Part shown: one piece after another, positions 1-64,000 of the stretch
How positions within the stretch are numbered: the first letter of the stretch is position 1
How the letters are laid out: every line of letters begins with the position of its first letter
Origin: Candidatus Anderseniibacteriota bacterium
GTDB lineage: Bacteria > Patescibacteriota > Andersenbacteria > UBA10190
Reading direction: 5' to 3'
Assembly (NCBI GenBank): GCA_016197005.1
Contig: JACPWO010000001.1
Coordinates: forward strand, 5,106 to 69,105
DNA length: 64,000 nt
Translations under genes and position numbers: made by a program
The notes under the pieces: model-generated
Told to the model about the DNA's origin: nothing
Seen by the model: only the letters and a program-made list of their open reading frames with translations
The model's database searches: none

Positions 1-681
1 GCTTGGATAAATGAGCAGCCATTTGATGAGCGTCTCCATATTGCCTCCTGGTATCCTTCCGTAATTTCACCTTTCTTTGAGGGACGCACAATGAGTTTGT
101 CATCACGAGATGACCATAGGGTGGGGTATGTGGTGACGTACCGAAATATGCTGGGGCGAGCCGGTGATACGATTGCGAGTGACGTCCTCGATGAGTTTAG
201 GAATCAGGTGCCCGCTCATACCGTTTATATTCAGGGTATGCCGTACGTTTGGGTGTATACCGTTCTCGGCCCCTATTATTTCCGGCAAAATGTAGGCGAG
301 TTGGTAACTGGTGTTGAAGTAGCTCAAACGGTTCCCATTTCCTTTACTAATTGGAAACAGATTGATTTCGGTCTGGCAACATTTGGTCGGCAGAATACCG
401 CTCCTCTTACGCTCCATATTAGGGAAGAGAAAAATGGACCAGACATCCGTACAGTTACAATTTCAACGGAGAATATTCCAGATCAAGGCTGGCAACCTTT
501 TGAATTTGCCGAAATTCCTAACTCCGCTGGTAAAACATATTATGTCGCGTTGACGAGCGAAATCGGACGACCAGGGAATGCGGTAACAGTTCGCTATTCG
601 AGTGAAGACTTTATGGCTGGTGTGGCTGTGTTTGGCGGCCGCGAGCGCGAAGGAGACTTAGCGTACCGACTCCAACCGTAA
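1..681 (+). CDS. C-terminal part of a GT-C-family membrane glycosyltransferase paralog (5' end lies outside the window)
   Basis: Frame 1 is open from nt 1 with no stop before the listed Met at 91. The translation (…NEQPFDERLHIASWY…VVTYRNMLGRAGD…HTVYIQGMPYVWVYTV) matches the conserved C-terminal domain of the paralogs at 6678..8624, 17968..19461 and 40049..41581. Confidence 0.6.
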   Translation, partial: AWINEQPFDERLHIASWYPSVISPFFEGRTMSLSSRDDHRVGYVVTYRNMLGRAGDTIASDVLDEFRNQVPAHTVYIQGMPYVWVYTVLGPYYFRQNVGELVTGVEVAQTVPISFTNWKQIDFGLATFGRQNTAPLTLHIREEKNGPDIRTVTISTENIPDQGWQPFEFAEIPNSAGKTYYVALTSEIGRPGNAVTVRYSSEDFMAGVAVFGGREREGDLAYRLQP

Positions 682-2488
682 GAAGAGAAATACTTACCCC
701 AAGAAGAAAGCCGGGCGAACGATACTGAAAGATGAGACGATGAGTGCCACCTACTTCTACTATCCAACCAACGCGGTTACTAATATTTTGCGCGGGTTGT
801 CCATTTACTTGCCACCCACTGGCGTAATTCGTATTGAGAATTACTGGTGTATCGGGTGGAGTTTCAACTTTCAATACAACTCGGTTTGGTGACCATTCTT
901 CAATAGTGTATGTTCCGCGTTCGTGCGTTTGTTCATTCTCTATATAGGCTGTGCCGTTGCCAATTTCGTCAGTTACCACTCGGACCGCTGGGGAAGGAGT
1001 AAGTACCGAGCAGTAATTCATACTGCCATATCCTTGGAGAATATCGGTGTACGCTCGAGAGTAGTCAACCTCATTATGACGTGTTTTGTAGGCAAAAGGT
1101 GAGTGTTGTAGTGGTTCCTTGGCGGGTGGTAAGGATTCCAGTGACCGCGGAAGAACAAATGCCTGCTCAGATAAGGGGTAGGACATAGTAAAGAGATCGA
1201 GAGCGATAAGAGCGAGGATTACGTAACTTATACCGCGCGTAGCAGCTTTCTTTTTGTTTTTTATTAAACTCTCCATACCAAATCCGGACAACAAAGAGAT
1301 TGGAATAACAGCGAATAGAACAACACGAGAAATATTCGATCGGGGGAACCACGAAGCTTGATCGAAGAAAGGTTTCAGGGTAGGCCCCGTCGAAGATAGG
1401 AGAATAGCCAGTATGGTACTCATACCAAGTCCAACGACAACGCGCCGCCGCCAATTAAAAATCACTCCGATACACGCCAAAACGGCGGCTACGGGCCCTA
1501 TATATGCCCCATATTCATGCCAACCACTCCCTTGATTTGGAATAACGTTCTCGACTCCATGTAGGTATCGTCCCAAGAAAATTTTGTGGAGTGATCCCAA
1601 CGTAGACGTAGAGCCGGCATACATTTGATCCTGAAACTGAGATAGCCATAGCAACACAGGGATAAGTTTTACCGCTGCCAGTCCTAACGCCCACAAACCA
1701 CTGTGAATATTAACCACCCAAGCATCTTTCTTTCGAGAAGTGAAAAATGGAAGGATAAGAAAAGCGAGAGCAGTGTACATCAGTAGGTAGATGCCGCCTT
1801 GGAAGAAAGTAAAGGCTAAGAAAATACCAGTAATAATATTCCACTTCGTAGATTTTTCGCGGTACGCAGCTAGCCAAGCCCAAAAGATCCACGGAATAAA
1901 CATGGCTGCAAATACATTGGGATGTCCTTCAACAATTTCCAGTAAGGTTACAGAACCAAATGTTGCTACCATACTTGCAACAAGTGAAGAGTACACAGAC
2001 AGGCCCAGACGCTTTCCTAAAAGGAGCATACCAACTCCGCCGACAGCGGTTGCTAGCCAAATAGCGAGTGGAAAGCCGTTTTCAATACCAAAGGCGAGCT
2101 CCACTAAGAAGGTAGGAGTGAAGAAACGAAATTCTGGATCGGCTAGGGCAGCAGTTCCTCCACAGATATATGGATTCCAGTGAGGAAGTTGGTGGTAGGT
2201 AAGAATTGTCTCGCGGTAAGAATGATGGAGAGAAAAATAATAATCCCAATCAGAGATTCCAAGCTGCCCGGTTGAAAACCAAAACCCGAGGGTGGCGAGC
2301 GGGGTAATAGCAACAATAATAAGAGCAGCTAACTGCCAACGCAGACGAGGAAAGAAACGGATAAGCAATATGCCGAGTAGAAATATGCCAGCAACAACCA
2401 CTCCTTGGTGCACGCCAAAGAGGGTATCCGGTGTTATCCTGAGCCACTCAAGGACGAACGTAGATACGGGATTCATAGAGGACGTCAT
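611..2488 (-). CDS. large polytopic membrane protein, family unassigned; N-terminal region is a paralog of 42271..44283
   Basis: 625 aa ORF with more than 10 hydrophobic helices and a roughly 150 aa hydrophilic C-terminal domain. It shares a Trp/Pro-rich N-terminal region with the 42271 protein. No catalytic motif recognised. Confidence 0.55.
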   Translation of the reverse strand: MTSSMNPVSTFVLEWLRITPDTLFGVHQGVVVAGIFLLGILLIRFFPRLRWQLAALIIVAITPLATLGFWFSTGQLGISDWDYYFSLHHSYRETILTYHQLPHWNPYICGGTAALADPEFRFFTPTFLVELAFGIENGFPLAIWLATAVGGVGMLLLGKRLGLSVYSSLVASMVATFGSVTLLEIVEGHPNVFAAMFIPWIFWAWLAAYREKSTKWNIITGIFLAFTFFQGGIYLLMYTALAFLILPFFTSRKKDAWVVNIHSGLWALGLAAVKLIPVLLWLSQFQDQMYAGSTSTLGSLHKIFLGRYLHGVENVIPNQGSGWHEYGAYIGPVAAVLACIGVIFNWRRRVVVGLGMSTILAILLSSTGPTLKPFFDQASWFPRSNISRVVLFAVIPISLLSGFGMESLIKNKKKAATRGISYVILALIALDLFTMSYPLSEQAFVLPRSLESLPPAKEPLQHSPFAYKTRHNEVDYSRAYTDILQGYGSMNYCSVLTPSPAVRVVTDEIGNGTAYIENEQTHERGTYTIEEWSPNRVVLKVETPPDTPVILNTNYASGWQVNGQPAQNISNRVGWIVEVGGTHRLIFQYRSPGFLLGVSISLLTVGVGTLSLLRARGRQTQPHQP

Positions 2489-4712
2489 CTTTTCCTTGAG
2501 AACGATATTTCGCTACTTCCTTCCATGGCTGAGGCATAGAAGTAATATACTCGCTTGAGCTCACATCAATAATAGTATGTATGTCATTGGTCAAGGGCTG
2601 TCCCTCTGCCAAGATCGTCACCTGCGATATAGGAAGATAAAAGGCAGCCGGTAAATTAAGTTCTTCAATAGCATAGCGCGGTTCAAAAGACCGAGCTGTC
2701 CGGGCCGCCCGGTATAAAACAGAATCTAGAGCTGCCGTGAGATTATGGGCATCAATATATTGATCGACTTTATTGAAAATAAGCAGACTACCAATGACAA
2801 AGGGTATGAGAGCGACGACCGGGAAAAAACGAGCGGCCGTAAAACGAACACTGCGAGGCATAAGCGCTGCTGCGATCATCAAGCATATTAAGGGATATGA
2901 CTGTTGGTAGTGCTTCGCAAACGGATGGAACCATATGGCGATAAGTATCTGTGAGGCAAGAACGATCGTCACTAAAATGCCACGCCAGCCGGCGCTTGCG
3001 AGAAAAGGCAGTGGTGCTGCAATTGTGATGCCAGTAATAAGAATGGGAATAAGTTTATTCATTTTTAGCGGATCACTGATTGTCAGCCAGATTGCCCATC
3101 CAATTACAGCAACCGCAATTACGCCAGCAACTATTTGTACTGATTGAGGAAATGACTCTTTTCGCTTCATCCAATAAATCCACCAGGCTAGCACTCCAAA
3201 AAGAGCTAGAGAAACGTACCCGCTGTCATACGGCAAAATGAGTTCTTCTTGTGTCCACGATCGCTTCCACATCGAAGAAATAATTGACCATGTTGAAATG
3301 GAAGCGTCAGAAAAGGCTTGGAATGAGTCAACGATTTGTAGTCGCTCTCCCTCAAAATAGGGTGTGTATACAGGGTTACCATAACGAACTGCATTGTTCA
3401 CAAAAAATGGAAGCACCAGGAAAAAAGCTGGTAAAAACATCCGCAGCAACACAAAAGAAGTTTTTTTAAGTGTGGAATGCTTGGCGCGTATCCCAATAAT
3501 TTCTTGACTGATCGTAGCGGCTAACAAAATAGCAGCTAGCAAAAAGCCTTCCTGTCTTGTCATAGCGGCATATCCGATCGTTATTCCAAAAACAATTTGC
3601 TGCCAGTGATGCCGACGATTGAAAAATAGAACCAGACTTAAAAGAAGGAGACAAGCATATACGGTATACGGCTCAGAACGTAGCGATGTTTCGAAGAAAT
3701 CTCGCTGGAATGCAAGTAAAGCCGCTGCGGTAAAAGCGGCCGGCCATGGGAGTAAAAGACTTCGGGCGAGAAGGTAGACGAGGATAATTGAGAAGGCAGC
3801 AGCGACACTGGAAATACTACGCATGTACGTGTGAGCATCGATCGTGGGATTTATTACTGCTGGAATGAGAAGAATTGGATATCCCGGTAGTCGTTTATCG
3901 AATTCAAACGGATTTTTGAATTTAGTTAGACGAGCAGCAATAGAAAGATAGTTGTAGGGATCTCCTCCGGACACGCCTCCCAAATTCTCCTCGATATCAA
4001 GCCGAAGATTTAACGTAAGTGCCGCTAAACAAATAACTATTCCCAATCCCACTGCTTTCTGCTTTTGTGCTGACAGATGCCGCCAACCAAATCTTCCAAC
4101 GAGGAGAGTAAAAATAATAAGGAGAGCTAACAGCGACCCACTTACTATAAGTTCTTCTTGGTACTTTTCTGCCAAAGTAGCAATTGATTGCCAGAGTGGT
4201 ACTTCCTCTTTAAGACTAACTGCGAACGTTCCTGCCTGTGGTCGCCCCTTCTCGTAGCGAATTAATGATGAAGGGGTGTAATTAGGATCATACCGCCAGC
4301 CAATGGCAGATGCTTGGGTAGCGTCAGGAACGGATACGTCAATACGAAGCTTTCCTGCTTCTGCTGCAATAGGTGGATCTAGGAGAATGGTAGCAAAGCG
4401 ATCGTCGCGAATTTCTGAAGAGGGAATAATGCCAGTAAAAATAGATTGGTCATCTGACAGACGAACTATTTCAATATGAATTGGAGATGGAGACCCCGTA
4501 TTACGAATGTCACTCATGATGAGCCCTAATCCCAATAGTGGTTTTTCAAAAGAAATTTCCTGCGACAAGGTACGATCGCCGAACAGAAGCCGGTGAGTGT
4601 TATATGAGTCGACGCCCTCGCTTATAATTGTTTGCCGTGAGGCTGGTAAGAAAGCTCCGATAATAGCAACGACAACGAGTAGAGTTATACTTAACACGAC
4701 ACGGGTGTTCAT
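2448..4712 (-). CDS. GT-C-fold membrane glycosyltransferase with N-terminal anchored extracytoplasmic domain
   Basis: 754 aa. It has an N-terminal signal-anchor helix, a roughly 200 aa soluble domain, then a multi-TM PMT_2/ArnT-like region (…AAMTRQEGFLLAAILLAA…). The architecture is shared with 12806, 15557 and 37755. Confidence 0.6.
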   Translation of the reverse strand: MNTRVVLSITLLVVVAIIGAFLPASRQTIISEGVDSYNTHRLLFGDRTLSQEISFEKPLLGLGLIMSDIRNTGSPSPIHIEIVRLSDDQSIFTGIIPSSEIRDDRFATILLDPPIAAEAGKLRIDVSVPDATQASAIGWRYDPNYTPSSLIRYEKGRPQAGTFAVSLKEEVPLWQSIATLAEKYQEELIVSGSLLALLIIFTLLVGRFGWRHLSAQKQKAVGLGIVICLAALTLNLRLDIEENLGGVSGGDPYNYLSIAARLTKFKNPFEFDKRLPGYPILLIPAVINPTIDAHTYMRSISSVAAAFSIILVYLLARSLLLPWPAAFTAAALLAFQRDFFETSLRSEPYTVYACLLLLSLVLFFNRRHHWQQIVFGITIGYAAMTRQEGFLLAAILLAATISQEIIGIRAKHSTLKKTSFVLLRMFLPAFFLVLPFFVNNAVRYGNPVYTPYFEGERLQIVDSFQAFSDASISTWSIISSMWKRSWTQEELILPYDSGYVSLALFGVLAWWIYWMKRKESFPQSVQIVAGVIAVAVIGWAIWLTISDPLKMNKLIPILITGITIAAPLPFLASAGWRGILVTIVLASQILIAIWFHPFAKHYQQSYPLICLMIAAALMPRSVRFTAARFFPVVALIPFVIGSLLIFNKVDQYIDAHNLTAALDSVLYRAARTARSFEPRYAIEELNLPAAFYLPISQVTILAEGQPLTNDIHTIIDVSSSEYITSMPQPWKEVAKYRSQGKDDVLYESRIYVRP

Positions 4713-4733
4713 AATTTGATAGTATAGCGGTAT

Positions 4734-6164
4734 ATGAGGACTGATAAAGCAACGATTTTTATACTTTTTACCCTCTTTTGCTTAGCTAATGTAGCATTTC
4801 TTAACCGTGTCCCAGGGTTACTTGGAGATGAAGCTTCGGAAGGTGAAAATGTGTATGAACTTCTTACGAATGATTCGATTACGGTAGTAGGCGAACGATC
4901 ATATATCGGCCCAGCGATTGATTACGTACGTGTGCCTTTTGCCGCTGTTTTTGGATATACAACTCTGGCACTGCGAATACCAATGTTCATATTCTCGGTC
5001 GCCACTTTTTGGTTAGCCTGGAGTGTCCTTAAAAAACAATTTGGGGAAACAACTGCACTGTATGCACTCACATTACTTACGTTTTCTCCTGTCTATGTAC
5101 TCTATCAACGTCTGGGTTGGGCAATTACACTTTTCCCGTTCTTTACATTTCTTATCATTTGGTTGGCACAGCAATCATGGCGAACAAAGTGGTTATGGGT
5201 TGGGGTAGCAGCCGGGTTAGGATTGGCTAATCATATTTTATTTTTACCGATACTGGTTGGATTTATTAGCGGATATATTACTTTTGCTGTGGTGCGGCGC
5301 CTGTTGTTATCCACTAACCGCTCAACTAGTTCCCAGTCATTGTGGCATACGGTTTTACTGGGCGTTATTACCGCATGCGTTGGCTTTTGGGCTGGATTTG
5401 GCATGCAATTTGCTGTGTTGCAATTGCATACGGACGATCAAGGTAGCATCAAGGCTACCACCCAGCTTTTCTCGGAACGGGTGAGCGATTTTATTAGTGC
5501 CGCTCCGCTGTACATCTCCGGCTCATCGTATGTTGCTCAATATATGGGACAGGAATTCACACCAAGTATCACATTACTAGTTGTAATCGTCTTATTAGTT
5601 CTTGTCGGTGTAGCAATTATTTTGAATTGGAGAAATCCGTACTTGTGGGCGTATGTTTTGGGGCTGGTGCTGCATCTCTCTGCCATGCTGTACATGATCG
5701 ATCGATTTAATTTAAGGTACTTCACAACATTTGCCCTAGGCATTTGGCTTCTGGCCGGTATGGGTTTGGGGAGCATATTACGCCGGGTACCGAAAATGCA
5801 GATCGGCGTACCACCTTTAGCGGTCCTGTTGCTTCTTTGGCTCGCAGGAGGTGTTCTTATCCCATTTCTTCACACCGGAGGAGCAGTCGCTGAGTTTTCG
5901 CTTGGTAATCGCACGAATGATGCTGCGGCGTTTGTAGACACCCGACCGCTCATTAGTTGTTTACGAGGGAAAGGTCCACTTTACTCGGAAAATATTCACA
6001 TCTGGAACCGATTACAATATCTAAGTCACTACTATGATGATTTAGTAGTAGTGCCTGAAGATCGAAAGAGAGAGGCAACAGTACAGGTGGCGTATATGGA
6101 TCCGAAAATATCGTATCGAGGAGGAATTTGTCCTGATCTGCAGCATTTCCAGGTGGGAAATTGA
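4734..6164 (+). CDS. GT-C-fold (PMT_2/ArnT-like) membrane glycosyltransferase
   Basis: 476 aa, multi-pass membrane protein with an acidic first loop (LLGDEASEGEN) and a PMT_2-like TM arrangement. The start is only 21 bp from the divergent upstream gene. Confidence 0.55.
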   Translation: MRTDKATIFILFTLFCLANVAFLNRVPGLLGDEASEGENVYELLTNDSITVVGERSYIGPAIDYVRVPFAAVFGYTTLALRIPMFIFSVATFWLAWSVLKKQFGETTALYALTLLTFSPVYVLYQRLGWAITLFPFFTFLIIWLAQQSWRTKWLWVGVAAGLGLANHILFLPILVGFISGYITFAVVRRLLLSTNRSTSSQSLWHTVLLGVITACVGFWAGFGMQFAVLQLHTDDQGSIKATTQLFSERVSDFISAAPLYISGSSYVAQYMGQEFTPSITLLVVIVLLVLVGVAIILNWRNPYLWAYVLGLVLHLSAMLYMIDRFNLRYFTTFALGIWLLAGMGLGSILRRVPKMQIGVPPLAVLLLLWLAGGVLIPFLHTGGAVAEFSLGNRTNDAAAFVDTRPLISCLRGKGPLYSENIHIWNRLQYLSHYYDDLVVVPEDRKREATVQVAYMDPKISYRGGICPDLQHFQVGN

Positions 6165-6618
6165 CAAAAAAGAATAAAGGATTATTGTGTTTGTAGCCGC
6201 GGCGAGTTCAGGCCCGCATTTGCCGCAGGTAAAGGAGTGGTTCTAGCTCGTGCTGGAATCACTCCCGAATCCAAGCCGTTCTTTTCAGGGCTAGAACGGA
6301 TAAGATAATATGGTGTATCGCTGTGGAGGGTACTAGGAATTTGATGTAATTGTTGCATCAAACCATCTACAGCAACCTCGATGGAGAAAAGGCTATGAAG
6401 AGCCTCAGCTGTTTTAAGAAAAATTGAAAACACCTCGGCGCCGGCCATCTTCCTCCACCTCGCCAAGGAGACACCATGAACCGTATTCGCGGTCCCCCGT
6501 GAGTACCCGCTGTCGCGTTGATCCGTTACCACAAGGTGTCGAGTGGACTTTGTCCCTCAGGTGATTCAGCACGCTAGGTCGTTGCTGTCACAATGAAAAT
6601 ACTCGTCACTTGTGCGCC

Positions 6619-6653
6619 GCCCCGCTGCTACATGCACGGGGCTTTCTTTTTTT
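6619..6653 (+). terminator. rho-independent terminator (GCCCCG, 12 nt loop, CGGGGC, then TTTCTTTTTTT)
   Basis: Read directly: a 6 bp GC stem at 6619-6624 / 6637-6642 followed by a U-tract. It lies at the 3' end of the roughly 450 nt non-coding stretch 6165..6677. Confidence 0.5.
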
Positions 6654-6677
6654 ATACAAAGCAGTAGTGTAGTGGGC

Positions 6678-8624
6678 ATGTTCAAGGACTGGAGGACCTA
6701 TAAGATAGATATCCTTTTTGTTTTACTTATTTTTTTCGTTGCCCTTATTCCACGAATCGTCGATCTAGGTATATTTTTAACTGCTGACGAAAAAAACTGG
6801 ATTGGCCGATCCTATGAGTTTATTAAAGCGTTTAAAGATGTTCGGCTGAACGATATGTTGCAGACTACCCATCCTGGGGTACCGGCGTTGTGGCTTATGG
6901 GAATAGCCGTTACGGCAAAAATGTTTTTATCCCATATTCCGTTTTCGTCTGACACACTTCCTCAATTTATCTGGGCCACTCAGTTTCCCATCGCTTTCGT
7001 CAATGCACTCGCGGTGCCTACTATATACATTTTCCTTCGCAAACTAACTTCTGGTTACAAGATCCCTATTATTGCATCTCTCTTTATTGCTTTGGACCCA
7101 TTTATTATCGGCTATTCGCGGGTCGCTCACGTCGATGCACTTGTCATGAGCTTCCTATCTTTAGCAGCCCTCGCGACCATTATCTATGTTAGTAAGAACT
7201 TTGATCGACGCTGGCTGCTTGTTTCTGCCGTATTGTCCGGTTTGGCAATACTGACCAAGGCCCCAGCGATATATATAATTCCATTTTTCTGGTTAGCGGT
7301 GCTTTGGAAAAATGGCCTAAAACACTTTTCTTGGGATGGTCTCTCCGGGCGAGTACGGGATTTTGTCCTCTGGTCTCTTTTGATTGCAGTCATGATCGCA
7401 GTTATCTGGCCGGTATTTATTACGGTCGTAAACCCAAAGGGAAATGCAAATATATTACGACGTGACCTAAGTGTGGCTATAGCGACACCACATCACATGT
7501 CTGAAAACTATTCAGTGAAGGCTTGGCATTACCCAGCCGCTTTGCTAGTACGAACGAACCCCGTAACACTTGTGTTTGCTCTAGTGGCGGTCCTTTGGGT
7601 TGTGGTTGCAAGCATTCGCCGGCAGTCATCTCCGACCACCTATTGGTTACTCATAGCGTATGTTTTCTTCTTCGTTCTAATGATGACGCTTGGGGCCAAG
7701 AAGGGGGATCGGTATATACTGCCGGTCTTCCCGGCTATTGATGTATTAGCAGCAATTGGTCTCGTGTCCTTGGTAAAATTTACTAAATCCAGCTCTTTTA
7801 CAAAGTTGCTTCCAGCAGCTGCTGTTTTATATCTCGCCTTTACGGTATATACATATCACCCATACGCATTGGCGTATGCGAACCCCTTCTTTCCAGATAA
7901 TTTGAGCCAGGAGTTGGGGTGGGGTGAGGGACTGGAACAAGTAGCAAACTGGTTCAACGAGAACGATCCCAAAGCTCACGTCGCCTCTTGGTATGACCAA
8001 GAGCTTGGTGCATATACGACTGCGCGCGTTGTTTCGATTGGAGCGCACGAGCAACCACATATTAAATACGTCGTGCTATACAAAAACATGTTTGGTAGAG
8101 CGGCTGATCATCCAGCAAATGATTATATTGACGAATATTACAAAAAACGAGAGCCAGTATTTGTCGCGCACGTTCTTGGGAAGGAGTTTGCCTGGGTTTA
8201 TAAGAAGCAGGTGTATGAAACAATAACCGGCGAACTTTTACCGGGACAAAAAGTTAAACAAGTACTTGCTGCTGATACCGAGCCAATCGTTGGTCTTGAT
8301 ATCCAGATGGCTACATACAACGGGCGGGCAACAAGCGGGCAGGTAATAATAACATTAGAAGATTCCACCGAGAATCTGATCCATACCTGGACTATTCCCG
8401 TCTCCGACATTGCAGATGACAGCTGGCGCCGTCTCTTACTGCCTACACGTGCAGAAAAAGGAGAAATGCACGTTAGTATAACTGCCGAAGGGACTACTCG
8501 AGGGAATGCTCCGACTATTCGACGTACAACCGAGGGAATAGTAGCGGTTCGACTTTTATACGGTATACCCAGCAACCCCTACCACTCCGAGCAAACCAAG
8601 TTACTCCCTTCAAAGCTTAAATAG
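6678..8624 (+). CDS. GT-C-fold glycosyltransferase (GT39/83-like DE motif) with conserved C-terminal domain family
   Basis: The ORF-track start at 6612 would read through the terminator hairpin, so the start is moved to ATG 6678 (MFKDWRTY…). It has the loop-1 motif TADEKNW, many TM helices, and a C-terminal GWGEGLEQ / YVVLYKNMFGRAADHP block shared with four paralogs. Confidence 0.6.
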   Translation: MFKDWRTYKIDILFVLLIFFVALIPRIVDLGIFLTADEKNWIGRSYEFIKAFKDVRLNDMLQTTHPGVPALWLMGIAVTAKMFLSHIPFSSDTLPQFIWATQFPIAFVNALAVPTIYIFLRKLTSGYKIPIIASLFIALDPFIIGYSRVAHVDALVMSFLSLAALATIIYVSKNFDRRWLLVSAVLSGLAILTKAPAIYIIPFFWLAVLWKNGLKHFSWDGLSGRVRDFVLWSLLIAVMIAVIWPVFITVVNPKGNANILRRDLSVAIATPHHMSENYSVKAWHYPAALLVRTNPVTLVFALVAVLWVVVASIRRQSSPTTYWLLIAYVFFFVLMMTLGAKKGDRYILPVFPAIDVLAAIGLVSLVKFTKSSSFTKLLPAAAVLYLAFTVYTYHPYALAYANPFFPDNLSQELGWGEGLEQVANWFNENDPKAHVASWYDQELGAYTTARVVSIGAHEQPHIKYVVLYKNMFGRAADHPANDYIDEYYKKREPVFVAHVLGKEFAWVYKKQVYETITGELLPGQKVKQVLAADTEPIVGLDIQMATYNGRATSGQVIITLEDSTENLIHTWTIPVSDIADDSWRRLLLPTRAEKGEMHVSITAEGTTRGNAPTIRRTTEGIVAVRLLYGIPSNPYHSEQTKLLPSKLK

Positions 8625-8674
8625 AGCTTAATAGAGCCGCTAATAGTCGCTGCTACTAAGGCAGTAAAATAGAT

Positions 8675-8703
8675 TTGACATATTTTCTAATATCATGTAA
8701 GAT
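8675..8703 (+). promoter_or_regulatory. sigma70-type promoter, TTGACA-17-TAAGAT
   Basis: The -35 box TTGACA is at 8675-8680, followed by a 17 nt spacer and the -10 box TAAGAT at 8698-8703. An AAGGT Shine-Dalgarno sequence sits at 8724-8728, ahead of the ATGs at 8732 and 8741. Confidence 0.5.
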
Positions 8704-8731
8704 GTCGAGTTAAATTCTAATTTTAAGGTTT

Positions 8732-9973
8732 ATGTTAACTATGACAAATATCTTACAGCTACGCCTGCGCGGTATCCGGTACATCTTACCGGTTGCTTTG
8801 ATCGTCGTGGGTACAGCATTATTCACCTCAAACCTTGAATCAGCTACCGGCGCTGGTAGTAACGGTATTACCGTCATCAACCCTCGCCTTTCCGCTGGTT
8901 ACAGTAACCTGCCTCGCACTCTGCGAGATCAGCCAGTTATTGAGGTATTCGTTAATTCACCAATTCATAACGCTCCAGCTGGAACATACGACAAGAACGC
9001 CGTTCCTTTCAGTTATAGCGTGAACTTCTTAGTCTGTAACAACATCCTCTTCAATGCTCGAGTTTTGTCTCGCTTTGATGCAATGGGTGGACACCACAGC
9101 AACTATGAAGGTACTGCACAGAGTAACTGGATTAAGCTTACTGATGATTCTCATGGCGAGAACCACTGTGGCGGATCTCTGTACTGTGTTGCTAGTCGAA
9201 CTGGTAGCCATACCCTTAACTTCTCAAGCCTGAAAGCTGGAGAAACAAAAGCTACCTTGCAGGTAGTTGGTAAGTGGCTCCGAAAACAACAGCCAAGCGA
9301 TTCCTTTGATCGGAATGATGCTTCCTTCACGGACAACAAAGCTACTGCTGTGAACATTTGGCTTAACTTTGGTGGATCAACTCCAACTCCTACCCCAACA
9401 CCTACGTCTACGCCAACAACTACTCCAACTCCTACCCCAACACCTACACCGACTCCAGCGCCAGGTGAACCGGGAATCCGAGTAACTAAGACTGATAACC
9501 GAGATATCACTCGTCCAGGACATACCTTGACGTATGAAATCAAAGTAGAAAATGTCGGTGAAGTTGATATGGGAGACGTTGAAATCAAAGATACCGTTCC
9601 TTCTTACCTTAAGATCACATCTGTCAGTGACAGTGGTCACATCTCTGGTCAGGTTGTTACCTGGAATGGAATTGATCTTGACACTGATGAATCTAAAACC
9701 TTCTACGTTAATGTAACGGTAAAGGATTCTGCCCCAAACGGCACCAACCTTCTTAACACCGTAGAAGCTTGTTCAGATGATCAGGACGTCTGCGATGAAG
9801 ATGACGATACAACTATTGTGGAAAAACCTCCGGTTGTAAAAGGAGTAACCAAAACAGTTGTTATCAAAGAAGTCCCAGTAACCGCTAAAACCGGTGGTGC
9901 AGCCTCTCTTGCTTTAACCAGCCTTGCTGGTGGAGCCAGTGGCCTCATTTACCTCAAGCGTCGTTACTTCTAA
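8732..9973 (+). CDS. secreted/cell-surface protein: signal peptide, unknown N-domain, Thr/Pro-rich linker, DUF11 repeat domain, sortase-like C-terminal signal
   Basis: The signal-like N-terminus is LRGIRYILPVALIVVGTALF. A 28 aa TP-rich linker is followed by a DUF11-type block (TLTYEIKVENVGEVDMGDVEIKDTVPSY…VTWNGIDL…). The C-terminus has a motif (VPVTAKTG), a hydrophobic helix and a KRRYF tail. The gene has its own promoter and terminator. The alternative start is ATG 8741. Confidence 0.7.
   Translation: MLTMTNILQLRLRGIRYILPVALIVVGTALFTSNLESATGAGSNGITVINPRLSAGYSNLPRTLRDQPVIEVFVNSPIHNAPAGTYDKNAVPFSYSVNFLVCNNILFNARVLSRFDAMGGHHSNYEGTAQSNWIKLTDDSHGENHCGGSLYCVASRTGSHTLNFSSLKAGETKATLQVVGKWLRKQQPSDSFDRNDASFTDNKATAVNIWLNFGGSTPTPTPTPTSTPTTTPTPTPTPTPTPAPGEPGIRVTKTDNRDITRPGHTLTYEIKVENVGEVDMGDVEIKDTVPSYLKITSVSDSGHISGQVVTWNGIDLDTDESKTFYVNVTVKDSAPNGTNLLNTVEACSDDQDVCDEDDDTTIVEKPPVVKGVTKTVVIKEVPVTAKTGGAASLALTSLAGGASGLIYLKRRYF
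9380..9464 (+). repeat. low-complexity ACN-CCN tandem repeat encoding (TP)n, with an internal 42 bp direct repeat
   Basis: The sequence ccaactcctaccccaacacctac occurs at 9384 and again at 9426. It encodes STPTPTPTPTSTPTTTPTPTPTPTPTPAP. Confidence 0.6.
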
Positions 9974-10000
9974 CAAATACTCTTAAATCAAACAAAACAG

Positions 10001-10034
10001 CCAACCCCGCTCTAACGCGGGGTTGGTTTTATTA
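10001..10034. terminator. bidirectional rho-independent terminator between convergent genes
   Basis: CCAACCCCGC, TCTAAC loop, GCGGGGTTGG, then TTTTATTAT on the + strand. On the - strand the same hairpin is followed by CTGTTTTGTTTG. The hairpin overlaps the last four codons and the stop of the - strand gene 10012..12816. Confidence 0.6.
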
Positions 10035-12816
10035 TAGGGAGGAAAAAAAGTAAACTTCCTATCAGTACTCCCGATAGGGTTAATATGCGCGCCCACATTA
10101 CTGCGGGTGATTTATATTTAAAGGAAATGATATGAGTACCAGTGGGTATCTCCGCAGTTTTAAAGATGGAATTACCAACAAGTTGCACTGATTCTTTTCC
10201 ATCAATATAGGTATGCCACTGAGGGGTAGTAGAATCCGTAAGTACCACATAGGCAGGTTGATCTGACGTCACCTCAATGTCCACCTGCGTGGGTTCGTAC
10301 CGTTTAATAACCGCGTTAGCGTTAACAGGTTGGGAAGAAGTTAAGATCTTTTCAGGTGGCTTCGGACCAGATAAATACACAACATTCCTTGGATCGAAGT
10401 CGGTGGCACTCATGGCGTGTCGTGTTTCATCAGCGGCAGATTTCCAGATACCAGAGGGAACGACAAACGCATGAGGATAGGCATTAGGATTGCTATATAA
10501 ACGAGCTGTTTTTGTACCAATGGGCACTTCTGCGACCACTTTATATCCGGCTTCTACCATCGTGTCGCTGTTAACTGATGATAAAAGTTGGCCCAAGTGA
10601 GTAATCCCAGCCATGTCCAAGAGTTTACGGCTACGTTCAATGGCGTGGATATTATCACCGTCAAGCGGCTCCTGATCATTCGCAAAAAAGAATTCAATAA
10701 ATTGTCGATACGGACGTATGGAAAGAGCACCAATCCAGCGGGCGCTGGAAGCGCCGGCAATGACATTAGTATGCCGCTCCAGAAGAGCAGCTTCAACGTC
10801 ATATGATGTTATAAGGTCTGGCTCAATGAGAGTTTGGACGGTTTTTTGGGAACGTTCCCACTCAGCTTCGGTTGGGTCAGAAGTGCGAACAAAATAGGCT
10901 TGATGTTCAACGTCAGGTTGTTCAATAAAAGGAACGGTAACATTGGAGTTAAAATCAGCGGATAGTGAAATCCAGGTCGTTGCTTCCGGTGAAATAATAC
11001 CTTCGTCAAAACAAATATGCTGTCGTGCACCCTGACCAACTCGGTGCAAGGATAAAGAAATTACTTGTTGGGGTGGCTGTCTTGGATCCCTGTACGCCCC
11101 TACATTTATCTCCCCTTCCTGACCGGCGAGGGCAGCTTCGAGTGGAAGATAGATGCAGTGAAAATCTTCAGTTGTTGGCGGGATCGGTTGGTAAACAGAG
11201 AATGTCGGCGAAATATGATCAGTATAACGAACAGCGGCAACATCTTCCGGTTTTTTTTGTAGGAGCAGCGGTCGGACATATAACCGGGGTGGCACCAGGT
11301 TTTGATCAGCAGCACGTACTGCTTCTTCAAGCGGAGAGACCGCAAAGGCGGTAGTGGCAGGTGTGGTTGGATTATAATTCCAGGCATAACTGAGCAATGT
11401 AACAACTGTCAGAATTGATAGTCCGTACATTTGCACTCGCCTTCCTCCTTTTCCGTGGACGACAAGTGCAATGACTAGGAAAATAATACTGAACGCAACC
11501 AAAAGAATATGTGGATCATTATGCTCCCATAGATATCGCAACTCGTGTTGTTCCACTCCTTCTTCCCATACCCTCATTAAGAAGGGACTTAAAAGAATAA
11601 GAGGAAAAGCAAGGGCGCTAATACCAAACCAGATTTTTTTTCTCCTACTTCCATGGAGAAATGCCTCGATGCCCGCGGTTGCTAACAGCGCGATGCCAAT
11701 GTCAAAGAAAAATACAAAGCGAGAGGCAATTGCAAACGAAGAGAAAATGAGCTTCTCAACTAAGTAGTGATAAAGTGGTGAGTACTTTCCTAAAGCTAAT
11801 AGAATTGAGAGTGCGACGAGAAGTCCACCCGCTGCATGTTCTGCTCTCCAGCGACGACGTTGGGTGAGCGCAGCGCCAGCTAATGCGAGTGGAATAATTC
11901 CGACGAATGCAGCTAGTTCCTGAAAGCCCTTTGCTCCCCAGTGGGTACTGTGATTTCCAAAGAAGTACGGGAGTATAAGTGTGACGGCGTGAACTGGTGG
12001 GTAGCTAAACTCCACTAACTCTTGTCGGGAGAGCGCCTCAGCTCGTTCGGTCTCGGGAATGAATTCCCAGAGAGGGAGTATGGCGAACGAAGATATACAA
12101 AGAGCTAGTAGTCCGGCTATAACGGTGTGTCCCATAACCTTACCAAAGTGCCGCCAGCTTGTTGCGTACTCAGCAAGGAAGCAGGCTCCAATAATGGCCG
12201 CGGCAATAAATGTGAGAAGAACAACTTGCGGCTGCGCTGACAATACAATTGCGGTTGCAATTGCTGCCAATGTCAGGTTGGAACGGAGAACGGGATGCTC
12301 AACGACACGGAGAGCGGCTAAGACTAGCCATGGCAACAGCATTGTCCCTGTATAAAAGTTAACGTGATTCAAATGCCCAATAGAAAATCCACTGAAGACA
12401 AAGACAATAGCTCCGACTGCGCTTGGGATTTCAGAAAAATGACGACGGCGCAGAAGAGCATAGAATCCGAGTAAACCGATCAAAAAGTAACTGGCAATCG
12501 AGATTTGGAGGAGCGTAAGTGGATGAAAACCGATCAGTCGTAGCAGAACATGAAGCGGGGTAAAGAAACCGAGCTGTCCCCACGCTAGGAGGGGATGTCC
12601 AAACCCAAATTCGTTGCTCCAAAGTGGGAGCTGCCAATTGTGTTGAAATTCCGCGTAGGCTTTTTCCAGTGGATAATAAATAATTTTAAGGTCGTCGAGA
12701 AAGAAGATATTACCAGCAAGAAATATGCGACCAAAAAAAATCGCCCACGTTAAAATAATAAAACTCAGCCCCACCCGATTTTGGTGAATGTACGTGAGTA
12801 ATCGGCTATTGTTCAT
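10012..12816 (-). CDS. YfhO-like GT-C-fold polytopic membrane protein with large C-terminal extracytoplasmic domain
   Basis: 934 aa. It has about 13 N-terminal TM helices with conserved His/Trp-rich loops, followed by a roughly 400 aa soluble C-terminal region and a final TM helix. The YfhO assignment is by architecture only. Confidence 0.5.
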   Translation of the reverse strand: MNNSRLLTYIHQNRVGLSFIILTWAIFFGRIFLAGNIFFLDDLKIIYYPLEKAYAEFQHNWQLPLWSNEFGFGHPLLAWGQLGFFTPLHVLLRLIGFHPLTLLQISIASYFLIGLLGFYALLRRRHFSEIPSAVGAIVFVFSGFSIGHLNHVNFYTGTMLLPWLVLAALRVVEHPVLRSNLTLAAIATAIVLSAQPQVVLLTFIAAAIIGACFLAEYATSWRHFGKVMGHTVIAGLLALCISSFAILPLWEFIPETERAEALSRQELVEFSYPPVHAVTLILPYFFGNHSTHWGAKGFQELAAFVGIIPLALAGAALTQRRRWRAEHAAGGLLVALSILLALGKYSPLYHYLVEKLIFSSFAIASRFVFFFDIGIALLATAGIEAFLHGSRRKKIWFGISALAFPLILLSPFLMRVWEEGVEQHELRYLWEHNDPHILLVAFSIIFLVIALVVHGKGGRRVQMYGLSILTVVTLLSYAWNYNPTTPATTAFAVSPLEEAVRAADQNLVPPRLYVRPLLLQKKPEDVAAVRYTDHISPTFSVYQPIPPTTEDFHCIYLPLEAALAGQEGEINVGAYRDPRQPPQQVISLSLHRVGQGARQHICFDEGIISPEATTWISLSADFNSNVTVPFIEQPDVEHQAYFVRTSDPTEAEWERSQKTVQTLIEPDLITSYDVEAALLERHTNVIAGASSARWIGALSIRPYRQFIEFFFANDQEPLDGDNIHAIERSRKLLDMAGITHLGQLLSSVNSDTMVEAGYKVVAEVPIGTKTARLYSNPNAYPHAFVVPSGIWKSAADETRHAMSATDFDPRNVVYLSGPKPPEKILTSSQPVNANAVIKRYEPTQVDIEVTSDQPAYVVLTDSTTPQWHTYIDGKESVQLVGNSIFKTAEIPTGTHIISFKYKSPAVMWARILTLSGVLIGSLLFFLPIIKPTPR

Positions 12817-15004
12817 ATCCGGGGTAGAATGCGGTCTTACCAGTCATGTCGATAATAATATCATTGGCAGCTACGGAATCAGGTATAGAATCATACCGCT
12901 CTATTGATACTGGGGAAGTGCTTCCTAAGAGACGGAATAAATAAGCTGAGAGTGAAGTAGTTTGATCGGGATGAACACCAATGAGCAAAATACGAGCGTG
13001 CGGATCTACCGGTTGTTGTTGTTGCTTGTATTGGCGAGCTGCTTCTTGGATGTATTCGGCTTGCTCTCGGTAAAAGCGAGTCCGTTCAGGCACCCGTGCT
13101 TGCCATGTACCGTAGATAACTAAGACAAGTAACAGTGTCCCGCCAACCCGTGTCCGATATAGAGCCGGTACCCGCAGTACGAGAAAGCCGACAAGTAACG
13201 CTAATCCGAATACGGATAAGTATATCCAGCGAAAACGCCAATCGTTAGCTAGGAAAAGAACAGGACCGAGAAATGCGAGCCACCATACTCCAGCGAGCAA
13301 GATTCCATGAAAGACTTTTTCATCTTTTCGTAGCCACATAAGCAAGCCGGCGTATAGTAGTAATAAAACGATGCCTGGATAGTAGGGAGATTGAAGCCGA
13401 GATTGATTAAATAGAGTACTAAGAGGTTTTTCCACTACCGAAATTCCTGGAACGTTAATTGGCCACAACCAGTTTTCAGCCGTCCAGTCAGCATACGTAA
13501 GCAGATTTTGTCCGAGCATTGAGGGTGTAAGTCTAGTTGTGTATGTATCATTTGTTGCGGTAACTGGAGGAAGGGTGGGATCACTAAACACAGCTGCGCG
13601 CAAGAACAAAAGCAGACACGCTACTACAACATATGGAGCAGCTGCTACCGCCGCTGACTTTTTAAGTGTCTTCAGTGTTAGAACATCAATTGCAAACGCA
13701 ATGACAGGTAAGATAAGAACATGTTCCTTAGAGAGAAACGCAAGTGCGTACAATACAAGCGAGGCACATAAGTAACGTCCTTGTGCTTTAGAGCGCCACC
13801 AAATGAAACAAAGAAGAGATGCTATGGCAAATAAGCCAGCCAAGATGTCATGGTTTGAGCTCCACCAATACGCAGTACCAATTTTTGAACTATGTGCAAT
13901 CCAAGTAGCCGCCGTCGCTGCAGCAGCAATAGGTGAGCGAAGAATAATAAGAGCCAGTACGAATAGTCCGACGGCAGTGATAGCAATAAGGAGAATATTC
14001 AAAAAGTAAGCAGCTTCTGCTTTCGGCCCGACGCTATGCCAGATAATTGATGAAAACAAGCCGGCACTTACTGGTCGCCAAAAATGAAGATCAAATTGAG
14101 AATATTCGTCAGCTTCCAGATAATCATGCGCCAAAAAAAGTTTCCAGCTATCCGCGCCTTTATACTGTTCGGCCCGCGCAAGCAAAGCGAGATCATCATG
14201 GAAATAGAATAAATGCGTTGCTGGCCAGTAAATACATAGTGTTGCCACGATGAGGCCACCCGCCCACAACGCGAATGCTCGGTGGGAGAGTGTGGTGAGT
14301 CCCTCCAGAGCATCAGGTATCGGCTCGGGAAAACCGTATAATTTGAGAGCAAGGCCCCCTATAACAATAAGCGCCAATGCAGCAAGTAAGTGATGGTGTT
14401 GGGTATCTGTTAACCAACGAACAAGGAGAATAGCAATAGGTGGTCTCTCGTACAAAACAAATCCGATATTACCTTGCTTTTCCTCTCGTTGAGAAAATGT
14501 TTTTCCTTCTAAGTATTTAGATGCATCACTTTCATACCGTATATGAATCGCGTCGGCTTTTGAGACGCTAAGCGTCTCAAGTGTAAAGTCATACGTTTTA
14601 CCACTGGTGCCAGTGATCGGTTCAAAAAGGAAAAAAAGAGTTGGAACATAAGAATCCAGTTGCTGCTGAGCATCGACGTATTGAATATGTGTCTGATCAT
14701 AAAACTGGGCAGCAGGCCCAGATAAACTACGAATAGTCTCATTACTTTCTACTTCCTTTACGGTGAAAATGACTTCAGTTTCTGAAGCAGGAATTTCCGT
14801 ACTTGCTAACCAAAATCTAAAACCATGCAAAGAGTTGGTGGGAGCAACAATACGTTGGGTAAGTGGATTCCCGGCGAATACTTGATGGATGTGTTTGTCA
14901 TCGGGGGTTTGCACTAGGCTAACAGTTCGAAATGGTCGTTTGCCTCCACTAAAGATGAGCCCGACCAATAGGATCGCAAGGAGTATTACTATTTTTTTAT
15001 TCAT
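12806..15004 (-). CDS. GT-C-fold membrane glycosyltransferase with N-terminal anchored extracytoplasmic domain
   Basis: The start is taken at the internal ATG (MNKKIVILLAILLVG…), which is preceded by AAGGA and removes the overlap with the upstream gene. The rest is a roughly 200 aa soluble domain followed by a multi-TM region. Confidence 0.55.
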   Translation of the reverse strand: MNKKIVILLAILLVGLIFSGGKRPFRTVSLVQTPDDKHIHQVFAGNPLTQRIVAPTNSLHGFRFWLASTEIPASETEVIFTVKEVESNETIRSLSGPAAQFYDQTHIQYVDAQQQLDSYVPTLFFLFEPITGTSGKTYDFTLETLSVSKADAIHIRYESDASKYLEGKTFSQREEKQGNIGFVLYERPPIAILLVRWLTDTQHHHLLAALALIVIGGLALKLYGFPEPIPDALEGLTTLSHRAFALWAGGLIVATLCIYWPATHLFYFHDDLALLARAEQYKGADSWKLFLAHDYLEADEYSQFDLHFWRPVSAGLFSSIIWHSVGPKAEAAYFLNILLIAITAVGLFVLALIILRSPIAAAATAATWIAHSSKIGTAYWWSSNHDILAGLFAIASLLCFIWWRSKAQGRYLCASLVLYALAFLSKEHVLILPVIAFAIDVLTLKTLKKSAAVAAAPYVVVACLLLFLRAAVFSDPTLPPVTATNDTYTTRLTPSMLGQNLLTYADWTAENWLWPINVPGISVVEKPLSTLFNQSRLQSPYYPGIVLLLLYAGLLMWLRKDEKVFHGILLAGVWWLAFLGPVLFLANDWRFRWIYLSVFGLALLVGFLVLRVPALYRTRVGGTLLLVLVIYGTWQARVPERTRFYREQAEYIQEAARQYKQQQQPVDPHARILLIGVHPDQTTSLSAYLFRLLGSTSPVSIERYDSIPDSVAANDIIIDMTGKTAFYPGYEQ

Positions 15005-15015
15005 ATCCTTGATAG

Positions 15016-15534
15016 TCAGTTGCGACATTGCGTCTCCGTACCACCACACACGCGATAGAGTGCTTTATCATCCTCATGAAGAATTCGATAATCAAATTTT
15101 CGTGTTTCGTCTTCATCAAAAGCAATCACATCATTTTGAGGAAGTTCCAAGCTTGCTTCGAAGAAATATCCCTTAGCTTCTCCTTTTCGTATGTCTGTAA
15201 CACAGTAACGATAGTACTGTGTATCTGACTCGCGAATATCGTGTGGGGAAACATCAATATATTGGCCCTTTACGATTGGTGATTGTGGTCCAAAAAACCA
15301 GCTGTCAACCGTGCGAGAATCGGTGCAATGAGGCTTTGATTTCGGGGGGGTGGGGTAATACTCGCGGTCGTTGTGATATACCTCTACTGCTTGTTTCAAA
15401 TTGGTTATGTCTTCTACCCGTAAGTGATCGCGTGCCTGGGTACGGGCGTAGAGAAAAGCTGGTATAAGAATAATTAAGGCAATCCCGGCGGCAATCCCGA
15501 TTGCCAATAGTTCCCATTTCAGGTCATGATTCAT
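15016..15534 (-). CDS. pseudopilin-like (GspG/type IV pilin-like N-terminal helix) small secreted protein, paralog of 36125..36631
   Basis: Start placed at Met80 of the long ORF (MNHDLKWELLAIGIAAGIALIIL), by analogy with the paralog. The ARTQARDHLRVEDITNLKQAVEVYHNDREYYPTP block resembles the GspG 'AR-D-L-AL-Y-DNG-YPT' region. SWFFGxQSP, IPHDVRES, YCxTDIR and YRVCGGT blocks are shared with 36125. The exact start is uncertain. Confidence 0.45.
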   Translation of the reverse strand: MNHDLKWELLAIGIAAGIALIILIPAFLYARTQARDHLRVEDITNLKQAVEVYHNDREYYPTPPKSKPHCTDSRTVDSWFFGPQSPIVKGQYIDVSPHDIRESDTQYYRYCVTDIRKGEAKGYFFEASLELPQNDVIAFDEDETRKFDYRILHEDDKALYRVCGGTETQCRN

Positions 15535-15556
15535 ACTATGTATATCCGTGTGAATT

Positions 15557-17971
15557 TTGGTACCAGCTCCAATGGTGCGATGGTATAACATCCAGTATAC
15601 CGGAGGCAAGCTGCTTACTTCTCGGTGGCTATGGGTGTCTGAGTTAGTTCTCGTATTAGGTGTTCTTTGGTTAAGTAGTCCCGTTGATATAATAGAAGAA
15701 GTTCGCTCACCCGGAGACATAAATTCTCGATTTTTGCTGGGAGATACCCGGACAGTTGGGCAAACATTCACAGCTATTCCTAATTTAAGGGTTCTTGAAT
15801 TACCAGTAGAGGTCGAGCCGGGCGCCCAGGGACCAATAATTCTCCATATTCGTCGTGATTATTTTGGCAGGGATCTTCGCAGTAGTGTTATCTTTCGTCC
15901 TGGGTCAGGAACTCAAACATTTGTTTTTGAACCTATCAACGTAGCGCGAGGGGAGACATTAATGTGGGTTTTAGAAAATCCCCATGATCCCGATCGCTCC
16001 ATTTCAGTGTTTCGAGAAATTGACGGCAGTCTTTATTTAGGCGGGGAGGCATATACCAAGGGAAAGGAATTGGCCGGAGATTTTCAATTTAAGATATTCG
16101 GAAGTCGTCCTTTAGTTACTGCGATTCCCTCTATGTTGGCCGGAGCTACAAATGAGTTCATCTTCCTTGATGATGGAGAGCGTCAAGCACTTATTGTTGG
16201 TTTAATCGTAGCGTTAATTGCTTGGCTTTTCGCCCCCAGGATTGTTCAACTTCTGCGGTGGTTTCTATACCGTCCGCGCCTAACACTTGTTTTATTAATG
16301 GTAGTTACGTTTGCGCTCCATATAACGACAGCGAAAACAATACCACTTAATAACGATGAAGGAGCCTATCTACAGGATGCTTTGCAAGCGCAAGAAGGGT
16401 TTGTCCCCGTTAAAGATTTCTTAACAAAGGGTCCGGTGTATGTGTATGTACTCTCAATCTGGACTAATCTTGTTCCATTTGCTGTGCCTTTTTTGCGCCT
16501 CTTAAGCACAGGGGCGTGGATTGCGGGAGTATTGCTTGTTTACCGTCTTTCTCGCGAGCTTGGATTATCGGTGGGGATTGCACTTACGGCGGCGGCCCTC
16601 CTTGCTCTTTCTCCAGCGGCAGTCTTGCTCAGTACGCCACTATTATTGCAATCAATCAGTGCAGTATTGGTTTTAGGCGGCCTTCTTCTTACCATTATGG
16701 GAGCAAAACGAGAAAATGTATGGTTCGTTGTTGTCTCGGCAATTTGTATGGTGGCTGCATATTTAACCCGCGCTAGTAGTATCCCTGCAGCAGTAGTTGG
16801 GCTCGGAATAATCCTATGGTTTTCCGAGCGCAATCGTTTCCGCTTAGCTGCCACGTACACGATAGTCGGATTACTTGTTACCGGATCCTTATTTACTGCT
16901 GCCACCTTGTACATGGGTCTTGAGAAAGCGACGGTCGCGTTCAATATTGAAGCACTCGCTGTATCGCAAGCGCGCGAAATAATAGAGACAACACCGGAAG
17001 AACCAATTGTTCGTTGGTCAATCGAAAGTGCGATGGTGTTGTGGAGTATGTCTCCCTGGTTTATCGCTGGTGTTCTCGCCCTTCCTTGGTTTTTGTTTAA
17101 GTACGTCTCGCGTTGGCAGACAATTCTTCTTCTTGCCCTTTGGCTGCTCCTAGCGTCTCATGTTTGGTTTCACCTTAATGACATGTCGTATTTCGTGGGT
17201 GCCCTTCATAAAGTTGCCCGAGTATTAGTCATTTTCTCGGTTATATTGCCGCTGTTTATAGCAGCGGTGCGTTGGTTACTTGATAAACCAGCACCCGCGT
17301 TGTCGCAGACACAAGCTCGGGTCCTTATTCTTATGCTGGCATGGATATTAATGCTGGGAATGATTTATCGCGTATGGAGCGACTTTCGACCAAATTACCT
17401 ATTAGAATTTTTGCCACCACTAGCACTGATAACTGCTCAATGGGGAAGGAATATCTGGGCAGCTATTACTACTCGTCCTCACCGGAATGCCACGCGCTTT
17501 GCGCTGGGGGCAGTAGTGCTTATTGCGGTTACTGGTGGGTTGGCTGGTTGGCGATTGGGACTACGGTTTCCGCCGAGTGGAACAATGGATCTTGGAGCAC
17601 TTAGCGACATTGTAAATGAAGTAAAAACGTATGTGCCGCCACGCGAGCCTCTCTTTACCGCACAATCAGCCGTCACCGCTTTAGCCCGACGGCCAATGAT
17701 ATTTCAGTATAGTCATTCTGGTTGGTATTTATATGAACGACAGGGACTGGTACCAACGGAACTTTTACAGTTATTTTTCCAAAGTCCTGAATCTATTACT
17801 TCGTATTTAGACAAAACCGTTCAATTCATCTTAGTTGATCGACGAACTCAGCAGGTGTACTTCGATACGTATGAAGAGCGGCAGCGAATTCTAGCTGAAG
17901 ATTTTGAGAGTATCGTTACGGTAAAAAACGGTGATGACACATTTGAACTTTATCGACGAAAGATCAACTAG
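15557..17971 (+). CDS. GT-C-fold membrane glycosyltransferase with N-terminal anchored extracytoplasmic domain
   Basis: 804 aa starting at TTG (or at ATG 15572). It has an N-terminal TM helix, a roughly 180 aa soluble domain (…TRTVGQTFTAIPNLRVLELP…) and more than 12 TM helices. The exact start is uncertain. Confidence 0.55.
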   Translation: MVPAPMVRWYNIQYTGGKLLTSRWLWVSELVLVLGVLWLSSPVDIIEEVRSPGDINSRFLLGDTRTVGQTFTAIPNLRVLELPVEVEPGAQGPIILHIRRDYFGRDLRSSVIFRPGSGTQTFVFEPINVARGETLMWVLENPHDPDRSISVFREIDGSLYLGGEAYTKGKELAGDFQFKIFGSRPLVTAIPSMLAGATNEFIFLDDGERQALIVGLIVALIAWLFAPRIVQLLRWFLYRPRLTLVLLMVVTFALHITTAKTIPLNNDEGAYLQDALQAQEGFVPVKDFLTKGPVYVYVLSIWTNLVPFAVPFLRLLSTGAWIAGVLLVYRLSRELGLSVGIALTAAALLALSPAAVLLSTPLLLQSISAVLVLGGLLLTIMGAKRENVWFVVVSAICMVAAYLTRASSIPAAVVGLGIILWFSERNRFRLAATYTIVGLLVTGSLFTAATLYMGLEKATVAFNIEALAVSQAREIIETTPEEPIVRWSIESAMVLWSMSPWFIAGVLALPWFLFKYVSRWQTILLLALWLLLASHVWFHLNDMSYFVGALHKVARVLVIFSVILPLFIAAVRWLLDKPAPALSQTQARVLILMLAWILMLGMIYRVWSDFRPNYLLEFLPPLALITAQWGRNIWAAITTRPHRNATRFALGAVVLIAVTGGLAGWRLGLRFPPSGTMDLGALSDIVNEVKTYVPPREPLFTAQSAVTALARRPMIFQYSHSGWYLYERQGLVPTELLQLFFQSPESITSYLDKTVQFILVDRRTQQVYFDTYEERQRILAEDFESIVTVKNGDDTFELYRRKIN

Positions 17972-19461
17972 GGCTTGTTCTCAAAAATCCAAACCATCGG
18001 CAATCCGTTAATAGTCACAGTGTGCACGGGTGTTTGTTGATCCAGATATATATGGATCAAATCTGATTCAGGGCTATCAGCACTGCGTTCAAACATGGAG
18101 CGGTACAATACTACAAAACTAGGAGTGTTTTCTGGAATATGTGCTAGCGACTCAACGCTACCGTGGCCATTATAAAAGTATTTAAAAACGCGAGGGTAAT
18201 ATGTGGCTACTGAGCGATTTGGATCGTGCTCCTCAACCCAACGAGCCGCTTGTTCAAGGCCCTGGCCCCAGCCGAGTTTATGGTCCGCTTCCAAGGGATA
18301 GAATGGGTTAACATAGGACAAGTAGTAGGGGTGAAGTCTAGCGTCAATTATAAATAATGACAGCAAGATGAAGATGATCGCTCCTAAACGTGCCTTCTCA
18401 ACATTTAAATGCCAACGCTTTTGCGACCAATCAAGAAGTAGCTGTAAGCCAACTAATCCAGAAACTGTGATTGTAAGTAAAGAAAATAAAATATAGCGAA
18501 CACTTCGTTCACCACGCAAACTCAAAATTACTGCATATAGAACACCAGTTAGTAGCAACACTCCTGCTGTTCGGCCCATTCGTGTATGTCTATTACGCCA
18601 AATAGCGAGAAGCGAAAAAGGAAGAAAAATAAGAGCAAAAGGTGAAAGTCGAACAGCGCTTTCTCGTATGTAGTACCACCACTGATCAGTTACTTCACCC
18701 GTTCGTGTTCCGTCTTCATATTGTGAAATACCATCGTACATAGCATGAACAGTGTCAGCTACGTTCACCCAAAGCGCTGGCCAAACAAAAAACAGAGTAG
18801 CTACCGCTGTTAGCAGCCAAAGAGTAAAACTCAGTATTATTCGAGAGAGCGGGAGACGCTGTGTCCTTACGTAAAAAAGAATAATGATTGCGTGGGCGGG
18901 TATGATGGCTAGGGCAAAAACTTTTGTTAAAACTGCCAACCCTAGTAATATTCCGCTGAAAGCGGCGTAGCGCTTATCGGTAATTTTTTTCTCTTGCCCT
19001 GTCCTCTCCAGATACACTAGAAGCGAAAGCGTGCTAGTCAGAAGAAAAAGACCAAGCAAAGCGTCAGTATGTACGACGCGACTATGCCCGATCAGAAATG
19101 GATCGAGAGCAAGCAGAAAAGTAGCTGACCATGCCCAGAAAGGTGGCCACAGACGACTCAAGAAATACCCACTCAGGAGAATAAGAAGAGCAGTTACCAC
19201 TGCGATGGAAGATTGGGAAACCGCCAACGATCCAAAACGAGCAACTGATCCAGAAATCCAGGCAGTTGTTACTCCTGGCTGCAGGGCAGGGACAGATTCG
19301 GCAAATTGAAGTGTAGCCACGCGCTGCACAAATACTGCACCGCGATCTATCCATAGTGGTTCATCGATAGTGAGTACTTGCCCAAGGCTGAAGAGACGAG
19401 GAGTGAAAAGGGCAAATCCAAGAGCTATTCCAATGCTAATACCTAAAACAATATTTTTCAT
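17968..19461 (-). CDS. GT-C-fold glycosyltransferase (DE-motif, GT39/83-like) with conserved C-terminal domain family
   Basis: Loop-1 motif TIDEPLW. Close paralog of 40049..41581 (shared blocks QPGVTTAW, HSRVxHTDALL, GWGQGLEQ, …TVTINGLPMVWIF). Confidence 0.65.
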   Translation of the reverse strand: MKNIVLGISIGIALGFALFTPRLFSLGQVLTIDEPLWIDRGAVFVQRVATLQFAESVPALQPGVTTAWISGSVARFGSLAVSQSSIAVVTALLILLSGYFLSRLWPPFWAWSATFLLALDPFLIGHSRVVHTDALLGLFLLTSTLSLLVYLERTGQEKKITDKRYAAFSGILLGLAVLTKVFALAIIPAHAIIILFYVRTQRLPLSRIILSFTLWLLTAVATLFFVWPALWVNVADTVHAMYDGISQYEDGTRTGEVTDQWWYYIRESAVRLSPFALIFLPFSLLAIWRNRHTRMGRTAGVLLLTGVLYAVILSLRGERSVRYILFSLLTITVSGLVGLQLLLDWSQKRWHLNVEKARLGAIIFILLSLFIIDARLHPYYLSYVNPFYPLEADHKLGWGQGLEQAARWVEEHDPNRSVATYYPRVFKYFYNGHGSVESLAHIPENTPSFVVLYRSMFERSADSPESDLIHIYLDQQTPVHTVTINGLPMVWIFENKP

Positions 19462-19549
19462 ACCTGGTCAATTCGGACAAATAATAGCATTGTAGTGGTC
19501 TTTCAACAGCACGGTAGCATAGCTTTACTTCCTTTGCTACGATGCGGAT

Positions 19550-20266
19550 ATGTATGAGCGTATTAAGGCAGGCTGGGCAGCCTCCTCGCAAGAATTTGCG
19601 GGGAGAAATAGTTTTTGGGATAGGAGTGCATTGGTTATGTTACTTCGTCGCGTAGTTGATTCTAAGCTCAAGAAGTACGCCTCAGGTGACCTTCTGGACG
19701 CTGGTGCTGGCACGCTAGCCTATCGTGGTATGGTCAAAAAATATACTTCGTCATATACCAGTGTTGATTTTAAGGCAACTCACCCTGAACTGGATCGAGT
19801 AGCAGATATACAAGCGTTGCCGTTTGAGAGTGCATCATTTGATACCGTCCTGTGTGTGGAAGTACTCGAGCATGTGCCATATCCAGCCAAAGCTCTGGCT
19901 GAGTTGTATCGTGTGCTGCGGCCAGGTGGTTATATAGTTATTACAGTTCCGCATCTTGGGTATTTACATAACGAACCTCATGACTACTATCGATTCACCA
20001 ACTATGGCTTAAACGTTCTACTTAAAGACGCCGGATTTGAAATAATTTCAATAGAGCCTAACGGTGGGTTTATCTCTTTCATTCAACATATTCCGGCAAC
20101 TTTTTTAGTCGGCATGACCCATGGTATTCCTATTATTCAAGGACTAGTCCAAGAGATTAATCGACTGTGCAGCTACCTTACAATTTGGTTAGATGATCGA
20201 ATTGATAAACGTAAATTATTTGCCGTGCACTTTGTAGCCGTAGCGAAAAAATCTGGCCATGCTTAG
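19550..20266 (+). CDS. class I SAM-dependent methyltransferase
   Basis: Motif I is LDAGAGTL, and the post-I region reads VLCVEVLEHVPYP…LRPGGYIVITVP. Confidence 0.7.
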   Translation: MYERIKAGWAASSQEFAGRNSFWDRSALVMLLRRVVDSKLKKYASGDLLDAGAGTLAYRGMVKKYTSSYTSVDFKATHPELDRVADIQALPFESASFDTVLCVEVLEHVPYPAKALAELYRVLRPGGYIVITVPHLGYLHNEPHDYYRFTNYGLNVLLKDAGFEIISIEPNGGFISFIQHIPATFLVGMTHGIPIIQGLVQEINRLCSYLTIWLDDRIDKRKLFAVHFVAVAKKSGHA

Positions 20267-21131
20267 TATTCTTGTTCCTCTCTATAATGAAGAAGGTGCG
20301 ATCAAAAAGACACTCAGTGATCTCACGTCGACTGGCGATGAGTCAAGGATTGAGTATGAAATTATCGTTATTAATGATGGTTCGCGAGATAAAAGTGAAT
20401 CAGCCGTTCGATCCTTTCAGCGCGTTCGTCTTTTAACTCACCGACGGAATCAGGGGTATGGAGCAGCGCTTAAAACTGGACTGCGACACGCGAAGGGGGA
20501 ATGGATTGCAATTATTGATTCTGATGGTACATACCGCCCTGTCGATCTCTTTCGGTTATATCGCCTGGCTGAAGAGCGCGAGCTCGACATGATGGTTGGA
20601 GATAGGACTGGGTATCGTAATTCTATTCCTTGGTACCGACGTCCAGGGAAAGTAGTTATTTATTGGTTAGCCGCCTTTCTAGTTTGGCAAAAGGTGCCTG
20701 ATATTAATTCAGGATTGCGAGTATTTAAGAAATCTATGGCTGAGAAGTTTATGCATCTCTACCCACAAGGTTTTTCTTTCACGGTAACTATTACGTTAGC
20801 CGCGCTTACCAGTAATTACTTAGTAGAATGGGATCCTATTAGGTATGACAAACGGATTGGAAAATCGACGATGAATTTTTGGCGCGGACTCTTTCACACC
20901 TTCCCTAATTTTATAGCTTTAGTAATCCGGATCGTTACGTATTTTAAACCCCTTCGTTTTTTTATGATTCCCGCCCTTCTTTTCTTCTTGGTAGGTGTCG
21001 GTAACCTTGTGCGTACCCTTGTTTATGAAAGTAATATTAGTGATGCTTCACTTTTGCTACTTATGGTCGCAACGCAAGTGGGACTAATGGGTCTTATTGC
21101 TGACGTCGTCGTAAAAAGCCGAAGTCGTTGA
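20259..21131 (+). CDS. GT2 polyprenyl-phosphate sugar transferase (Dpm1/GtrB-like) with C-terminal TM helices
   Basis: LSILVPLYNEEGAI…IIVINDGSRD…DSDG, plus two C-terminal hydrophobic helices. It overlaps the previous gene by 8 nt (ATGCTTAG). Confidence 0.7.
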   Translation: MLSILVPLYNEEGAIKKTLSDLTSTGDESRIEYEIIVINDGSRDKSESAVRSFQRVRLLTHRRNQGYGAALKTGLRHAKGEWIAIIDSDGTYRPVDLFRLYRLAEERELDMMVGDRTGYRNSIPWYRRPGKVVIYWLAAFLVWQKVPDINSGLRVFKKSMAEKFMHLYPQGFSFTVTITLAALTSNYLVEWDPIRYDKRIGKSTMNFWRGLFHTFPNFIALVIRIVTYFKPLRFFMIPALLFFLVGVGNLVRTLVYESNISDASLLLLMVATQVGLMGLIADVVVKSRSR

Positions 21132-21133
21132 AT

Positions 21134-21994
21134 TTACTCCCACCCGAGCGGGTGTGCATGAATAAGTTCCTCACTATAAACAGGAACGTCCTGACAAGCG
21201 CGAATCTCGCGGAAGATACCAGTCGGTTCGTCGCTTAAAATATTCCCCCGAATTTGTACTGGTAGCGGATCGGTATTTCGTGCCTTAATAGTGATTCCGG
21301 TATCAATCCAGCGAGTAGGTGGGCGATCAAATGGAGTATGATCACACGTTGGTTGCCAGGTCTTGCCGCCATCGATTGATAGTTCAAGCCATCCTCGGGT
21401 TAGGAAGGCTTTACAGTCAGCGAGGATATGAAGAGGTGTGTTTAAATACGACTTACTTATAGAAAACTGCCAAGACGCCGTACATGCTCCATTACACTGC
21501 AAGTCTGGTGGGTAATCGTCATTTGGTATAAAACCGGTGAACTGATCTAATCCTGTCGTACGATCCCCAGAAATAGTCTCCGGACAGGTCAGATCAGTTA
21601 ATTCTCGGTCATGTACGCGATAGATGTACCAAAGCAGGTAACCTTTAACAGAAATTGTTTCTATTAGAGAAAGATGAGGTCCATGTCGTTCCACAAATGC
21701 AGAAACTAAAAATATATTGTCACAAGCTGGGTGCTGCTCTCGATAATCTTCAAGCGTATAAACACGATGTTGTCCGGCCATAGTCCATAGGCGCACATAG
21801 TCTCGGTAAGCGCTATTAAGAACAAGGCACGAATCCGGGGCAATTTGTCTAAAGCTGGCTCTAAGTATTCGAGCCGCTCCTTCGAAACAGTGGAAACGGA
21901 TCGCAACGTATAGGGTACAAGCGGCGCGATAACAAGTGTGGACAGGAGAAGATAAGTAGTAACGCTTTTTCGCGTCAGGCGTGTTAAAAACCAC
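21134..21994 (-). CDS. Cys-rich soluble domain ORF, probably the displaced C-terminal extracytoplasmic domain of the 21706..23061 GT-C gene (frameshift)
   Basis: 286 aa with no signal peptide or TM helix. The domain is globular and Cys-rich (…ETISVKGYLLWYIYRV…QCNGACTASW…). Its 288 nt overlap with the upstream gene suggests a +/-1 shift. Confidence 0.4.
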   Translation of the reverse strand: MVFNTPDAKKRYYLSSPVHTCYRAACTLYVAIRFHCFEGAARILRASFRQIAPDSCLVLNSAYRDYVRLWTMAGQHRVYTLEDYREQHPACDNIFLVSAFVERHGPHLSLIETISVKGYLLWYIYRVHDRELTDLTCPETISGDRTTGLDQFTGFIPNDDYPPDLQCNGACTASWQFSISKSYLNTPLHILADCKAFLTRGWLELSIDGGKTWQPTCDHTPFDRPPTRWIDTGITIKARNTDPLPVQIRGNILSDEPTGIFREIRACQDVPVYSEELIHAHPLGWE

Positions 21995-23061
21995 GCAGAC
22001 AGAAGAATTGGCAGAGGATAGATCAGGTCAAAATACCGTTCATTAGTGGCGACGCAGCGGTCGCTACCTAGCCATTTACTAACTGTTCCGCACCAGCCCG
22101 CATCCAAGGCAACCGATTGAGTTGCTGCCACAATGAATGGCATCGTTAAGGCAGCGGCGACTACAGACATTACTAAAAAACGCGCCAACTCGTTGTGACG
22201 ACGCAAACCCTGCCACATGGCCCAGAGAAGAGCAACAAGAAAAAGTATTGCAAGGGGGCCATGTAATGTGTGAAAGAGTGTCGCTACAATACCAACCATC
22301 CGAACAATAGCATCTTGAAATGATTCAGGGTTATCATTTCCTCCCGATCCGGCGTAGTTGCTAAAAAGATCCCAACCTTTTAGCCAGCTCGCATATAAAA
22401 ATGGGGCTAGGGCCATAAGTCCACCGGCGAGTGCACTTAATGTAGCGAGCAACTTCTCTTTCCAGGTCGTTTTTGTCAGTAAAATAGCGAGGCCATACGG
22501 GATTGTTTGAACAATAATGTACAGATGTCCATTTGCGGCTAGTCCTAAAAACAACCCGGATAATCCAGCCAGCCACCACCGATGGGATCGCATGTACTGA
22601 TAAAGAGCAAAGGCAGCCAAAACTATAAAGAGAACATTAGGACCCATTTCCCACGTGACGCGGGACCAATTCACCATCCATGACGAAAATAGCGCTATAA
22701 GAAGTCCGGTGATTGCTCCTCGAATACCGGCCAATTTTTTCAGCCATATAAAAAGAACAAGTGAAGCGGCAACACTTGCCAGTGCGGGAGTTAAGCGAGC
22801 AACGAACACACTGGGACCAAAGAGAGCAAAAAAGCCAGCAGTTATGTAATGAGCGACCGCGCCAAAGTGAGCGGTGACACCTCGAAAAATAAACACATGA
22901 TCACGCAGTATTCGTAGTGCCAAGTATCCGTTGTTACCCTCATCCGTCGCAAAATTATTGGAGTAGCTAAGATTGTAGAGCCGAAACGCGGTGGTAAGTG
23001 CTAAAAGCACAAATGCAACAATAAGAATGCGTAAGCGGTAAGAGAAGGTGCTTATAGGCAT
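21706..23061 (-). CDS. GT-C-fold (ArnT/PMT_2-like) membrane glycosyltransferase; 3' end possibly disrupted
   Basis: Loop-1 motif NNFATDEGNNGY and about 11 TM helices. The last roughly 60 codons overlap the next ORF in another frame. Confidence 0.6.
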   Translation of the reverse strand: MPISTFSYRLRILIVAFVLLALTTAFRLYNLSYSNNFATDEGNNGYLALRILRDHVFIFRGVTAHFGAVAHYITAGFFALFGPSVFVARLTPALASVAASLVLFIWLKKLAGIRGAITGLLIALFSSWMVNWSRVTWEMGPNVLFIVLAAFALYQYMRSHRWWLAGLSGLFLGLAANGHLYIIVQTIPYGLAILLTKTTWKEKLLATLSALAGGLMALAPFLYASWLKGWDLFSNYAGSGGNDNPESFQDAIVRMVGIVATLFHTLHGPLAILFLVALLWAMWQGLRRHNELARFLVMSVVAAALTMPFIVAATQSVALDAGWCGTVSKWLGSDRCVATNERYFDLIYPLPILLSAWFLTRLTRKSVTTYLLLSTLVIAPLVPYTLRSVSTVSKERLEYLEPALDKLPRIRALFLIALTETMCAYGLWPDNIVFIRLKIIESSTQLVTIYF

Positions 23062-23146
23062 GTAAGAAATATAGATAATAGAGATACTAGAGTCTAATAA
23101 CTGCTCGTGTCTTGATCGCTTGGTTGAGGTAATTTACTGTTGATGC

Positions 23147-24598
23147 ATGTTACGTTCGACGGAAGCGAAGACAGTTATTCTCGGAGCCGGCCCGGCCGGA
23201 ATGGCGGCGGCAATGGAACTTTGGAAGAAAAAACATCCCACGGTGATTATAGAGAAAAATACTCAAGTAGGTGGATTAGCTCGAACACTTGAATTTAAGG
23301 AAGGTAACGATGTATTTCGGACGGATATTGGCCCACATAGATTTTTCAGTAAAAATCAATATCTGTACGATTTTATTGGTGACTTGCTCGGTGAGGAGTG
23401 GATAACGGTTAACCGATTAACTCGGTTTTTTATTCGCGGCAGGCTCTACTCTTATCCAATTGAATGGAAGAATGCACTCAAAAACTTGGGCATAAGCAAG
23501 TCAATCCATCTTTTACTAGATTACATGTGGGAACGATTGAAAGATGTCGTCTACGGTAAGCGCGTGCCGCGTAATTTTGAAGAATATACGGTTCGTACAT
23601 TTGGACGGACTTTAGCGGAACTAAATATGCTTAACTACACAGAAAAGATTTGGGGGCTTCCTTGCTCTGAGCTCTCGGTAGATTGGGCAGATCGCATTAA
23701 GGGACTCTCATTTTGGGCAGCAATCAAAAACACTGTATTAAAACGTTCCCATGACTCGCCGAAAACACTCGTAGACCAATTCTACTACCCAGAATTTGGT
23801 GCTGGTATGGTCTATGAAAAGATCAGAGAACGGATTAGTTTGGATATTCCATTTCTCTTTTCATCTCAGCCCACGCACATCCGACATGACGCTAAGCGAG
23901 TTACCAGTGTGACTATTACTACTCCGTCCGGGGAAGTTGAGATTGCACCCGAGACCGTTGTTACTTCAATTCCTATTGTAGACTTACTACCGCTTTTACA
24001 ACCACTTCCGCCTCCGGAAATTCTCGCTCATGCCAAAGCCCTACGACATCGATCGCAAGTATATCTTTTTATTACAGTTAATAAGAAGCAAATTTTTCCT
24101 GACCAGTGGATTTATCTGCCAGATTCCCACGTTCCGTTTGGACGAGTCTCAGAAATGAAGAACTTCAGCTCAAAGATGGCGCCTAAAAATGCGACTTCAT
24201 TGTTTATCGAATTTTTTTGCTGGGAGGGTGACAGGGTATGGGAAGCGGACGCGGAGACCCTCCTTACTATGTGCTTACCATTTTTTGAAAAATGGAAATG
24301 GCTTACACGAGAAGATATACGAAAAAGTTATATTCATCGGCAATCCAAGGTGTACCCAGTGTATGACCTTGAATATAGAGGCCACATTGATGCTATTAAA
24401 AAATATGTAGATAGTTTTTCTAATCTTTATTCCATTGGCCGGCCCGGAAGATTTAAATACAACAACCAAGATCATTCGCTTGAGATGGGAATTATGGCTG
24501 CGACAGGAATAATCAATCACACAGCTGTGGATTTTGACGCAGTTATGTCAGGTAAAGAATATATGGAGTCAGGAGCAGCACCTCTTAAGAAAAAGTAA
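23147..24598 (+). CDS. FAD/NAD(P)-binding oxidoreductase, amine-oxidase/UDP-galactopyranose-mutase-like superfamily
   Basis: N-terminal Rossmann GAGPAGMAAA, the GGLART block, and IGPHRFF (compare the UGM 'YGPHIFH' motif). At 483 aa it is longer than a canonical Glf. Confidence 0.55.
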   Translation: MLRSTEAKTVILGAGPAGMAAAMELWKKKHPTVIIEKNTQVGGLARTLEFKEGNDVFRTDIGPHRFFSKNQYLYDFIGDLLGEEWITVNRLTRFFIRGRLYSYPIEWKNALKNLGISKSIHLLLDYMWERLKDVVYGKRVPRNFEEYTVRTFGRTLAELNMLNYTEKIWGLPCSELSVDWADRIKGLSFWAAIKNTVLKRSHDSPKTLVDQFYYPEFGAGMVYEKIRERISLDIPFLFSSQPTHIRHDAKRVTSVTITTPSGEVEIAPETVVTSIPIVDLLPLLQPLPPPEILAHAKALRHRSQVYLFITVNKKQIFPDQWIYLPDSHVPFGRVSEMKNFSSKMAPKNATSLFIEFFCWEGDRVWEADAETLLTMCLPFFEKWKWLTREDIRKSYIHRQSKVYPVYDLEYRGHIDAIKKYVDSFSNLYSIGRPGRFKYNNQDHSLEMGIMAATGIINHTAVDFDAVMSGKEYMESGAAPLKKK

Positions 24599-25542
24599 TG
24601 TCGATTCTTATTACTGGCGGTGCTGGATTCATCGGATCGCACATCGCTCACCGGCTCGTCTCAGAGGGTGAAGAAGTGGTACTGGCTGATATATTTACCT
24701 CACAGGTATATCCAGCTGAGCTGAAACGACGGCGAGTTCAGGCGCTGGTGCCGGAGATGACAATCCATAATATTGATATTTGCAATGCGGAAGAAGTTGC
24801 TGAATTTATTAGTAAAATTCAGCCCTCGGTCATTATTCACCTTGCCGCCCATGCGAGTGTTACGGATAGCGTTTTGTTTCCTCGTGAATACATGGAGACG
24901 AACAGTATTGGCACTCTTAACATCGTGCGGGCGGCTACGAGGACTGGGAGTAAAGTCGTACTAGCAAGTAGTAGCACAATTTATGAGGATGTACATCATG
25001 CAGTTTCTGAGCATGAGCCGGCGCATCCGCTCTCTCCCTACGGACTAAGTAAACAATCGGCAGAACAAGTAGCACGTCTGTGGCACGATCTCTATGGTGT
25101 CTCCACAGCAATTCTTCGTCTCTTTAGTGTGTATGGCCCGTGGGGGAGGCCAGATATGGCTCCACAACTTTTTACTGAAGCTATACTGCATTCTCGGCGT
25201 TGTGCAGTCACTGTCGGTGCCGGTCGTGATTATGTGTATATTGATGATGTCGTTGAGGCGTTTCTGGCAGTAGCCATGAAGACAAGTAACTGGGAGGTAC
25301 TAAATATTGGATCAGGAGTTGTGACACCACTCACTAGTCTAGTAGAAACGATTGGTCGATCTTTGCATAAGATTCCTGAGATAACTATGTCAGTAGGACG
25401 ACCGGGTGAAATGAAAACTACGGCCGCTAATATTACTGCTGCGAATGAACACCTTGGCTGGGAGCCAACGTGGCCATTAAAAGCTGGTATAGATCAGTTA
25501 GTAAGCTGGTATGTGACGGCTATGCAGAAGCAACGATTCTAA
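24598..25542 (+). CDS. NAD-dependent sugar epimerase/dehydratase (extended SDR)
   Basis: TGGAGFIGSH, catalytic YGLSK, 314 aa. Confidence 0.75.
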   Translation: MSILITGGAGFIGSHIAHRLVSEGEEVVLADIFTSQVYPAELKRRRVQALVPEMTIHNIDICNAEEVAEFISKIQPSVIIHLAAHASVTDSVLFPREYMETNSIGTLNIVRAATRTGSKVVLASSSTIYEDVHHAVSEHEPAHPLSPYGLSKQSAEQVARLWHDLYGVSTAILRLFSVYGPWGRPDMAPQLFTEAILHSRRCAVTVGAGRDYVYIDDVVEAFLAVAMKTSNWEVLNIGSGVVTPLTSLVETIGRSLHKIPEITMSVGRPGEMKTTAANITAANEHLGWEPTWPLKAGIDQLVSWYVTAMQKQRF

Positions 25543-26885
25543 GTGAGTCTGAATGTTGTCGTTTTAAGTCCGGCTCGTTTTTGACCGCTTGAAAATCGTT
25601 TCCAGGTAATTCGTAACCCATTGAAAATAGGACCGATAATTGTGAGGGGAATATGTTCAATAAGGATATGAGCAATCCGGGTGCTGCCGACAACAAATAG
25701 CCCAGAAATAATAAATTCAACGATATAACGAGATAGAGGTATATGATTCGGCTCGTACCCAAATGTAGGATTTTGTTTTCCAAGGAATCGACGCCATTGC
25801 ATTCGTATAAATGATCCACGCTTCTTAAAGTCAATCATGTGGCTATGCATTGAAACCACTTTCTCATAAGTAACTGGAGTTAATTTAACAAGATTATGCT
25901 GTTCCATTTCTTCGAGAAGACTTTTTCCTATAGTGGAACGGGCAAGAATAACGGAATATCCACCACGCTTCTTTTCATACTCCGGCGCCCAGGCGTCACC
26001 TACTGAAATGTCAGTTAATTCATTTGTAAAATCTACTGCTAAACGAGAGCTACGCTTCGTGATAAAGAATGGAATAAGATAGTTATAATAAAATTTCTCC
26101 GCGCGCAAAATCTTACCGCCACGAAGCCTTATCTCTAAGTACCCCGGCCACTCACCAGCGCGGTAAGAAAGCGAAGTTACTTGCCCAAGCGTAGCGTTAT
26201 TGGCTCGTAGGTAGCTGTTCAGCGCACCAAATCGCATTACTGTGCCAGTGTATGGCCCTAAAATATATTTAATGCTACGCACAGAGGAATGGTTCAGCTT
26301 TTGTAGCATTCGAATAGCTGCGACTTGATCCGGTAAGCCGACAAATGCAAGTGGACCCTCTTCTTTTCTTAATTTTTCCAAAATAGTTAGAGGTGCCGAT
26401 TCGGTATAAATGCTCCCGGCCGATGATAGTATTTCTTCGCGGGAACGAGCAATAATGGGCTCAACGAGATAAGGAATATCTTTTCGCAATCGTAGAACAA
26501 CAGCCCCGGTAATGCGTTTTGTTTGTAAAAGATATAGTAATGTCTGCGTCAGCACACCGCCGGATGCGGCTTCGATTCGCACGCTATCATCCAGAGCATA
26601 ACCAACGTACGCCTGCTTGAATTCACCAGTAAGCCAAGAAGAAGGATGTTTGCCGAAAATAAATGTATTCAAATTTGGATACGGCAGTCCCCGGTCCGGT
26701 AAAGCTTCCCAAATTGCCGGATCAAGATTGAGTTGTTCTTCCGGAACGGTCGGTTGTGGGGTTAGGTCGTGAGGCGGGTTTTTGAGTCGCAGTTGACCAC
26801 GTGACAACCCTACTTCTAAACCCGTGTGGCTTGAAAGTCCTTCCTTAATGATATTGTCTTGGATTTTTTGCCAGGTTTTGTCCAT
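25539..26885 (-). CDS. FrhB/FdhB-like (coenzyme F420 hydrogenase beta-subunit family) protein
   Basis: AASGGVLTQTLLYLLQTKRITGAVV matches the FrhB N-domain signature. No Fe-S Cys clusters were seen. The start is placed at the internal ATG (MDKTWQ…) to limit overlap; a GTG at 26933 is also possible. Confidence 0.4.
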   Translation of the reverse strand: MDKTWQKIQDNIIKEGLSSHTGLEVGLSRGQLRLKNPPHDLTPQPTVPEEQLNLDPAIWEALPDRGLPYPNLNTFIFGKHPSSWLTGEFKQAYVGYALDDSVRIEAASGGVLTQTLLYLLQTKRITGAVVLRLRKDIPYLVEPIIARSREEILSSAGSIYTESAPLTILEKLRKEEGPLAFVGLPDQVAAIRMLQKLNHSSVRSIKYILGPYTGTVMRFGALNSYLRANNATLGQVTSLSYRAGEWPGYLEIRLRGGKILRAEKFYYNYLIPFFITKRSSRLAVDFTNELTDISVGDAWAPEYEKKRGGYSVILARSTIGKSLLEEMEQHNLVKLTPVTYEKVVSMHSHMIDFKKRGSFIRMQWRRFLGKQNPTFGYEPNHIPLSRYIVEFIISGLFVVGSTRIAHILIEHIPLTIIGPIFNGLRITWKRFSSGQKRAGLKTTTFRLT

Positions 26886-27603
26886 CTTTTCGATAAATAA
26901 ATATTCTACGTAATGCGGTATGCCGACGAACACCTTCCCCGACTATTGCTTCTAATTTTTCACCCAATGCTAGTAACCACGGTGGACCTGCCGGTATAAA
27001 AACAGTAGTTTTCTCCTTAAGTTTAGTGCAGGCAGCTCCGGCAAAGGTCGATGTGATAAGACGCCTTTGTACCATTCGATGCGGGCCTTCAGAATGATGT
27101 AATCCTAGGACGGGCGCAAGTAAATGGATCGGTTCCCAGGCAACGGTTGGCGTTGTCAAGACGATAGCTCCTCCAGGTTTTGTAACACGTACTAGTTCTT
27201 GTATATATTTTCGCGGCCAAGGTACGTGTTCTAACGTTTCGTAACTTAACGTTACATCAAAGGTATTGTCAGCAACAGGAAGTGGAAGATTAGTAAATTG
27301 TTGGACAACCGCTGGAACATTCGCTGCCTGTAACCGTTTAGTCGCAACATCCTTAAAAAATTGAGAAACAACCAAACAGGTAAAAGAAAGGTTTTTATCT
27401 TTGTTGCGTTCATAGAAAAATTGCGAACCGATTCCTGTGCGAGCATCAATGTCTAACACATGAGCGCCAGACGGAATAACAAAAAGTGGAGCGCTATCTG
27501 TAAACCGCCGCTCGTAGGACGCCGTTTTGGCATTTATTTCGTCATAACCAACCGTTTTATCCCAATGTTGGGCCACATCTGCCAAACTCCAATTACGCTT
27601 CAT
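26845..27603 (-). CDS. class I SAM-dependent methyltransferase
   Basis: VLDIDARTGIGS…TLEHVPWP…VTKPGGAIVLTTP. Confidence 0.65.
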   Translation of the reverse strand: MKRNWSLADVAQHWDKTVGYDEINAKTASYERRFTDSAPLFVIPSGAHVLDIDARTGIGSQFFYERNKDKNLSFTCLVVSQFFKDVATKRLQAANVPAVVQQFTNLPLPVADNTFDVTLSYETLEHVPWPRKYIQELVRVTKPGGAIVLTTPTVAWEPIHLLAPVLGLHHSEGPHRMVQRRLITSTFAGAACTKLKEKTTVFIPAGPPWLLALGEKLEAIVGEGVRRHTALRRIFIYRKDGQNLAKNPRQYH

Positions 27604-27621
27604 GTGTGTTACTATACGCGC

Positions 27622-29196
27622 ATGTTAGGGTTGCGCGCCAGACTCAGAGATCCTGGTTTTTGGATAGATTTTTTAGTCGTTGCTTTACTGGGGAACTTCG
27701 GAATTATTTTTCGGACAATGCTTGTGCAGAACCGAATGCGAATGCCGGCAGGAGACGCCTTTAATTTTATCAATGGTGCGACTGAGTTGCTGTATGGCAA
27801 GTATCCACCTCAAGAGAAACGGCCCCCATTTTTTTCCTTCCTGATAGCCATTCTGGACTCGTTTATTCAAGATCCTATCGATACTTCGCACATCATTATA
27901 GTAATTAGCGGAGTTTTGGGGATTATATTTATGTACTTTATTGGACGTTATTTTGGTGTTTACCGACCAGTCATGGCTGGATTTTCTTTTCTTGCTCTTT
28001 TTGACCCGCTTCTTGCCCTTTATGGAGTTCGTCCACTTTCGCAAGGGCTATTTTTTGCGTTACTGACGCTAACAGTACTCCTGGCCCTTCATATAAAAAC
28101 ATCCCGCTGGTACTTGGCTGCTATGGCTTTATCCTTTACGGCATTGGCGCTTACTCGGCAGGAAGGTGTTCTCATATCTGCGGTTGTTTGGGCTCTCCTG
28201 TTTTTAAAGTTACCGTGGAAGAAAGTACTTCTCGTCGCGCTAATGAGTTGCGTATTTGTAGCTCCTTGGTTTGTGGTGATTGCGCGCTCAACCGGCTCAC
28301 CTTTTAAATTTCCCGGCAGTGAAGCGTACGTAGAAGAATTCGCGAGCGGGGAGAGGGGAACAAAGGATCCTCGGGTAGTGTTGGCAGGGATTGCGGAAAT
28401 AAGTATGGAAACGTGGGCGATTGCCTGGAATTCTTCTGTTCTTGTTACTCCGGAAGGAGAGGAAAGTGCTGACAATACACCTGACGCGATTGCTGCGTTT
28501 TTGGTAGCGTTGTTGGCAATTATTGGGCTCGGCTGGATGACTGTTCGCCGCCCAAAAGATATGGCAATATTTTTTGCTGCTTTTGCTCTCATTGTAGTAA
28601 TTGCTGCCTGGTACCGGGCGTCGGGAAAATATGCGTCGCCATTTATCAGTACCTGGTACATTTGTGCCGCGGCCGGGCTTACCGCCGTCAGCGAAATAGT
28701 ACGGCGGCTTTACTCAGGGGCAGCCTTTAGCGGTCGCCTTGGAGCATATATTGCCACGATAGCTATCGTTTGGCCCCTGGCCCCCGCTCTCGCTATAAGT
28801 GGCACCAGCTATATCGTGTCAGAGAGAGGAATGAACTGGGCTCGGGTGCAAGCAGTCCGTTATGTGAGAACATTTGAAGCTCCCGTACTAATACCCGACT
28901 TTACCCTATTGAGCCGGTCATACTTTGGGAAAGTTGGCGAAAAAACCGAACCACCTCACCTGGGGATATATCTAATAAATGTTTCTGAGCAATCCGTGGA
29001 GGAACAGAGGACTTATATTATTTCGAAAGGAGCACAATACATTATTGACGATGGAACGGAAGGTATTTTGAAGCTCACGCAATACTTGCAAGAACGCAAA
29101 GAAATTACTTTAGAAAAACTATTTGTTTCGTATCTTGAGGGTGACCAGACGGGTCAACTTATATACGTCTATCGGTTTTCTCCGCGGTGGCGCTAG
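27622..29196 (+). CDS. GT-C-fold (PMT_2-like) membrane glycosyltransferase
   Basis: The start is moved to ATG 27622 (MLGLRARL…), which avoids overlap with the divergent gene. It is multi-TM and carries the FTALALTRQEGVL block shared with the 2448 protein. Confidence 0.55.
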   Translation: MLGLRARLRDPGFWIDFLVVALLGNFGIIFRTMLVQNRMRMPAGDAFNFINGATELLYGKYPPQEKRPPFFSFLIAILDSFIQDPIDTSHIIIVISGVLGIIFMYFIGRYFGVYRPVMAGFSFLALFDPLLALYGVRPLSQGLFFALLTLTVLLALHIKTSRWYLAAMALSFTALALTRQEGVLISAVVWALLFLKLPWKKVLLVALMSCVFVAPWFVVIARSTGSPFKFPGSEAYVEEFASGERGTKDPRVVLAGIAEISMETWAIAWNSSVLVTPEGEESADNTPDAIAAFLVALLAIIGLGWMTVRRPKDMAIFFAAFALIVVIAAWYRASGKYASPFISTWYICAAAGLTAVSEIVRRLYSGAAFSGRLGAYIATIAIVWPLAPALAISGTSYIVSERGMNWARVQAVRYVRTFEAPVLIPDFTLLSRSYFGKVGEKTEPPHLGIYLINVSEQSVEEQRTYIISKGAQYIIDDGTEGILKLTQYLQERKEITLEKLFVSYLEGDQTGQLIYVYRFSPRWR

Positions 29197-30391
29197 TGGC
29201 GTGCGCTTTAGGAACTCGTTTTCGTTTCTGAGTCTTTGTAGATACGAATTTTGGTAAAAACTTTTTATCAAAATCTGCAAAGGCTTGGATGATCCGGGTA
29301 AAATCCTCTTTTGTCAGATCTGGGTAAATAGGTAAGCTTAAAATCTCTTCGGCAACGCGATCAGTCACTGGTAGACTAACAGTGTAGGGTTCAAAGAGAG
29401 GATGTTTAGTTAAGGGCATGTAATGTACACCGGTACTAATGAGTCGATGAGCCAAAAACTGGCGGAGCGGCTCGCGCTCAGGAACACGGATGACGAAATT
29501 GTGCTGTGATGTAACGGAATCAGGTCGCAGCTGTAAAAGTTTTACCCAAGGGTATTTTTTTAATTCATTACGGTACGCACTCGCAATTTCACGACGTTTG
29601 GCATTGCCGGCTTCGAGCTTAGCCAATTGGATCAACCCCAATGCGGACGAAATGTCATTTGGGTGATATTTATATCCCACTTCTTTAATTTCGTAGTACC
29701 AATCGTATCGGGCATCATTTCGGTTTTCGCGAGCCCAGGTATCCTTATCGATACCTACCCAACGTAGTCGTTTCAACATAAGAGCCTCTTCCTCGCTACG
29801 TGGAATAATCATGCCGCCATCACCCATGGCTAGATTTTTTACGGCATGAAAGGAGTAACAAGTAAGATTGCCGTGAGTACCAATCCGTTTTCCTTGGTAA
29901 CTACTGCCACAAGCATGGGCGGCATCTTCAATAACTGGAATATTAGCCTCGGTAGCAATTGTCATAAGCCTTTCCATGTCAGCCGGGGTTCCACCGTAAT
30001 GGACTGGGATAATGGCCCGCGTTCTCATTGTTATTTTTTGCCGTACGTCTTCCGGATCTAGTGTTAAAGTATCCTCTTCAACATCGGCAAAAACAGGAGT
30101 CGCACCCACATATAACGGAGCGACCGCGGTTGCTGCGAACGTCATAGCGGGGACAATAACCTCATCGCCAGGTTTTAACCCCAAAGCAATACAAGCCAGG
30201 TGAAGCGCAGCGGTTCCGGAATTAAGTGAGACAACGTGGGGCACACCAATATAGTCGGCAAAAGCGCGTTCAAAAGCGGCAGTTTGTGGACCTAACCCGA
30301 TCCAGCCAGATTTTAGGACATCGGTAACAGCAGCAATTTCTTTGTCGTCAAATGATGGGCGAAAGACAGGGATAAGTGAGTGGTCAGACAT
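29159..30391 (-). CDS. DegT/DnrJ/EryC1/StrS-family PLP-dependent sugar aminotransferase
   Basis: FDDKEIAAV…SGW; PVHYGG; CYSFHAVKNLAMGDGGMI (the lysine site). A basic C-terminal tail (…KRKRVPKAH…) of about 35 aa. Confidence 0.75.
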   Translation of the reverse strand: MSDHSLIPVFRPSFDDKEIAAVTDVLKSGWIGLGPQTAAFERAFADYIGVPHVVSLNSGTAALHLACIALGLKPGDEVIVPAMTFAATAVAPLYVGATPVFADVEEDTLTLDPEDVRQKITMRTRAIIPVHYGGTPADMERLMTIATEANIPVIEDAAHACGSSYQGKRIGTHGNLTCYSFHAVKNLAMGDGGMIIPRSEEEALMLKRLRWVGIDKDTWARENRNDARYDWYYEIKEVGYKYHPNDISSALGLIQLAKLEAGNAKRREIASAYRNELKKYPWVKLLQLRPDSVTSQHNFVIRVPEREPLRQFLAHRLISTGVHYMPLTKHPLFEPYTVSLPVTDRVAEEILSLPIYPDLTKEDFTRIIQAFADFDKKFLPKFVSTKTQKRKRVPKAHATSATAEKTDRRI

Positions 30392-30400
30392 ACAGAAATA

Positions 30401-31612
30401 CTAAGCGAAATAATGGCGTTGAGCGAGTCGGTACGCCTTAGTCATACGAGTAGCCACTGCATCCCAAGAATAGTCAGCTACAGCTTTGCTACGCACCTGT
30501 TGGGAAAGTCGCTCTATCTCATCCGGACTCTTTAGGAGCCGAGCCATAGTATTTGCAAGTCCAGTAACATCACCAATTTCTTTTACGTATACGCCAAGAT
30601 CACCTAAGATATCGTGATTTACGACCGTATCAAAAGCAACCGTCGGCAGTCCGCAGGCCATGTAGTTATATATTTTGCCATTAGCTTCGGTTGCCGACCG
30701 CTTAGGAGAAACCGCGATATTGCCCAGGGCAAGGTAGCGCGGTGCTTCGTCGTAAGGGATTTTACCGGTGACTAATACACTTTTTTCAACGCCAAGTTCT
30801 TTCACTCGAGCTCGGTACTTATCTTCATTCGGATAACCCATAAGCAAAAGGAATGCATCGGGGACTTCTTTGATTACGGCGGGCCAGGCTGCTACCAAAT
30901 CATCAGTACCTTGATGCTCAGCAAGGCCACCTAAATACACAATGACTTTGGCATTTTCTGGGATACCTAATTGACGTTGAAGTGCTTTATCTGGCTCTTG
31001 CGGGATAAATGTATTGGTATTTACGCCATCATATGTGAGTACGACACGATCAGCTCCTACTTTAAAAAGATTTATGAGTTCATTTCGCATATCGGTGGAT
31101 TGAGTTACTACCATATCGGCCCGCTGATCAATCCATCGTTCAAAGCCATACCACAAATCCTGTAACCACTTGGCCTTGGCCAAACTAAATTTGTAAGATA
31201 AAAGTTCTCCGGTAAGACTACCTTGTAAATCAAACAATAATGGCGCTCGATAAAATTGCTGGACAAGCCAACCAATAACGCATCCTTCATGAAGATGACC
31301 GTGTATGACGTCAGGTTTAAACTCACGAGCTACCGCGTAGGCCTTGAAAGCCAAAAGCGGGTCCAAATAAAATTTATGCAGCGTTGGACCAGCTTCTAAT
31401 TTTGTGTACCAAGGGAAGAAACCAATACGATCAGTCTTTATGTAGGGAACATCTCGCCCCAAACCATACGTGACCAGGCGAACTTCATATCCTTGACGCT
31501 GGAGTGCCCAAATCTCCTCAGCAATCTGTACATGACAACCCCGGTCGGCAAAGAATGGTGTGGGAGCAATCATCAGAATACGACGTGGTTCGGCAAGAGC
31601 GGGTTTCGTCAT
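30401..31612 (-). CDS. GT4-family glycosyltransferase (GT-B fold)
   Basis: RILMIAPTPFFADRGCHVQ N-domain; C-domain E-x7-E region (…YNYMACGLPTVAFD). Confidence 0.7.
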   Translation of the reverse strand: MTKPALAEPRRILMIAPTPFFADRGCHVQIAEEIWALQRQGYEVRLVTYGLGRDVPYIKTDRIGFFPWYTKLEAGPTLHKFYLDPLLAFKAYAVAREFKPDVIHGHLHEGCVIGWLVQQFYRAPLLFDLQGSLTGELLSYKFSLAKAKWLQDLWYGFERWIDQRADMVVTQSTDMRNELINLFKVGADRVVLTYDGVNTNTFIPQEPDKALQRQLGIPENAKVIVYLGGLAEHQGTDDLVAAWPAVIKEVPDAFLLLMGYPNEDKYRARVKELGVEKSVLVTGKIPYDEAPRYLALGNIAVSPKRSATEANGKIYNYMACGLPTVAFDTVVNHDILGDLGVYVKEIGDVTGLANTMARLLKSPDEIERLSQQVRSKAVADYSWDAVATRMTKAYRLAQRHYFA

Positions 31613-31653
31613 ATTTCACATCGTATGGTACCTACGTGCTTCTCGTAAAGCAG

Positions 31654-32853
31654 CTATGAACTAGTAACAATATCTAAAATTGTTTTAATAATATGGCCTA
31701 CCTGTTTATCGGTAAGAGCAGGATAATTCGGCAAATTTACAAGCTCCCGCACAATTGTTGATCCGTTGGGAAATTTTTCTGGTGTGTCTTTGCGGTAGAG
31801 GGGTAGTTCGGGCACCAGATAATCAAATGTCACTCCTGATTCTATCCCAGCGGCACGCAGTTTTTCCCGCACTTGCAGTTTATCTCGGTTAGGAACACGA
31901 AGAGCATAGTGCGAGAGGTGGCTATTGTCGAAAATAGTCATGGGTATAAGCTCCTTGTGTCCTGAGAAGGCACGTGTGTACTGCTGCGAGATATGTTGTC
32001 GTCGGTGAAGAAATAGTTCGGTTCGCGGTAGTTGTCGCAGTCCAAGAGCAGCCTGAGAAGGAGAGAACTCTACCATAGCGTCGGAGGGAAACGTTCCTTC
32101 GTCAAGACTTCTGGTATCAAGTTGATGTCGCAGTAAGCGACTATACCGTAAACGATCTATAACTGAATACAGGTAGGGGCCAAAGGCACCAATAAGAGCG
32201 GCGAGTTGAAGCAAAAACACTATCCTCTCTCGGATGTTTGATGCACGGAGATTTTTGCTTTGCCATTCACGCAGTTTATTTACTAATTCGAAATCATCAG
32301 TTGCCACTACACCACCTCGAATTGTAGACAAGATTTTATTTGAACCAAGACTGTATACTGTCGCAACGGTCAGTTTAGGGTTTGGGCTTTTCCAGGCTGG
32401 GTGCATGCTGAGCGACGCATCCTCAATTACAACCATTGGTCGTGACAATTCGTTAAGTTCGTCCAAGACTAATCGGTTGCCATACATATGAGTAGGAACA
32501 ATAGCCGCAGTTCGGTCATCAACTTTTTCAAGAAGAGTGGATACTGGTGCATTAAAATCCTTAGCTCGTACATCAATAAAGTGTGACTTAAGGTGAGCAC
32601 GAGTAATAGCGTGAGCAACGACCGAACACGTATATGCTGGTAGTACGACAAACTGGCCTGGTGTCGTGGTTACTTCAAGGAGAGCCTGAATAGCTACTCG
32701 GCAGTATGGAAACGTAACGGCGAATGTGGTGCCAACTTTTCTTGCAAATGCCCGTTCAAACTTCCCTACAGCCGTCGGTGACGCAAATGCAGCCGATATA
32801 AAATCCAGCCCAGTATGTGAGGGACGATTTTTTGATATAAGGGTTTTCATCAC
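31654..32853 (-). CDS. DegT/DnrJ-like PLP-dependent aminotransferase (second copy, divergent)
   Basis: VVLPAYTCSVVAHAI…IVPTHMYG…VIEDASLSMH…YSLGSNKIL…GGVV follows the DegT block order, including the Lys. Confidence 0.55.
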   Translation of the reverse strand: MMKTLISKNRPSHTGLDFISAAFASPTAVGKFERAFARKVGTTFAVTFPYCRVAIQALLEVTTTPGQFVVLPAYTCSVVAHAITRAHLKSHFIDVRAKDFNAPVSTLLEKVDDRTAAIVPTHMYGNRLVLDELNELSRPMVVIEDASLSMHPAWKSPNPKLTVATVYSLGSNKILSTIRGGVVATDDFELVNKLREWQSKNLRASNIRERIVFLLQLAALIGAFGPYLYSVIDRLRYSRLLRHQLDTRSLDEGTFPSDAMVEFSPSQAALGLRQLPRTELFLHRRQHISQQYTRAFSGHKELIPMTIFDNSHLSHYALRVPNRDKLQVREKLRAAGIESGVTFDYLVPELPLYRKDTPEKFPNGSTIVRELVNLPNYPALTDKQVGHIIKTILDIVTSS

Positions 32854-33824
32854 TTATTCCGCTGCAGAATATATTCCGTTCGACCGCTTTTCTTAAAGAA
32901 TTTAGCCAGGGCCGCAATTGGCGTTAGTACTGCCAGTAGAAATGGATTCTTGATATCACAAAAGGGAACTAGGAATCGAGCATGATCAAGTGCCCAGTAA
33001 CGCAGACCCCAAATCCAGTTATTGGGATTAAGTTCATGCTCAACTTCTTTAACAGTAAACCCATATTTTTTCGCATACGCAGCCGTGGTTTGGGGTGTGA
33101 GGTAAATCATGTGTCTTGGAATTTCCCAACCATGCCAGTACCGCTTCAAAATAGCCGCTTCCCAGGAGTCATTGTTAGGAATTTGCAGTACAAAGTAACC
33201 ACCAGGACGAATAATACGAGCGAGTTTTTCAAAAGCTTTCGCGGGAGAAGGTAGATGATCGAGCGTATACTTCATAATGACGCAATCGTATAGAGTATCT
33301 TCAGGAAACGCCTCAAAGGATTCCACGCGAACATTAAGTTTTAAGACATTACGGGCGTATTCAATGCTGCCGGGATCAGTATCAATACCAGATAGTTCCC
33401 AGTCTCCAAGCGTTTTAAGCATCGCTAGGAACCCACCCCAGGAGCAGCCAACATCTACTATTTTTTCTTTCGGGCCGACGTACCTGAGAACTTTTAATGC
33501 TTTTCGGCGATCAAAAAATGCTTTTACTCGTGCCAGGCCACCCGTTACTTGGCGAGGGTTGAAAGGGTTGTAGTTCGGTGGATAATACACAAAAATATCC
33601 TGATCGGTTGGCCGGGGGTCAGGAAACATGACTCCGCAATTGTCACATATCGCTACGTTGAATGTATCAGGCCAATCCAGGTCATAGTCACGTATCTTTT
33701 CGATATAATAGTGCCGCTTGGTAGATCCGCAAAAGTCACAAGGAACATGGATAACCTGCACCGGTGAGTGAGCTGGGCTAGTTAAAGTGGATGAAGAGGA
33801 AGCGTTAATCAACATGTTCGGCAA
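32850..33824 (-). CDS. class I SAM-dependent methyltransferase with N-terminal Cys4 zinc-ribbon
   Basis: CDFCGS…CDNCGV, then VDVGCSWGGF, then FVLQIPN. Confidence 0.65.
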   Translation of the reverse strand: MPNMLINASSSSTLTSPAHSPVQVIHVPCDFCGSTKRHYYIEKIRDYDLDWPDTFNVAICDNCGVMFPDPRPTDQDIFVYYPPNYNPFNPRQVTGGLARVKAFFDRRKALKVLRYVGPKEKIVDVGCSWGGFLAMLKTLGDWELSGIDTDPGSIEYARNVLKLNVRVESFEAFPEDTLYDCVIMKYTLDHLPSPAKAFEKLARIIRPGGYFVLQIPNNDSWEAAILKRYWHGWEIPRHMIYLTPQTTAAYAKKYGFTVKEVEHELNPNNWIWGLRYWALDHARFLVPFCDIKNPFLLAVLTPIAALAKFFKKSGRTEYILQRNK

Positions 33825-34539
33825 TTACAAATAATATGCTGCCCTGATTTGTCCACGAAAACAAATCATCAATGAACAATCCAATATAGGCCAAACGAGA
33901 AGCGAGGCTGGCCGACGTTTTTTTGGTTTGGTTGTTCCAGAGTGTATCCTGATTTACCCAGGTCATCAGACGATACCAAATCCGATACAGGGGCCATCCC
34001 CAAGTTTTCATTACAACCGGTCGTAAATGAGCACTCTGGAGTAAAGCAGCCATATCTGTTCGCTCATACCGACGTTTGTTGCCAGCTTCTTTATCTTTTC
34101 GTGTCCAGTATTTCTTTCGATGAGGAGTAATAATAAAAAGTCGACCATCCTTCTCAAGCATTGCGGCCATATTCTTTATGGCCATAACATCGTCAGACAT
34201 TTCTTCAAGAGCGTTCGTACAAAAAATCATTGAGAATTTTTCCGGTAGGGAATCATTCTCAATATTCAGAAGTTGCCAACGGATTTCTGGAGAAAATCCA
34301 GACGCTTTATCTAGCGCAAGTTGGGATATGTCCGTTCCGGTCATCTCGTATGTAGTTGGAAGGGCTCGAAGTAGTTCCCCAGTCCCACACGCAATATCGA
34401 GTACTTTATTACCTGGTCCGTACGTCCGAACGAGTTTAAGGAAAATACGAAGTTTGTGGCGAAAGCTAGGACCACTCGCAAAAAGGGTGTTTTCTGGTCG
34501 CTTCCACAGAGTGTCCCAAGCTGATTTCACATTTGTCAT
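33805..34539 (-). CDS. class I SAM-dependent methyltransferase
   Basis: VLDIACGTGELL…IFCTNALEEM…DGRLFIITP. The start is taken at the internal Met (MTNVKSAWDTLW…) to remove the 76 nt overlap with the divergent 34614 gene. The 34689 start is possible instead. Confidence 0.6.
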   Translation of the reverse strand: MTNVKSAWDTLWKRPENTLFASGPSFRHKLRIFLKLVRTYGPGNKVLDIACGTGELLRALPTTYEMTGTDISQLALDKASGFSPEIRWQLLNIENDSLPEKFSMIFCTNALEEMSDDVMAIKNMAAMLEKDGRLFIITPHRKKYWTRKDKEAGNKRRYERTDMAALLQSAHLRPVVMKTWGWPLYRIWYRLMTWVNQDTLWNNQTKKTSASLASRLAYIGLFIDDLFSWTNQGSILFVIAEHVD

Positions 34540-34613
34540 GGGCTGCACTGTACCACAATATAGCCGTAGCTGCTGCATTGACGGACCGACGAACGTAATG
34601 AGAGAATTCTCGC

Positions 34614-36128
34614 ATGAGTCACGAAAAACTCGTCCTGCGAGTTGTTGTCCTAGCCGTATTCCTACCTCGTCTTCTTTTTCCTGACGCATTTACTCAATTA
34701 GATGAGCAGCGGTGGGTTTTTAGAGCTAATGACGCTATGGATGCATTTGTGACTGGAGATTTCTCTAACACTGGTTCACTTGGATATCCAGCTGTAACTC
34801 ACATGGCCACAATTGCCCCGGTTATCGTTATGTACCGCACCATCGCTGGACTTGAAGGTCACACAGATTCTTGGCCACTGGAACACCAACATTACGTAAT
34901 TGTGTGGGCTCGCCTAGTAATCGGTTTGGTGACGGGATTTATAAGTCTCCTGTTATATTATCTTCTCCGTAAATCACCCCTGTTTGATGGAAATAGTTGG
35001 ATGATTGGTGCCTTAACAATTGCGATTGCGAATGAACCCTGGTTACTCGGCATGAGTCGCATAATGATGATGGACGCCTATATTAGTTTTTTTATTATTC
35101 TGTCTCTTGTCGCTGGTCTTGTGTCTCGCTGGAGAAGCAATCACCAATTCCTTATTCTTTCCGGTGTGGCGTTTGGGCTCGCATTTATAACCAAGAGTAC
35201 CGCTTCATTTTTTGGACCCTTCCTGCTTATCCCGTTTATCGCTGGTTCACTTAGGGAGTCTAGTAAACGCATCGCGTGGTGGTGTGGAATAGGAGCTTTA
35301 ACGATTTTTGTTTTTTGGCCGGCTATGTGGGTGCATCCAATCGAGCGCATTGGTGAGTTGTTATTCTGGGACAGTACTCATGCGTTAGAATTGCGTGAAC
35401 CACTTTACTGGCCTGGATGGCACCCGCCTTTCGCTTTCCTAGTGTTAGCGGTACCGAGTTTCATCGGTCTTATTGCATATATTGGTCTACGCATGCATGA
35501 CTTCTATCGTCGACACCATGTTTCGGGAATGCTTTTAGGTGATCTCGCTTTCGGTATGGCACTCGCTTTTCAACTTATTATGGCCTACGTGGTAGCTGAT
35601 CGTTCTCGCTGGATTCTTCCAGCGATCGCGCTTTTTGCCATCCCGGGAGCAATCGGGCTGCTTCGGCTATTACGACTGTGGCTGGCTCCAAAAACAGCCG
35701 CACTCGTACTTATCGTCGCGTCTGTTATCACTGTCGTGTACTGGCATCCTTATCCAACATTAGCAGTGAATCCACTTTTTTATACTGAATCGGCTACATG
35801 GCAATTGGGAATGGGCGAGGGATCAAGACAAGTGGCTGAGTATCTAGCACAGTTACCACCCAATTCGTCGGTAGCAACTAAGATCCCGAGCCTCATTGAT
35901 CGTTACTTAACCTACTCACATGTCGAAGTTACTCGATTCCCTCAATCTAATGATTTTTCTGAATTGCCTGATAATACAACACATCTCGTTTTGCCCATGA
36001 GTAGGAATCGTATTTTGTTTGAGGAAAATATTGGCGACGTATACGAATGGATGGACGAGCACACCCCGGAATTCGTCGTTAATCTTCGTGGAATACCGTT
36101 ATACGGTATTTATGGCTACGAGCGTTAA
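34614..36128 (+). CDS. GT-C-fold glycosyltransferase (DE-motif) with conserved C-terminal domain family
   Basis: Loop-1 motif QLDEQRW; many TM helices; C-terminal GMGEGSRQ…HTPEFVVNLRGIPLYGIY, a divergent member of the shared domain. Confidence 0.6.
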   Translation: MSHEKLVLRVVVLAVFLPRLLFPDAFTQLDEQRWVFRANDAMDAFVTGDFSNTGSLGYPAVTHMATIAPVIVMYRTIAGLEGHTDSWPLEHQHYVIVWARLVIGLVTGFISLLLYYLLRKSPLFDGNSWMIGALTIAIANEPWLLGMSRIMMMDAYISFFIILSLVAGLVSRWRSNHQFLILSGVAFGLAFITKSTASFFGPFLLIPFIAGSLRESSKRIAWWCGIGALTIFVFWPAMWVHPIERIGELLFWDSTHALELREPLYWPGWHPPFAFLVLAVPSFIGLIAYIGLRMHDFYRRHHVSGMLLGDLAFGMALAFQLIMAYVVADRSRWILPAIALFAIPGAIGLLRLLRLWLAPKTAALVLIVASVITVVYWHPYPTLAVNPLFYTESATWQLGMGEGSRQVAEYLAQLPPNSSVATKIPSLIDRYLTYSHVEVTRFPQSNDFSELPDNTTHLVLPMSRNRILFEENIGDVYEWMDEHTPEFVVNLRGIPLYGIYGYER

Positions 36129-36631
36129 TCGCACTCAGTAGCTGTACCACCACAGACCCGGTATATCACGCGCTTATCGTCTGGAACCAGCTTAAAATCA
36201 AAGCCGGGCTCTTCCTTAATAACGTCGCCTTCAAGAATACTCTCTAGATAGTAACCGTGGGCCCCATCATCACGAATATCCGTAGCACAATATGTATATG
36301 TTCGACGTGATGATTCCCGAACATCGTGGGGAATAGCTTCTAGATAGCGAGCAGACAAGAGAGGGGATTGTTTGCCAAAAAACCAACTCTTTTTATCATG
36401 TGTAGTTGTGCAGAGTAGAAAGTTAGGCGCTGGAGTAGGATAAAAAACATTATCGTTTCCAAATTTCTCAATTGCTGCTCGCAGAGTAGTCAAATGTTCT
36501 TGTCGTAACGTGTCTCGAGTCTCCAGGCGCGCTTGTCGAACAGCGGGAACAAGAAAAATCCAAAAAAGAAAGGCCACCGTCACCAAAAATATAATCTCTT
36601 GTCTATTATCTTTATCCATAACAGTTGCCAT
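36125..36631 (-). CDS. pseudopilin-like small secreted protein, paralog of 15016..15534
   Basis: N-terminal hydrophobic helix, then AVRQARLETRDTLRQEHLTTLRAAIEKFGNDNVFYPTP (a GspG-like block), then SWFFGKQSP, IPHDVRES, YCATDIR and YRVCGGT. Its stop overlaps the stop of the convergent gene (TTAA). Confidence 0.5.
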   Translation of the reverse strand: MATVMDKDNRQEIIFLVTVAFLFWIFLVPAVRQARLETRDTLRQEHLTTLRAAIEKFGNDNVFYPTPAPNFLLCTTTHDKKSWFFGKQSPLLSARYLEAIPHDVRESSRRTYTYCATDIRDDGAHGYYLESILEGDVIKEEPGFDFKLVPDDKRVIYRVCGGTATECD

Positions 36632-37758
36632 TAGATGTTAGACGAGCTCCCATCGGTTACCCCGGGAGTTACTCGGTATGCCGCTTCATATCTTGCCGTA
36701 ATTGTTGGCCAATTAAATAACTTTGCTCGTTCCCGCCCTTTGTTGCCCAGCTCTTCTCGTAAAGTTTTGTTATTTATGAGCTTTAATACGGCCTCTCGAA
36801 TTTGTTGTGGATTATTTGGCTCAACTAGGAGGGCAGTATTCTCTACAACCTCAGGTAACGCACTAACATTCGTTGTAATAATAGCGAGGCCAGCACTCAT
36901 TGCTTCAAGTAGAACCACCCCAAACGACTCATTCTGAGACGTAAAGATAAAAATAGAAGAGGTTTCGTACAGATAATGGAGCTGATCATTTTGAACGAAG
37001 CCGGTAAAGTTCACACGAGGCTTTATATTCTCGGCCTGTTTCTTTAGTTGTGGTAAATATGGACCATCTCCAGCGACAATGATTTCCCAGTCCAGATCCA
37101 TATCTTTTATTGCCTCTAGAAAATATTGCACTCCCTTGCGCCGAAAGATACGACTAACAATAAGAATCTTGCGTTCTCGGATGGAAGGAGCAATCAGTTC
37201 CATCCGAAAGCCATTTGGGATAACGGTTACAGGAATATTCGCAAATGTTTGAATGTGATGCTTTAGATACTCTGAAGGCGCAATCAATGTATCAATGCTA
37301 CGGACAACTTTTCGCCACATAGGATGGAGTAATCGATGAAGAAAACGAAATCGGTCGGGATTGTATAACGGTATGTCGGAACCGTGAGCGGTTACTACTA
37401 ATGGCACTTTTGTTCGCCATTTCAGAACAGCACCGACAACGCCAGTCGGGAAAATGAAATGAGCGTGAATAAGGTCATACTTATGTTTCCTCATTCGTTG
37501 CAAACAGAACGGTATAGCTGAGGCAACGTATGTTGCCATTTCGTAGGGGTAACAAATTTCGTTTTTGCGACGCAAGGAAAGTACACGAAATATGTTAATT
37601 CCATCTACCACTTCAAATCGCTTAGTGCCCCGCGCATGCATCGTAACCACATCCACTACATGACCACGACGTACTAATTCGCGACACAGTTCAAAACTTA
37701 CAGGAGCACCGCCACCCCCAATAGGCGGAAACTCGTAATTCAGCATAAGTATTCTCAT
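36631..37758 (-). CDS. GT4-family glycosyltransferase
   Basis: MRILMLNYEFPPIGGGG…; C-domain …ESFGVVLLEAMSAGLAIITT. Confidence 0.7.
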   Translation of the reverse strand: MRILMLNYEFPPIGGGGAPVSFELCRELVRRGHVVDVVTMHARGTKRFEVVDGINIFRVLSLRRKNEICYPYEMATYVASAIPFCLQRMRKHKYDLIHAHFIFPTGVVGAVLKWRTKVPLVVTAHGSDIPLYNPDRFRFLHRLLHPMWRKVVRSIDTLIAPSEYLKHHIQTFANIPVTVIPNGFRMELIAPSIRERKILIVSRIFRRKGVQYFLEAIKDMDLDWEIIVAGDGPYLPQLKKQAENIKPRVNFTGFVQNDQLHYLYETSSIFIFTSQNESFGVVLLEAMSAGLAIITTNVSALPEVVENTALLVEPNNPQQIREAVLKLINNKTLREELGNKGRERAKLFNWPTITARYEAAYRVTPGVTDGSSSNI

Positions 37759-40043
37759 CGCTTCAGGCGCAGCAAAGTAAATGGGCGAGTGCCTTCATTC
37801 TCTATTTCCACTTCAACTTCATATAAATTTTTAATGGCCTCATCAATACGTGGGTGACGACGATAGGTATCAGCCAACAATTTTCCATCAAGCACCCATT
37901 CAACGTTGCCGGCTTCAATATCGTCGGCAATAGGGTCAAACAGCGCATAGTAACGAGGATCTGGTTCGCCTCGAAATGTTGGTTCAAGCCAGGAAGGATG
38001 AGACACAGGATAGGCAAGCTGTTTGTGTGCCATTAGGGGAACCAGAACGGAAGCAGCCAGGATACGTTCGTCATCAGCAACATGATTCTTTAAATATTCG
38101 ATGCTATCTCTCACGGCGCCTTGAGCGATTGTTCCGGCGTACGGGTAGTCAAAAGGGTAATAAGTCCACGGTGGAAGTAGGTAAGCTAATAAAAGTAATG
38201 CCACCGCTGCCGCTATGCTTCGGCGATACCACAAAGATTCAAGAACAGATGCTAGTCCTAGGCCAGCAAATAAAACTAAGGCGGGGATAAATTCGGCTAA
38301 ATACTTGTCGTTAACCTTGTGAAAAATTGCGTATGTCAAAAGAGGAGGTACTAAAAATGCCATTGCATCCATTATGGTTCTACGTTTGTATTTTCCGCCG
38401 ACGCCGACGCCGACAAGCAGAAAACCTAAAGCCAGTCCAAAAAATACCATGGACGAAATAGGGTAATGAGGAAAGATTTCATCACCCTGCCAAGCCGGAA
38501 AGAATAGTAAGGCAAATAGGGCAGCGAAAATGGAATATAATATCCGTCGCTTTATCGGGAAGCCATTCAACACCAGCAAAGCTGGCAACATCAACAAACT
38601 CAACCGAAGTGCGGGCTGACGCCAAAGTAAAAATTTAGCAATCCAGCCTTCTTCAGCCGACGCCTCAAAAAATTCGATAAATAAACCACCAATTTGATAT
38701 TTCACCAGGATTTCGGGAAAGAGAGCTAGAAATGCAGTCCCACCCGCGACAAAGGGAGCGGCTAGCCAGACTAGTCTCCGACTAAATTCTTTTAACGAAC
38801 TATCTCGAAGTAAAATTGCAATCCCAACTAGCCAAAATATTGCGCTCCAGCGGACCGCTGTGGCGAGACCAGTAAGCCCAGCAATGAGAACAAGTTGCCA
38901 CCATGTGATGCGACCTTTATTTCGATAAAATAAGGTAAGCGCAATGGCAGCCATAAGCGGGAGCATCATAAACTGCTCCGTCATGATAATGGAGGTGTAT
39001 GACATAACGGTAGGTACAAAAAAACCAACCAGTAACGTTATCCACCCAGCTGTTTTACCGCCGATCTGGCGAGCATTATATGACAACAGTGAGAGTGCAC
39101 CAACGCAGCTAATAATTATAAGGAGGCGGATTGTAACAAGTGAGTCAATTCCAATAATAGCAGTCCACACACGAAGTGTGCTTATAAGGAGCGGAGTCTT
39201 CCAAAAATGTGGATCGTGAATGTTATACAAAATTGAGTCATACACATAAAATTGTTCGTCGTTTACGAGCGGAAGATTTGATGCCATCCACACCCGCCCA
39301 GTGACCGCCCCAATAACTAATAGAACAAAGAGGAAAATAAGGGAGCGCTTTGGAATTACTTTAGGTATCTGCAAAAATGTACCCAAAAAGGCGAGAAGAA
39401 GTATGACAATTGTGCTAACAACGACTATACTAGCTGCTCGTACATAGTCCTGCCGCTCGCTGACTGTCTGATCTACCCAACGAGGGTGCCGTGAAGCAAG
39501 AATGAGAGATAAGGTAAAGCCTTGGGGTGTAGGTGCATTACTGTCGTCTCGAATTGTTGTTGCTTCAAAACTACCTGGCGGGTATTCGTCGGCAACTATT
39601 GCTACTACTGTATCCGAAGTAGGTAGTAATGAAAGGTGAACGGTGTATGAAGAACCCGTTTCCAATCCAGGTGGCAGTGGCCACGTTGCTCCAGATATTC
39701 CTTGGGTACCAACAGTCAGAAGCTCAGGGCGGCCGTTTCCCAGTGAGAAAGTTTTGCCGGAATGAGACTCGGTAAGATTTGCAGTAATTCGATGTCCCTC
39801 ATCTGGTGTATCAAGTGCAATAAATAACGCGTCGATATCTTCACTGGGAATGGTAATTTTTTGCTCAAAGGATGTTTGTGGCGTGAGGTGAGCTAGCACG
39901 CCTCGTCCAGTTGACCCGCTTACGAGCTTAAGTTGAGGGTAAACAGCATATAAAAAAATGCCTAGGAGGGTGAGGCCGGAGACAAGCAAAACCATGATTA
40001 CAATTTCTCGAATGTATCCCAAATTCCACGTAGTATTGGACAT
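37755..40043 (-). CDS. GT-C-fold membrane glycosyltransferase with N-terminal anchored extracytoplasmic domain
   Basis: 762 aa with an N-terminal TM helix, a roughly 200 aa soluble domain, and then more than 12 TM helices. Confidence 0.6.
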   Translation of the reverse strand: MSNTTWNLGYIREIVIMVLLVSGLTLLGIFLYAVYPQLKLVSGSTGRGVLAHLTPQTSFEQKITIPSEDIDALFIALDTPDEGHRITANLTESHSGKTFSLGNGRPELLTVGTQGISGATWPLPPGLETGSSYTVHLSLLPTSDTVVAIVADEYPPGSFEATTIRDDSNAPTPQGFTLSLILASRHPRWVDQTVSERQDYVRAASIVVVSTIVILLLAFLGTFLQIPKVIPKRSLIFLFVLLVIGAVTGRVWMASNLPLVNDEQFYVYDSILYNIHDPHFWKTPLLISTLRVWTAIIGIDSLVTIRLLIIISCVGALSLLSYNARQIGGKTAGWITLLVGFFVPTVMSYTSIIMTEQFMMLPLMAAIALTLFYRNKGRITWWQLVLIAGLTGLATAVRWSAIFWLVGIAILLRDSSLKEFSRRLVWLAAPFVAGGTAFLALFPEILVKYQIGGLFIEFFEASAEEGWIAKFLLWRQPALRLSLLMLPALLVLNGFPIKRRILYSIFAALFALLFFPAWQGDEIFPHYPISSMVFFGLALGFLLVGVGVGGKYKRRTIMDAMAFLVPPLLTYAIFHKVNDKYLAEFIPALVLFAGLGLASVLESLWYRRSIAAAVALLLLAYLLPPWTYYPFDYPYAGTIAQGAVRDSIEYLKNHVADDERILAASVLVPLMAHKQLAYPVSHPSWLEPTFRGEPDPRYYALFDPIADDIEAGNVEWVLDGKLLADTYRRHPRIDEAIKNLYEVEVEIENEGTRPFTLLRLKR

Positions 40044-40048
40044 ACGGT

Positions 40049-41581
40049 ATGCTCACATTACACCATCCTATGCCTCTCGATTTCAAACATGTTTCGTGGT
40101 TTCAACTTTTGCTTACTACTGGGCTTGTATTTGCAATTATACTTCCTCGGTTTATTTCTTTGGGATTTGTCTATACCACGGATGAGCGATTGTGGATTGC
40201 TCGTGGGGCAGATTTTATTCAGGCCTTCAGTAATTTTCACTTTGCAGATACTGCCATTGCCTTTCAACCAGGCGTTACTACAGCTTGGTTGGCAGCAGTT
40301 ACCACGCACTTTCATTCTTTAGCGGCAACCCAAGCGTCAGTAGCGGCTGCTACGAGTATCCTGCTTCTTATCATTTCTTACTTCTTTGTTAGATTATTCG
40401 GTTGGCAATGGGGGATGATCACGGCGTATGCAGTGGCAATGAACCCTGTTCTCATTGCGCATAGCCGAGTTATTCATACTGATGCCCTACTTGCTCTCTT
40501 TTTGCTCGCTTGTGCGCTTTCGCTTTTTTATTCGCTAGATTCACAGCTCACATCTAGCCAAGCGAGGCGCTATCTCATTGCTAGCGGGATATTAGCGGGC
40601 CTTGCTCTCCTGACTAAAATATTTGCCTTATTCGCGATCCTACCACTTCTTCTCATTCTCATTGGCAAAACCTGGCAAGCAAAGAGAAGCCTAAAATCGG
40701 TTGCACAAGAGTTGGGTATTTGGATCGGAGTTGCGGCCCTTACTGTGTTTATAGTGTGGCCGGCACTTTGGACTCATGCCTGGGGAACAGGAATGTATAT
40801 TTGGGAAAATGTTACGCAATATTCTTCCGGACGACGAGTAGGTGAGGTCTCTACTTCTTGGTGGTTCTATTTGCGAGAAATATATGTTCGTACCAGCATA
40901 GTCACGACCATACTACTACCGTTTGGTATTTTAGCTGTTGTCTCAAAATGGCGACGACAACCAGTATTTGTCCTTCTGTCGCTACTTTTAACCAGTGCGT
41001 TTTATGTGCTACTACTACACACCGGTGAGGATCGAGATGTAAGATATCTCATTATTTTTCTGTTGACACTGGATATCTGGGCGGTCTTCGGCCTTCGTTT
41101 CATAATTGAATTTTTTAGAGGCGAGAGAACTCATAAAATTGTCTCTTATACACTTATTAGTGCCTTTCTTTTGTACCTGGGTTTCCAAACAATCCACTTG
41201 CACCCGTACTACCTTGCCCATTACAACTATGCCTACCAGATGCCGGCGAGATACAAGATTGGGTGGGGTGAGGGATTAGAGCAAGCAGCTATGTACTTAG
41301 CCGCAAGAGATCCGAAGGCAGAGATTGCGGTGTTCTATGCTTCCGTATTCGAATATGCATGGGAGAAATATGGCGGGGTAGGAACCGTTGGTGGTTCCGA
41401 TCATTTATCCGAGTCAACTGATTATCTAGTTATATCGCGGGCTATGTTTGAGCGAGCACCTGACTCTATCCAAACGGAACTTGTAAATCGCTACTTAAGC
41501 GAAGATAGTCCGAAGCCAATCCATACGATTACTATTAATGGGTTACCGTATATTTGGATTTTTGATGTTCGACAACAATAA
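40049..41581 (+). CDS. GT-C-fold glycosyltransferase (DE-motif) with conserved C-terminal domain family
   Basis: Loop-1 motif TTDERLW; HSRVIHTDALL; GWGEGLEQ; …ISRAMFERAPDS…HTITINGLPYIWIF. Confidence 0.65.
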   Translation: MLTLHHPMPLDFKHVSWFQLLLTTGLVFAIILPRFISLGFVYTTDERLWIARGADFIQAFSNFHFADTAIAFQPGVTTAWLAAVTTHFHSLAATQASVAAATSILLLIISYFFVRLFGWQWGMITAYAVAMNPVLIAHSRVIHTDALLALFLLACALSLFYSLDSQLTSSQARRYLIASGILAGLALLTKIFALFAILPLLLILIGKTWQAKRSLKSVAQELGIWIGVAALTVFIVWPALWTHAWGTGMYIWENVTQYSSGRRVGEVSTSWWFYLREIYVRTSIVTTILLPFGILAVVSKWRRQPVFVLLSLLLTSAFYVLLLHTGEDRDVRYLIIFLLTLDIWAVFGLRFIIEFFRGERTHKIVSYTLISAFLLYLGFQTIHLHPYYLAHYNYAYQMPARYKIGWGEGLEQAAMYLAARDPKAEIAVFYASVFEYAWEKYGGVGTVGGSDHLSESTDYLVISRAMFERAPDSIQTELVNRYLSEDSPKPIHTITINGLPYIWIFDVRQQ

Positions 41582-42203
41582 AAGTCGGAGACAAAAAATC
41601 AATACCGCGAGTAATAATAATTTTCACCAGAGTATAAGGGAAGAATCCGTATATATGAGCCCGAGGAAATAACCGCCGCATGTCGGCGAGCGAAAAGAAT
41701 TGTTTATGATCCGGGTTTTGAATGGTTGCTGGTTTTATGCCAAAAGGCAGAAGTAGGCGGTACAACCAAAAGTGAGAATTGGGAGTGGTAACAATAATTC
41801 TTCCATCTGGTTTTATGATCCGACGCATTTCCGAGACAAATTGATCAACGTTGCGAATATGCTCAATAACTTCTGAGGACCATATCAAATCAAACTCTTG
41901 GTTAGAAAAGGGGAATGGTTTTTCGGCGTCCACTTCGATGGTATCGGGACTTCGAAAATCATACCCATCAGCTGATGTTACTTGCCAGTTATGCCCCTTC
42001 AATTTTCGCGACCAAAAACCATCACCACATCCTAAATCTAAAGCTCGCCTGCCGTGTCCATCACCAGTCATGCGAAAAGCCGTAACTTTCGCCTTTGTCG
42101 TGTGGCGATAGTGCCCTTGTCCCAAATCAATAGGGAGGCGTTTTATGAGATCAAGAAAATTCACGATTTCTAAAAGGTAACACGGGCTGATCACATCAAC
42201 CAA
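41535..42203 (-). CDS. class I SAM-dependent methyltransferase
   Basis: ALDLGCGDGFW…WSSEVIEHI…IKPDGRIIVTTPN. The start is TTG. It overlaps the convergent upstream gene by 47 nt. Confidence 0.6.
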   Translation of the reverse strand: MVDVISPCYLLEIVNFLDLIKRLPIDLGQGHYRHTTKAKVTAFRMTGDGHGRRALDLGCGDGFWSRKLKGHNWQVTSADGYDFRSPDTIEVDAEKPFPFSNQEFDLIWSSEVIEHIRNVDQFVSEMRRIIKPDGRIIVTTPNSHFWLYRLLLPFGIKPATIQNPDHKQFFSLADMRRLFPRAHIYGFFPYTLVKIIITRGIDFLSPTFIVVEHQKSKYTVTH

Positions 42204-42270
42204 AATTTTTCCTATTTATTCAAACAGAAAAACTTGATGGGTGCCACCGAAGCCGAGTATCCTCTAGCGT

Positions 42271-44283
42271 ATGACGCGCTGGCAGACCCACGGCATTGTT
42301 TTGTGCTTGTATGCCGTACTTGCAATTGGAATGACGTGGCCGGTTGTACCAAACATAACAACCCGGGTAGCCGGATCAGGTGGAGACCCGTGGCAAACTA
42401 TGTGGCGATTTGAAACTAAGGACCGAGCTGGCTGGAACGAGTTTATTAAGGACGTAACTGGTCAAGGAGAGGCAAGGCTTATTAACCTGTCTGTATGGCC
42501 TTGGATGCCCCTACACTTCGCTTTCGGGCAGCCTACAGCGTATAACATTGTCTGGCTTCTCTCGTTCATTTTGTCTGGATATGCAGTGTATCTACTTGTG
42601 TACACTCTTGCTGATCCATCATCTAATCAAACCAAAGTAGCGGCATGGCTAGCTGGACTTGCCTACATGTTTTTGCCATATCATGTAGCTCATTCTTTTG
42701 GCCACTTCGGTGCCATGCAAATACAATGGCTTCCTTTTATTATTGTTGCGGCTATTTCGTGGTGGCGTCGACCAAGGATCATAATGGCAATTGTGCTTGT
42801 GTGTTTATTTACTATCCAAGTGTGGAGTGAGCACCACTACGCACTGTGGCTTTCCCTTTTCGCGCTTGTGGCGGCTATCTACTGGCGAGCGCAGATTCGG
42901 GTAATGAGTGGACAACGATTGCGTTGGATCTTCGCAATGATACTAATCGGCTTGCTTGGTGGTGGTGCTGCATATATTCCAACTGCTCGACTAGCTTTTC
43001 AAAACAGCTCTCCGTTGGAACTTGGTCGCGAACAGTTACTTCGTTTTTCGGCCGATCCCTTTGCCTTCATTATTCCCGCCTCATTTCATAGCGTGTGGGG
43101 AAATCTGGTGGATGCGTTATTTAATCAGCATTTTACCGGCAATGTCGCCGAGTCAACGCAGTACTTGGGAATCATTGTTTTACTCGTTTCACTCTTTTTC
43201 CATCAGCTCGTTCCAGTCGGCATTAAGAGATTTTGGCTAATAGTCGGAATACTTTTTTTCGTAATTTCACTCGGGCCCCAGCTTCATATTTTGGGAAACA
43301 TTATGCCGGTGCCTCTGCCGTATGGGGTAATAGATAGCTTGCCTGTATTTTCGGCAATTCGCGCTGTGAGTCGAGCCGGTGTGATGGTAGGTTTGGCAGT
43401 CAGCGTTTTCTTTGGCCTAGTACTTGCAACCCAACTGCGCCGCAAATGGAGTGCTGCAGTAATCACTGCATTACTCCTCCTAGATTTTTTGTTTATACCA
43501 GTTCCTACCCAATCGGCCGCTATCCCCGAGGTATATGAAAAAATTTCTTCTCTTTCCGGCAGAACGGTTCTTGAGATTCCGGCTGCTACTAATTACACTA
43601 TTGCTTCGCGAGCTCTGTACGGATCCACGGTGCACGGCAAGGAAGTGTTGGGAAATATTGCATTAGAGCGAGCGCATACCGAGGATGAATTGGCAGAAAT
43701 CAAGCAATTACCTGGCGTTCGACAGTTGCTCTATCTACGAACAACAGAATTACGCCAAGATCGAGCTGAATTTTTTGACCAGAATTTAGCTGAAACCCTA
43801 CCCGATGCCATGGCGTCAAAGGATGCTACGGCCATTATTGTGCATCCAGACTCATTGTCCATTTTGCAATGGATGTCTATAAAAAACTTCTTGGAAGAAA
43901 ACTTGCAGCTTACTCCGCAGCCAATTGCCGATACCGTTTTGTATGAGTTAAACGGAAAAGTAGCAACTGATGGTGTATTGCTGACCAGAAAAGCTGGTTG
44001 GGAACACATTGGTTTTGATGCCGAACGTAATAGTATATTTGCTGAGATCCCTACTACAGCTACAGCGACGCTACTAAATGTTACCGATCAGGATAAAGTA
44101 GTAGACCTGTTGTTTACCATAGCTCCCGAGTCTCTTAGCAGCGTAGCGGTAGTAATAGACGGCAAACTATCTGAGGGCCCGATTATTCTTCCTCCCGGAC
44201 AACTGGATATTCAATTTGTTGCATCTGGCGAAGGAAAGGCTATTATCATGAATCCTCGACTTAACGTTAAAAATATCAAATGA
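42271..44283 (+). CDS. large polytopic membrane protein, family unassigned (paralog of 611..2488), with C-terminal soluble domain
   Basis: 670 aa. N-terminal Trp/Pro-rich region (…AGSGGDPWQTMWRF…), about 12 TM helices, and a roughly 250 aa C-terminal hydrophilic domain. Confidence 0.55.
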   Translation: MTRWQTHGIVLCLYAVLAIGMTWPVVPNITTRVAGSGGDPWQTMWRFETKDRAGWNEFIKDVTGQGEARLINLSVWPWMPLHFAFGQPTAYNIVWLLSFILSGYAVYLLVYTLADPSSNQTKVAAWLAGLAYMFLPYHVAHSFGHFGAMQIQWLPFIIVAAISWWRRPRIIMAIVLVCLFTIQVWSEHHYALWLSLFALVAAIYWRAQIRVMSGQRLRWIFAMILIGLLGGGAAYIPTARLAFQNSSPLELGREQLLRFSADPFAFIIPASFHSVWGNLVDALFNQHFTGNVAESTQYLGIIVLLVSLFFHQLVPVGIKRFWLIVGILFFVISLGPQLHILGNIMPVPLPYGVIDSLPVFSAIRAVSRAGVMVGLAVSVFFGLVLATQLRRKWSAAVITALLLLDFLFIPVPTQSAAIPEVYEKISSLSGRTVLEIPAATNYTIASRALYGSTVHGKEVLGNIALERAHTEDELAEIKQLPGVRQLLYLRTTELRQDRAEFFDQNLAETLPDAMASKDATAIIVHPDSLSILQWMSIKNFLEENLQLTPQPIADTVLYELNGKVATDGVLLTRKAGWEHIGFDAERNSIFAEIPTTATATLLNVTDQDKVVDLLFTIAPESLSSVAVVIDGKLSEGPIILPPGQLDIQFVASGEGKAIIMNPRLNVKNIK

Positions 44284-45425
44284 ATATATTACTCATCAAT
44301 TATGAGTACCCGCCCCTCGGGGGTGGAGGCGGAGTTGCTACGAAAGAGCTGGCAGAAGAGCTGGCAAAAAAACACACCGTGCATGTACTGACTACGGCGT
44401 TTTCTGGCTTACCATATGACGAAGTAACTGCAGGTGTTGTTATTCATCGCGTTTCAGTCCTCGGGCGTAAGCAAGAGGCTACGGCTACGGTCCTATCAAT
44501 GCTCACGTTTGCACCAATGGCCTTACTACGAGGATGGACAATTTGTCGACGATATAAATTTGATGTTATTAACGCTCACTTTGTACTTCCCAGCGGAGTG
44601 CCGGGAGCAATCTTAGCTAAGCTGTTTAGCATCCCGTTCGTCCTTAGTTTTATTGGGGGAGACTTATATGATCCGAGTAAGGGAATTTCTCCTCATCGAC
44701 ATCCCTTACTGCGAGCGGTTATTCGACAAATTGCTAATGTGTCCTGTGCCCGAACAGCAATCTCGGAGGATACAAAACAACGCGCAACTTCTCTCCATGA
44801 TGTGAGTAGTGATATTACCGTAATACCAATTGGGCTCGTGCCTCGTTCCTTTTCGGTTGGAACCCGGGAGGAACTCGGATTACCATCTGGATTAATTGCT
44901 GTAAGTATTGGACGCCTCATTCCGCGGAAAGGGTTCGATCGGCTTATTGAAGCGTGGGCCGATATTCCAGATGTTCATTTGGTTATTATTGGCGAAGGCC
45001 CATGGCGGGAAAAGCTAGAGAAGCAGAGTAGAGCAACCGGAGCTTCTGATCGCATTCATTTGCTTGGACGACTATCTGAGGAGCGTAAGTGGCAAGTACT
45101 TCGAGTGGCTGACATGTATGTATCTGCCGCTCAGCACGAAGGATTTGGGATTGTGTTCCTCGAGGCGATGGATGCCACCTTGCCTATTATTGCCCCACGA
45201 AAAGGAGGACAGAATGACTTTTTAGTTAATGGTGAAAATGCTCTTTTAATTGATTCATCCGATCGCGCGGTGTTGCAAACGGCAATTAAAGAATTAAGCC
45301 ATGATGCTTCTCGACGCAAGATAATGGGAGAGGCAAACAAGAGGAAAGTAGTAACGTACTACATTGATCAGACAGCCGGCCGTTTTGAGGCCTTACTTCT
45401 TACAGCGGCGAAAGAGAGGGCGTGA
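44280..45425 (+). CDS. GT4-family glycosyltransferase
   Basis: MNILLINYEYPPLGGGGG…; EGFGIVFLEAMDATLPIIAP. It has an ATGA overlap with the upstream gene. Confidence 0.7.
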   Translation: MNILLINYEYPPLGGGGGVATKELAEELAKKHTVHVLTTAFSGLPYDEVTAGVVIHRVSVLGRKQEATATVLSMLTFAPMALLRGWTICRRYKFDVINAHFVLPSGVPGAILAKLFSIPFVLSFIGGDLYDPSKGISPHRHPLLRAVIRQIANVSCARTAISEDTKQRATSLHDVSSDITVIPIGLVPRSFSVGTREELGLPSGLIAVSIGRLIPRKGFDRLIEAWADIPDVHLVIIGEGPWREKLEKQSRATGASDRIHLLGRLSEERKWQVLRVADMYVSAAQHEGFGIVFLEAMDATLPIIAPRKGGQNDFLVNGENALLIDSSDRAVLQTAIKELSHDASRRKIMGEANKRKVVTYYIDQTAGRFEALLLTAAKERA

Positions 45426-45426
45426 T

Positions 45427-46542
45427 ATGAAAATAGCTATTGAAGCACGGGGATTGATTGGAGCACGCGGAGTGCGCACGTATATCTATCAATTGGTTCG
45501 GCACCTGATAAAGAATTCTCCATCTGATGAGTTAGAAATTTTGCATGGTAGTAGAGAAACAATGAAGGATTTCCCGACAGCGACTAATTCTTTTATTCCG
45601 CTCCCCCATGATGCCATTGTGCAATGGTGGCTTAGTAGGGCTGTTAGTCAACATTTACGGCGATCCAAACCTACCATTGTTCATTTTACCAAAGCAGATG
45701 TGCCATCCCGAAAACTTTCCATTCCTGCAGTTACCACAATTTTTGATGTTATCCCATTACAACTACCCAGCACACAATCTTTTCTTCGTCGCCTGTATTG
45801 GCGCAAGGCCTTGCAACGAGCAGGTACCTTAAGTGATCACATTATTACCATTTCTGAAGCCAGTAAGAAAAATATTATTGAGTTACTTCAAGTTGATCCG
45901 AATAAGATAACGGTAACGCCGATGGCAGTGGATTTAGATCATTTCAAACACACAGAGGTCACTTCGCAAGGTTCTCCGTACATTCTTTTTGTCGGTCGAT
46001 GGGATGAGCGGAAAAATATTCCAGCTTTAATTAAAGCATTCGCAATTATCAAAGATGTGATTCCACATAACCTTATTATCGCCGGACGGCCAGCTGACAA
46101 GCCGATCAACTTGAAAGCTGTTGCTAAACGTGCAGGGGTAGAAGGCCGAGTTATTTTTCGCGAGAACGTTTCATATACAGATTTACCCGCGCTGTATTCA
46201 GGTGCAGACGTGTTCGTATATCCATCAGTGATAGAGGGCTGGGGATTTCCGCCACATGAGGCGATGGCCTGTGGCACTCCCGTTATTGTAAGTAATGGCG
46301 ACCCTCTACCTGAAGTTGTCGGTGAGTCAGGAGAGGTTGTTGTGTTCTCTACAAATGATCTCCTCGGTCGCTTAAACGACAGCGAGTTTATCTCTCGGCT
46401 GGCTGACAAAATTCAAGGCGTATTAATAAATGCTGATCGTCGACAACAAATGAAGACAATGGGACCTAAGCAAGCCAGAAAATTTTCCTGGGATACAGTC
46501 GCGGAGGAAACACTTCGTGTTTATCATAGGATTACTCAATGA
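45427..46542 (+). CDS. GT4-family glycosyltransferase
   Basis: The start is moved to the internal ATG 45427 (MKIAIEARG…), which lies directly after the upstream stop and an AGAGAGGG SD. EGWGFPPHEAMACGTPVIVSN. Confidence 0.7.
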   Translation: MKIAIEARGLIGARGVRTYIYQLVRHLIKNSPSDELEILHGSRETMKDFPTATNSFIPLPHDAIVQWWLSRAVSQHLRRSKPTIVHFTKADVPSRKLSIPAVTTIFDVIPLQLPSTQSFLRRLYWRKALQRAGTLSDHIITISEASKKNIIELLQVDPNKITVTPMAVDLDHFKHTEVTSQGSPYILFVGRWDERKNIPALIKAFAIIKDVIPHNLIIAGRPADKPINLKAVAKRAGVEGRVIFRENVSYTDLPALYSGADVFVYPSVIEGWGFPPHEAMACGTPVIVSNGDPLPEVVGESGEVVVFSTNDLLGRLNDSEFISRLADKIQGVLINADRRQQMKTMGPKQARKFSWDTVAEETLRVYHRITQ

Positions 46543-47648
46543 TTATTGATTATATAAATAACGCACCAAGGTATTCCGGGGTAGGTGCCCGTGCTTATCG
46601 TATTTTACAGGAATTGCAGAAGATGCAGATAGATCAGCACTTGGAGCTACAGGAGAAGATTATTGACCCGCAGCAAACTAATCTTAAGTCTTGGCCTGGG
46701 GTGTTGGGTAGCAAAAGTGTTGGTTGGGTCAGGCTGGGAAGAAAGTACTCCAAGAGAGCAAAAGCTGATGTCTTTGATATCACAAATCAAACGATGTCAT
46801 TTTTGGCGCGAAGATTGTCTCCATCGGTTGTAACGGTGCACGACATAATTGAGCTTCTTGAACCACAGGATAAACGAGCGGCACTTTTAAATAAGTATCT
46901 ATACAGTGGCATTCCGCGAGCCAGCCACATCATTGCGGTCTCAGAGTACACCAAACAAAGTATTAAGGAGCATTACGAAGTACAAGGAAGTAAAATTACT
47001 GTTATTCCGAACGGGGTAGGTGAAGAGTTTTATCCGATTGAGAATTTTGAGCAGACAATTGGGTACCAAGAGCTCCGACAAACATTGAAGTTGAATGATG
47101 CGCACCCGATCATTTTGTATGTAGGCTCGGATCACCCTCGAAAGAATGTGCCTATCGCTTTGGAAGTATTCGCTCGTCTGGCTACAAAGCGTCCTGACGC
47201 AATCTTTGTGAAAGTGGGAAGACCTGGCATTGCTAGTGGGCGGGAGGAAACGGTAGCCAAAATTGAGGAGTTGGGAATTGAAAATCGAGTTCGCTTTCTA
47301 GGTGATATTTCAGATGAAAAGTTAAATGAACTATATAATTTGGCTGATGTCTTACTATTTCCTTCTCGACTAGAAGGATTTGGACTCCCGCCCCTACAGG
47401 CAATGGCGGCGGGCTTACCAGTAGTTTCTTCCAATGCGACATCCCTTCCAGAAGTTGTAGGGGATGCCGCGATACTATCCGCACCGAATGATGTCGACAA
47501 TTTACTTAAAGGAGTAGAAAGGATTATTGAAGACACTAAGACAGCTGCTGAATACCGAAGGCGTGGTCTTATGCGGGCGAAGAATTTTTCCTGGGAAAAG
47601 GCGGCACGGCAGGTGCTTGGCGTGTACAAAAAGGTTGCCGGGATATGA
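46539..47648 (+). CDS. GT4-family glycosyltransferase
   Basis: EGFGLPPLQAMAAGLPVVSSN; ATGA overlap with the upstream gene. Confidence 0.7.
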   Translation: MIIDYINNAPRYSGVGARAYRILQELQKMQIDQHLELQEKIIDPQQTNLKSWPGVLGSKSVGWVRLGRKYSKRAKADVFDITNQTMSFLARRLSPSVVTVHDIIELLEPQDKRAALLNKYLYSGIPRASHIIAVSEYTKQSIKEHYEVQGSKITVIPNGVGEEFYPIENFEQTIGYQELRQTLKLNDAHPIILYVGSDHPRKNVPIALEVFARLATKRPDAIFVKVGRPGIASGREETVAKIEELGIENRVRFLGDISDEKLNELYNLADVLLFPSRLEGFGLPPLQAMAAGLPVVSSNATSLPEVVGDAAILSAPNDVDNLLKGVERIIEDTKTAAEYRRRGLMRAKNFSWEKAARQVLGVYKKVAGI

Positions 47649-47651
47649 AAA

Positions 47652-47680
47652 CACCCGGGGAATGAAGATTCCCGCGGGTG
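47652..47680. terminator. imperfect GC hairpin between convergent genes; T-rich flank on the - strand side
   Basis: CACCCGGGGAAT, GAAG loop, ATTCCCGCGGGTG; on the reverse strand it is followed by GTTTTCATA. Confidence 0.35.
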
Positions 47681-47692
47681 GTTGTGTACTAA

Positions 47693-48229
47693 TTAGCGAT
47701 GGGCAACTGACCGCGCTGATGCTGGCTTTTGCGGCTCGGAGTTGGGTCGCTTTTCTGGAACAGGAGTTTCGAGAGGCGGCTCAATGGATATGAAGGGTAC
47801 AATCTCACCGTTATCGTCGCGGCGCACTTGAAACTCTCCTGGCGGTACAAAAGTCAATGTATACACCCGAGTATCGTCCCCTTCGTGGTATTGGGATTCG
47901 GTCGAGAGGTAGTAGAGATTCAAGGCTTTCATTTTGCCACTGTCTGCTCCACGACTGATTGTGGTGAGCCGATATACGGTCCCGTCTGCTCGCAGATGAT
48001 GCTCTTCGAACGGTAGACCATTGGGCTCATTGATTGCCTGGAGAATTATCCGACCGTTTGGACCAGCGAAGATTAGCGCAAATAATACACTGCCAAGTCC
48101 AAGGATGATGTGAACTGATCGGGATTTTGCGATTGGAATCGTTGCAATTACTGCCCCGAGGCCTCCTGCACCAAGAGAAGTGAAAAGTACAAAAATCCAA
48201 AACATAGCACTGTTAGCTGGCGTGTCCAT
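47693..48229 (-). CDS. small membrane protein (2 TM) with C-terminal soluble domain, hypothetical
   Basis: The start is placed at the internal ATG (MDTPANSAMFWIFVLF…), which has a GAGGGA SD 4-5 nt upstream. Confidence 0.4.
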   Translation of the reverse strand: MDTPANSAMFWIFVLFTSLGAGGLGAVIATIPIAKSRSVHIILGLGSVLFALIFAGPNGRIILQAINEPNGLPFEEHHLRADGTVYRLTTISRGADSGKMKALNLYYLSTESQYHEGDDTRVYTLTFVPPGEFQVRRDDNGEIVPFISIEPPLETPVPEKRPNSEPQKPASARSVAHR

Positions 48230-48261
48230 GTGTCCCTCGAGGTTGCAATTGACAAGCACCA

Positions 48262-49509
48262 TTGCTGGCCAATAGCATTGGGTTATCACTTATATCTGAC
48301 CACGTCAAGGTGAATATCCTTTTTCTTTCTGGACAGTACCCTCCGCACAGCAAAGGTGGCGGAGAAATTTCAACGTCCCTCATTGCCGATGGTTTGCGCA
48401 ATAGGGGAGTATCGGTCGAGGTAGTAACCGATACTGACTTGCCGGGCCTGATAGCGAAACCACTTTTTGAGCGATCTCATGCGCAAAAACTCGCACGAAT
48501 TTTGGCTGCTCAAAAGAAAGGCGGCGCAGAAACAATAGGGCACGCGCACGATTTTCGTAGTGGATTAGTTTTATATGAGCTCATGCAGATGGGAGTGATA
48601 GAACCTAAGCAAGCCTACATTACTCTACGTGACTATGCAGCTATCTCAGGGGATACAAATAACATTGTGAAACCTGGCAGCATTACGAAGGAGCCGCTTA
48701 GTATGCACGCCAGTTGGAAGTCGTACCGCGTGCAAGAGGCCCCTTTTCCGCGTAATATAGCCCGTTTTTGGCAGTATACATATAACATCCGCTATCGGAA
48801 CAAGGCACTTAGCTCCATTCCCAACCGCATTTATATATCGAATGCGCAGCGACAATATATCGAGCAACACCTTCCTGTACCACAGCAAAAGACTAGGATT
48901 ACGACGATATACAACCCCGTGGCACCGGAATATTTTCAATCTCCCGCTCCTACCAAGAATACATTCGAGGTGCTGTATGTAGGGCGCATTGAGGAATACA
49001 AGGGAGTGCGTCTGCTCCTTACCGCATGGCGAGAGGTTGTGGTGCAGGTTCCGCAAGCTCGCTTAAAACTTGTTGGGCGTGGTGCACAAGAGACGGAGTA
49101 TGTAGATCTCGTGAGGGAATGGGGTTTGGAAAAATCAGTGACTTTTGTGGAGCACGTGCCGTATGAGCAGATGATCAAACTGTATGATGCGGCAGGCATT
49201 ATTGTGTCGCCTCATCTCTGGGCGGAACCATTTGGTCGATCAGTCATTGAGGCAATGGCCCGGGCCCGGGTTGTGATAGCGGCGAATCACGGTGGCCCAG
49301 CCGAACTTATTCAGCCAGAAAAGACTGGGATACTCTTTTCGAAGGGATCAGTAGGGGCGCTTAGCACGTCACTCGTGAGTGCGCTGCACATGCCGATAGA
49401 GCGACGACAGGCCATAGGAGCAGCTGCCAGACAGTGGACGGAGCAGCACCTCTCAGTTGACCATATTGCTCGTCAGTACAAACAATTTTATCGCGAGACG
49501 AGTATCTGA
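48262..49509 (+). CDS. GT4-family glycosyltransferase
   Basis: …VNILFLSGQYPPHSKGGGE…; EPFGRSVIEAMARARVVIAAN. The start is uncertain (TTG 48262 or GTG 48310). The 3' end overlaps the convergent GT9 gene by 22 nt. Confidence 0.6.
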   Translation: MLANSIGLSLISDHVKVNILFLSGQYPPHSKGGGEISTSLIADGLRNRGVSVEVVTDTDLPGLIAKPLFERSHAQKLARILAAQKKGGAETIGHAHDFRSGLVLYELMQMGVIEPKQAYITLRDYAAISGDTNNIVKPGSITKEPLSMHASWKSYRVQEAPFPRNIARFWQYTYNIRYRNKALSSIPNRIYISNAQRQYIEQHLPVPQQKTRITTIYNPVAPEYFQSPAPTKNTFEVLYVGRIEEYKGVRLLLTAWREVVVQVPQARLKLVGRGAQETEYVDLVREWGLEKSVTFVEHVPYEQMIKLYDAAGIIVSPHLWAEPFGRSVIEAMARARVVIAANHGGPAELIQPEKTGILFSKGSVGALSTSLVSALHMPIERRQAIGAAARQWTEQHLSVDHIARQYKQFYRETSI

Positions 49510-50582
49510 TTAACTCGATTGGTGACCATGGCGACAGTAAGGGAGAGAATGGTTTCGTGAGGTTGTTTCTCAAGATTTGCGCTCGCTTCGGTTCTATATA
49601 TCGGCTTTGTTCCTGGTGCTCTGGCAATAGAAGATTTTTTCCCTCGTGGACCGGTTGCTATTTCGCTAGTTGGACCAAATAATCCAAGTGTTTCGACTCC
49701 AGCAGCTGCGGCCAAATGCATAAGACCAGAATCGTTGGCAATCATGAGACGACAGCGCTGCATAACTGCAGCCGTCGTGAAAAGTGAACTAGAGATAGAC
49801 GTAACAGAAGACGATCTTATTAATGATCGTAGCTGCTCCTTCTGCCCCTCTTCTTCTGGGCCACCGAATAGCAAAATGTGTGCCTTGTGATCTTTAATGA
49901 GTGCCTGAGCTACTTCCGCAAACCGTTCAATTGGCCAGCGCTTGAAGGCTAAATCCGGAGCAGAACCGGCATGCAGGCCAATAATCATCTGATGAGGCGA
50001 AAGGTTTATCCCTTTCAGCAGTGCAGTTGCTTCACCGCGATATTGCTCAGAAACGTTTATCTTGTAGCCATTATCATGGACGGAGATACCGAGCGGCCCC
50101 AGTAAGCGCAAATTTTGCTCTATATCATGTATACTTCGTTCTTCTTCTATCGTGTCAGTAAGGAGAAACGTACTGGCAGGTGAGTTAAAAAATGGATAGC
50201 TAGCACCGATTCGACGAGTAATTCCCCCTAGGTACAAATAGGCAGCACTTTTTACGAGCTGGCCAGGGGAGAGAACGATCCCAATATCGAATTTCTTTTT
50301 ATAGAGTGATAGCACTTGTCGTACATGTTGCGCTGCCGTCGTCTGAATTGGCATTTCAATAATACTATCCACGTTTGGATCGTTTTCCGCTAAGAATTTT
50401 GTCCCGCGCGGTGCTACCCACACGGCAATCGAAGAATTTGGAAATTTTTCCTTAGCTGCGGCGATAGCTGGCGATTGCATAATATAATTTCCAATCCCTG
50501 ATAGCGCCAAGAAGAGAATACGAGGATTTTCTTTAGTGCGATTTGCGGAGATCGTCATAGAGAGAAATGATTTTATTAACAC
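49488..50582 (-). CDS. GT9-family glycosyltransferase (ADP-heptose:LPS heptosyltransferase-like fold)
   Basis: ILFLALSGIGNYIMQSPAI…; LHAGSAPDLAFKRWPIERFAEV…ILLFGGPEE. Confidence 0.6.
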   Translation of the reverse strand: MLIKSFLSMTISANRTKENPRILFLALSGIGNYIMQSPAIAAAKEKFPNSSIAVWVAPRGTKFLAENDPNVDSIIEMPIQTTAAQHVRQVLSLYKKKFDIGIVLSPGQLVKSAAYLYLGGITRRIGASYPFFNSPASTFLLTDTIEEERSIHDIEQNLRLLGPLGISVHDNGYKINVSEQYRGEATALLKGINLSPHQMIIGLHAGSAPDLAFKRWPIERFAEVAQALIKDHKAHILLFGGPEEEGQKEQLRSLIRSSSVTSISSSLFTTAAVMQRCRLMIANDSGLMHLAAAAGVETLGLFGPTSEIATGPRGKKSSIARAPGTKPIYRTEASANLEKQPHETILSLTVAMVTNRVNQILVSR

Positions 50583-51687
50583 TTGTGTCCCAGGAAAAGT
50601 TTATAGCCACGAAGTCCTTAGCCTTGCGGGCGTCAAGCTCCCGACCCATTGTATCTTTCGCGAGCGTATCCATAATATTTCGTACTAACTGCTCGGAGGA
50701 AGAGAAGAGCATCTCTTGGTACATTGGTGCAGTTACAAATGGGATTGCCGCAGTATCTCGCGCAATAATTGGGGTTCCTGCAGCTTGTGCCTCAGCAATA
50801 ACGATACCAAACGCCTCATAATATGAGGGATGGATGAAGATAGTTGCTTGCTGGTAGGCGCCAATAAGTTCCTCTCGAGAGAGTTTACCTAAAAAATGAA
50901 TACTTGAGTCGACACCTATACGACGAGCTAGTACGCGAAGCTGCTCAAGCAAACCAAAATCTTCGCCAACAACTACAAGTTGTATATCGGGGATCTGGCG
51001 ACGGACAGTTGGTAAAACCTGGATAAGATCCTCTAATCCTTTTCCTGGCGACAAACGAGAAACCGTGAGTAAAATTGTTCCCCTTATTTTTCTCTTCAAA
51101 AAAGGATTTATACGAGGGCGCTCAAATTCGTCTACATCTACTCCGGGCGGAATTACTTCAAATCGTTTTACTGGAAAACAAGCAGCTTCAATTAATTTTT
51201 GCTCAAACGGAGATATAACTACTACGACATCAGCTGCTTCAAATGTTTTTCTACCAATATATTTTTTATATAACTGCCATGTTTTTTTCTGCCTTGTTTT
51301 ATTCTCGTAATACATGGGATGAAAAATAAATGGAACAGCATGTTCACGTGCATACCGAGCGGTTACATCGGCTGGCTGATACCAAAAACTGTAGCCGTGT
51401 AAGATATCTGGCTTATGGTGGGTGAGATAATATCGCAGAGCTTGGAGTCGGGGGTAAGAGAGTAATGGAGTCTTCAAATGATGGAGACGTTGGACGTATG
51501 GTGGGTCATTTAGTAAAAGCTCTGGGTTGAGTTCCTCAATCGGGCTATGCATTCGCATCTTGCTGGTTAATACGCGAACATCCCGACCTTCATTAATGTT
51601 TCTAGTGCGTTCCACAAGCTCTTGGACATACGTTTCAACCCCACCGGTTGAAGGTGGGTACCGCAAACAGGTATGTACTATTCTCAT
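50533..51687 (-). CDS. GT4-family glycosyltransferase
   Basis: MRIVHTCLRYPPSTGGVETYV…; YYEAFGIVIAEAQAAGTPIIARD. Confidence 0.7.
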   Translation of the reverse strand: MRIVHTCLRYPPSTGGVETYVQELVERTRNINEGRDVRVLTSKMRMHSPIEELNPELLLNDPPYVQRLHHLKTPLLSYPRLQALRYYLTHHKPDILHGYSFWYQPADVTARYAREHAVPFIFHPMYYENKTRQKKTWQLYKKYIGRKTFEAADVVVVISPFEQKLIEAACFPVKRFEVIPPGVDVDEFERPRINPFLKRKIRGTILLTVSRLSPGKGLEDLIQVLPTVRRQIPDIQLVVVGEDFGLLEQLRVLARRIGVDSSIHFLGKLSREELIGAYQQATIFIHPSYYEAFGIVIAEAQAAGTPIIARDTAAIPFVTAPMYQEMLFSSSEQLVRNIMDTLAKDTMGRELDARKAKDFVAINFSWDTSVNKIISLYDDLRKSH

Positions 51688-52481
51688 ATGTGTTTTTTCA
51701 CCATATTTAGATATTTATTGCCCATTTCCCATTCATAGTATCCAGATAAGAGGGCCCACATAAAGCCGGCGTAGCCATCCCGTAGACCTCCACGATAAAA
51801 CGCTAATTTTATAAATTGCCGCACAGCCAACGTACATGGAAGAAGTTTTGAAGGCTTAATTGATCGTCCAGAGCGATGTTTTCCGCTTGCAGCCATTTGG
51901 GCAGCGTCGAGTGAGGTGTACCCGTGCATTTTTTCTAAATAGGAAGAAACTGTTGCGTGACTATGGTGAATCAAAAAAGCTGGAATCATTCCAGAATTGT
52001 CACCACCTAGTTTTACAATTCTATCCCCGGAAGCATTGATAAGCTCCATTTGCTCGTGGACAGCTCGATTAGTCCATTGCGCTTGTCCTTTTCTTACGAG
52101 GCGAGGGTTGTTTCCAGTCAGGTGCTTGAGTGGACGACCAAGAAAAATATCTACTACTCGTACCCAGTAGACCGAATATTGGGTTGTTCCCGAGAGTACT
52201 GTAGTAATTTCCTGCCTCAATGCCGGAGAGATTTCTTCATCGGCATCCAAAAAGAAAACCCATTTAGAAGTTGCTGCAGATAATCCTCGATTCTTTTGCG
52301 ATCCATATCCCTCCCACTCGTTTTGAATGATTCTCGCACCTGCTGCTGTTACTATCTCCGCAGTTCGATCTTGACTTGAGTCATCGACAACAATAATCTC
52401 ATCGGCAAATGTAGCACTCTGGATAGCCCGAGCAATGACTTTTTCTTCATTCTTGGCAGTAATTACAACGGTAAGGCTCAT
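51684..52481 (-). CDS. GT2-family glycosyltransferase
   Basis: LTVVITAKNEEKVI…IIVVDDSSQD…LDADE. Confidence 0.7.
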   Translation of the reverse strand: MSLTVVITAKNEEKVIARAIQSATFADEIIVVDDSSQDRTAEIVTAAGARIIQNEWEGYGSQKNRGLSAATSKWVFFLDADEEISPALRQEITTVLSGTTQYSVYWVRVVDIFLGRPLKHLTGNNPRLVRKGQAQWTNRAVHEQMELINASGDRIVKLGGDNSGMIPAFLIHHSHATVSSYLEKMHGYTSLDAAQMAASGKHRSGRSIKPSKLLPCTLAVRQFIKLAFYRGGLRDGYAGFMWALLSGYYEWEMGNKYLNMVKKHI

Positions 52482-53134
52482 AGCTCAATCACTTGTTGAA
52501 TTGTTTTAACAGCAATGGGGAGCTTTGAAACAAATGCAACGTGTCGGGCAAAATCATCAGTGGAGATAGTGTGCTCCTTCTCATGTTCGCTATTGTCAAC
52601 GATGTGAAATGTTTCAACTAGCCACTTGTTAGAGACAACTGCCCAGATTGCTAAAAGATTTGCCTTCCAGACACGAAAATTTCGACGAGTGAAGTCGAAT
52701 GATCTGATTTTATAGGGATCAGTTGGCGGCGTAGTTTCCAGTCCGCGTACTAAACTCCGAGCCGCCGAATAATGCTGAGCTGTGGCCTTTCGAACATTGT
52801 CATTGTGAGCACCACCGGGATAGACGAGGGTTTTTGCGGCAAGCTTTTGGACTGGTTCAGCGAGTTCTTGGGTAAGTTGCTCAGCCGTAATCTTCGTGAG
52901 ATCAACGTGATTAATAGAATGGGCGGCAATTTCATGTCCGTGCTTAGTCAAGTCAAGCCAGGCTGACCATGGTCGTATTGATCGTCCTTCCTTCGCTTCC
53001 ACCCGAGCCGAATTAAGCGGAAGAGCAAAAACTCCAGGCATCTCATGCTGGTTTAATATTGGGAGAACATTTTCGTACGTCTGACTGTACCCATCGTCAA
53101 ACGAAAAAGTTATTACTCCCCGTGTAGTACTCAT
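52478..53134 (-). CDS. polysaccharide deacetylase (CE4 / NodB homology domain)
   Basis: ITFSFDDGY…; HGHEIAAHSINH. Confidence 0.65.
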   Translation of the reverse strand: MSTTRGVITFSFDDGYSQTYENVLPILNQHEMPGVFALPLNSARVEAKEGRSIRPWSAWLDLTKHGHEIAAHSINHVDLTKITAEQLTQELAEPVQKLAAKTLVYPGGAHNDNVRKATAQHYSAARSLVRGLETTPPTDPYKIRSFDFTRRNFRVWKANLLAIWAVVSNKWLVETFHIVDNSEHEKEHTISTDDFARHVAFVSKLPIAVKTIQQVIEL

Positions 53135-54309
53135 GAAACGTATTTTTTAATTTCCGCTAATACTTTTTTACTAGCCGTGCCATCCGTAGTTGTGACCATG
53201 CGCTGGAGGGTAGATGTTACGGCAGCTTGTTTCTCTTTCGGGTTTTGTAATGCGCGATCAATTGCTTTGATTAGTTCCTTCTTGTTATTAGCGACATAGG
53301 TGCCATTGTCTGCCAGTACGTCTACGTAGTGCTCTTTAAAATCATGAGATACCGGCGACCGTTTCCAGCGAATCCAATCAAACGGAGCACCATATGTAAT
53401 ATTGATGACAGGCTGGCCTGCTAGCATGGACTCAAGAGCGACGCTGGAAGAGTGATTTATAAGAACATTGGTATGTTTAAATAGGGCAACTAACATATAA
53501 ATGTCTTCCTGTGTCGGCCGATAGGCAAAAGCAGGGTGGGGGGCTGGATCTTTACGACCGAAGGAAAAGCGAACGGTAACTCCTAGCTGCTGTAGTTTCT
53601 GGTGCTTTTTCATATTTCCTCCCGGGTGAACTGATGCATACAAGTGAGAGCGGGGAATATTACCCCTCTGCATTGCAGCGATTACTGCTTCAACTACGTA
53701 ATCCAATGGATATAGTTCAGTGGTGGCAAAGTGAAGCAGAGGCAGAGAAGTATCCGTGAAGCCGAGATACTGAAAAAGGGCATCTTTACTGGGAATGTGG
53801 TCGTCGTGGCTAAAGTAATCCAGTCGAGGAGCTCCGATAACAATAACTTGATCCTCTCGCACCGATGGAATGAGTCGTAGTAAATGTGATTTCATCATGG
53901 TGTTCCAAACAATAAGGTGATCAGCGATGTGGATCGGTTTCTTATTCTGCATAAGCCGCCCAATTTTCCAAACATTATCCCAGCTCGCAATGAATGTCAG
54001 AGTAGAAATTTGCAGAGCTCCTGCACTTTTGAGCAATGGATAATCTAGTTCGTCATGGCCGACAGTATCGGTAATGACAATATCGGGAGCAAGATGCTGA
54101 AGGAGTTTCTCGTGGCCTGCCATATCTTTGGGATTTTCGTAATATGAAAACTTTGATGAAAAGTCAGAGAAAATCTCCTGTGCCACGGCAGCTGCCGGCG
54201 TAACAATATACACACCGGTAATATCCGAATCGTTCTCAATATATTGCCGCAGTGGCAACACGAGCTCACGCAGGTGATACCCAGTCGGCACAGAAAAAAG
54301 CAATTTCAT
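53131..54309 (-). CDS. GT-B-like transferase, possibly CDP-glycerol glycerophosphotransferase (TagB/TagF) family
   Basis: The C-terminal block LINHSSSVALESMLAGQPVINI resembles the TagF 'LITDYSSV' region. No other diagnostic motif was seen. Confidence 0.35.
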   Translation of the reverse strand: MKLLFSVPTGYHLRELVLPLRQYIENDSDITGVYIVTPAAAVAQEIFSDFSSKFSYYENPKDMAGHEKLLQHLAPDIVITDTVGHDELDYPLLKSAGALQISTLTFIASWDNVWKIGRLMQNKKPIHIADHLIVWNTMMKSHLLRLIPSVREDQVIVIGAPRLDYFSHDDHIPSKDALFQYLGFTDTSLPLLHFATTELYPLDYVVEAVIAAMQRGNIPRSHLYASVHPGGNMKKHQKLQQLGVTVRFSFGRKDPAPHPAFAYRPTQEDIYMLVALFKHTNVLINHSSSVALESMLAGQPVINITYGAPFDWIRWKRSPVSHDFKEHYVDVLADNGTYVANNKKELIKAIDRALQNPKEKQAAVTSTLQRMVTTTDGTASKKVLAEIKKYVS

Positions 54310-54310
54310 A

Positions 54311-55036
54311 TTATTTACCGGTTAGGCGTAGTCGCCACGCGAGTAGAAGAGCTTCCTGAACAATATTCCCATTCATCTTTGATTGCCCGTCCCGTCGTTC
54401 CGTAAATATAATCGGAATTTCGCGAAGTTTTTGTCCGGTCTTCCACGCTCGAAAATTCATAGCAATCTGAAACCCATATCCATTTGCATCTATTGTTTCG
54501 AAGTTAATTGCCTTAAGCGTATCCGTTTTCCACGCCTTAAAACCGCCAGTGGCATCATGTATAGGAATGCCGGTGACGATACGAGCATACCAATTACCAG
54601 CCAGACTAATAAGAAGTCGTCGTAAAGGCCAGTTAACCACACTAATACCGTGGCTGTACCGGGAACCAATTGCTACATCAGCTGACTCCAGAGCGCCGAG
54701 GAGTCGGGGTAGATCTTCTGGATCGTGCGAAAAGTCAGCATCCATTTGAACAATTGCGTCAGCCCCATGATCTAGCGCGTACCGAAACCCAGCGACGTAC
54801 GCGCGTCCTAGGCCAGCTTTGGCGGGCCGTGTTTTCAAATGGAGGGCCGGAAACGCCTTTTGCATCGAGGCAACAATCTCACCCGTTTTATCCGGGGAAG
54901 AATCATCGACAATAAGCACTGATAATCGAGGAATAGATAGACTAAATAAAGACTCAATTAAGCGTTTTATATTATCGCGCTCGTTATAGGTAGGGATGAC
55001 TACCCAGGGATTCTTAATCGGCATGGAAGTGATCAT
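54311..55036 (-). CDS. GT2 polyprenyl-phosphate mannosyl/glycosyl transferase (Dpm1-like, soluble)
   Basis: VVIPTYNERDNI…LIVDDSSPDKTGEIV…DADFSHDP. Confidence 0.7.
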   Translation of the reverse strand: MITSMPIKNPWVVIPTYNERDNIKRLIESLFSLSIPRLSVLIVDDSSPDKTGEIVASMQKAFPALHLKTRPAKAGLGRAYVAGFRYALDHGADAIVQMDADFSHDPEDLPRLLGALESADVAIGSRYSHGISVVNWPLRRLLISLAGNWYARIVTGIPIHDATGGFKAWKTDTLKAINFETIDANGYGFQIAMNFRAWKTGQKLREIPIIFTERRDGQSKMNGNIVQEALLLAWRLRLTGK

Positions 55037-56093
55037 TAAGGACAGTCATTACTTCGTCAACTGTGATAACAGAAAGGATGCTTTTCGTATGCTGACGCCC
55101 AGGTGTTTGCCAACCTGTATATCCTTGTGTCTTCGCTTCAGCCGGTGTGAGACTAACAAACGGCGCATTATTTTTCAGTAAACGAATATCCGAGTAATTA
55201 GTTACCCCCAGGAGTGTGCGGTGCTTACGCTTCGAGTTTCGAATATATTCGTTTAAAAAGTAAGCGGGAGCAGCCCGATGAAGAGGATGATCACCATATA
55301 AACAAATAGTTGGGCATCCAACCGCCGCAGCAAAATGCATTGGCCCGGATAGAACTCCAATTGCCACATCGGCATGAAGTAATGTTGCAATATTCTCACG
55401 AAGCGATAGTTTGCGACCTTGATATTCTGGAACGTGTTTACCACCAAACCAGATAGGTTTTACGCCAAACTTTTTCTCAATCATAACCTCGAGTACAGAA
55501 ACTTTTTCCGGATCCCAACCTCGGGTCGTTGCGCCTTCAATTCCTTCGAGCAGCACAATTCGTGGTCGTGGACTATCCTTCATCACGGCAGCGGCTACTT
55601 CTGTATCCTGATTAGAAAAATATAGCTGGTAGTTACTATATGTCTCTTCCGGCAAGCGCAGTACGTCCTTAAATGCATGTTCGATCGGATTGCTTCCATG
55701 TCCGATACCAAAATCGAGCTCGTATACTACATCATAATCGCCTGATTTTTTTTGCTGTTCATAATATTTTTTGCTCCACGTAGGAAACGATCGTCCCTCT
55801 TCTCTGCAAATAGTACCGTCGAGTGACAACGCTGCGTCGTGATAATGCACAAGCTGATCAATATGTGGATTTGTCATCATAAGAGCAATGCAAAATCCAC
55901 TTTGATTTCGCTGTCCCCACCGTGCTCGTTTTAAATAGAAAGGGGGACGACGTTTTACTTCTTTGAACCCCCATGCAGTTACAAGTGTTATGTGGGAGGA
56001 AGGGTATCTCTTTTTTAGCACCTCCAACACTGGTGGCACGATAAATATCATATCGCCCATATTGCCGACGTGTTTTACAAGTATTTTTTTCAC
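55014..56093 (-). CDS. GT9-family glycosyltransferase (heptosyltransferase-like)
   Basis: MKKILVKHVGNMGDMIFIVPPVLEVLKKRYP…; C-domain …GVLSGPMHFAAAVGCPTICLYG. Confidence 0.55.
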   Translation of the reverse strand: MKKILVKHVGNMGDMIFIVPPVLEVLKKRYPSSHITLVTAWGFKEVKRRPPFYLKRARWGQRNQSGFCIALMMTNPHIDQLVHYHDAALSLDGTICREEGRSFPTWSKKYYEQQKKSGDYDVVYELDFGIGHGSNPIEHAFKDVLRLPEETYSNYQLYFSNQDTEVAAAVMKDSPRPRIVLLEGIEGATTRGWDPEKVSVLEVMIEKKFGVKPIWFGGKHVPEYQGRKLSLRENIATLLHADVAIGVLSGPMHFAAAVGCPTICLYGDHPLHRAAPAYFLNEYIRNSKRKHRTLLGVTNYSDIRLLKNNAPFVSLTPAEAKTQGYTGWQTPGRQHTKSILSVITVDEVMTVLNDHFHAD

Positions 56094-57181
56094 AGTTCTG
56101 AAACTAGCTGTTGAATACGTTCAGCTGATCGTTGATAGTTATATTGCTGAAGACGTTGCCGAGCCGTATCTACAACGCTAGCATACAACACCTCATCTTG
56201 AAGAAGACGCGAGCCTTGAGCCACCAAGTCTGCAACTGATTGTTCACGCGAAGCGGGTAGTGCTGGAAATAAGTCCATTTGTCCGTCGGAATTAGCCCCA
56301 ATACTAGGCGTTCCAATGGCAGCACAATCAACCTGCACACGTCCGCGAGTTTGCGTATAGTCAGTATTTACTACCAGGGAAGTCTGAGTCAGATACTCTA
56401 GATGCTGTCGCCATGGTTCAAACCGAATAACTTCAAAGACGGAGTGCTGCAATGCGGAGACATCTGGCTCAGAGCCTGGTTCACCCAACGTTGCAATATG
56501 TATGACATACTCAGGAAACTGTTTCTGAATTTGAGCCGCTACTTCGACTCCCTTGGTAATATTATCTCGGTTCGTAAGTCCGGCCACAAAAATGATCTTC
56601 TTTTTCTCACGAAAAGGTTTAAAAAACTGAGCCGCATATTCAACTGGATACGGTTGGGGGATATAGCGCACTTGCTGTGCGTGATCGGGAACCAGTGCCC
56701 GCCAATCCTTCTCAGTAGATTTAACAATCGTCACAAATATGTCGCACGCTTTAATAAATCCCTTAAAATCCTTTAGCCAGTCCAGGTTTTCGGTCCAGTA
56801 ATCTTTTAGTATTCCGTAGGGTTGAGTGGGAACGCCTAAAATTTTAATACTCGGTATTTCCTTCTTTATACGCTTGGTCAAGGCGGTGATCTCGTGTCCA
56901 TTACTAATTTGATGGACAATCATAAGCGTATCGAATTGTTTGAGATACGAGATGTCATATGCTGGCCACGAGCCAGTCAGTTTTTTATAGACTCGTTTTA
57001 AAATTGTCGGCTTGATTAGAAACGTTAAAGGAATATGTTCGCCTTCGAGAGCGGATACATAGCAACCAAAACTCGTTGGATCGAGTTCTTTTTGGGGATC
57101 ACTCAAATAGTTAGGTCTCTCTGGTGTATGTCGCCACACCGCCCCCGTTTTTGATGTGTATTCAAGAACTGCAAATTTCAT
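56090..57181 (-). CDS. GT-B-fold glycosyltransferase, family unassigned
   Basis: Two Rossmann-like halves. C-domain …RGRVQVDCAAIGTPSIGA…. Confidence 0.4.
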   Translation of the reverse strand: MKFAVLEYTSKTGAVWRHTPERPNYLSDPQKELDPTSFGCYVSALEGEHIPLTFLIKPTILKRVYKKLTGSWPAYDISYLKQFDTLMIVHQISNGHEITALTKRIKKEIPSIKILGVPTQPYGILKDYWTENLDWLKDFKGFIKACDIFVTIVKSTEKDWRALVPDHAQQVRYIPQPYPVEYAAQFFKPFREKKKIIFVAGLTNRDNITKGVEVAAQIQKQFPEYVIHIATLGEPGSEPDVSALQHSVFEVIRFEPWRQHLEYLTQTSLVVNTDYTQTRGRVQVDCAAIGTPSIGANSDGQMDLFPALPASREQSVADLVAQGSRLLQDEVLYASVVDTARQRLQQYNYQRSAERIQQLVSEL

Positions 57182-57184
57182 AGG

Positions 57185-58735
57185 CTATACTTTGCGCCAC
57201 TTTACGAGTTTTCCACGAATAATTGCAAGCACTGTTTCCATTTCTTCCACCTTCCACAGCCAAGCGCCACCAAAGAAGACGACGCACCCAATAAGAGTGG
57301 GTAGGAATAATTGTGTTAGTGAAATTCCTGGAAGTTCTACAGTGCGGATAAATAAAATAACAGCTGCCAGTAAAATTGCGAGACAAGCAGTTTTTAAAAA
57401 CGTTATGTGATGAAACGCCCTGGTAAGATTCGGAATATGTCGACGGAGATAAAAACCATACAAAAGTGCCGTACTTATTGGCACGAGCGAAGAAGCCAGC
57501 GCCAGTCCAGCGTGGCCCATGGGTGGAACTAAAAGCAAGAAGAGGGAAATTGCGACAATCTGAGAGGCGATGGAGACAATAACAGCTGCTTTTGTCTTTT
57601 GTAGAGCCAGTACCGCATGTCCGAAAACTGAACTAATGCCATTAGTTGTCAGCCCAAGTACTAAGAAAAGCAGTGCAATACTCGTCATAGCGGCATCCTG
57701 CTTTGAAAAGGATCCATGCTGATACACAAAATCAATGAGGGGTTCACGCAACAATGCAACGCCAATAACCAAAGGAACTGTGACAAAAGTAATGAGGCGA
57801 ATCGCTGAGCTTATAGTCACCAACATCCCAGCGGCATCTTTTTTACTAGCTTTTTGCGATAGAAGCGGAAAAATAACCAATGTTACCGAATTAAGAAACA
57901 TGATAGTCAGAAGTTGAGTAATTTTTTCCGCAAATTTTAGCGAGGCGAGACTTCCCTCAGTTAAATCAGACACGAGCATACGATATACGATTCCTGCTAC
58001 CTGCGTCACTAATACAGAGAAGATGAAAGGGTAGACCATATACGCCAGTTGGCGAACAATTGGATCACGAATATTAAAGATAAAACGGTACTTAAGTCCG
58101 GCTCTGCGTAGTCCAATCATTAATACTAGAAATTGGAAAAGCGAACCTATGGCCACTCCAATTGCGAGTGCGGCAATTCCCATACGTGGTGCCAGTGTGA
58201 CAATCGCGATAATAGATATGGCTGGTGCCAGAAGGCGCATTGAAGCAGGTAACGCAAACCGCTGAAGTGAATGGAGCATGGAGGTCGCAAACTCAACCAA
58301 AAACAGGAATAGGAACGACGGAAGAAGAATGTAGAGCAAATAGACTGTGAGTTCAAAAGTCTCGGGCGCAAAACCGGGCGCTATGAAATGAATGAAGGGG
58401 CGAGCAAACAATGTAAGAATGGCAATCATCATAATATATAGCACCGCAGTTATATGAAATATATTGAGCGCCATATGCCACGCATCTTGTCGTCGCCCAT
58501 TCGACAGCTTCTGTACAAACATAGGGATAAATACCGCGGTAATTGAGCCTCCTAACAAAAGCTTTGATAGCAGCTCTGAGGTTGATTGCGCCATAAAGAA
58601 TGCATCGGTTTCGGCAGCGGCTCCGAAATAGTAGGCAACCAGCAATTGTAGTACGAAGCCAACCAAGGCTCCCCCAAACGCCGTCAGTCCGATTACACCA
58701 GCATTGCCAGTTGTACGTTCAAACTCTGTTTTCAT
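57185..58735 (-). CDS. MurJ/MviN-like MOP-superfamily flippase
   Basis: 14 predicted TM helices. …VAYYFGAAAETDAFFMAQSTSELLSKLLLGGSITAVFIPMF matches the MurJ N-terminal signature. Confidence 0.65.
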   Translation of the reverse strand: MKTEFERTTGNAGVIGLTAFGGALVGFVLQLLVAYYFGAAAETDAFFMAQSTSELLSKLLLGGSITAVFIPMFVQKLSNGRRQDAWHMALNIFHITAVLYIMMIAILTLFARPFIHFIAPGFAPETFELTVYLLYILLPSFLFLFLVEFATSMLHSLQRFALPASMRLLAPAISIIAIVTLAPRMGIAALAIGVAIGSLFQFLVLMIGLRRAGLKYRFIFNIRDPIVRQLAYMVYPFIFSVLVTQVAGIVYRMLVSDLTEGSLASLKFAEKITQLLTIMFLNSVTLVIFPLLSQKASKKDAAGMLVTISSAIRLITFVTVPLVIGVALLREPLIDFVYQHGSFSKQDAAMTSIALLFLVLGLTTNGISSVFGHAVLALQKTKAAVIVSIASQIVAISLFLLLVPPMGHAGLALASSLVPISTALLYGFYLRRHIPNLTRAFHHITFLKTACLAILLAAVILFIRTVELPGISLTQLFLPTLIGCVVFFGGAWLWKVEEMETVLAIIRGKLVKWRKV

Positions 58736-59934
58736 AAAGCTAGTTCAATTACGCGAGCATACACAGCTAGCAAATCAAGAAGTGCTAAGAATGTAAGAGC
58801 ATAAAGGATTAACTCAGCTATTTTTCCATGCGAACGTAGATAGGAAGAGATACCCGCTAAGCCAACAGCACTCGTATACGCAATTGCAAGAACAGTCAGA
58901 ATAGGAGTGATGAAGCATCCAATTGTTATAAAGATGATAGATGACCCAAACACTCTTCTACTTTGTCGCCACAACAAAATGAGGCCGATACCGGTGCAGA
59001 TAAGTGCGGGGATGCCAATATATGCACCGATCGGCATAACCGCAATCTGATTGGGATCAAGAAATACATCTTTAAGATGTCCAAGTGAGGTTAGTCCTGT
59101 CCAAGGTACTCTCCCGGCTATTACTAAAGCCCAAAATGTTGTAAAAGCCGCAATATGGGCTCCAAACAAAGTTGCTGGTGGACGTAGCGAACGACGCTTT
59201 AGCAAAAACAACACACCCCACACAATGCCCGCTTGTAAAACAACGAGAAGAAAAGATTGAATACTTACGTCACGTACTAAGAGTGGGAGAGATGCGGACA
59301 CCGACAGTCCGATTGCGTATAGCGGATACAACAGGTGCTTTGCAGAACGATGCCAGACGATAAGAAAAGTAGCCGCGATGAGTAGTAATCCTCCCATTTG
59401 TAATGTAATTGCTGGTCGAACTGACATAAATACCTCGTATGCAGCGGGACTCGATTGTGGAGCTCCATCGATAAACAAAACGGCATCGCGATTAAAAGTC
59501 TCATCCTGTTGGCGCTGCATAAGTCCCACTTTTCCCGAAAGGGAAGGGGGTACAGAAATTGCCAAAACTAATTTCTCGCGATGAACGGTTTCAAAAGGTG
59601 AAGATAGTCGCAAGAAAACCGGAGCGTTAGCATTTAAAAAGGATGACGGAAATACTTGTTGACCAATATTTTCCCCACTCCGTCGCAGGTTCAGCGTTAT
59701 GGTATCTACGGGTATGTCTTGGACAAGTGGTTTTACATACACCCCTACTCGACTAATATTAGCGGCAGAATTCACAAATTCCTGCTCGTAGATTTTGTCT
59801 GATATAAGTGGCACTACCAGACTTGCATCCTCTGAGGGAGATAAGACAATAATTTGTCGATCAGCTTGAATAAGCAGTAGTCCGACTGCGGTTGCTGCCA
59901 GCAGTAGCGCACCAATTACTGTGCGATATGTCAT
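58732..59934 (-). CDS. membrane protein, hypothetical (N-terminal TM, roughly 170 aa soluble domain, then about 7 TM helices)
   Basis: The start is moved to the internal ATG (MTYRTVIGALLL…), which forms an ATGA overlap with the stop of the upstream small ORF. Confidence 0.45.
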   Translation of the reverse strand: MTYRTVIGALLLAATAVGLLLIQADRQIIVLSPSEDASLVVPLISDKIYEQEFVNSAANISRVGVYVKPLVQDIPVDTITLNLRRSGENIGQQVFPSSFLNANAPVFLRLSSPFETVHREKLVLAISVPPSLSGKVGLMQRQQDETFNRDAVLFIDGAPQSSPAAYEVFMSVRPAITLQMGGLLLIAATFLIVWHRSAKHLLYPLYAIGLSVSASLPLLVRDVSIQSFLLVVLQAGIVWGVLFLLKRRSLRPPATLFGAHIAAFTTFWALVIAGRVPWTGLTSLGHLKDVFLDPNQIAVMPIGAYIGIPALICTGIGLILLWRQSRRVFGSSIIFITIGCFITPILTVLAIAYTSAVGLAGISSYLRSHGKIAELILYALTFLALLDLLAVYARVIELAL

Positions 59935-60107
59935 AGCGGTCGTCGCCATAACACACCAACTGCTGCCACCACACCAATACTCAATAGAATCGTGGTCAGA
60001 GAACTAGAAAAAATGGCGGGGTGAAACCAACGTGCAATACCAACCAATGCCGCTGTTAGGAATGCGGCCCAACTCGTGACGAATAAAATTGAAGAAGAAT
60101 GCATCAT
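59931..60107 (-). CDS. unlisted small ORF: 58 aa two-helix membrane protein
   Basis: MMHSSSILFVTSWAAFLTAALVGIARWFHPAIFSSSLTTILLSIGVVAAVGVLWRRPL. The start ATG overlaps the stop of the upstream gene (ATGA), and the stop TGA overlaps the ATG of the downstream gene (ATGA). Confidence 0.35.
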   Translation of the reverse strand: MMHSSSILFVTSWAAFLTAALVGIARWFHPAIFSSSLTTILLSIGVVAAVGVLWRRPL

Positions 60108-60673
60108 TGCGCTCGCTCACGCCTAAGAACACTGCGAATATAGTCCTTTGTTTCAGCAATCGTTGGCCAGGTATACCTTACCCGAGCAGATAACTCACGT
60201 ACTTCCCAGGAGGCAGTTTGGTTTATTCCAGCATCAATATCCGTCGGAGTGTCAGTTTCTGCAAAAAACATAAGATCAATTGAACGGTCAGTCTCCTGAA
60301 ACTTATTAGTAAGCGGTACAGTAATCGTCCGCTCCTGCCATTCATGCGCATTTCCAGCCGTCCAAAGTACTACCGGTGGATAGCTTAGCCAGAAATCATT
60401 TTCTCGAACTCCGACGGTAAGATTTTTCGTATTACCAGGATGGAATCGTATTGTTAACTCCAGCTCCTTCATAAACACCGGTTCGCGTAAATAGATATCC
60501 GCATGAGCAAGCTTCTCACTTATCTGAACGCTGTCATCTAGGCGAGGATATGGGATGCCAGCAATTGACTCGAGAGCAGAGACTTCTCGAGGACCACGCT
60601 GAGCAACATCAAAACAAAAACCAGCCACGATAAGCAGTACGACAACCCCTCCAATTTTTAGCCCGGTGTTCAT
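60104..60673 (-). CDS. membrane-anchored extracytoplasmic protein, hypothetical
   Basis: N-terminal TM helix (GGVVVLLIVAGFCF), then a roughly 160 aa soluble domain. Confidence 0.45.
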   Translation of the reverse strand: MNTGLKIGGVVVLLIVAGFCFDVAQRGPREVSALESIAGIPYPRLDDSVQISEKLAHADIYLREPVFMKELELTIRFHPGNTKNLTVGVRENDFWLSYPPVVLWTAGNAHEWQERTITVPLTNKFQETDRSIDLMFFAETDTPTDIDAGINQTASWEVRELSARVRYTWPTIAETKDYIRSVLRRERAQ

Positions 60674-62124
60674 TTCTTAAGAAAACTGAGGCGGGGGTGG
60701 ATACTAGCAAGTAGTGCCCGATCACTCGGTTTAACTTCTCCTAAAATCCACAACACTACGATATAGAGGCCAAGTAATACTACATATTGAAGAGGGAGCA
60801 AGAATGGAGAAACTTCCCAAACATATGTAGGCAAAACGGCTGCCGCGGTCGCAATAACAATGTTAATTGTGCTCTTTACCGGATAGGGAATACGGAAAGT
60901 GGAGAAAATATATATCGTTAGCGCAATTAAACCAACAAAAGCAGCAATGGTTGTCTGCCAAGCCGCTCCTACGAGTTGGTACCGAGGAATAAGAATAAAG
61001 CCAGCAATTAAGCTAACAATTATCATGAGAATAGTAATTCCAAGTGCAGTCTTAGCCTTATTTGCTCCGGCGGCAATATTAGCGAGAAGTAAATAGAAAG
61101 AAAGAATACCTACCCCTAACATCAGAACAGTAAGTGCTGGTGCCCCCGGTACAAAAGAAGACGAGAAGAATAAGATAACGAGCTGTTCACTAGTGGCCGC
61201 TGCCAACGTAATTGACGGAATAATGAGAGCAATAAGATATCGCAACATTCGACTGATAAAAGAGACGGCTTGAGTTTGTGATGCACCCGGCTTCGTCAAC
61301 TTTGAGACACTGGGCAAAACGATAAATGATAAGCCTTGAAGTAAGAAGTATGAGATACGCGAGAGCGTAACGGCAGCGTTGTAGTAACCAGCCTGCACAT
61401 CATCACGGAGAAGTGATTTCACCATAAAAAGATCAATGCTCATCAGTAGTTGTAACCCCGCCAGAATAAGGACATACATTCCAGCAAAAGAGAGAAACTC
61501 CTTAAGCGGTAATTTCGCAGTGGTCTTTTTATTACGAGTTGCTCGCGTCCAATACCACCCAAGCATAGCGGCAATAACTCCACCGATAGCAAATCCCGAA
61601 AAGGCACCAAAAACATCAAAGGCGTAGAGCAGCGCAACCGCTCCAGCTAGCTTGGCGATAGCGTAAATAATAGTAAGGAGTGCCTGCCGGTTAAAGCGAT
61701 GCAAGCCGCTAAAGTACTGAACGTATATGGGGTAAAAAGCTTGCAAAAAGAGTACGGCGGCAACGAAAGCAATAAGTGGCGTTAACGTAGGGTCATTTAA
61801 AAGAAAAGCAATACCTGGTGAAAATATGGCCACAATTGCGGACAATCCAAACGCCAGGAGTGTTTGGATTTTAAGCGCCTGTCGTAAAATACTTTCAGCA
61901 TGAACTTCATCTTGAGCGACAAAACGAGAAACGGCACTTGGTACTCCAAGCGTAAGTAAAATACCGAGAATTGTTTGCAAAGATAAAACAACGCCATATA
62001 TTCCATACGGCCCGGGTCCGAGGAAACGACCAATCCACAAGTGCGTAACGTACCCCAGCATGAGCACAACGGCTTGGGCTATAAGGAGGGCCATTGCCCC
62101 CGTTATTCGAGATTGCTTTGGCAT
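60670..62124 (-). CDS. Wzx-like polysaccharide/oligosaccharide flippase (MOP superfamily)
   Basis: 484 aa with 12-14 TM helices. The N-terminal LMLGYVTHLWIGRFLGPGPYGIYG is typical of 'polysaccharide biosynthesis protein' flippases. Confidence 0.6.
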   Translation of the reverse strand: MPKQSRITGAMALLIAQAVVLMLGYVTHLWIGRFLGPGPYGIYGVVLSLQTILGILLTLGVPSAVSRFVAQDEVHAESILRQALKIQTLLAFGLSAIVAIFSPGIAFLLNDPTLTPLIAFVAAVLFLQAFYPIYVQYFSGLHRFNRQALLTIIYAIAKLAGAVALLYAFDVFGAFSGFAIGGVIAAMLGWYWTRATRNKKTTAKLPLKEFLSFAGMYVLILAGLQLLMSIDLFMVKSLLRDDVQAGYYNAAVTLSRISYFLLQGLSFIVLPSVSKLTKPGASQTQAVSFISRMLRYLIALIIPSITLAAATSEQLVILFFSSSFVPGAPALTVLMLGVGILSFYLLLANIAAGANKAKTALGITILMIIVSLIAGFILIPRYQLVGAAWQTTIAAFVGLIALTIYIFSTFRIPYPVKSTINIVIATAAAVLPTYVWEVSPFLLPLQYVVLLGLYIVVLWILGEVKPSDRALLASIHPRLSFLKK

Positions 62125-62142
62125 AGGCTTACTGTATTTCCT

Positions 62143-64000
62143 TCAGGGAATTCGCGCCAATCCAAGCGCGATTAGATCAATTCCAATTGGTTTTTCTTCT
62201 GGATTGAGCATTTTAAGCTCAAGAAGACCTTTGTCGTTATATATAACTGAGTGTGCGGGAATAGTAAGAGGTTGGCCCATTGTAAGTTCAACACGAGAGT
62301 CGTCAGGAAGAACAACCTCTAACTTTTCTGGTCCATATACAGCCTTTACGAGTAATTCAAGATTCACTGTTGGATGTCCGGTATCTTCTTGATCCCATAG
62401 TACTGCAACATAACTGCGAGGATTGAATACAAGAGGAATTACGGAAGCGGACACGGAACGGAATGTTGCTGTACGTTCACGCTGCGGCGAAGAGAGACGG
62501 CTGCTTCGTACACTAGCCGGGAGATGAGCAAACGTATCCTCGCCATCACCGATATCGTTAGCGAGCGTGCTTGTTTTGAGCAACCACGCCGTTTCTTCAT
62601 TGAGGGTACGTTTAGATTCAACAGAAAATAGAATAACGTCAGCACCGCGCGCCTTTTCTTGCAAGATTGGATTGCTCGCAAAGGCGCTATCACTACTCTT
62701 TTCAACTCCCGTTATGTACTTAATATTGTGTTTTTGCAGTAGCTCGCCAATTTCTGACATCGAACCAAGTGAAAAGATTTTCTCGAAGTCCAGCTGTTTC
62801 AAATATAAATCCATCCGCGTCTCTGATTGTCTAGCTTCATTCATCTGCCGCTGAAGATCAGCCGCAATGCGAGTATACATAGGTTTACCCGACAGGATGA
62901 GCCACGAAGAAGAGCGCCGGTTATAGTCGTCGACAAGGACAGCGGCTCGGGAACTGTCTTGTGCGATTATGCCGGCTAAGTACTCGTGTTCAGGTAGTAA
63001 AGTAGAGTTTGTTCGAATCGTATGATTAGTTGTCGCGAATGCGCGCTGGGTTGTTTGAAAAGCAGGCCAGCCCACCAAGATAATTAACGCAATATAACCC
63101 AGACGGCGAGGTAGTTTTGAAAACTCTGAAAAATAATGCCGTAATTGCATAATAAAGTACGCAGCTAGGATGCTTAACGGTACAACGGAGTAAAAAAGCG
63201 CCCGTACCGGAGGAATATCAATAAAAAGACGAGGGCCTTGTGATAGGAGAAGAAAAACTACGACACTAATAGTAAAAGCGATGATCTGTGGATTACGCGA
63301 ACCGAAAGCTTGCTTAGCGAGAAGAATAAATCCAGCCAACCCCAAGAAAAACCAAACTCCACCGGTTATAGCTGGGTAATCTGTTAGATTTGGAACATCA
63401 GCTAAAAGATGGGGGGCAGTAGTAAATAAATGAGGGAGCTTATCATAAAAACCAAATGGAATAGCTGCTACCAAAAGGAGAATAATAAGAGCGCCACCCG
63501 ACACCACACTATAAAAGGCCTGTCGTGAATGGTGGCGCAAACGACTAATTCGGACAAGAAAGAAGGAGGCAGCTACTGGCACAAGAGTGAAGACGGCCAT
63601 AAATACAGAAAACTGATGCGTCAAAATGAGTGCAGCAAGACAGGTAACAGCGAGCGAGAAATCCTGCCAAGAAAATTTCTTAATAAGACGAAGGCCAAGT
63701 AACAAAAGTCCAAATAAAAATATTTCACCAAATATATTTTGATAGTGATAACCCGGTTCCCGCAGGTATCGTAAAAAACGAGTATTTGTCAAAACAAAAA
63801 AGGCAGCTACCAGTGGCAAGATAATGTGCGAATCACCCTTAAATAACTCCCGGCTAATAGTTGCCGCTAACCACGCAACAACAATGCAACCGACAATGGC
63901 GAACACCCCAACGCTCATAAGTGGATACGGCGACAGGGTCATAACGAGGGCAGTTAGCGTGTGCAAGCCTGGGGTAAAAAAATCTCCAGGGTCTCGGTTG
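62143..64000 (-). CDS. polytopic membrane protein with C-terminal soluble domain (5' end lies outside the window)
   Basis: The listed start at 63966 is a TTG. The frame stays open to nt 64000 with no stop (…NRDPGDFFTPG-LHTLTALVM…). About 10 TM helices, then a roughly 300 aa hydrophilic region. Confidence 0.5.
   Translation of the reverse strand, partial: NRDPGDFFTPGLHTLTALVMTLSPYPLMSVGVFAIVGCIVVAWLAATISRELFKGDSHIILPLVAAFFVLTNTRFLRYLREPGYHYQNIFGEIFLFGLLLLGLRLIKKFSWQDFSLAVTCLAALILTHQFSVFMAVFTLVPVAASFFLVRISRLRHHSRQAFYSVVSGGALIILLLVAAIPFGFYDKLPHLFTTAPHLLADVPNLTDYPAITGGVWFFLGLAGFILLAKQAFGSRNPQIIAFTISVVVFLLLSQGPRLFIDIPPVRALFYSVVPLSILAAYFIMQLRHYFSEFSKLPRRLGYIALIILVGWPAFQTTQRAFATTNHTIRTNSTLLPEHEYLAGIIAQDSSRAAVLVDDYNRRSSSWLILSGKPMYTRIAADLQRQMNEARQSETRMDLYLKQLDFEKIFSLGSMSEIGELLQKHNIKYITGVEKSSDSAFASNPILQEKARGADVILFSVESKRTLNEETAWLLKTSTLANDIGDGEDTFAHLPASVRSSRLSSPQRERTATFRSVSASVIPLVFNPRSYVAVLWDQEDTGHPTVNLELLVKAVYGPEKLEVVLPDDSRVELTMGQPLTIPAHSVIYNDKGLLELKMLNPEEKPIGIDLIALGLARIP

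Follow-up and report, generated by a model that had tools for sequence, protein, structure and literature searches.

The intergenic region between two glycosyltransferase genes of an Andersenbacteria genome is best read, in silico, as an autonomous transcription unit of the + strand (6161-6653) with a predicted promoter and a predicted terminator. All positions refer to the window, that is, the whole 64-kb stretch of DNA that was analysed. Promoter, terminator, RNA fold and two mini-ORFs were observed in silico together with their conservation: the same architecture recurs upstream of the orthologue of the downstream gene (PMT_2/DUF6212), and most of its features are common to 5-7 Andersenbacteria lineages. 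A translation-sensing regulatory RNA is more likely than a plain non-coding RNA. In its specific form, to which we give slightly less than an even chance, the proposal is that the unit is a cis-acting regulatory RNA that senses ribosome stalling at Pro-Pro-UGA and acts on the downstream gene. Genomes of CPR bacteria (Patescibacteria) are tiny and densely packed, and to our knowledge almost nothing is known of their gene regulation. If the proposal is true, the unit offers a concrete, testable regulatory element in this group; otherwise the region is just another orphan RNA specific to its lineage.

Genomic setting, promoter and terminator

The gap of 513 nt (6165-6677) lies between the stop of the upstream glycosyltransferase gene at 6164 and the ATG of the downstream one at 6678. 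A preceding reading of the letters alone (hereafter the sequence-only reading) had called it the only long intergenic stretch, and this was borne out by an ORF survey of the 64 kb, in which no other gap between ORFs of at least 150 aa exceeded about 160 nt. The elevated GC content described there was likewise confirmed, being 0.51 at 6190-6660 against a window mean of 0.453, with a local peak of 0.54 at 6400-6599 that equals the maximum of the window. Both the orthologue alignment and the NCBI gene call (GCA_016178385.1, JACOTL010000006.1) agree with the ATG at 6678, to which that reading had shifted the start of the downstream gene. The features of the region are as follows.

4734-6164, + strand: upstream gene, coding for a 476-aa GT39/PMT_2 membrane glycosyltransferase
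6161-6188, + strand: predicted sigma-70-type promoter, TTGACA (6161-6166), 16 nt, TATTGT (6183-6188)
6182-6532, − strand: 116-aa antisense ORF, annotated at 88 aa by NCBI, which we do not regard as a gene
6196-6375, + strand: lineage-specific 5' structured domain, by fold prediction
6395-6427, + strand: mini-ORF 1, MKSLSCFKKN-stop, with a putative Shine-Dalgarno (SD) site GGAG at 6383-6386 and an 8-nt spacer
6436-6446, + strand: GC palindrome CGGCGCCGGCC, 8 nt past the stop of mini-ORF 1
6465-6470, + strand: putative SD site AAGGAG, a sequence motif with a 5-nt spacer to the ATG of mini-ORF 2
6476-6502, + strand: mini-ORF 2, ATG AAC CGT ATT CGC GGT CCC CCG TGA, that is, MNRIRGPP-stop
6530-6614, + strand: three-way-junction domain of the predicted fold
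6619-6653, + strand: intrinsic terminator, a bulged GC hairpin (6619-6642) and a U-run (6643-6653)
6654-6677, + strand: conserved junction to the start codon, with a -10-like TAGTGT at 6665-6670
6678-8624, + strand: downstream gene, coding for a 648-aa PMT_2 (GT39-like) protein that matches DUF6212 weakly

The TGA stop codon of the upstream gene falls within the -35 hexamer of the unit, and transcription is predicted to start at about 6195, giving an RNA of about 460 nt. The pattern TTGACA-N16-18-TAnnnT matched three times in the 64 kb, the promoter of the unit included, and two of the three matches are intergenic. Among the loci of relatives (numbered with L), the 5' edge of the unit carries an exact TTGACA and a -10 at the proper distance in L018, L020, L023, L024, L015 and L051; for L028, the promoter sits about 55 nt within the gap and not at its edge.

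At the other end, the stem GCCCCG-C-UGC / GCA-CGGGGC (6619-6642) is followed by UUUCUUUUUUU (6643-6653). This GC hairpin with its T-run, already recognized in the sequence-only reading, proved to be a strong terminator, with a free energy of −17.4 kcal/mol that was reached by none of 200 shuffles, and was missed by a simple terminator scan because of the bulge in its stem. The same bulged terminator with the same 3' arm (GGGGCUUUC.UUUUUU) was detected in L020, L024 and L005, making four lineages with the window. Its end lies 25 nt before the start codon of the glycosyltransferase gene.

A long 3' UTR, in which the transcript of the upstream GT39 gene would run on to the terminator, had also been suggested for the region. 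Both lie on the same strand, and a weak hairpin at 6390-6405 is the sole terminator-like candidate between the upstream stop and 6619. This explanation is nevertheless very unlikely, as TTGACA-16-TATTGT sits on the stop codon of the GT39 gene, the unit stands beside other or opposite-strand neighbours in relatives, and gap-less relatives show that the upstream gene does without the unit.

The TAGTGT element is located 7 nt before the downstream ATG and, to judge from its sequence, probably serves the downstream gene itself as a leaderless promoter. Hexamers of the type TAnnnT are most frequent 6-8 nt ahead of the ATG (13 of 35 genes of the window), and the same -10-like arrangement precedes the ATG in the gap-less relatives L019 and L021. 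The pattern suggests that this organism uses mostly leaderless mRNAs. Dependence of the downstream gene on read-through of the leader terminator is thus probably absent, and read-through could still add to, or interfere with, its transcription.

The minus strand of the gap was examined in the same way, and neither a promoter nor a terminator was predicted on it. Its 116-aa ORF had been described as the only ORF of the region and as devoid of recognisable features. The second part of this description holds and the first does not, since the ORF is the longest and shorter ones exist. No Pfam match was obtained, a search of 5.8 billion proteins returned the ORF itself and no other, and exhaustive HMMER search of 1.84 billion representatives gave three weak multi-stretch matches (E 1e-5 to 7e-4). 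Nor is the ORF conserved in L020 or the other loci; it is an orphan and not the conserved minus-strand protein that had been considered as an argument against an RNA. The NCBI pipeline called an 88-aa gene here, and GGAGG is present 3 nt before its ATG. That a real protein gene of 116 (or 88) aa is encoded, with the RNA features being incidental, is however scarcely credible for an ORF that is an orphan in both protein searches and is missing from the nearest relatives, and that lies on a strand with no predicted signals of its own and much poorer folding than the + strand.

With respect to known RNA families, no match to Rfam was found at the gathering score in the window or in ten related loci. 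At E ≤ 10, Rfam search of 6000-6800 yielded only noise, the gap of L005 was also negative, and ARAGORN detected no tmRNA or tRNA. The Rfam search that the sequence-only reading had called for thus agrees with its failure to recognize RNase P, tmRNA, SRP or 6S RNA. By-eye likenesses to RNase P P4, group II domain V and SRP were dropped because Rfam and ARAGORN were negative.

RNA fold and recurrence of the unit among relatives

Shuffle z-scores for the fold of the gap RNA were −5.9 (+ strand) and −3.4 (− strand), and after correction for GC content the + strand was the most stable of 524 same-size segments in the 64 kb. Units of the relatives are structured too, with z-scores of −2.4 to −7. The 5' domain is predicted to form a hairpin at 6196-6230, a 14-bp hairpin at 6234-6265, and a hairpin at 6320-6373 with a 9-bp apical stem; nhmmer detected no similarity of 6196-6375 to relatives. 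Two internally complementary segments had been noted in this domain, and both of them, GGUUCUAGC (6239-6247) and GCUAGAAC (6291-6298), are indeed present; in the minimum-free-energy fold, however, GGUUCUAGC is part of the 14-bp hairpin and GCUAGAAC is mostly unpaired. When 6232-6302 was folded alone, GCUAGAAC was located in a second hairpin.

The three-way junction is closed by the helix CACAAG/CUUGUG, followed by UG/CA and CGAGU/ACUCG, and carries hairpin A (GGAC-UUU-GUCC, 6545-6555) and hairpin B (6557-6596). The segment 2482-2573 of L020, the nearest relative, took the same three-way-junction topology when folded alone. In a hand alignment of the window with L020, both sides are changed in five of the six closing pairs and in two pairs of hairpin A. 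Single-sequence covariance models of the window (134 and 89 positions) retrieved neither L020 nor the other units, even when run with filters off, and the core is not alignable, so that the covariation evidence rests on these two hand-aligned sequences; L027 and L049, being 99.4% identical, are too close for covariation analysis. The structured RNA named as a candidate in the sequence-only reading is supported by the + strand fold as compared with shuffles, by the conserved promoter and terminator, and by the three-way junction in L020.

Scanning of metagenomes gave no loci with the single downstream protein and 23 loci with an alignment. By nhmmer comparison of the core against 49 loci, only the terminator and junction matched, in L020. 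The unit was always found to precede the PMT_2/DUF6212 orthologue and to be co-oriented with it. Its upstream neighbour varies: in the window it is the GT39 gene, L028 and L051 have a pilin-like gene at this place, and in L015 and L040 the neighbouring gene is encoded on the opposite strand. The locus L051 was examined after the hypothesis had been formed, and promoter, mini-ORF 1, mini-ORF 2 and terminator were all present. L027 and L049 each contain two promoter-RNA-terminator units, the first of which does not adjoin the orthologue. In a neighbour-joining tree the gap-bearing loci fall in one clade, indicating that, in a compact genome, the gap (380-1870 nt) has persisted through a protein divergence of about 50%. 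The absence of Rfam matches and of conservation had been named beforehand as grounds against a functional RNA. One half of this was found, in that there is no Rfam match and no nucleotide conservation of the core; the other half was not, since position and architecture are conserved.

The region could also be a non-functional spacer, the decaying remnant of genes inserted into or lost from the glycosylation cluster, with motifs of no role. Lack of conservation of the core sequence is consistent with such decay, and so is the gap itself, which ranges among relatives from 0 to 3.4 kb, is missing from two members of the clade, and in some relatives carries orphan ORFs, including one of 183 aa in L023. 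We consider a spacer improbable, however, as a long gap has been kept where all other intergenic distances are below 160 nt, and as promoter, terminator, SD-led mini-ORFs and Pro-Pro-stop recur far above background. Both GC content and fold stability exceed those of the surroundings, which is the opposite of decay, and the pilin-like gene of other lineages has left no trace here.

Three specific origins of the region were tried and rejected. For a remnant of the pilin-like gene of 130-150 aa that precedes the orthologue elsewhere, tblastn was negative (E > 0.4); for a phage origin, blastn gave no match; and for a repeat or a DGR-type template/variable repeat pair, nhmmer gave no match elsewhere in the window.

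Mini-ORFs and the proposed mechanism

The term non-coding, as used in the sequence-only reading, is probably wrong in the strict sense, as the RNA contains two SD-led mini-ORFs, the second of which has a peptide end conserved in five lineages. Genes of the window genome are without SD sites. Given mostly leaderless mRNAs, the few SD-led ORFs would stand out as special-purpose elements. The sequence AGGAG is enriched 3.6-fold in the units of relatives, and SD-led ATG ORFs in the units number 10 on the sense strand versus 2 on the antisense strand. The motif [RK]x[RK] occurs within the first seven residues in 5 of the 10 sense SD-led ORFs as compared with 5 of 112 ORFs without SD.

An SD-led first mini-ORF is also present in L005, L040, L027, L020 and L051. 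The GC palindrome motif directly follows the stop of the first mini-ORF in the L005 and L040 units, and lies inside the single long mini-ORF of L024. In the 64 kb, CGGCGCCG was found once, at the GC palindrome.

Mini-ORF 2 consists of 8 codons and includes RGPP, a RAPP-like arrest core, and RIR, a +x+ motif. An ATG ORF with an SD site before it and R[AG]PP-stop at its end arose in none of 20,000 dinucleotide shuffles, although this statistic overstates the significance because the motif was noticed after the fact. The motif R[AG]PP was not found in 23,017 aa of the long ORFs of the window. In the window plus the loci (834 kb, both strands counted), 386 SD-led ORFs of 4-40 codons were detected, and Pro-Pro-stop terminates four of these, in the window, L015, L028 and L051. 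All four precede the orthologous gene and read in the sense direction of the unit. The counterparts of mini-ORF 2 are MKVPQPRPPP-UGA in L051, MRVPRESRHPP-UAG in L015 and MLRPRWDLPP-UAG in L028, to which L020 adds MIKNKDPP-UGA, beginning with a TTG that overlaps the stop codon of mini-ORF 1 in that locus. A Pro-Pro-stop mini-ORF is thus present in five lineages, with 8-11 codons each. Arg is located at −4 in three of the five (RGPP, RPPP, RHPP), and KDPP of L020 and DLPP of L028 are without it. No Pro-Pro-stop ORF was found in L024, L005 or L023, and a Pro-Pro-stop frame in L034 was discounted, having neither SD nor start codon. Mini-ORF 2 and its counterparts lack any hydrophobic segment or signal. 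Recoding of UGA was rejected, as TGA terminates the flanking genes at C-termini that are conserved; stretches free of TAA and TAG, which were also checked, gave no indication either way.

These features lead us to the following model. Transcription from the promoter over the upstream stop codon would produce a folded RNA of about 460 nt ending at the intrinsic terminator. Ribosomes would load at the strong SD site and stall at the Pro-Pro-UGA of mini-ORF 2, and the stall time may alter the folding or protection of the downstream RNA, including the three-way junction and the terminator. The altered RNA could then change transcription through the terminator into the glycosyltransferase gene, or across its promoter. 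Ribosome stalling, the effect on termination and the sign of this effect are the steps that we infer.

In different lineages, the terminator follows mini-ORF 2 at distances of about 35 to about 565 nt. Leader-peptide attenuators have an antiterminator helix that forms according to the position of the ribosome and excludes the terminator; a conserved antiterminator was not found among the lineages compared. In the window and in L024 the 5' arm of the terminator has its best partner at the 5' end of the RNA, and in L020 in the P1 strand. A long-range helix, 6494-6500:6635-6641, belongs to the minimum-free-energy fold of L020, but forcing it in the window costs +17 kcal/mol. Neither a conserved antiterminator nor the long-range helix is supported as a common mechanism.

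As an alternative, the unit might be an independent small gene for a trans-acting structured sRNA, possibly with a dual function through its mini-peptides, that is insulated by the terminator from the glycosyltransferase gene. Its own strong predicted promoter and its terminator agree with this possibility, as does the first unit of L027 and L049, which stands apart from the orthologue. Furthermore, the leaderless -10 of the downstream gene, present also in gap-less relatives, makes read-through unnecessary, so that the unit could act in trans. We still regard a trans-acting sRNA as rather unlikely, because side and orientation of the unit relative to the PMT_2/DUF6212 orthologue stay constant through at least four upstream contexts. 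The features that are conserved are translational (SD, start codon and Pro-Pro-stop) and not a single-stranded seed. The core evolves too fast for a conserved antisense seed, and none is recognized because the core cannot be aligned.

The preferred reading, a cis-acting RNA that senses translation, may extend to an undescribed family of regulatory transcription units in Andersenbacteria (CPR), located before an envelope glycosyltransferase gene, in which an RxPP-stop mini-ORF of 8-11 codons, with an SD site in a genome otherwise leaderless and free of such sites, would arrest ribosomes and thereby control a structured RNA together with its terminator. This extension is doubtful at present. If true, the mini-ORFs would encode the shortest RAPP-type arrest peptides known, working without a secretion signal, and the system would be the first of its kind in cis-regulation to be described in Patescibacteria. 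The RAPP/RGPP peptides, so far long secreted 'monitoring substrates', would then extend to an 8-codon form ending in a stop, and what relieves or tunes the arrest without a pulling force would become the question.

Comparison with known systems

The closest likeness of mini-ORF 2 in peptide sequence is with the RAPP/RGPP arrest peptides. In the arrest core R-[A/G]-P-[P/G], Arg is irreplaceable and position 2 tolerates G, A, S, D or P (PMC12992588, PMC10951233). RGPP and RAPP cause the most robust arrest, refractory to EF-P; RGPP is the strongest RAPP-like variant and the most avoided four-residue sequence in proteomes, and its core blocks peptide-bond formation or release at the ribosome (PMC12992588, PMC10951233). 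Motifs of the RAPP type have been described at the C-terminus of small upstream ORFs, and the RAPP peptides known so far greatly exceed mini-ORF 2 in length and depend on some N-terminal context (PMC12992588, PMC10951233). Elongation arrest of RAPP-like peptides places the third codon of the core in the P site and a Pro codon in the A site. With ApdA, ApdP, ApcA and SecM (RAGP core), mini-ORF 2 shares the C-terminal Arg-Gly-Pro-Pro and the location upstream of, and co-oriented with, another gene, and the position-2 residues observed here (G, P and D) are within the published permissive set. In contrast to RAPP-type secretory or membrane proteins of tens to hundreds of residues, in which an N-terminal localisation signal relieves the arrest, the ORFs of the unit have 8-11 codons and no signal peptide or membrane segment, and therefore cannot be secretion-pulled 'monitoring substrates'. 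Other differences are that the stop codon here directly follows Pro-Pro, with arrest being predicted from the motif, that the ORF lies within a structured RNA of 250-900 nt ending in an intrinsic terminator, and that the host is a CPR bacterium with a GT39-like glycosyltransferase gene as the neighbour.

TnaC of the tnaCAB operon stalls at UGA with peptidyl-Pro-tRNA in the P site and controls downstream transcription termination (PMC8450073). It resembles the unit in being a short leader ORF with Pro before a UGA stop and a terminator downstream. However, TnaC is a peptide of 24 residues in which Trp12 and Asp16 are conserved, and it senses free tryptophan and acts through Rho, whereas the unit is without such a conserved N-terminal part and its terminator is intrinsic.

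The ErmDL and MsrDL leaders are likewise very short ORFs with Arg/Lys-x-Arg/Lys near the N-terminus (PMC8298421, PMC12583479, PMC10314930). The +x+ motifs of this kind are RIR in the window and RAR, RCR, RSR, RPR and KNK in relatives. For msrD, an intrinsic terminator is located between leader ORF and gene (PMC8298421, PMC12583479, PMC10314930), and this is also the arrangement observed here. Macrolide-sensing leaders of the ErmDL type show drug-dependent stalling and stand before a resistance determinant (erm, msr or mef). The unit, in contrast, precedes PMT_2/DUF6212, which is no known resistance gene, and no mutually exclusive antiterminator was found for it.

The mgtL and mgtP leaders of enterobacterial Mg2+ transporter genes are long and structured and contain one or two short ORFs rich in Pro; how fast these are translated sets premature termination. 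They differ from the unit in the use of Rho and of a Mg2+-sensing fold, and share no sequence or structural similarity with it. EF-P, Pro codons and transcription-translation coupling have been linked to each other (PMC5021804). The general order of leader-peptide attenuators, in which short SD-led ORFs are followed by an intrinsic terminator before the gene, is the order found in the unit described here.

The fold and boundaries of the long intergenic region

The sequence of the window was found within contig JACOTL010000006.1 of GCA_016178385.1, a metagenome-assembled genome of Candidatus Andersenbacteria (CPR), and the same region was present at 100% identity in two Logan assemblies. Two co-oriented genes for large membrane proteins of PMT_2/GT39 type flank a gap of 513 nt with a GC content of 0.51 against a window mean of 0.453; no other intergenic distance in the 64 kb exceeds about 160 nt. 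The plus strand at 6190-6660 gave a fold z-score of −5.9 relative to dinucleotide shuffles (−3.4 for the minus strand) and, after regression on GC, ranked first in stability among 524 windows of equal size across the 64 kb. The following features were located.

Features of the gap and its flanks
4734-6164, plus strand: upstream GT39/PMT_2 gene
6161-6188, plus strand: promoter TTGACA-16-TATTGT, with the TGA stop of the upstream gene inside the −35 hexamer
6395-6427, plus strand: mini-ORF 1, MKSLSCFKKN*, GGAG 8 nt before ATG
6476-6502, plus strand: mini-ORF 2, MNRIRGPP-UGA, AAGGAG 5 nt before ATG
6619-6653, plus strand: terminator, hairpin and U-run, −17.4 kcal/mol (0 of 200 shuffles folded as well)
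6678-8624, plus strand: downstream PMT_2/DUF6212 gene

The z-score, the GC-adjusted rank and the real terminator therefore confirm, as more than chance, the sequence-only reading of a lone, GC-elevated gap closed by a strong intrinsic terminator. That reading had offered a structured non-coding RNA or a long 3' UTR, an interpretation that holds in part. The region is a structured RNA and neither a protein gene nor a 3' UTR; it is probably not strictly non-coding.

No known identity was recognized. The Rfam search suggested at that stage matched no family at the gathering score and returned only noise at E ≤ 10, and the gaps of relatives likewise gave no Rfam match. No tRNA or tmRNA was detected by ARAGORN, no second copy was present elsewhere in the window, and no phage match was obtained. 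The antisense ORF (116 aa; 88 aa in the NCBI record), rightly described as featureless, was rejected as a gene: it has no Pfam domain, it matched only itself among 5.8 billion proteins, an exhaustive HMMER search added merely three weak multi-stretch matches, and its strand carries no promoter.

The pattern TTGACA-N16-18-TAnnnT occurs three times in the 64 kb, twice in the scarce intergenic DNA. A second clean match, TTGACA-17-TAAGAT (8675-8703), lies in a 108-nt gap before the gene (8732-9973) for a 413-aa DUF11 protein, which has a long Thr-Pro repeat and is hydrophobic in a segment at its C-terminus. Second in GC-adjusted fold stability is about 28321-28791 on the plus strand (z = −3.1), which sits within overlapping long ORFs, 27460-29196 (plus) and 28089-28661 (minus). 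Very large membrane proteins of PMT_2/GT39-like and YfhO-like type crowd the window (1-64000; for instance 611-4712, 4734-8624 and 10012-15049). Many of the products of the window lack a Pfam match, and it resembles an envelope-glycosylation gene island with many paralogues.

Conservation of the unit among relatives

Syntenic loci (designated by L numbers) were fetched via the upstream protein by use of a genome collection, protein search and contig look-ups, and further loci were fetched from metagenomes by alignment of the downstream protein. In the closest relatives the flanking protein is only 59% identical, and the core, 6165-6615, showed no nhmmer similarity to the fetched loci. In a neighbour-joining tree of the upstream protein, the gap-bearing window, L020, L018, L024, L005 and L023 fell in one clade, together with two gap-less members, L019 and L021. 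The single clade of gap-bearing loci indicates that the gap is old and has been maintained, at 380-1870 nt, and this in a genome otherwise nearly devoid of non-coding DNA. Strong folding was likewise seen in the gaps of relatives (z-scores −2.4 to −7). L018, L020, L023, L024, L015 and L051 have a perfect TTGACA, at proper distance from a −10, at the 5' edge of the gap; in L028 it lies about 55 nt inside the gap. The window, L020, L024 and L005 share a bulged terminator with an identical 3' arm, GGGGCUUUC.UUUUUU, and the 25-35 nt from terminator to start codon are the sole part alignable in these four.

Just 5' of the terminator, 6530-6614 and the corresponding 2482-2573 of L020 each folded independently into the same three-way junction. 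When the two sequences were aligned by hand, anchored on an identical UGUCGAGU, five of six pairs of the closing helix were changed on both sides (CACAAG/CUUGUG in the window, GCAGGG/CCCUGU in L020), as were two pairs of hairpin A (GGAC/GUCC and GAGC/GCUC). Covariance models built from the window alone did not retrieve L020. The covariation sought in relatives thus came down to this hand-aligned pair, for which a shared junction is only suggestive; the core itself offered no similarity.

Several relatives showed peculiarities of their own. Several perfect stems in the L005 unit (7500-8165) are unusually long, at 11-15 bp, such as GGCUCUCCGCCUGU...ACAGGCGGAGAGCU and CUGCAGGAGAA...UUCUCCUGCAG, and the unit folds equally well on either strand (z about −7). 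In L005 the orthologue of the upstream GT39 gene (5845-7434) is split into ORFs 5845-6636 and 6649-7434, perhaps by a frameshift, as a pseudogene or through an error of assembly. The 1.9-kb gap of L023 holds a 183-aa Cys-rich ORF (1775-2326) with a good Shine-Dalgarno site; a search of 5.8 billion proteins gave no homologue, and Pfam gave no match. L027 (810-1680) and L049 (5730-6600), 99.4% identical, carry two consecutive promoter-RNA-terminator units between a pilin-like gene and the gene for a 172-aa Cys-rich secreted protein; the first includes a pair of paralogous mini-ORFs, MRVLYIVCEFFLEMS and MRVLHALKHFVSRV, and a GC-rich hairpin comes after each of them. In many relatives (L029-L033, L036, L037, L007, L016, L049 and L051; e.g. 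L031 3088-3486) the PMT_2/DUF6212 gene is preceded by a gene for a conserved protein of 130-150 aa whose N-terminal part includes a hydrophobic segment. Of two members tested, L032 gave a weak T2SSG (pseudopilin) match and L031 none. This pilin-like gene is absent from the window, and the gap holds no trace of a remnant.

Mini-ORFs with arrest-type ends

No Shine-Dalgarno sequence was found at the thirty-odd gene starts of the window. Instead, TAnnnT hexamers concentrate 6-8 nt upstream of ATG in 13 of 35 genes, with 14 occurrences across these spacings and about one per position elsewhere (35 long ORFs; starts include 4734, 4712, 19550, 23061, 23147, 30391, 31612, 42271 and 6678). Such placement is a hallmark of leaderless mRNAs and suggests that they predominate in this Andersenbacteria genome. 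Both mini-ORFs of the unit, by contrast, are led by Shine-Dalgarno sites. Within the units of relatives, AGGAG is enriched 3.6-fold, and the sense strand has 10 Shine-Dalgarno-led ATG ORFs, the antisense strand 2. Arg/Lys-x-Arg/Lys occurs within the first seven residues in half of these sense-strand ORFs, compared with 5 of 112 that lack Shine-Dalgarno; in ErmDL and similar leader peptides it is the motif of macrolide/ketolide stalling (PMC8298421, PMC12583479).

Mini-ORF 2 ends in RGPP. Ribosome stalling by RAPP-like motifs takes place at the peptidyl-transferase centre, where R-A-P occupies the P site and Pro the A site; small ORFs that precede diverse genes carry such motifs close to their C-terminal end. 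Arg is irreplaceable; position 2 is fully permissive for Gly and nearly so for Pro (in ApdP), and it tolerates Ser and Asp in part. The most robust arrest, refractory to EF-P, comes from RGPP, which bacterial proteomes avoid more than any other four-residue sequence (PMC12992588, PMC10951233). Among 20,000 dinucleotide shuffles of the unit RNA of the window, 2.75% had R[AG]PP in any frame, 0.135% had it with a stop immediately after, 0.03% had an in-frame ATG as well, and none had Shine-Dalgarno in addition. The 23,017 residues of the long ORFs of the window contain no R[AG]PP.

Shine-Dalgarno-led ORFs of 4-40 codons were then scanned over 834 kb, counting the window and every locus on both strands. 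Only 4 of 386 end in Pro-Pro-stop, all on the sense strand of the unit and upstream of the orthologous gene.

Mini-ORFs ending in Pro-Pro-stop
Window: MNRIRGPP
L015: MRVPRESRHPP
L028: MLRPRWDLPP
L051: MKVPQPRPPP

L051, fetched after the hypothesis was formed, presents the whole layout. At the aligned position L020 has MIKNKDPP-UGA, its TTG start overlapping the stop of a first Pro-rich mini-ORF (TTGA). L040 has MPPSEPFP. The end CCC CCG UGA is identical in the window, L020 and L051; the use of other Pro codons and UAG in L015 and L028 argues for selection on the peptide and stop. The first mini-ORF also recurs, starting with MRV in L005, L040, L027 and L015, together with a GC palindrome, CGGCGCCG..., present once in the 64 kb. 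The palindrome comes immediately after the stop in L005 and L040 and 8 nt downstream of it in the window; in L024 it is inside the single long mini-ORF.

Possible modes of action

The unit stays upstream of the PMT_2/DUF6212 orthologue while its upstream neighbour varies among GT39, pilin-like and opposite-strand genes. This constant attachment is the main argument for action in cis, and for this reason we propose a model in which a ribosome would stall on mini-ORF 2 and thereby modulate the fold and fate of the unit RNA and read-through of the terminator.

Three results weaken a specific attenuator model. No conserved antiterminator was found, and mini-ORF 2 and the terminator are separated by anything from about 35 to about 565 nt, depending on the lineage. 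A long-range helix that pairs the end of mini-ORF 2 with the terminator 3' arm is favoured in L020 but costs 17 kcal/mol in the window. In L020 the entire second mini-ORF (2433-2455) is complementary, by 6+5+6 bp, to the 3' arm and U-run (2597-2619) as part of the minimum-free-energy fold; the window has only the 7-bp CCCCGUG:CACGGGG. Furthermore, a −10-like TAGTGT lies 7 nt upstream of the ATG of the downstream gene, and the gap-less relatives are arranged equivalently (TACAAT-6-ATG in L019, TACCCT-6-ATG in L021), so that this gene probably has its own leaderless promoter and would not need read-through. The unit may thus add expression, interfere with the downstream promoter, or act in trans.

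The region is, on purely computational support, a lineage-restricted, architecturally conserved transcription unit with arrest-type mini-ORFs. Known leader peptides include TnaC, which stalls at Pro-UGA (PMC8450073), and MsrDL, which controls an intrinsic terminator (PMC10314930); with its arrest-type mini-ORFs, the unit would represent a novel variation on such leader-peptide and arrest-peptide regulators.

Follow-up and report, generated by a model that had tools for sequence, protein, structure and literature searches.

In a 64-kb stretch of DNA from an ultra-small CPR bacterium akin to Candidatus Andersenbacteria (the whole stretch is hereafter called the window), we identified a gene whose product is likely to be a Sec-exported surface protein. 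It would be anchored to the cell wall by a sortase of the Andersenbacteria lineage through the C-terminal motif VPVTAKTG, with a CLIPPER domain and a linker forming a stalk that presents an N-terminal domain. On sequence comparison, VPVTAKTG is very probably an undescribed, non-canonical variant of the sortase signal in CPR bacteria. A life attached to other cells is presumed for CPR/Patescibacteria, whose surface proteins are, to our knowledge, almost entirely uncharacterised. The protein is composed of five parts: a Sec signal peptide, an Ig-like N-domain, a Thr/Pro linker, a single DUF11 domain and a C-terminal tripartite signal.

The gene is genuine and lies on the + strand (8732/8741..9973). 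The coding sequence spans 8732..9973, stop codon included, and specifies 413 amino acids. Given that the ortholog alignment first matches at Met4, the true start is probably the ATG at 8741. The original prediction singled out the gene as the only one in the window with a near-consensus promoter. The sigma-70-like candidate, TTGACA-17-TAAGAT, was indeed present at 8675..8703 (+ strand) and matched 10 of 12 positions. The claim of uniqueness did not hold, as evidenced by 13 sites as good (10/12) across both strands of the window. In addition, promoter-like sites in the first 20 kb were not enriched over shuffled sequences (27 vs. 32.4). The 10/12 match was therefore ruled out as stand-alone evidence, since shuffles give no fewer matches. 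The site is unique in its placement, being the sole such site in the window about 30-40 nt ahead of a start codon; another intergenic TTGACA site, at 6161, is 424 nt upstream of its ORF. Downstream of the gene, we found the expected bidirectional intrinsic terminator, a hairpin at 9999..10028 with a 12-bp stem (-23.4 kcal/mol). Its z-scores were -5.1 on the + strand and -4.6 on the - strand, and a U-rich tail follows on each strand. The hairpin overlaps the final codons of the convergent gene (10012..12816) and is a terminator common to both genes. The ortholog at locus L017 has a TTGACA box about 60 nt ahead of its ATG and a hairpin terminator of its own. The promoter-like site and the terminator support the proposal that the gene is a stand-alone, monocistronic transcription unit, and its expression may be high.

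The protein begins with a predicted Sec-type signal peptide (8732..8860, + strand), which consists of a basic n-region and a hydrophobic core, YILPVALIVVGTALFTS, with predicted cleavage at about aa 43/44. The core has 17 residues and a mean Kyte-Doolittle value of 2.0, and small residues precede NGITV according to a heuristic reading of the sequence. The A-x-A followed by NGI is kept at the same place in the homologs, and the AF2 model places a helix at residues 5-32. These features agree with the prediction of a secreted protein. The signal peptide is followed by an N-terminal Ig-like beta-sandwich domain (8861..9370, + strand; aa ~44-213) that belongs to an uncurated family. Its invariant features are FVN.P.H, Cys102/146/152, GG, W and TLQ. 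Its probable role is the binding of a ligand or a host surface. The N-domain also occurs in giant proteins. A single-sequence PDB search returned only low-complexity TP matches.

The Thr/Pro linker (9374..9466, + strand; aa 215-245) is 31 residues long, shows low pLDDT and holds 16-17 Thr or Ser residues. Among the homologs it is never absent: 28 of 28 have one, whatever their context. Its length, however, ranges between 14 and about 100 aa and is 74 aa in the closest ortholog.

The linker leads into the DUF11 domain (9467..9826, + strand), which was readily recognised. PF01345 matched aa 249-360 with E = 2.5e-12 and a score of 47.6 bits vs. a gathering cut-off of 24.6, and TIGR01451 also matched the region. 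DUF11 has been renamed CLIPPER, a characterised CnaA-like domain with an intramolecular isopeptide bond, for which the crystal structure 9IFR is available (PMC12617251); the original prediction had overlooked this characterisation. In the homolog alignment, K253 and N342 are invariant and D287 is nearly invariant. Furthermore, the profile made from this alignment matched 9IFR with E = 8.5e-5, the Lys and Asn aligning with K715 and N806. An intramolecular isopeptide bond between Lys253 and Asn342, with Asp287 as the catalytic residue, is thus predicted for the protein. The domain also contains an additional Cys pair (Cys347/Cys354), and its pLDDT in the AF2 model is about 97.

The C-terminus carries the strongest conservation. 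The motif VPVTAKTG (9872..9895, + strand; aa 381-388) is followed by a hydrophobic segment, GAASLALTSLAGGASGLIYL, and the basic tail KRRYF (9896..9970, + strand), and the same layout is found in all homologs. The hydrophobic segment comprises 20 residues and is moderate in character (mean Kyte-Doolittle 1.3). The tripartite layout of motif, about 20 hydrophobic residues and basic tail, which occupies aa 381-413 here, was present in 36 of 36 tails. Among 27 full-length homologs with differing N-termini, V381, P382, A385, T387 and G388 were the only invariant columns, in a family that is elsewhere about 20% identical; the same five residues are invariant across the 36 tails. The signal can be written as VP[VI][TS]AxTG, then a helix, then a basic tail. 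It is borne by at least five unrelated N-terminal architectures, among them proteins that lack CLIPPER (P0009, P0011, P0020, P0023 and P0033). It also recurs within single assemblies, at three loci in JBBDOX01 and in P0001, P0011 and P0010 of GCA_034680565.1. The recurrence that the original prediction proposed to look for is thus observed.

The motif is not canonical LPXTG, as had been noted, and neither of the anchor models PF00746 and TIGR01167 matched in Pfam/NCBIfam at E <= 1. More generally, no curated sorting-signal model in these two collections matched the tail, and a literature search for the motif strings gave no relevant match. A protein search with a 45-aa sorting-signal profile retrieved three short fragments only, which were uninformative. 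Scanning genome contigs for the pattern gave 58 matches, six of which were confirmed; the raw count was set aside because about 20 matches would be expected by chance, by a rough estimate. A scan of metagenome contigs for close orthologs found distant CLIPPER proteins only, with neither the motif nor a sortase.

We then considered the enzyme. A PF04203 sortase (L014:6470-7213; Pfam E = 1.6e-18) is convergent to the motif protein P0020 and 70 bp away from it. Its His, Cys and Arg are invariant and align with those of solved sortases. We found 260 homologs of this conserved but divergent sortase, many of which are named 'class E sortase [Candidatus Andersenbacteria]' by NCBI. Two motif proteins are near the sortase of L017: at 2.2 kb the closest ortholog of the window protein (64% identity), and at 3.7 kb a second one. 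A PBP (peptidoglycan synthesis) gene stands beside the sortase locus of L014, and the sortase is found in a conserved housekeeping neighbourhood (L10-L12, YceG, ManC-like). Sortase and motif protein are adjacent in two of the four sortase loci examined, and most homolog loci have no sortase within 10 kb. The search for a sortase beyond the gene itself therefore had a divided outcome: tblastn with the L014 sortase found no copy in the 64-kb window or in the remaining loci, but the enzyme is present in the closest relative and in many Andersenbacteria. A TLxTC regex run on the window and the loci gave no match and was replaced by this tblastn search, given that the active site of the Andersenbacteria sortase reads LSLMACWP and would be missed by the regex.

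The class of this sortase is to be read with care. Class E gave the best class score, but at 49.1 bits vs. 160 it did not reach the NCBIfam class E cut-off (NF033747), and class C (38.9 bits) and class D (34.1 bits) were near. The sortase is also about equally far from the class A, C and D structures. Given the low class E score and these similar distances, specificity is not transferable from class E. Class E sortases favour Ala at P3, which is read by a Tyr of the beta3/beta4 loop (PMC5148588). In the Andersenbacteria sortases, the Tyr of GAALYPNG is invariant and falls at a position that aligns with the S3 residue of B. anthracis SrtA; its putative equivalence to Tyr229 of SrtE1 derives from PMC5148588 and alignment reasoning, SrtE1 being absent from the PDB matches.

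The invariance of the motif, together with a lineage sortase that has intact catalytic residues and lies near some of the homologs, argues strongly that the protein is a sortase substrate. Could the C-terminus be a membrane anchor only, or the substrate of an exosortase or rhombosortase, its likeness to a sortase signal being coincidental? The window contains no sortase, curated sorting-signal models are silent on the tail, and tripartite tails also serve other sorting systems. However, a plain anchor leaves unexplained why invariance in such a divergent family is confined to the eight residues ahead of the helix. The motif terminates in T-G like sortase signals, the lineage also has a sortase family that is adjacent in two loci, and no other sorting enzyme was seen in the 18 related loci examined. 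We regard this explanation as highly improbable, and we favour a sorting signal over a plain membrane anchor, given that the tail is the best-conserved part of the family and recurs on unrelated architectures in a lineage that has a sortase.

Another way to use a sortase is to polymerise the protein and its tandem paralogs into a covalent pilus of the Gram-positive type. Homologs often occur in tandem pairs (L003, L004, L005, L010 and L017), the protein has two Ig-like domains, one of them CnaA-like with an isopeptide bond, and BcpA is among the Foldseek matches. These matches, however, have TM scores of 0.2-0.34 and reflect a generic tandem Ig fold. Reading the sequence by eye disclosed no motif of the YPKN type, which is the pilin motif. 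No locus showed more than one sortase type, the sortase lies in a housekeeping neighbourhood, and no class C sortase was seen. A role as pilin subunit is therefore very unlikely.

The original prediction also proposed that the protein is a substrate of the surrounding O-glycosylation machinery. As stated there, the gene lies between GT-C genes, with a PMT_2 gene upstream (DE motif, ADE near aa 57) and a YfhO gene downstream. The flanking GT-C genes include 6612..8624, 10012..12816, 17968..19461 and 40049..41581. Among the products of the window are at least 17 polytopic proteins, at least 11 of which match GT-C families; these paralogs are very divergent, and their Pfam scores are near the cut-off. 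YfhO-type enzymes are known from teichoic-acid glycosylation. We therefore weighed whether the sortase substrate is also a dedicated target of PMT_2/PMT/YfhO-type enzymes, which would add O-glycans to its Thr/Pro linker at the outward-facing side of the membrane. The many Thr and Ser residues of the linker speak for this, and aa 215-245 form a Ser/Thr-rich disordered region in a Sec-exported protein, as in GT-39 acceptors. A precedent is the heavy mannosylation, by bacterial GT-39 enzymes, of Ser/Thr-rich linkers between the domains of secreted proteins (PMC11727336). On the other side, no GT-C gene was found in any of nine homolog neighbourhoods, those of the closest ortholog and eight others. 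The neighbours of the closest ortholog are a sortase, a nuclease and other surface proteins, and the ortholog is the only gene common to that locus and the window. Moreover, with its own promoter and terminator the window gene would be transcribed separately from the GT-C genes, Thr/Pro linkers are a generic and variable trait of the family, and an NCBIfam scan of the GT-C neighbours gave no specific names and assigned no acceptor. The proposed link to the surrounding machinery is thus not borne out, and we consider such dedicated glycosylation unlikely. A broader proposal takes VPVTAxTG as a lineage-wide extended signal of a distinct clade of Andersenbacteria sortases that would define the wall-anchored proteome of these episymbiont-like bacteria, the giant N-domain proteins included, with one substrate, in the GT-C island, O-glycosylated on its linker. 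As a whole this is quite unlikely; if it is true, CPR bacteria would have a first identifiable substrate of protein glycosylation.

For the favoured explanation, a wall-anchored sortase substrate, we propose the following course of events. The protein would be exported by the Sec pathway and its signal peptide removed directly ahead of NGITV, after which the C-terminal hydrophobic segment and the basic tail would retain it in the membrane. The lineage sortase would then recognise the extended sequence V-P-V-T-A-K-T-G. Cleavage would most likely occur after Thr387, the motif being read as xAxT|G, like the LAxTG of class E; the motif can also be read as VPVT|A, resembling LPxTA, which makes the scissile bond ambiguous. 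KEVPVTAKTGGA is a candidate peptide substrate for VPVTAKTG cleavage by an Andersenbacteria sortase. The enzyme would pass the protein to a peptidoglycan precursor. The mature protein would be a short wall stalk made of a spacer, the CLIPPER domain locked by the Lys253-Asn342 isopeptide bond and the flexible Thr/Pro linker, and it would display the distal Ig-like N-domain, probably for the binding of a ligand or a host surface.

If this is correct, the rule VP[VI][TS]AxTG could be used to list the wall-anchored proteome of an entire lineage within the CPR and to pick out candidate adhesins. In addition, the motif would widen the known specificity of sortases and could be useful for sortase-based protein ligation. 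Glycosylation, at present hypothetical, would if confirmed give the numerous orphan GT-C paralogs in CPR genomes their first acceptor.

Several known systems resemble the protein in part. The O-mannosylated linker glycoproteins of Actinobacteria, targets of GT-39 Pmt enzymes such as the GH6 cellulases of Cellulomonas, share the Ser/Thr/Pro interdomain linker, Sec export and the presence of PMT-like GT-C genes in the genome. Compared with these by sequence alone, the protein differs in that the GT-C paralogs are very divergent and the gene association is not conserved. The MSCRAMM-type LPXTG proteins of Firmicutes, which are class A substrates, have the same order of Sec signal, ligand-binding Ig-like N-domain, stalk or spacer, sorting signal, hydrophobic segment and basic tail. 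They belong to other domain families, and in contrast to them the motif described here is not LPXTG and is matched by neither Gram_pos_anchor nor TIGR01167. The class E substrates of Actinobacteria (LAxTG; the Streptomyces chaplins ChpA-C with SrtE1/SrtE2) likewise have a tripartite signal with Ala at P3 and T-G at P1/P1'. They are served by a housekeeping-type sortase that is not necessarily beside its substrates, and the lineage sortases bear the NCBI name of that class and have an invariant Tyr at what is putatively the S3-subsite position. Here, however, P4 is Thr or Ser rather than Leu, the upstream V-P-V/I is also conserved to give an 8-residue motif, the sortase falls far below the class E cut-off and carries MACWP in place of the TLxTC of other sortases, and the organism is a CPR bacterium. 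Finally, the protein can be set beside the CLIPPER fibrillar adhesins (PMC12617251). Those adhesins have long tandem arrays, whereas the 413-aa protein has one copy, with the Thr/Pro linker providing much of the spacer and an N-domain that is in no curated adhesion family. Both have a signal peptide, a distal non-stalk domain, a C-terminal sorting signal and a CnaA-like stalk domain with the conserved Lys/Asp/Asn triad.

The 413-aa product of the ORF 8732..9973 (+) appears to be a small surface protein with a stalk of CLIPPER type (the present name of DUF11, PF01345) and an apparently undescribed, non-canonical sorting signal, VPVTAxTG. The original prediction of a secreted protein with a DUF11 domain, a Thr/Pro linker and a tripartite C-terminal signal was largely correct. 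The signal peptide has a basic n-region followed by the hydrophobic core YILPVALIVVGTALFTS; NGITV is preceded by small residues, and the homologs keep A-x-A and then NGI at this place. The Thr/Pro linker covers aa 215-245 (31 aa), the DUF11 domain aa 249-360 (Pfam, E = 2.5e-12), and the C-terminal signal consists of a short spacer, VPVTAKTG (aa 381-388), GAASLALTSLAGGASGLIYL and KRRYF. The family of the N-domain (aa ~44-213; window 8861-9370) is uncurated and is marked by FVN.P.H, TLQ and three invariant Cys. Giant CPR surface proteins as long as 3503 aa (P0160-P0203) contain this module internally (~aa 450-680) and also bear PKD, CLIPPER or SpaA_2 domains.

CLIPPER is a CnaA-like domain whose intramolecular Lys-Asn isopeptide bond confers resistance to heat and proteases (2025 study, PMC12617251). 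Across 22 aligned members of the family, K253 and N342 were invariant and D287 nearly so. The family profile matched the crystal structure 9IFR (E = 8.5e-5), with the Lys and Asn aligned to K715/N806, and the AF2 pLDDT of the domain was ~97. An extra pair, Cys347/Cys354 (EACSDDQDVCDED; window 9770-9793), is located in the domain's last strand and loop and is otherwise present only in the closest ortholog; it may form a lineage-specific disulfide. The acidic stretch around the pair, S.D.D..DE..D.T, is conserved family-wide.

The C-terminal layout was shared by 26 homologs from the databases. All 26 come from CPR metagenomes or MAGs, and the names of several include Candidatus Andersenbacteria. 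In the full-length alignment of 27 sequences (mean column identity 20%), the only invariant columns were V381, P382, A385, T387 and G388, which were likewise invariant among 36 tails. The predicted recurrence of the motif was borne out: it was attached to N-terminal architectures of at least five unrelated kinds, including proteins without a CLIPPER domain (P0009, P0011, P0020, P0023 and P0033), and several times per assembly, frequently as tandem gene pairs. The VPVTAKTG tail matched no curated model, and the motif strings were not found in a literature search. It is highly improbable that the tail is a plain membrane anchor or the signal of another sorting system, a reading contradicted by the motif conservation and the co-occurrence of a sortase. 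Conservation within the protein is highest at the eight residues before the helix, which is not expected of a plain anchor. Beside homologs in two related loci (L003, 5140-6465; L017, 11461-12765) are secreted proteins with a hydrophobic helix and a long Lys/Arg tail and without VPVTAKTG, indicating that plain C-terminal anchors coexist with motif tails in the same loci.

As for the sorting enzyme, neither regex nor tblastn detected a sortase in the 64-kb window; the lineage, in contrast, has a divergent one. First, the gene of P0020, a homolog with both the N-domain and the tail, lies 70 bp from a convergent PF04203 sortase gene (locus L014, 6470-7213). The His (ISAHS), Cys (LSLMACWP) and Arg (ERMLVHAEL) of this sortase align with the catalytic residues of solved sortases. 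It has 260 homologs, those listed being 48-77% identical; many carry the name 'class E sortase [Candidatus Andersenbacteria bacterium]', and the contigs of some reach 850 kb. The adjoining PBP gene indicates that the lineage makes peptidoglycan. In addition, three further sortase loci (L016, L017 and L018) have conserved housekeeping surroundings, with ribosomal L10-L12, YceG, a ManC-like nucleotidyltransferase gene, a CAP-domain membrane protein and a conserved 58-aa ORF (MSELLVVASKVRAYLKE...) directly 5' of the sortase (position ~10001 in each). Finally, in L017 (GCA_016178385.1) the closest ortholog of the window protein (460 aa; identity 64% overall, ~71% without the linker) is 2.2 kb from the sortase and is followed by a second motif protein. 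Thus, the sortase adjoins putative substrates at two of the four loci. The lineage possesses the enzyme, and its catalytic residues are intact. In L018, a cyclodipeptide synthase gene (PF16715; 12408-13088, -) lies beside a methyltransferase gene, 2.4 kb from the sortase, on an Andersenbacteria contig. The tandem paralogs and the isopeptide domain would also be compatible with a pilin, an unlikely identity since we saw neither a pilin-type Lys motif in the window protein nor a class C sortase, and the single sortase present is in a housekeeping context.

A 107-bp gap separates the start of the gene from the upstream PMT_2-type gene (6612..8624) of the polytopic GT-C glycosyltransferase superfamily. 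The promoter-like TTGACA-17-TAAGAT in this gap (8675-8703) matches the consensus at 10/12 positions. It had been considered the only near-consensus promoter in the window, but 13 matches were as good when both strands were counted, with no excess over shuffled sequence; it is unique among them only in sitting ~30-40 nt 5' of a start codon. Among intergenic sites, just one more has a perfect TTGACA -35 box, namely TTGACA-16-TATTGT at 6161-6188 (+), in the 447-bp gap 5' of the GT-C gene 6612..8624 and 424 nt from its listed GTG start. A predicted bidirectional terminator hairpin at 9999-10028 has a 12-bp G+C-rich stem (-23.4 kcal/mol) and a U-rich tail on both strands, with z-scores of -5.1 (+ strand) and -4.6 (- strand); 0/200 shuffles were as extreme on either strand. 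It covers the final codons of YfhO-family gene 10012..12816, which is convergent. In the closest ortholog, a TTGACA box likewise lies ~60 nt 5' of the ATG, and a hairpin (-19.1 kcal/mol) follows the stop. On these sequence features, we accept the gene as a putative stand-alone transcription unit, as proposed; its strong expression is a prediction. Given that the alignment to the ortholog starts at Met4, the gene more likely begins at ATG 8741.

At least 17 proteins encoded in the window are polytopic (9-13 predicted helices each), and at least 11 of them match PMT_2, PMT or YfhO; GT2, GT4 and GT9 enzymes, DegT aminotransferases and SAM methyltransferases are interleaved with the GT-C genes. 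It is an exceptionally dense glycan-biosynthesis island (e.g. 611-8624, 10012-19461, 21706-23061, 34614-36128, 37755-41581, 42271-44283 and 57185-63966). A GT9 heptosyltransferase-family gene (49488-50582, -) and an FrhB/FdhB-like gene (25539-26933, -), of the F420 hydrogenase beta subunit type, lie inside the cluster; the host is presumably a monoderm CPR bacterium. The long ORFs 15016-15771 (-) and 15557-17971 (+) overlap by ~215 bp, so the start of at least one is probably miscalled. Bacterial GT-39 enzymes mannosylate Ser/Thr-rich linkers (PMC11727336), and with these GT-C-rich surroundings O-glycosylation of the Thr/Pro linker by the neighbouring machinery is possible; however, we consider it doubtful and the proposal unsupported. 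The window-protein gene is the only gene that the window and the L017 locus have in common, and none of eight other homolog neighbourhoods, two of which share an SMC-S16-KH-TrmD-DUF212 context, contains a GT-C gene. The gene is also transcriptionally insulated from its GT-C neighbours, and these receive no specific name, no NCBIfam model naming any GT-C protein of the window. All 28 homologs have the linker, but with lengths from 14 to ~100 aa (31 aa here against 74 aa for the ortholog), as would be expected of a generic spacer.

The comparative evidence supports the sortase-like reading of the tail, and VPVTAxTG appears to be paired with a divergent sortase clade of Candidatus Andersenbacteria. 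Membership of this sortase in class E is not established, as it scored 49 bits against the NCBIfam class E cut-off of 160, with slightly lower scores for classes C and D, and the PDB profile search put structures of classes A, C and D at about the same distance from it. Since both halves of VPVTAKTG are invariant, the sortase probably reads an extended 8-residue signal. LAxTG is the signal of class E sortases, in which the Ala at P3 is proposed to be recognised by a Tyr of the beta3/beta4 loop (PMC5148588). An invariant Tyr in GAALYPNG of the Andersenbacteria sortases aligns with the S3 residue of B. anthracis SrtA. Read as T-A-K-T|G, the window-protein motif places Ala at P3 and T-G at P1/P1', as in the class E signal, whereas the alternative reading V-P-V-T|A is similar to LPxTA.

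Follow-up and report, generated by a model that had tools for sequence, protein, structure and literature searches.

Two small genes lying among genes for polytopic GT-C glycosyltransferases raise the question of whether their pilin-like products are pilins or pseudopilins in the working sense or whether, as the original prediction suggested, they are glycosylation targets or accessory subunits of the neighboring membrane enzymes. The DNA analyzed, referred to here as the window, is a stretch of 64,000 nucleotides from a member of the Patescibacteria. Surface glycans probably mediate episymbiosis in these bacteria. To our knowledge, few acceptors or partners have been described for YfhO- and PMT-like GT-C enzymes, and none in Patescibacteria.

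Gene calls and paralogy of the two proteins

The presence of both genes was confirmed, and both were encoded on the minus strand.

15016..15534, minus strand, protein A (172 aa), a leaderless pilin-like protein with a TM/alpha1 helix, a T2SSG-like head and four conserved Cys residues
36125..36631, minus strand, protein B (168 aa), a divergent, lineage-specific paralog of A

The deposited name of each is hypothetical protein (HYR90_03040 for A and HYR90_03130 for B), and the NCBI start of B lies four codons later, which gives a product of 164 aa. A longer reading frame for A, of 251 aa from a GTG at 15771, found support neither in the family alignment described below nor in the NCBI call. The two proteins were 42% identical over 170 aa (E = 1e-48), a similarity so far above chance as to indicate that they are paralogs, as had been proposed. 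All of the motifs quoted in the original prediction were found in both proteins, which have in common AR..RD.LR...L..A.E...ND..YPTP, SWFFG(P/K)QSP, (S/I)PHD(I/V)RES, YC(V/A)TDIR and YRVCGGT.T.C. The expected two or more conserved Cys residues proved to be exactly four in each protein, and those at C70, C111, C163 and C170 (A numbering) were invariant in an alignment of 17 family members, in which 28 columns were invariant overall. A 189-aa gene adjoining MurJ, at 60104..60673, had seemed a possible third paralog but was rejected when a search of all six frames of the window with the family HMM detected only A and B. The hint toward this position had come from a family member elsewhere (locus L019) that sits in a MurJ/GT9/GT2 cluster.

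Homology to type IV pilins

Single-sequence scans of A and B remained below threshold. Neither protein matched any Pfam family at E ≤ 10, N_methyl and T2SSG included; A matched the NCBIfam GspG model TIGR01710 at a subthreshold score of 16.8 bits (cut-off, 88.85) over residues 8 to 63 only, and B did not match this model. Across the wider family, 1 of 57 members matched Pfam T2SSG (PF08334; E = 0.004) and no Pfam family reached threshold. Homology therefore needed to be demonstrated at the profile level. An HMM built from 17 family members and searched against 1.84 billion representatives detected 3,326 proteins at a cut-off of E ≤ 1e-3. Matches near 1e-10 were canonical pilins of the form 'KGFTLIELLVVIAIIG...AR.K.RD..R..DL..L..ALE.Y.N..G.YP...IP.DP...Y.Y...LE', and these carried Pfam N_methyl and, for the most part, also T2SSG. 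Alignment of the family with 11 canonical N_methyl-plus-T2SSG pilins by hhalign gave a probability of 99.6% (E = 3.5e-24; 126 columns) and placed the 'KWELLAI' of the family on the 'LIELLVV' of the canonical pilins. A profile search of the PDB detected a Geobacter pilin (1.8e-4) and Thermus PilA4 (0.007), both in the same register. The PDB hits also included the N-terminally truncated heads of EpsG, a Shewanella pilin and TTHA1222, so that the match is not explained by the long helix only.

In comparison with the Geobacter pilin, Thermus PilA4 and canonical CPR pilins, the counterpart of pilin Glu5 was Glu8 in A and Glu12 in B. Because the register was the same against canonical and solved pilins, this Glu, conserved in at least 90% of 57 sequences, can be taken as the homolog of Glu5, and a conserved Pro 17 residues after it is the equivalent of Pro22. 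The AF2 models of A (pLDDT, 89.3; pTM, 0.79) and B (pLDDT, 82.1; pTM, 0.75) each consisted of an N-terminal helix of about 55 residues and then a beta-sheet, which agrees with the pilin fold, in which a helix of about 50 residues at the N terminus packs against a head of antiparallel beta-sheet. A Foldseek search of the PDB gave no significant structural match. Along with the beta-sheet head, the family kept the head motifs AR..RD..R, LE.Y.N...YP, P.D...Y.Y and LE. Overall, these comparisons indicated that A and B are genuine pilin homologs, descended from T2SSG/GspG-type type IV pilins, and the likeness to pilins or pseudopilins that had been proposed, structural similarity included, was upheld at the profile level.

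Loss of the prepilin signal

The defining feature of type IV pilins is a class III signal peptide, which comprises a short basic leader with a Gly at position -1 and is cut before a Phe or Met at position +1. The reported absence of a canonical prepilin-peptidase site was correct: Gly(-1)/Phe(+1) was found in neither protein, and the residues at these positions in register were His3/Asp4 in A, Lys7/Asp8 in B and Thr2/Arg3 in most members of the family. Only about two residues stand ahead of the Phe1 position, a typical member starting with 'M-T-R-x-Q-x-E-Y' or having '(K/R)(K/R)E' directly before the hydrophobic stretch, and Pfam N_methyl (PF07963) matched 0 of the 57 members. Arg or Lys, next to the Glu, occupies the place of the Phe-Thr-Leu-Ile stretch. 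Pilins need an uncharged N terminus in order to exit the membrane and be packed into the core of a filament. These results indicated that the class III signal peptide has been lost from the family and, since the defining test for this signal failed, A and B should not be classed as pilins or pseudopilins in the functional sense. From the missing site and the charged residues beside the Glu, we infer that the protein is not cut by prepilin peptidase, is not polymerized and serves as an N-in/C-out anchor in the cytoplasmic membrane. The four invariant Cys residues and the pilin homology point to an extracytoplasmic head, which is probably on the outer face and stabilized by two disulfides (C70-C111 and C163-C170).

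The leaderless family comprised about 57 sequence-cluster representatives in Andersenbacteria-like Patescibacteria. Long forms, like A and B, accounted for 35 of the 57 and have four Cys residues and an alpha-beta loop of 27 to 41 residues; the remaining 22 are short forms of 129 to 145 aa with two Cys residues and without this loop. Specific to the family are an acidic loop, F/Y-D-x-E-x-x-R-N/K-F/Y-x-Y-R, and a C-terminal C-G-G-T-x-x-C loop. The Ser-plus-Thr content of the alpha-beta loop ('YPTPP....CT') was 0.18 versus 0.12 in the remaining head, a modest enrichment. The family is undescribed, and no Pfam or NCBIfam model covers it. Following the TM segment is an Arg-rich alpha1-C, like that of canonical pilins, and the flanking charges alone give no clear indication of an N-in topology.

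Four other proteins from the same search, P0033 (six tandem units), P0096, P0143 and P0163, resemble the leaderless family in having a T2SSG domain without a class III signal but differ from it in that they score above the T2SSG threshold of Pfam and have multidomain or tandem-repeat architectures. As the head is uncoupled from N_methyl in these proteins as well, the prepilin signal has been lost more than once.

Gene neighborhood in the window

All 64 kb belong to an island of genes for cell-envelope glycans. At least 11 genes had PMT, PMT_2 or YfhO Pfam signals, and about five further polytopic proteins had no Pfam match. The window also contained nine GT4/GT1 genes, four GT2 genes (including those at 20259..21131, 51684..52481 and 54311..55036), two GT9 genes, a TagF-like gene, MurJ, a Wzx-like flippase, six SAM methyltransferases, two DegT aminotransferases, one epimerase and one FrhB-like protein. 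No T2SSE, T2SSF, Peptidase_A24 (PilB/PilC/PilD) or N_methyl gene was detected in the 64 kb, and likewise no secretion machinery; scans of the window for promoter-like sequences gave background levels only. The features surrounding A and B were as follows.

6612..8624, plus strand, PMT670, a PMT/PMT_2 GT-C (protein O-mannosyltransferase family) of 670 aa, assigned by Pfam
9999..10028, no strand assigned, strong bidirectional terminator-like hairpin (12-bp stem, 8 GC) at the 3' end of the YfhO934 gene
10012..12816, minus strand, YfhO934, a YfhO-family GT-C of 934 aa (Pfam YfhO, E = 1.1e-13, above the cut-off)
12806..15049, minus strand, polytopic GT-C-like protein of 747 aa, or 740 aa from the ATG at 15028 (PMT_2, E = 2.3e-5, just below the Pfam cut-off)
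15557..17971, plus strand, GT-C-like protein of 804 aa with an N-terminal ectodomain (PMT_2, E = 5e-4; TM map)
34614..36128, plus strand, PMT_2 GT-C of 504 aa, convergent with B, the 3' ends overlapping by 4 nt
36631..37758, minus strand, GT4 enzyme (GT-B fold, cytoplasmic; Glycos_transf_1, 8e-40) whose stop overlaps the start of B
37755..40043, minus strand, GT-C-like protein of 762 aa with an N-terminal ectodomain (PMT_2, E = 2.6e-4; 13 TM segments)

The stop of A is overlapped by 13 to 34 nt by the start of the 747-aa gene, and the sequence GGAGAC lies 5 nt ahead of the ATG at 15028, within the last codons of A. YfhO934 is the third gene of this operon, overlaps the 747-aa gene by 11 nt and is followed by the hairpin, which ends the operon. 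Its Pfam match (51 bits) is in the N-terminal half, and its identity to YfhO is low; PDB sequence searches with YfhO934, the 747-aa protein and PMT670 produced no informative solved relatives. The 804-aa gene is divergent from A, with start codons 22 to 37 nt apart. B is the last gene of an operon in which the 762-aa gene is first and the GT4 gene second, with overlapping stops and starts.

N-terminal ectodomains had been ascribed to the GT-C neighbors, and segments of 170 to 190 aa between TM1 and TM2 were indeed observed in the 747-, 762- and 804-aa proteins (about 190 aa in the first; in the second, a gap in TM segments between residues 8 and 198). Co-orientation with and adjacency to such enzymes held for A, which overlaps the co-oriented 747-aa gene, but not for B, whose immediate co-oriented neighbor is the GT4 gene; the ectodomain-bearing 762-aa protein is encoded one gene further upstream, and the GT-C gene touching B, that for the 504-aa protein without a large N-terminal ectodomain, is convergent. 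Protein A is of the family's conserved ortholog type. B lacks the acidic loop of the family (FDEDE.RKF) and had no ortholog in the databases searched, and the orthologous region of another Andersenbacteria genome (762-aa gene and GT4 gene; 75% identity) has no B-like gene. These findings indicated that B is a duplicate confined to this lineage, where it has joined a second operon, of the GT-C/GT4 kind. As 11 to 16 of the approximately 50 genes in the window are GT-C-like, adjacency to GT-C genes within the window is weak evidence by itself.

Linkage to a YfhO-type glycosyltransferase across genomes

Synteny was examined in 16 nonredundant loci with enough flanking sequence, namely those of A and B in the window and L001, L003, L005, L007, L008, L010, L012 and L017 to L023. 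Pattern scans of metagenome and GTDB data contributed 3 and 7 loci, and the set was gathered mainly through exact-protein look-ups; all of the loci derive from one Patescibacteria clade and are not fully independent. An ortholog of YfhO934 (26 to 52% identity) was present no more than three genes away in 13 of the 16 loci and was downstream on the same strand in 11. It was the direct successor of the pilin-like gene in L003, L005, L012 and L023. It followed the 747-aa gene in the window and in L001, one or two epimerases in L007, L008 and L022, UbiA in L017 and a 560-aa membrane protein in L020, and in these six loci outside the window was on the same strand within two to three genes. In L018 the YfhO gene adjoined the pilin-like gene but was convergent with it, whereas L021 had it on the opposite strand. 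Three genes upstream in L019 was a YfhO-like gene that is more distantly related, and only the locus of B and L010 had no YfhO gene nearby.

The linkage was kept in distant members with 25 to 32% identity to A (L017, L018, L020 and L023) and by the short subfamily (L018, L021 and L023). In most loci the stop of the small gene overlapped the next start by 4 to 31 nt. Orthologs of PMT670 (49 to 52% identity) were located by the YfhO gene in L001, L003, L005, L008, L012 and L021, forming a recurrent triad in which the pilin-like gene is followed by YfhO and then by a convergent PMT gene. The usual divergent neighbor of the pilin-like gene was a GT-C of the 804-aa type, with orthologs (31 to 38% identity) in this position in L001, L007, L008, L010 and L022 and two genes off in L003. 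An ortholog of the 747-aa protein (36% identity) followed the pilin-like gene in L001 only among related loci. No pilus-assembly genes were detected in about 14 related loci, and across about 250 kb of loci the pilin-like gene was never beside pilus genes.

The family gene is thus persistently linked to an orthologous YfhO-type GT-C, the best conserved of its neighbors, and often to a PMT-type GT-C too, and this association is significant because the same YfhO ortholog persists across genomes through insertions and inversions. Nonrandom placement relative to GT-C genes was therefore supported, with a YfhO ortholog within three genes in 13 of 16 loci, including those of members at 25 to 30% identity. 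The proposed partner required revision: association with a GT-C stood, but the conserved partner is the YfhO type (10012..12816) and not specifically the ectodomain-bearing GT-Cs, the 747-aa type being present in one other locus only.

Function of the pilin-like protein

The best reading of these comparisons is that the family consists of uncleaved, membrane-anchored pilin-fold ectoproteins coupled to an extracytoplasmic GT-C module and probably repurposed for cell-surface glycosylation. The homology and synteny are solid, if somewhat surprising; function is assigned by inference. We favor, with a probability of roughly 0.35, a role as a dedicated protein acceptor of the neighboring GT-C enzymes over one as an accessory subunit. 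The pilin-like protein would remain uncut in the cytoplasmic membrane, N-in/C-out with the head outside, the GT-Cs would move sugars from polyprenyl-phosphate donors onto the Ser/Thr/Pro-rich alpha-beta loop, and the product would be a membrane-anchored surface glycoprotein. As such, the protein would be an immobilized descendant of a pilin/glycosyltransferase pair of the pilA-tfpO or pilA-tfpW kind. This reading is favored because it is the most parsimonious descent from known pairs of this type and because an enzyme of the PMT family, that is, the protein O-mannosyltransferase family, is within the conserved triad and the loop is rich in Ser, Thr and Pro, the Ser-plus-Thr enrichment being modest. 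A precedent for a pilin gene followed by its own GT-C is TfpW (reference 42 in PMC5836110), and the UbiA gene between the pilin-like gene and YfhO in L017 is also consistent with an acceptor.

Several observations weigh against an acceptor role. The 22 short forms have no Ser/Thr-rich loop, and members of this subfamily still adjoin YfhO (L018, L021 and L023), so that the loop is not a universal reason for the linkage. The sole characterized YfhO modifies lipoteichoic acid and not protein (PMC5836110). The strongest conservation in the family (D.E..RN/KF.YR and CGGT..C) is more like a binding surface than a sequon, and translational coupling is more typical for subunits of a complex. Furthermore, the flanking charges give no clear N-in topology, the synteny comes from one clade with partly dependent loci, and B has neither the acidic loop nor a YfhO neighbor.

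The retention of linkage by short forms without the loop, the binding-surface-like conservation and the translational coupling make a noncatalytic accessory subunit nearly as good a reading, and we regard it as a realistic possibility. The pilin-like protein would dock on the YfhO-type GT-C via both its head and the TM helix, which carries the conserved Glu at the membrane edge, and would either stabilize the enzyme or bind and present the real acceptor, for example, a teichoic acid-like polymer. The near 1:1 operon pairing, with stop/start overlaps in at least eight loci, is what would be expected of stoichiometric partners, which translational coupling suits. The invariant charged motifs FDEDE.RKF.YR and YRVCGG occur in long and short forms and suggest a binding surface, and the presence in the window of MurJ, Wzx and the TagF-like gene suggests that the acceptors are polymers. 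We know, however, of no GT-C with a pilin-fold subunit, YfhO is on the opposite strand in L018 and L021, and B is without both a YfhO partner and the acidic motif.

It is doubtful that the linkage is without function, the pilin-like gene being a decaying or independent pilin relic (such as a membrane-tethered adhesin or lectin) in a vertically inherited glycan island. Chance adjacency is expected at the density of GT-C-like genes in the window, all of the loci are from one clade, and B is evidence that the gene can move to another operon; however, the same YfhO ortholog accompanies a small protein at 25 to 58% identity in 13 of 16 loci through rearrangements, and the strong purifying conservation (28 invariant columns in 17 sequences) argues against decay. 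A further proposal, which we consider equally speculative, is that the pilin fold has been exapted as a nonpolymerizing protein membrane anchor on which a YfhO/PMT-type GT-C module builds or decorates a surface glycopolymer, so that lipid-auxotrophic Patescibacteria would possess a functional analogue of lipoteichoic acid or lipoglycan with a protein anchor. If true, this would represent a new class of envelope glycoconjugate and provide the first defined protein partner or acceptor for a YfhO-family enzyme.

Release by signal peptidase I is improbable. The N terminus would act as a Sec signal peptide cut near the conserved 'A-R' (at about residue 30), liberating a soluble, disulfide-bonded head into the wall space, where it might, for example, bind glycans. 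Small or aliphatic residues occupy -3/-1 ahead of the conserved Arg in many members ('ARA|A' and 'LYA|R', for instance), and truncated pilin heads are stable and soluble, as seen with PDB hits 4d40, 4lw9 and 5g2f. Against such cleavage, the hydrophobic stretch is about 21 residues long and is modeled as one helix continuous with alpha1-C, an Arg or Phe is present at -3 in B ('VRQA|R') and several members, and canonical pilins are not cleaved by signal peptidase I in the homologous region. Least likely of all is a true (pseudo)pilin, 'pre-matured' with almost no leader and polymerized by type IV pilus machinery without cleavage or after noncanonical cleavage, for which the Glu5 and Pro22 equivalents, a start Met about six residues ahead of the Glu and the general possession of type IV pili by Patescibacteria (PMC11623550) are outweighed by the lack of a Gly at -1, an Arg or Lys directly ahead of the Glu where an uncharged N terminus is needed, the absence of pilus genes alongside in about 250 kb of loci and the absence of N_methyl from all 57 members.

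Whether as the favored dedicated acceptor or as a subunit, a conserved family with a pilin fold and Glu5 but without the signal suggests that this fold has been reused outside filaments and tied to extracytoplasmic GT-Cs. With this gene pair, a YfhO- or PMT-like enzyme could be assayed against a candidate substrate or partner that is small and expressible.

Comparison with known systems

The nearest relatives of the family are the canonical T2SSG/GspG-type pilins of Patescibacteria (for example, P0055 to P0072; N_methyl PF07963 plus T2SSG PF08334), to which it is homologous over about 126 columns; solved pilin relatives are Thermus PilA4 (6xxd), Vibrio cholerae EpsG (4lw9) and PulG (5wda). Shared with canonical pilins are the long alpha1, the Glu5 and Pro22 equivalents, the motifs AR..RD..R, LE.Y.N...YP, IP.D...Y.Y and LE, and the helix-on-sheet head. 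In contrast to these pilins, the family has no leader and no Gly|Phe-Thr-Leu-Ile cleavage/methylation motif, carries charged residues before the Glu, possesses four family-specific Cys residues, the acidic FDEDE.RKF loop and the C-terminal CGGT..C loop, falls below all Pfam and NCBIfam thresholds and is without pilus machinery genes alongside.

With respect to gene arrangement, the closest parallels are the pilA-tfpO (PilO) and pilA-tfpW pairs of Pseudomonas aeruginosa, in which the pilins are cleaved and assembled into pili. TfpW uses a polyprenyl-phosphate-arabinose donor pathway, which the UbiA-type prenyl-phosphate enzyme in L017 recalls. TfpW is a GT-C arabinosyltransferase (Kus et al. 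2008; reference 42 in PMC5836110). As in these pairs, a pilin-fold gene has immediately behind it, on the same strand, the gene for a large polytopic membrane glycosyltransferase (A, then the 747-aa gene, then YfhO934), and the alpha-beta loop is rich in Ser, Thr and Pro. The likeness is one of gene arrangement only; the family lacks the prepilin site, its partner is of the YfhO/PMT type, and its glycosylation is putative.

The CsbB/YfhO system of Bacillus subtilis and the GtlA/GtlB system of Listeria carry out extracytoplasmic glycosylation of teichoic acid (PMC5836110). These systems have no pilin-like component, the small partner there being the GtrA-type flippase GtcA, and no GtrA-family gene was detected among the window ORFs of at least 140 aa that were scanned. 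A literature search found no published pairing of a YfhO-type enzyme with a pilin-like partner. What the window has in common with CsbB/YfhO and GtlA/GtlB is the YfhO-Pfam gene at 10012..12816, GT2 genes of the polyprenyl-phosphate-sugar synthase type and a TagF-like gene.

Gene content of the island

The whole window (1..64000) was found to form a single envelope-glycan island in which GT-C-type enzymes are unusually dense. Among these enzymes, Pfam support (PMT, PMT_2, or YfhO) was obtained for at least 11, and about five others were polytopic proteins without a Pfam match. Numerous GT4, GT2, and GT9 genes accompanied them. A TagF-like gene, MurJ, a Wzx-like flippase, six methyltransferases, and two DegT aminotransferases were also present.

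Several GT-C-like proteins of the window carried a recurrent extramembrane module of approximately 170 to 190 aa, located between TM1 and TM2. The module-related genes were as follows:

91..681 (+), TM-less ORF
2448..4712 (-), module-related gene
12806..15028 (-), g747
15557..17971 (+), g804
37755..40043 (-), g762
58732..59949 (-), module-related gene

Mutual similarity was detectable among the g747 module, the g804 module, and the TM-less ORF (phmmer, ~1e-7 to 1e-6), and the module had no Pfam match.

Two further gene groups were observed:

21134..21994 (-), ORF of 286 aa without a Pfam match
21706..23061 (-), PMT_2 gene
23147..26933, trio of a FAD/GLF-like oxidoreductase, an NAD epimerase, and an FrhB-like protein

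The 286-aa ORF and the 3' part of the PMT_2 gene lie on the same strand and share 289 nt, which probably reflects one mis-set start or a frameshift. The trio is possibly a sugar-modifying unit and was retained in the island of another genome (L022, 1..1774) with 39 to 66% identity.

Arrangement of the pilin-like loci

The start codons of protein A, the leaderless pilin-like protein, and of the divergent 804-aa GT-C protein were only 22 to 37 nt apart (window 15534..15572), and the corresponding spacing in related loci was 28 to 84 nt. Each promoter must therefore lie within the coding region of the other gene, unless transcription of the pair is unusual.

One gene separated those of PMT670 (a PMT/PMT_2 GT-C protein) and YfhO934 (a YfhO-family GT-C protein):

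8732..9973 (+), DUF11/DUF7507 surface-repeat protein of 413 aa with one TM

This gene looks like a local insertion, because the PMT670 and YfhO934 orthologs were directly convergent in five related loci (L001, L003, L005, L008, and L012).

Comparison with other systems

Four metagenomic proteins (P0033, P0096, P0143, and P0163) contained a T2SSG domain but lacked the N_methyl motif; in them, too, the pilin head is separated from the prepilin signal. One of these, of 755 aa, consisted of six pilin-head units in tandem, with a short hydrophobic stretch ahead of each unit.

In one related locus, a prenyltransferase gene was located between the pilin-like and YfhO genes:

L017 10554..11453, UbiA-family prenyltransferase

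TfpW, Emb, and similar GT-C arabinosyltransferases draw on a polyprenyl-phosphate-pentose donor pathway, and the position of this UbiA gene is, by analogy, reminiscent of that pathway.
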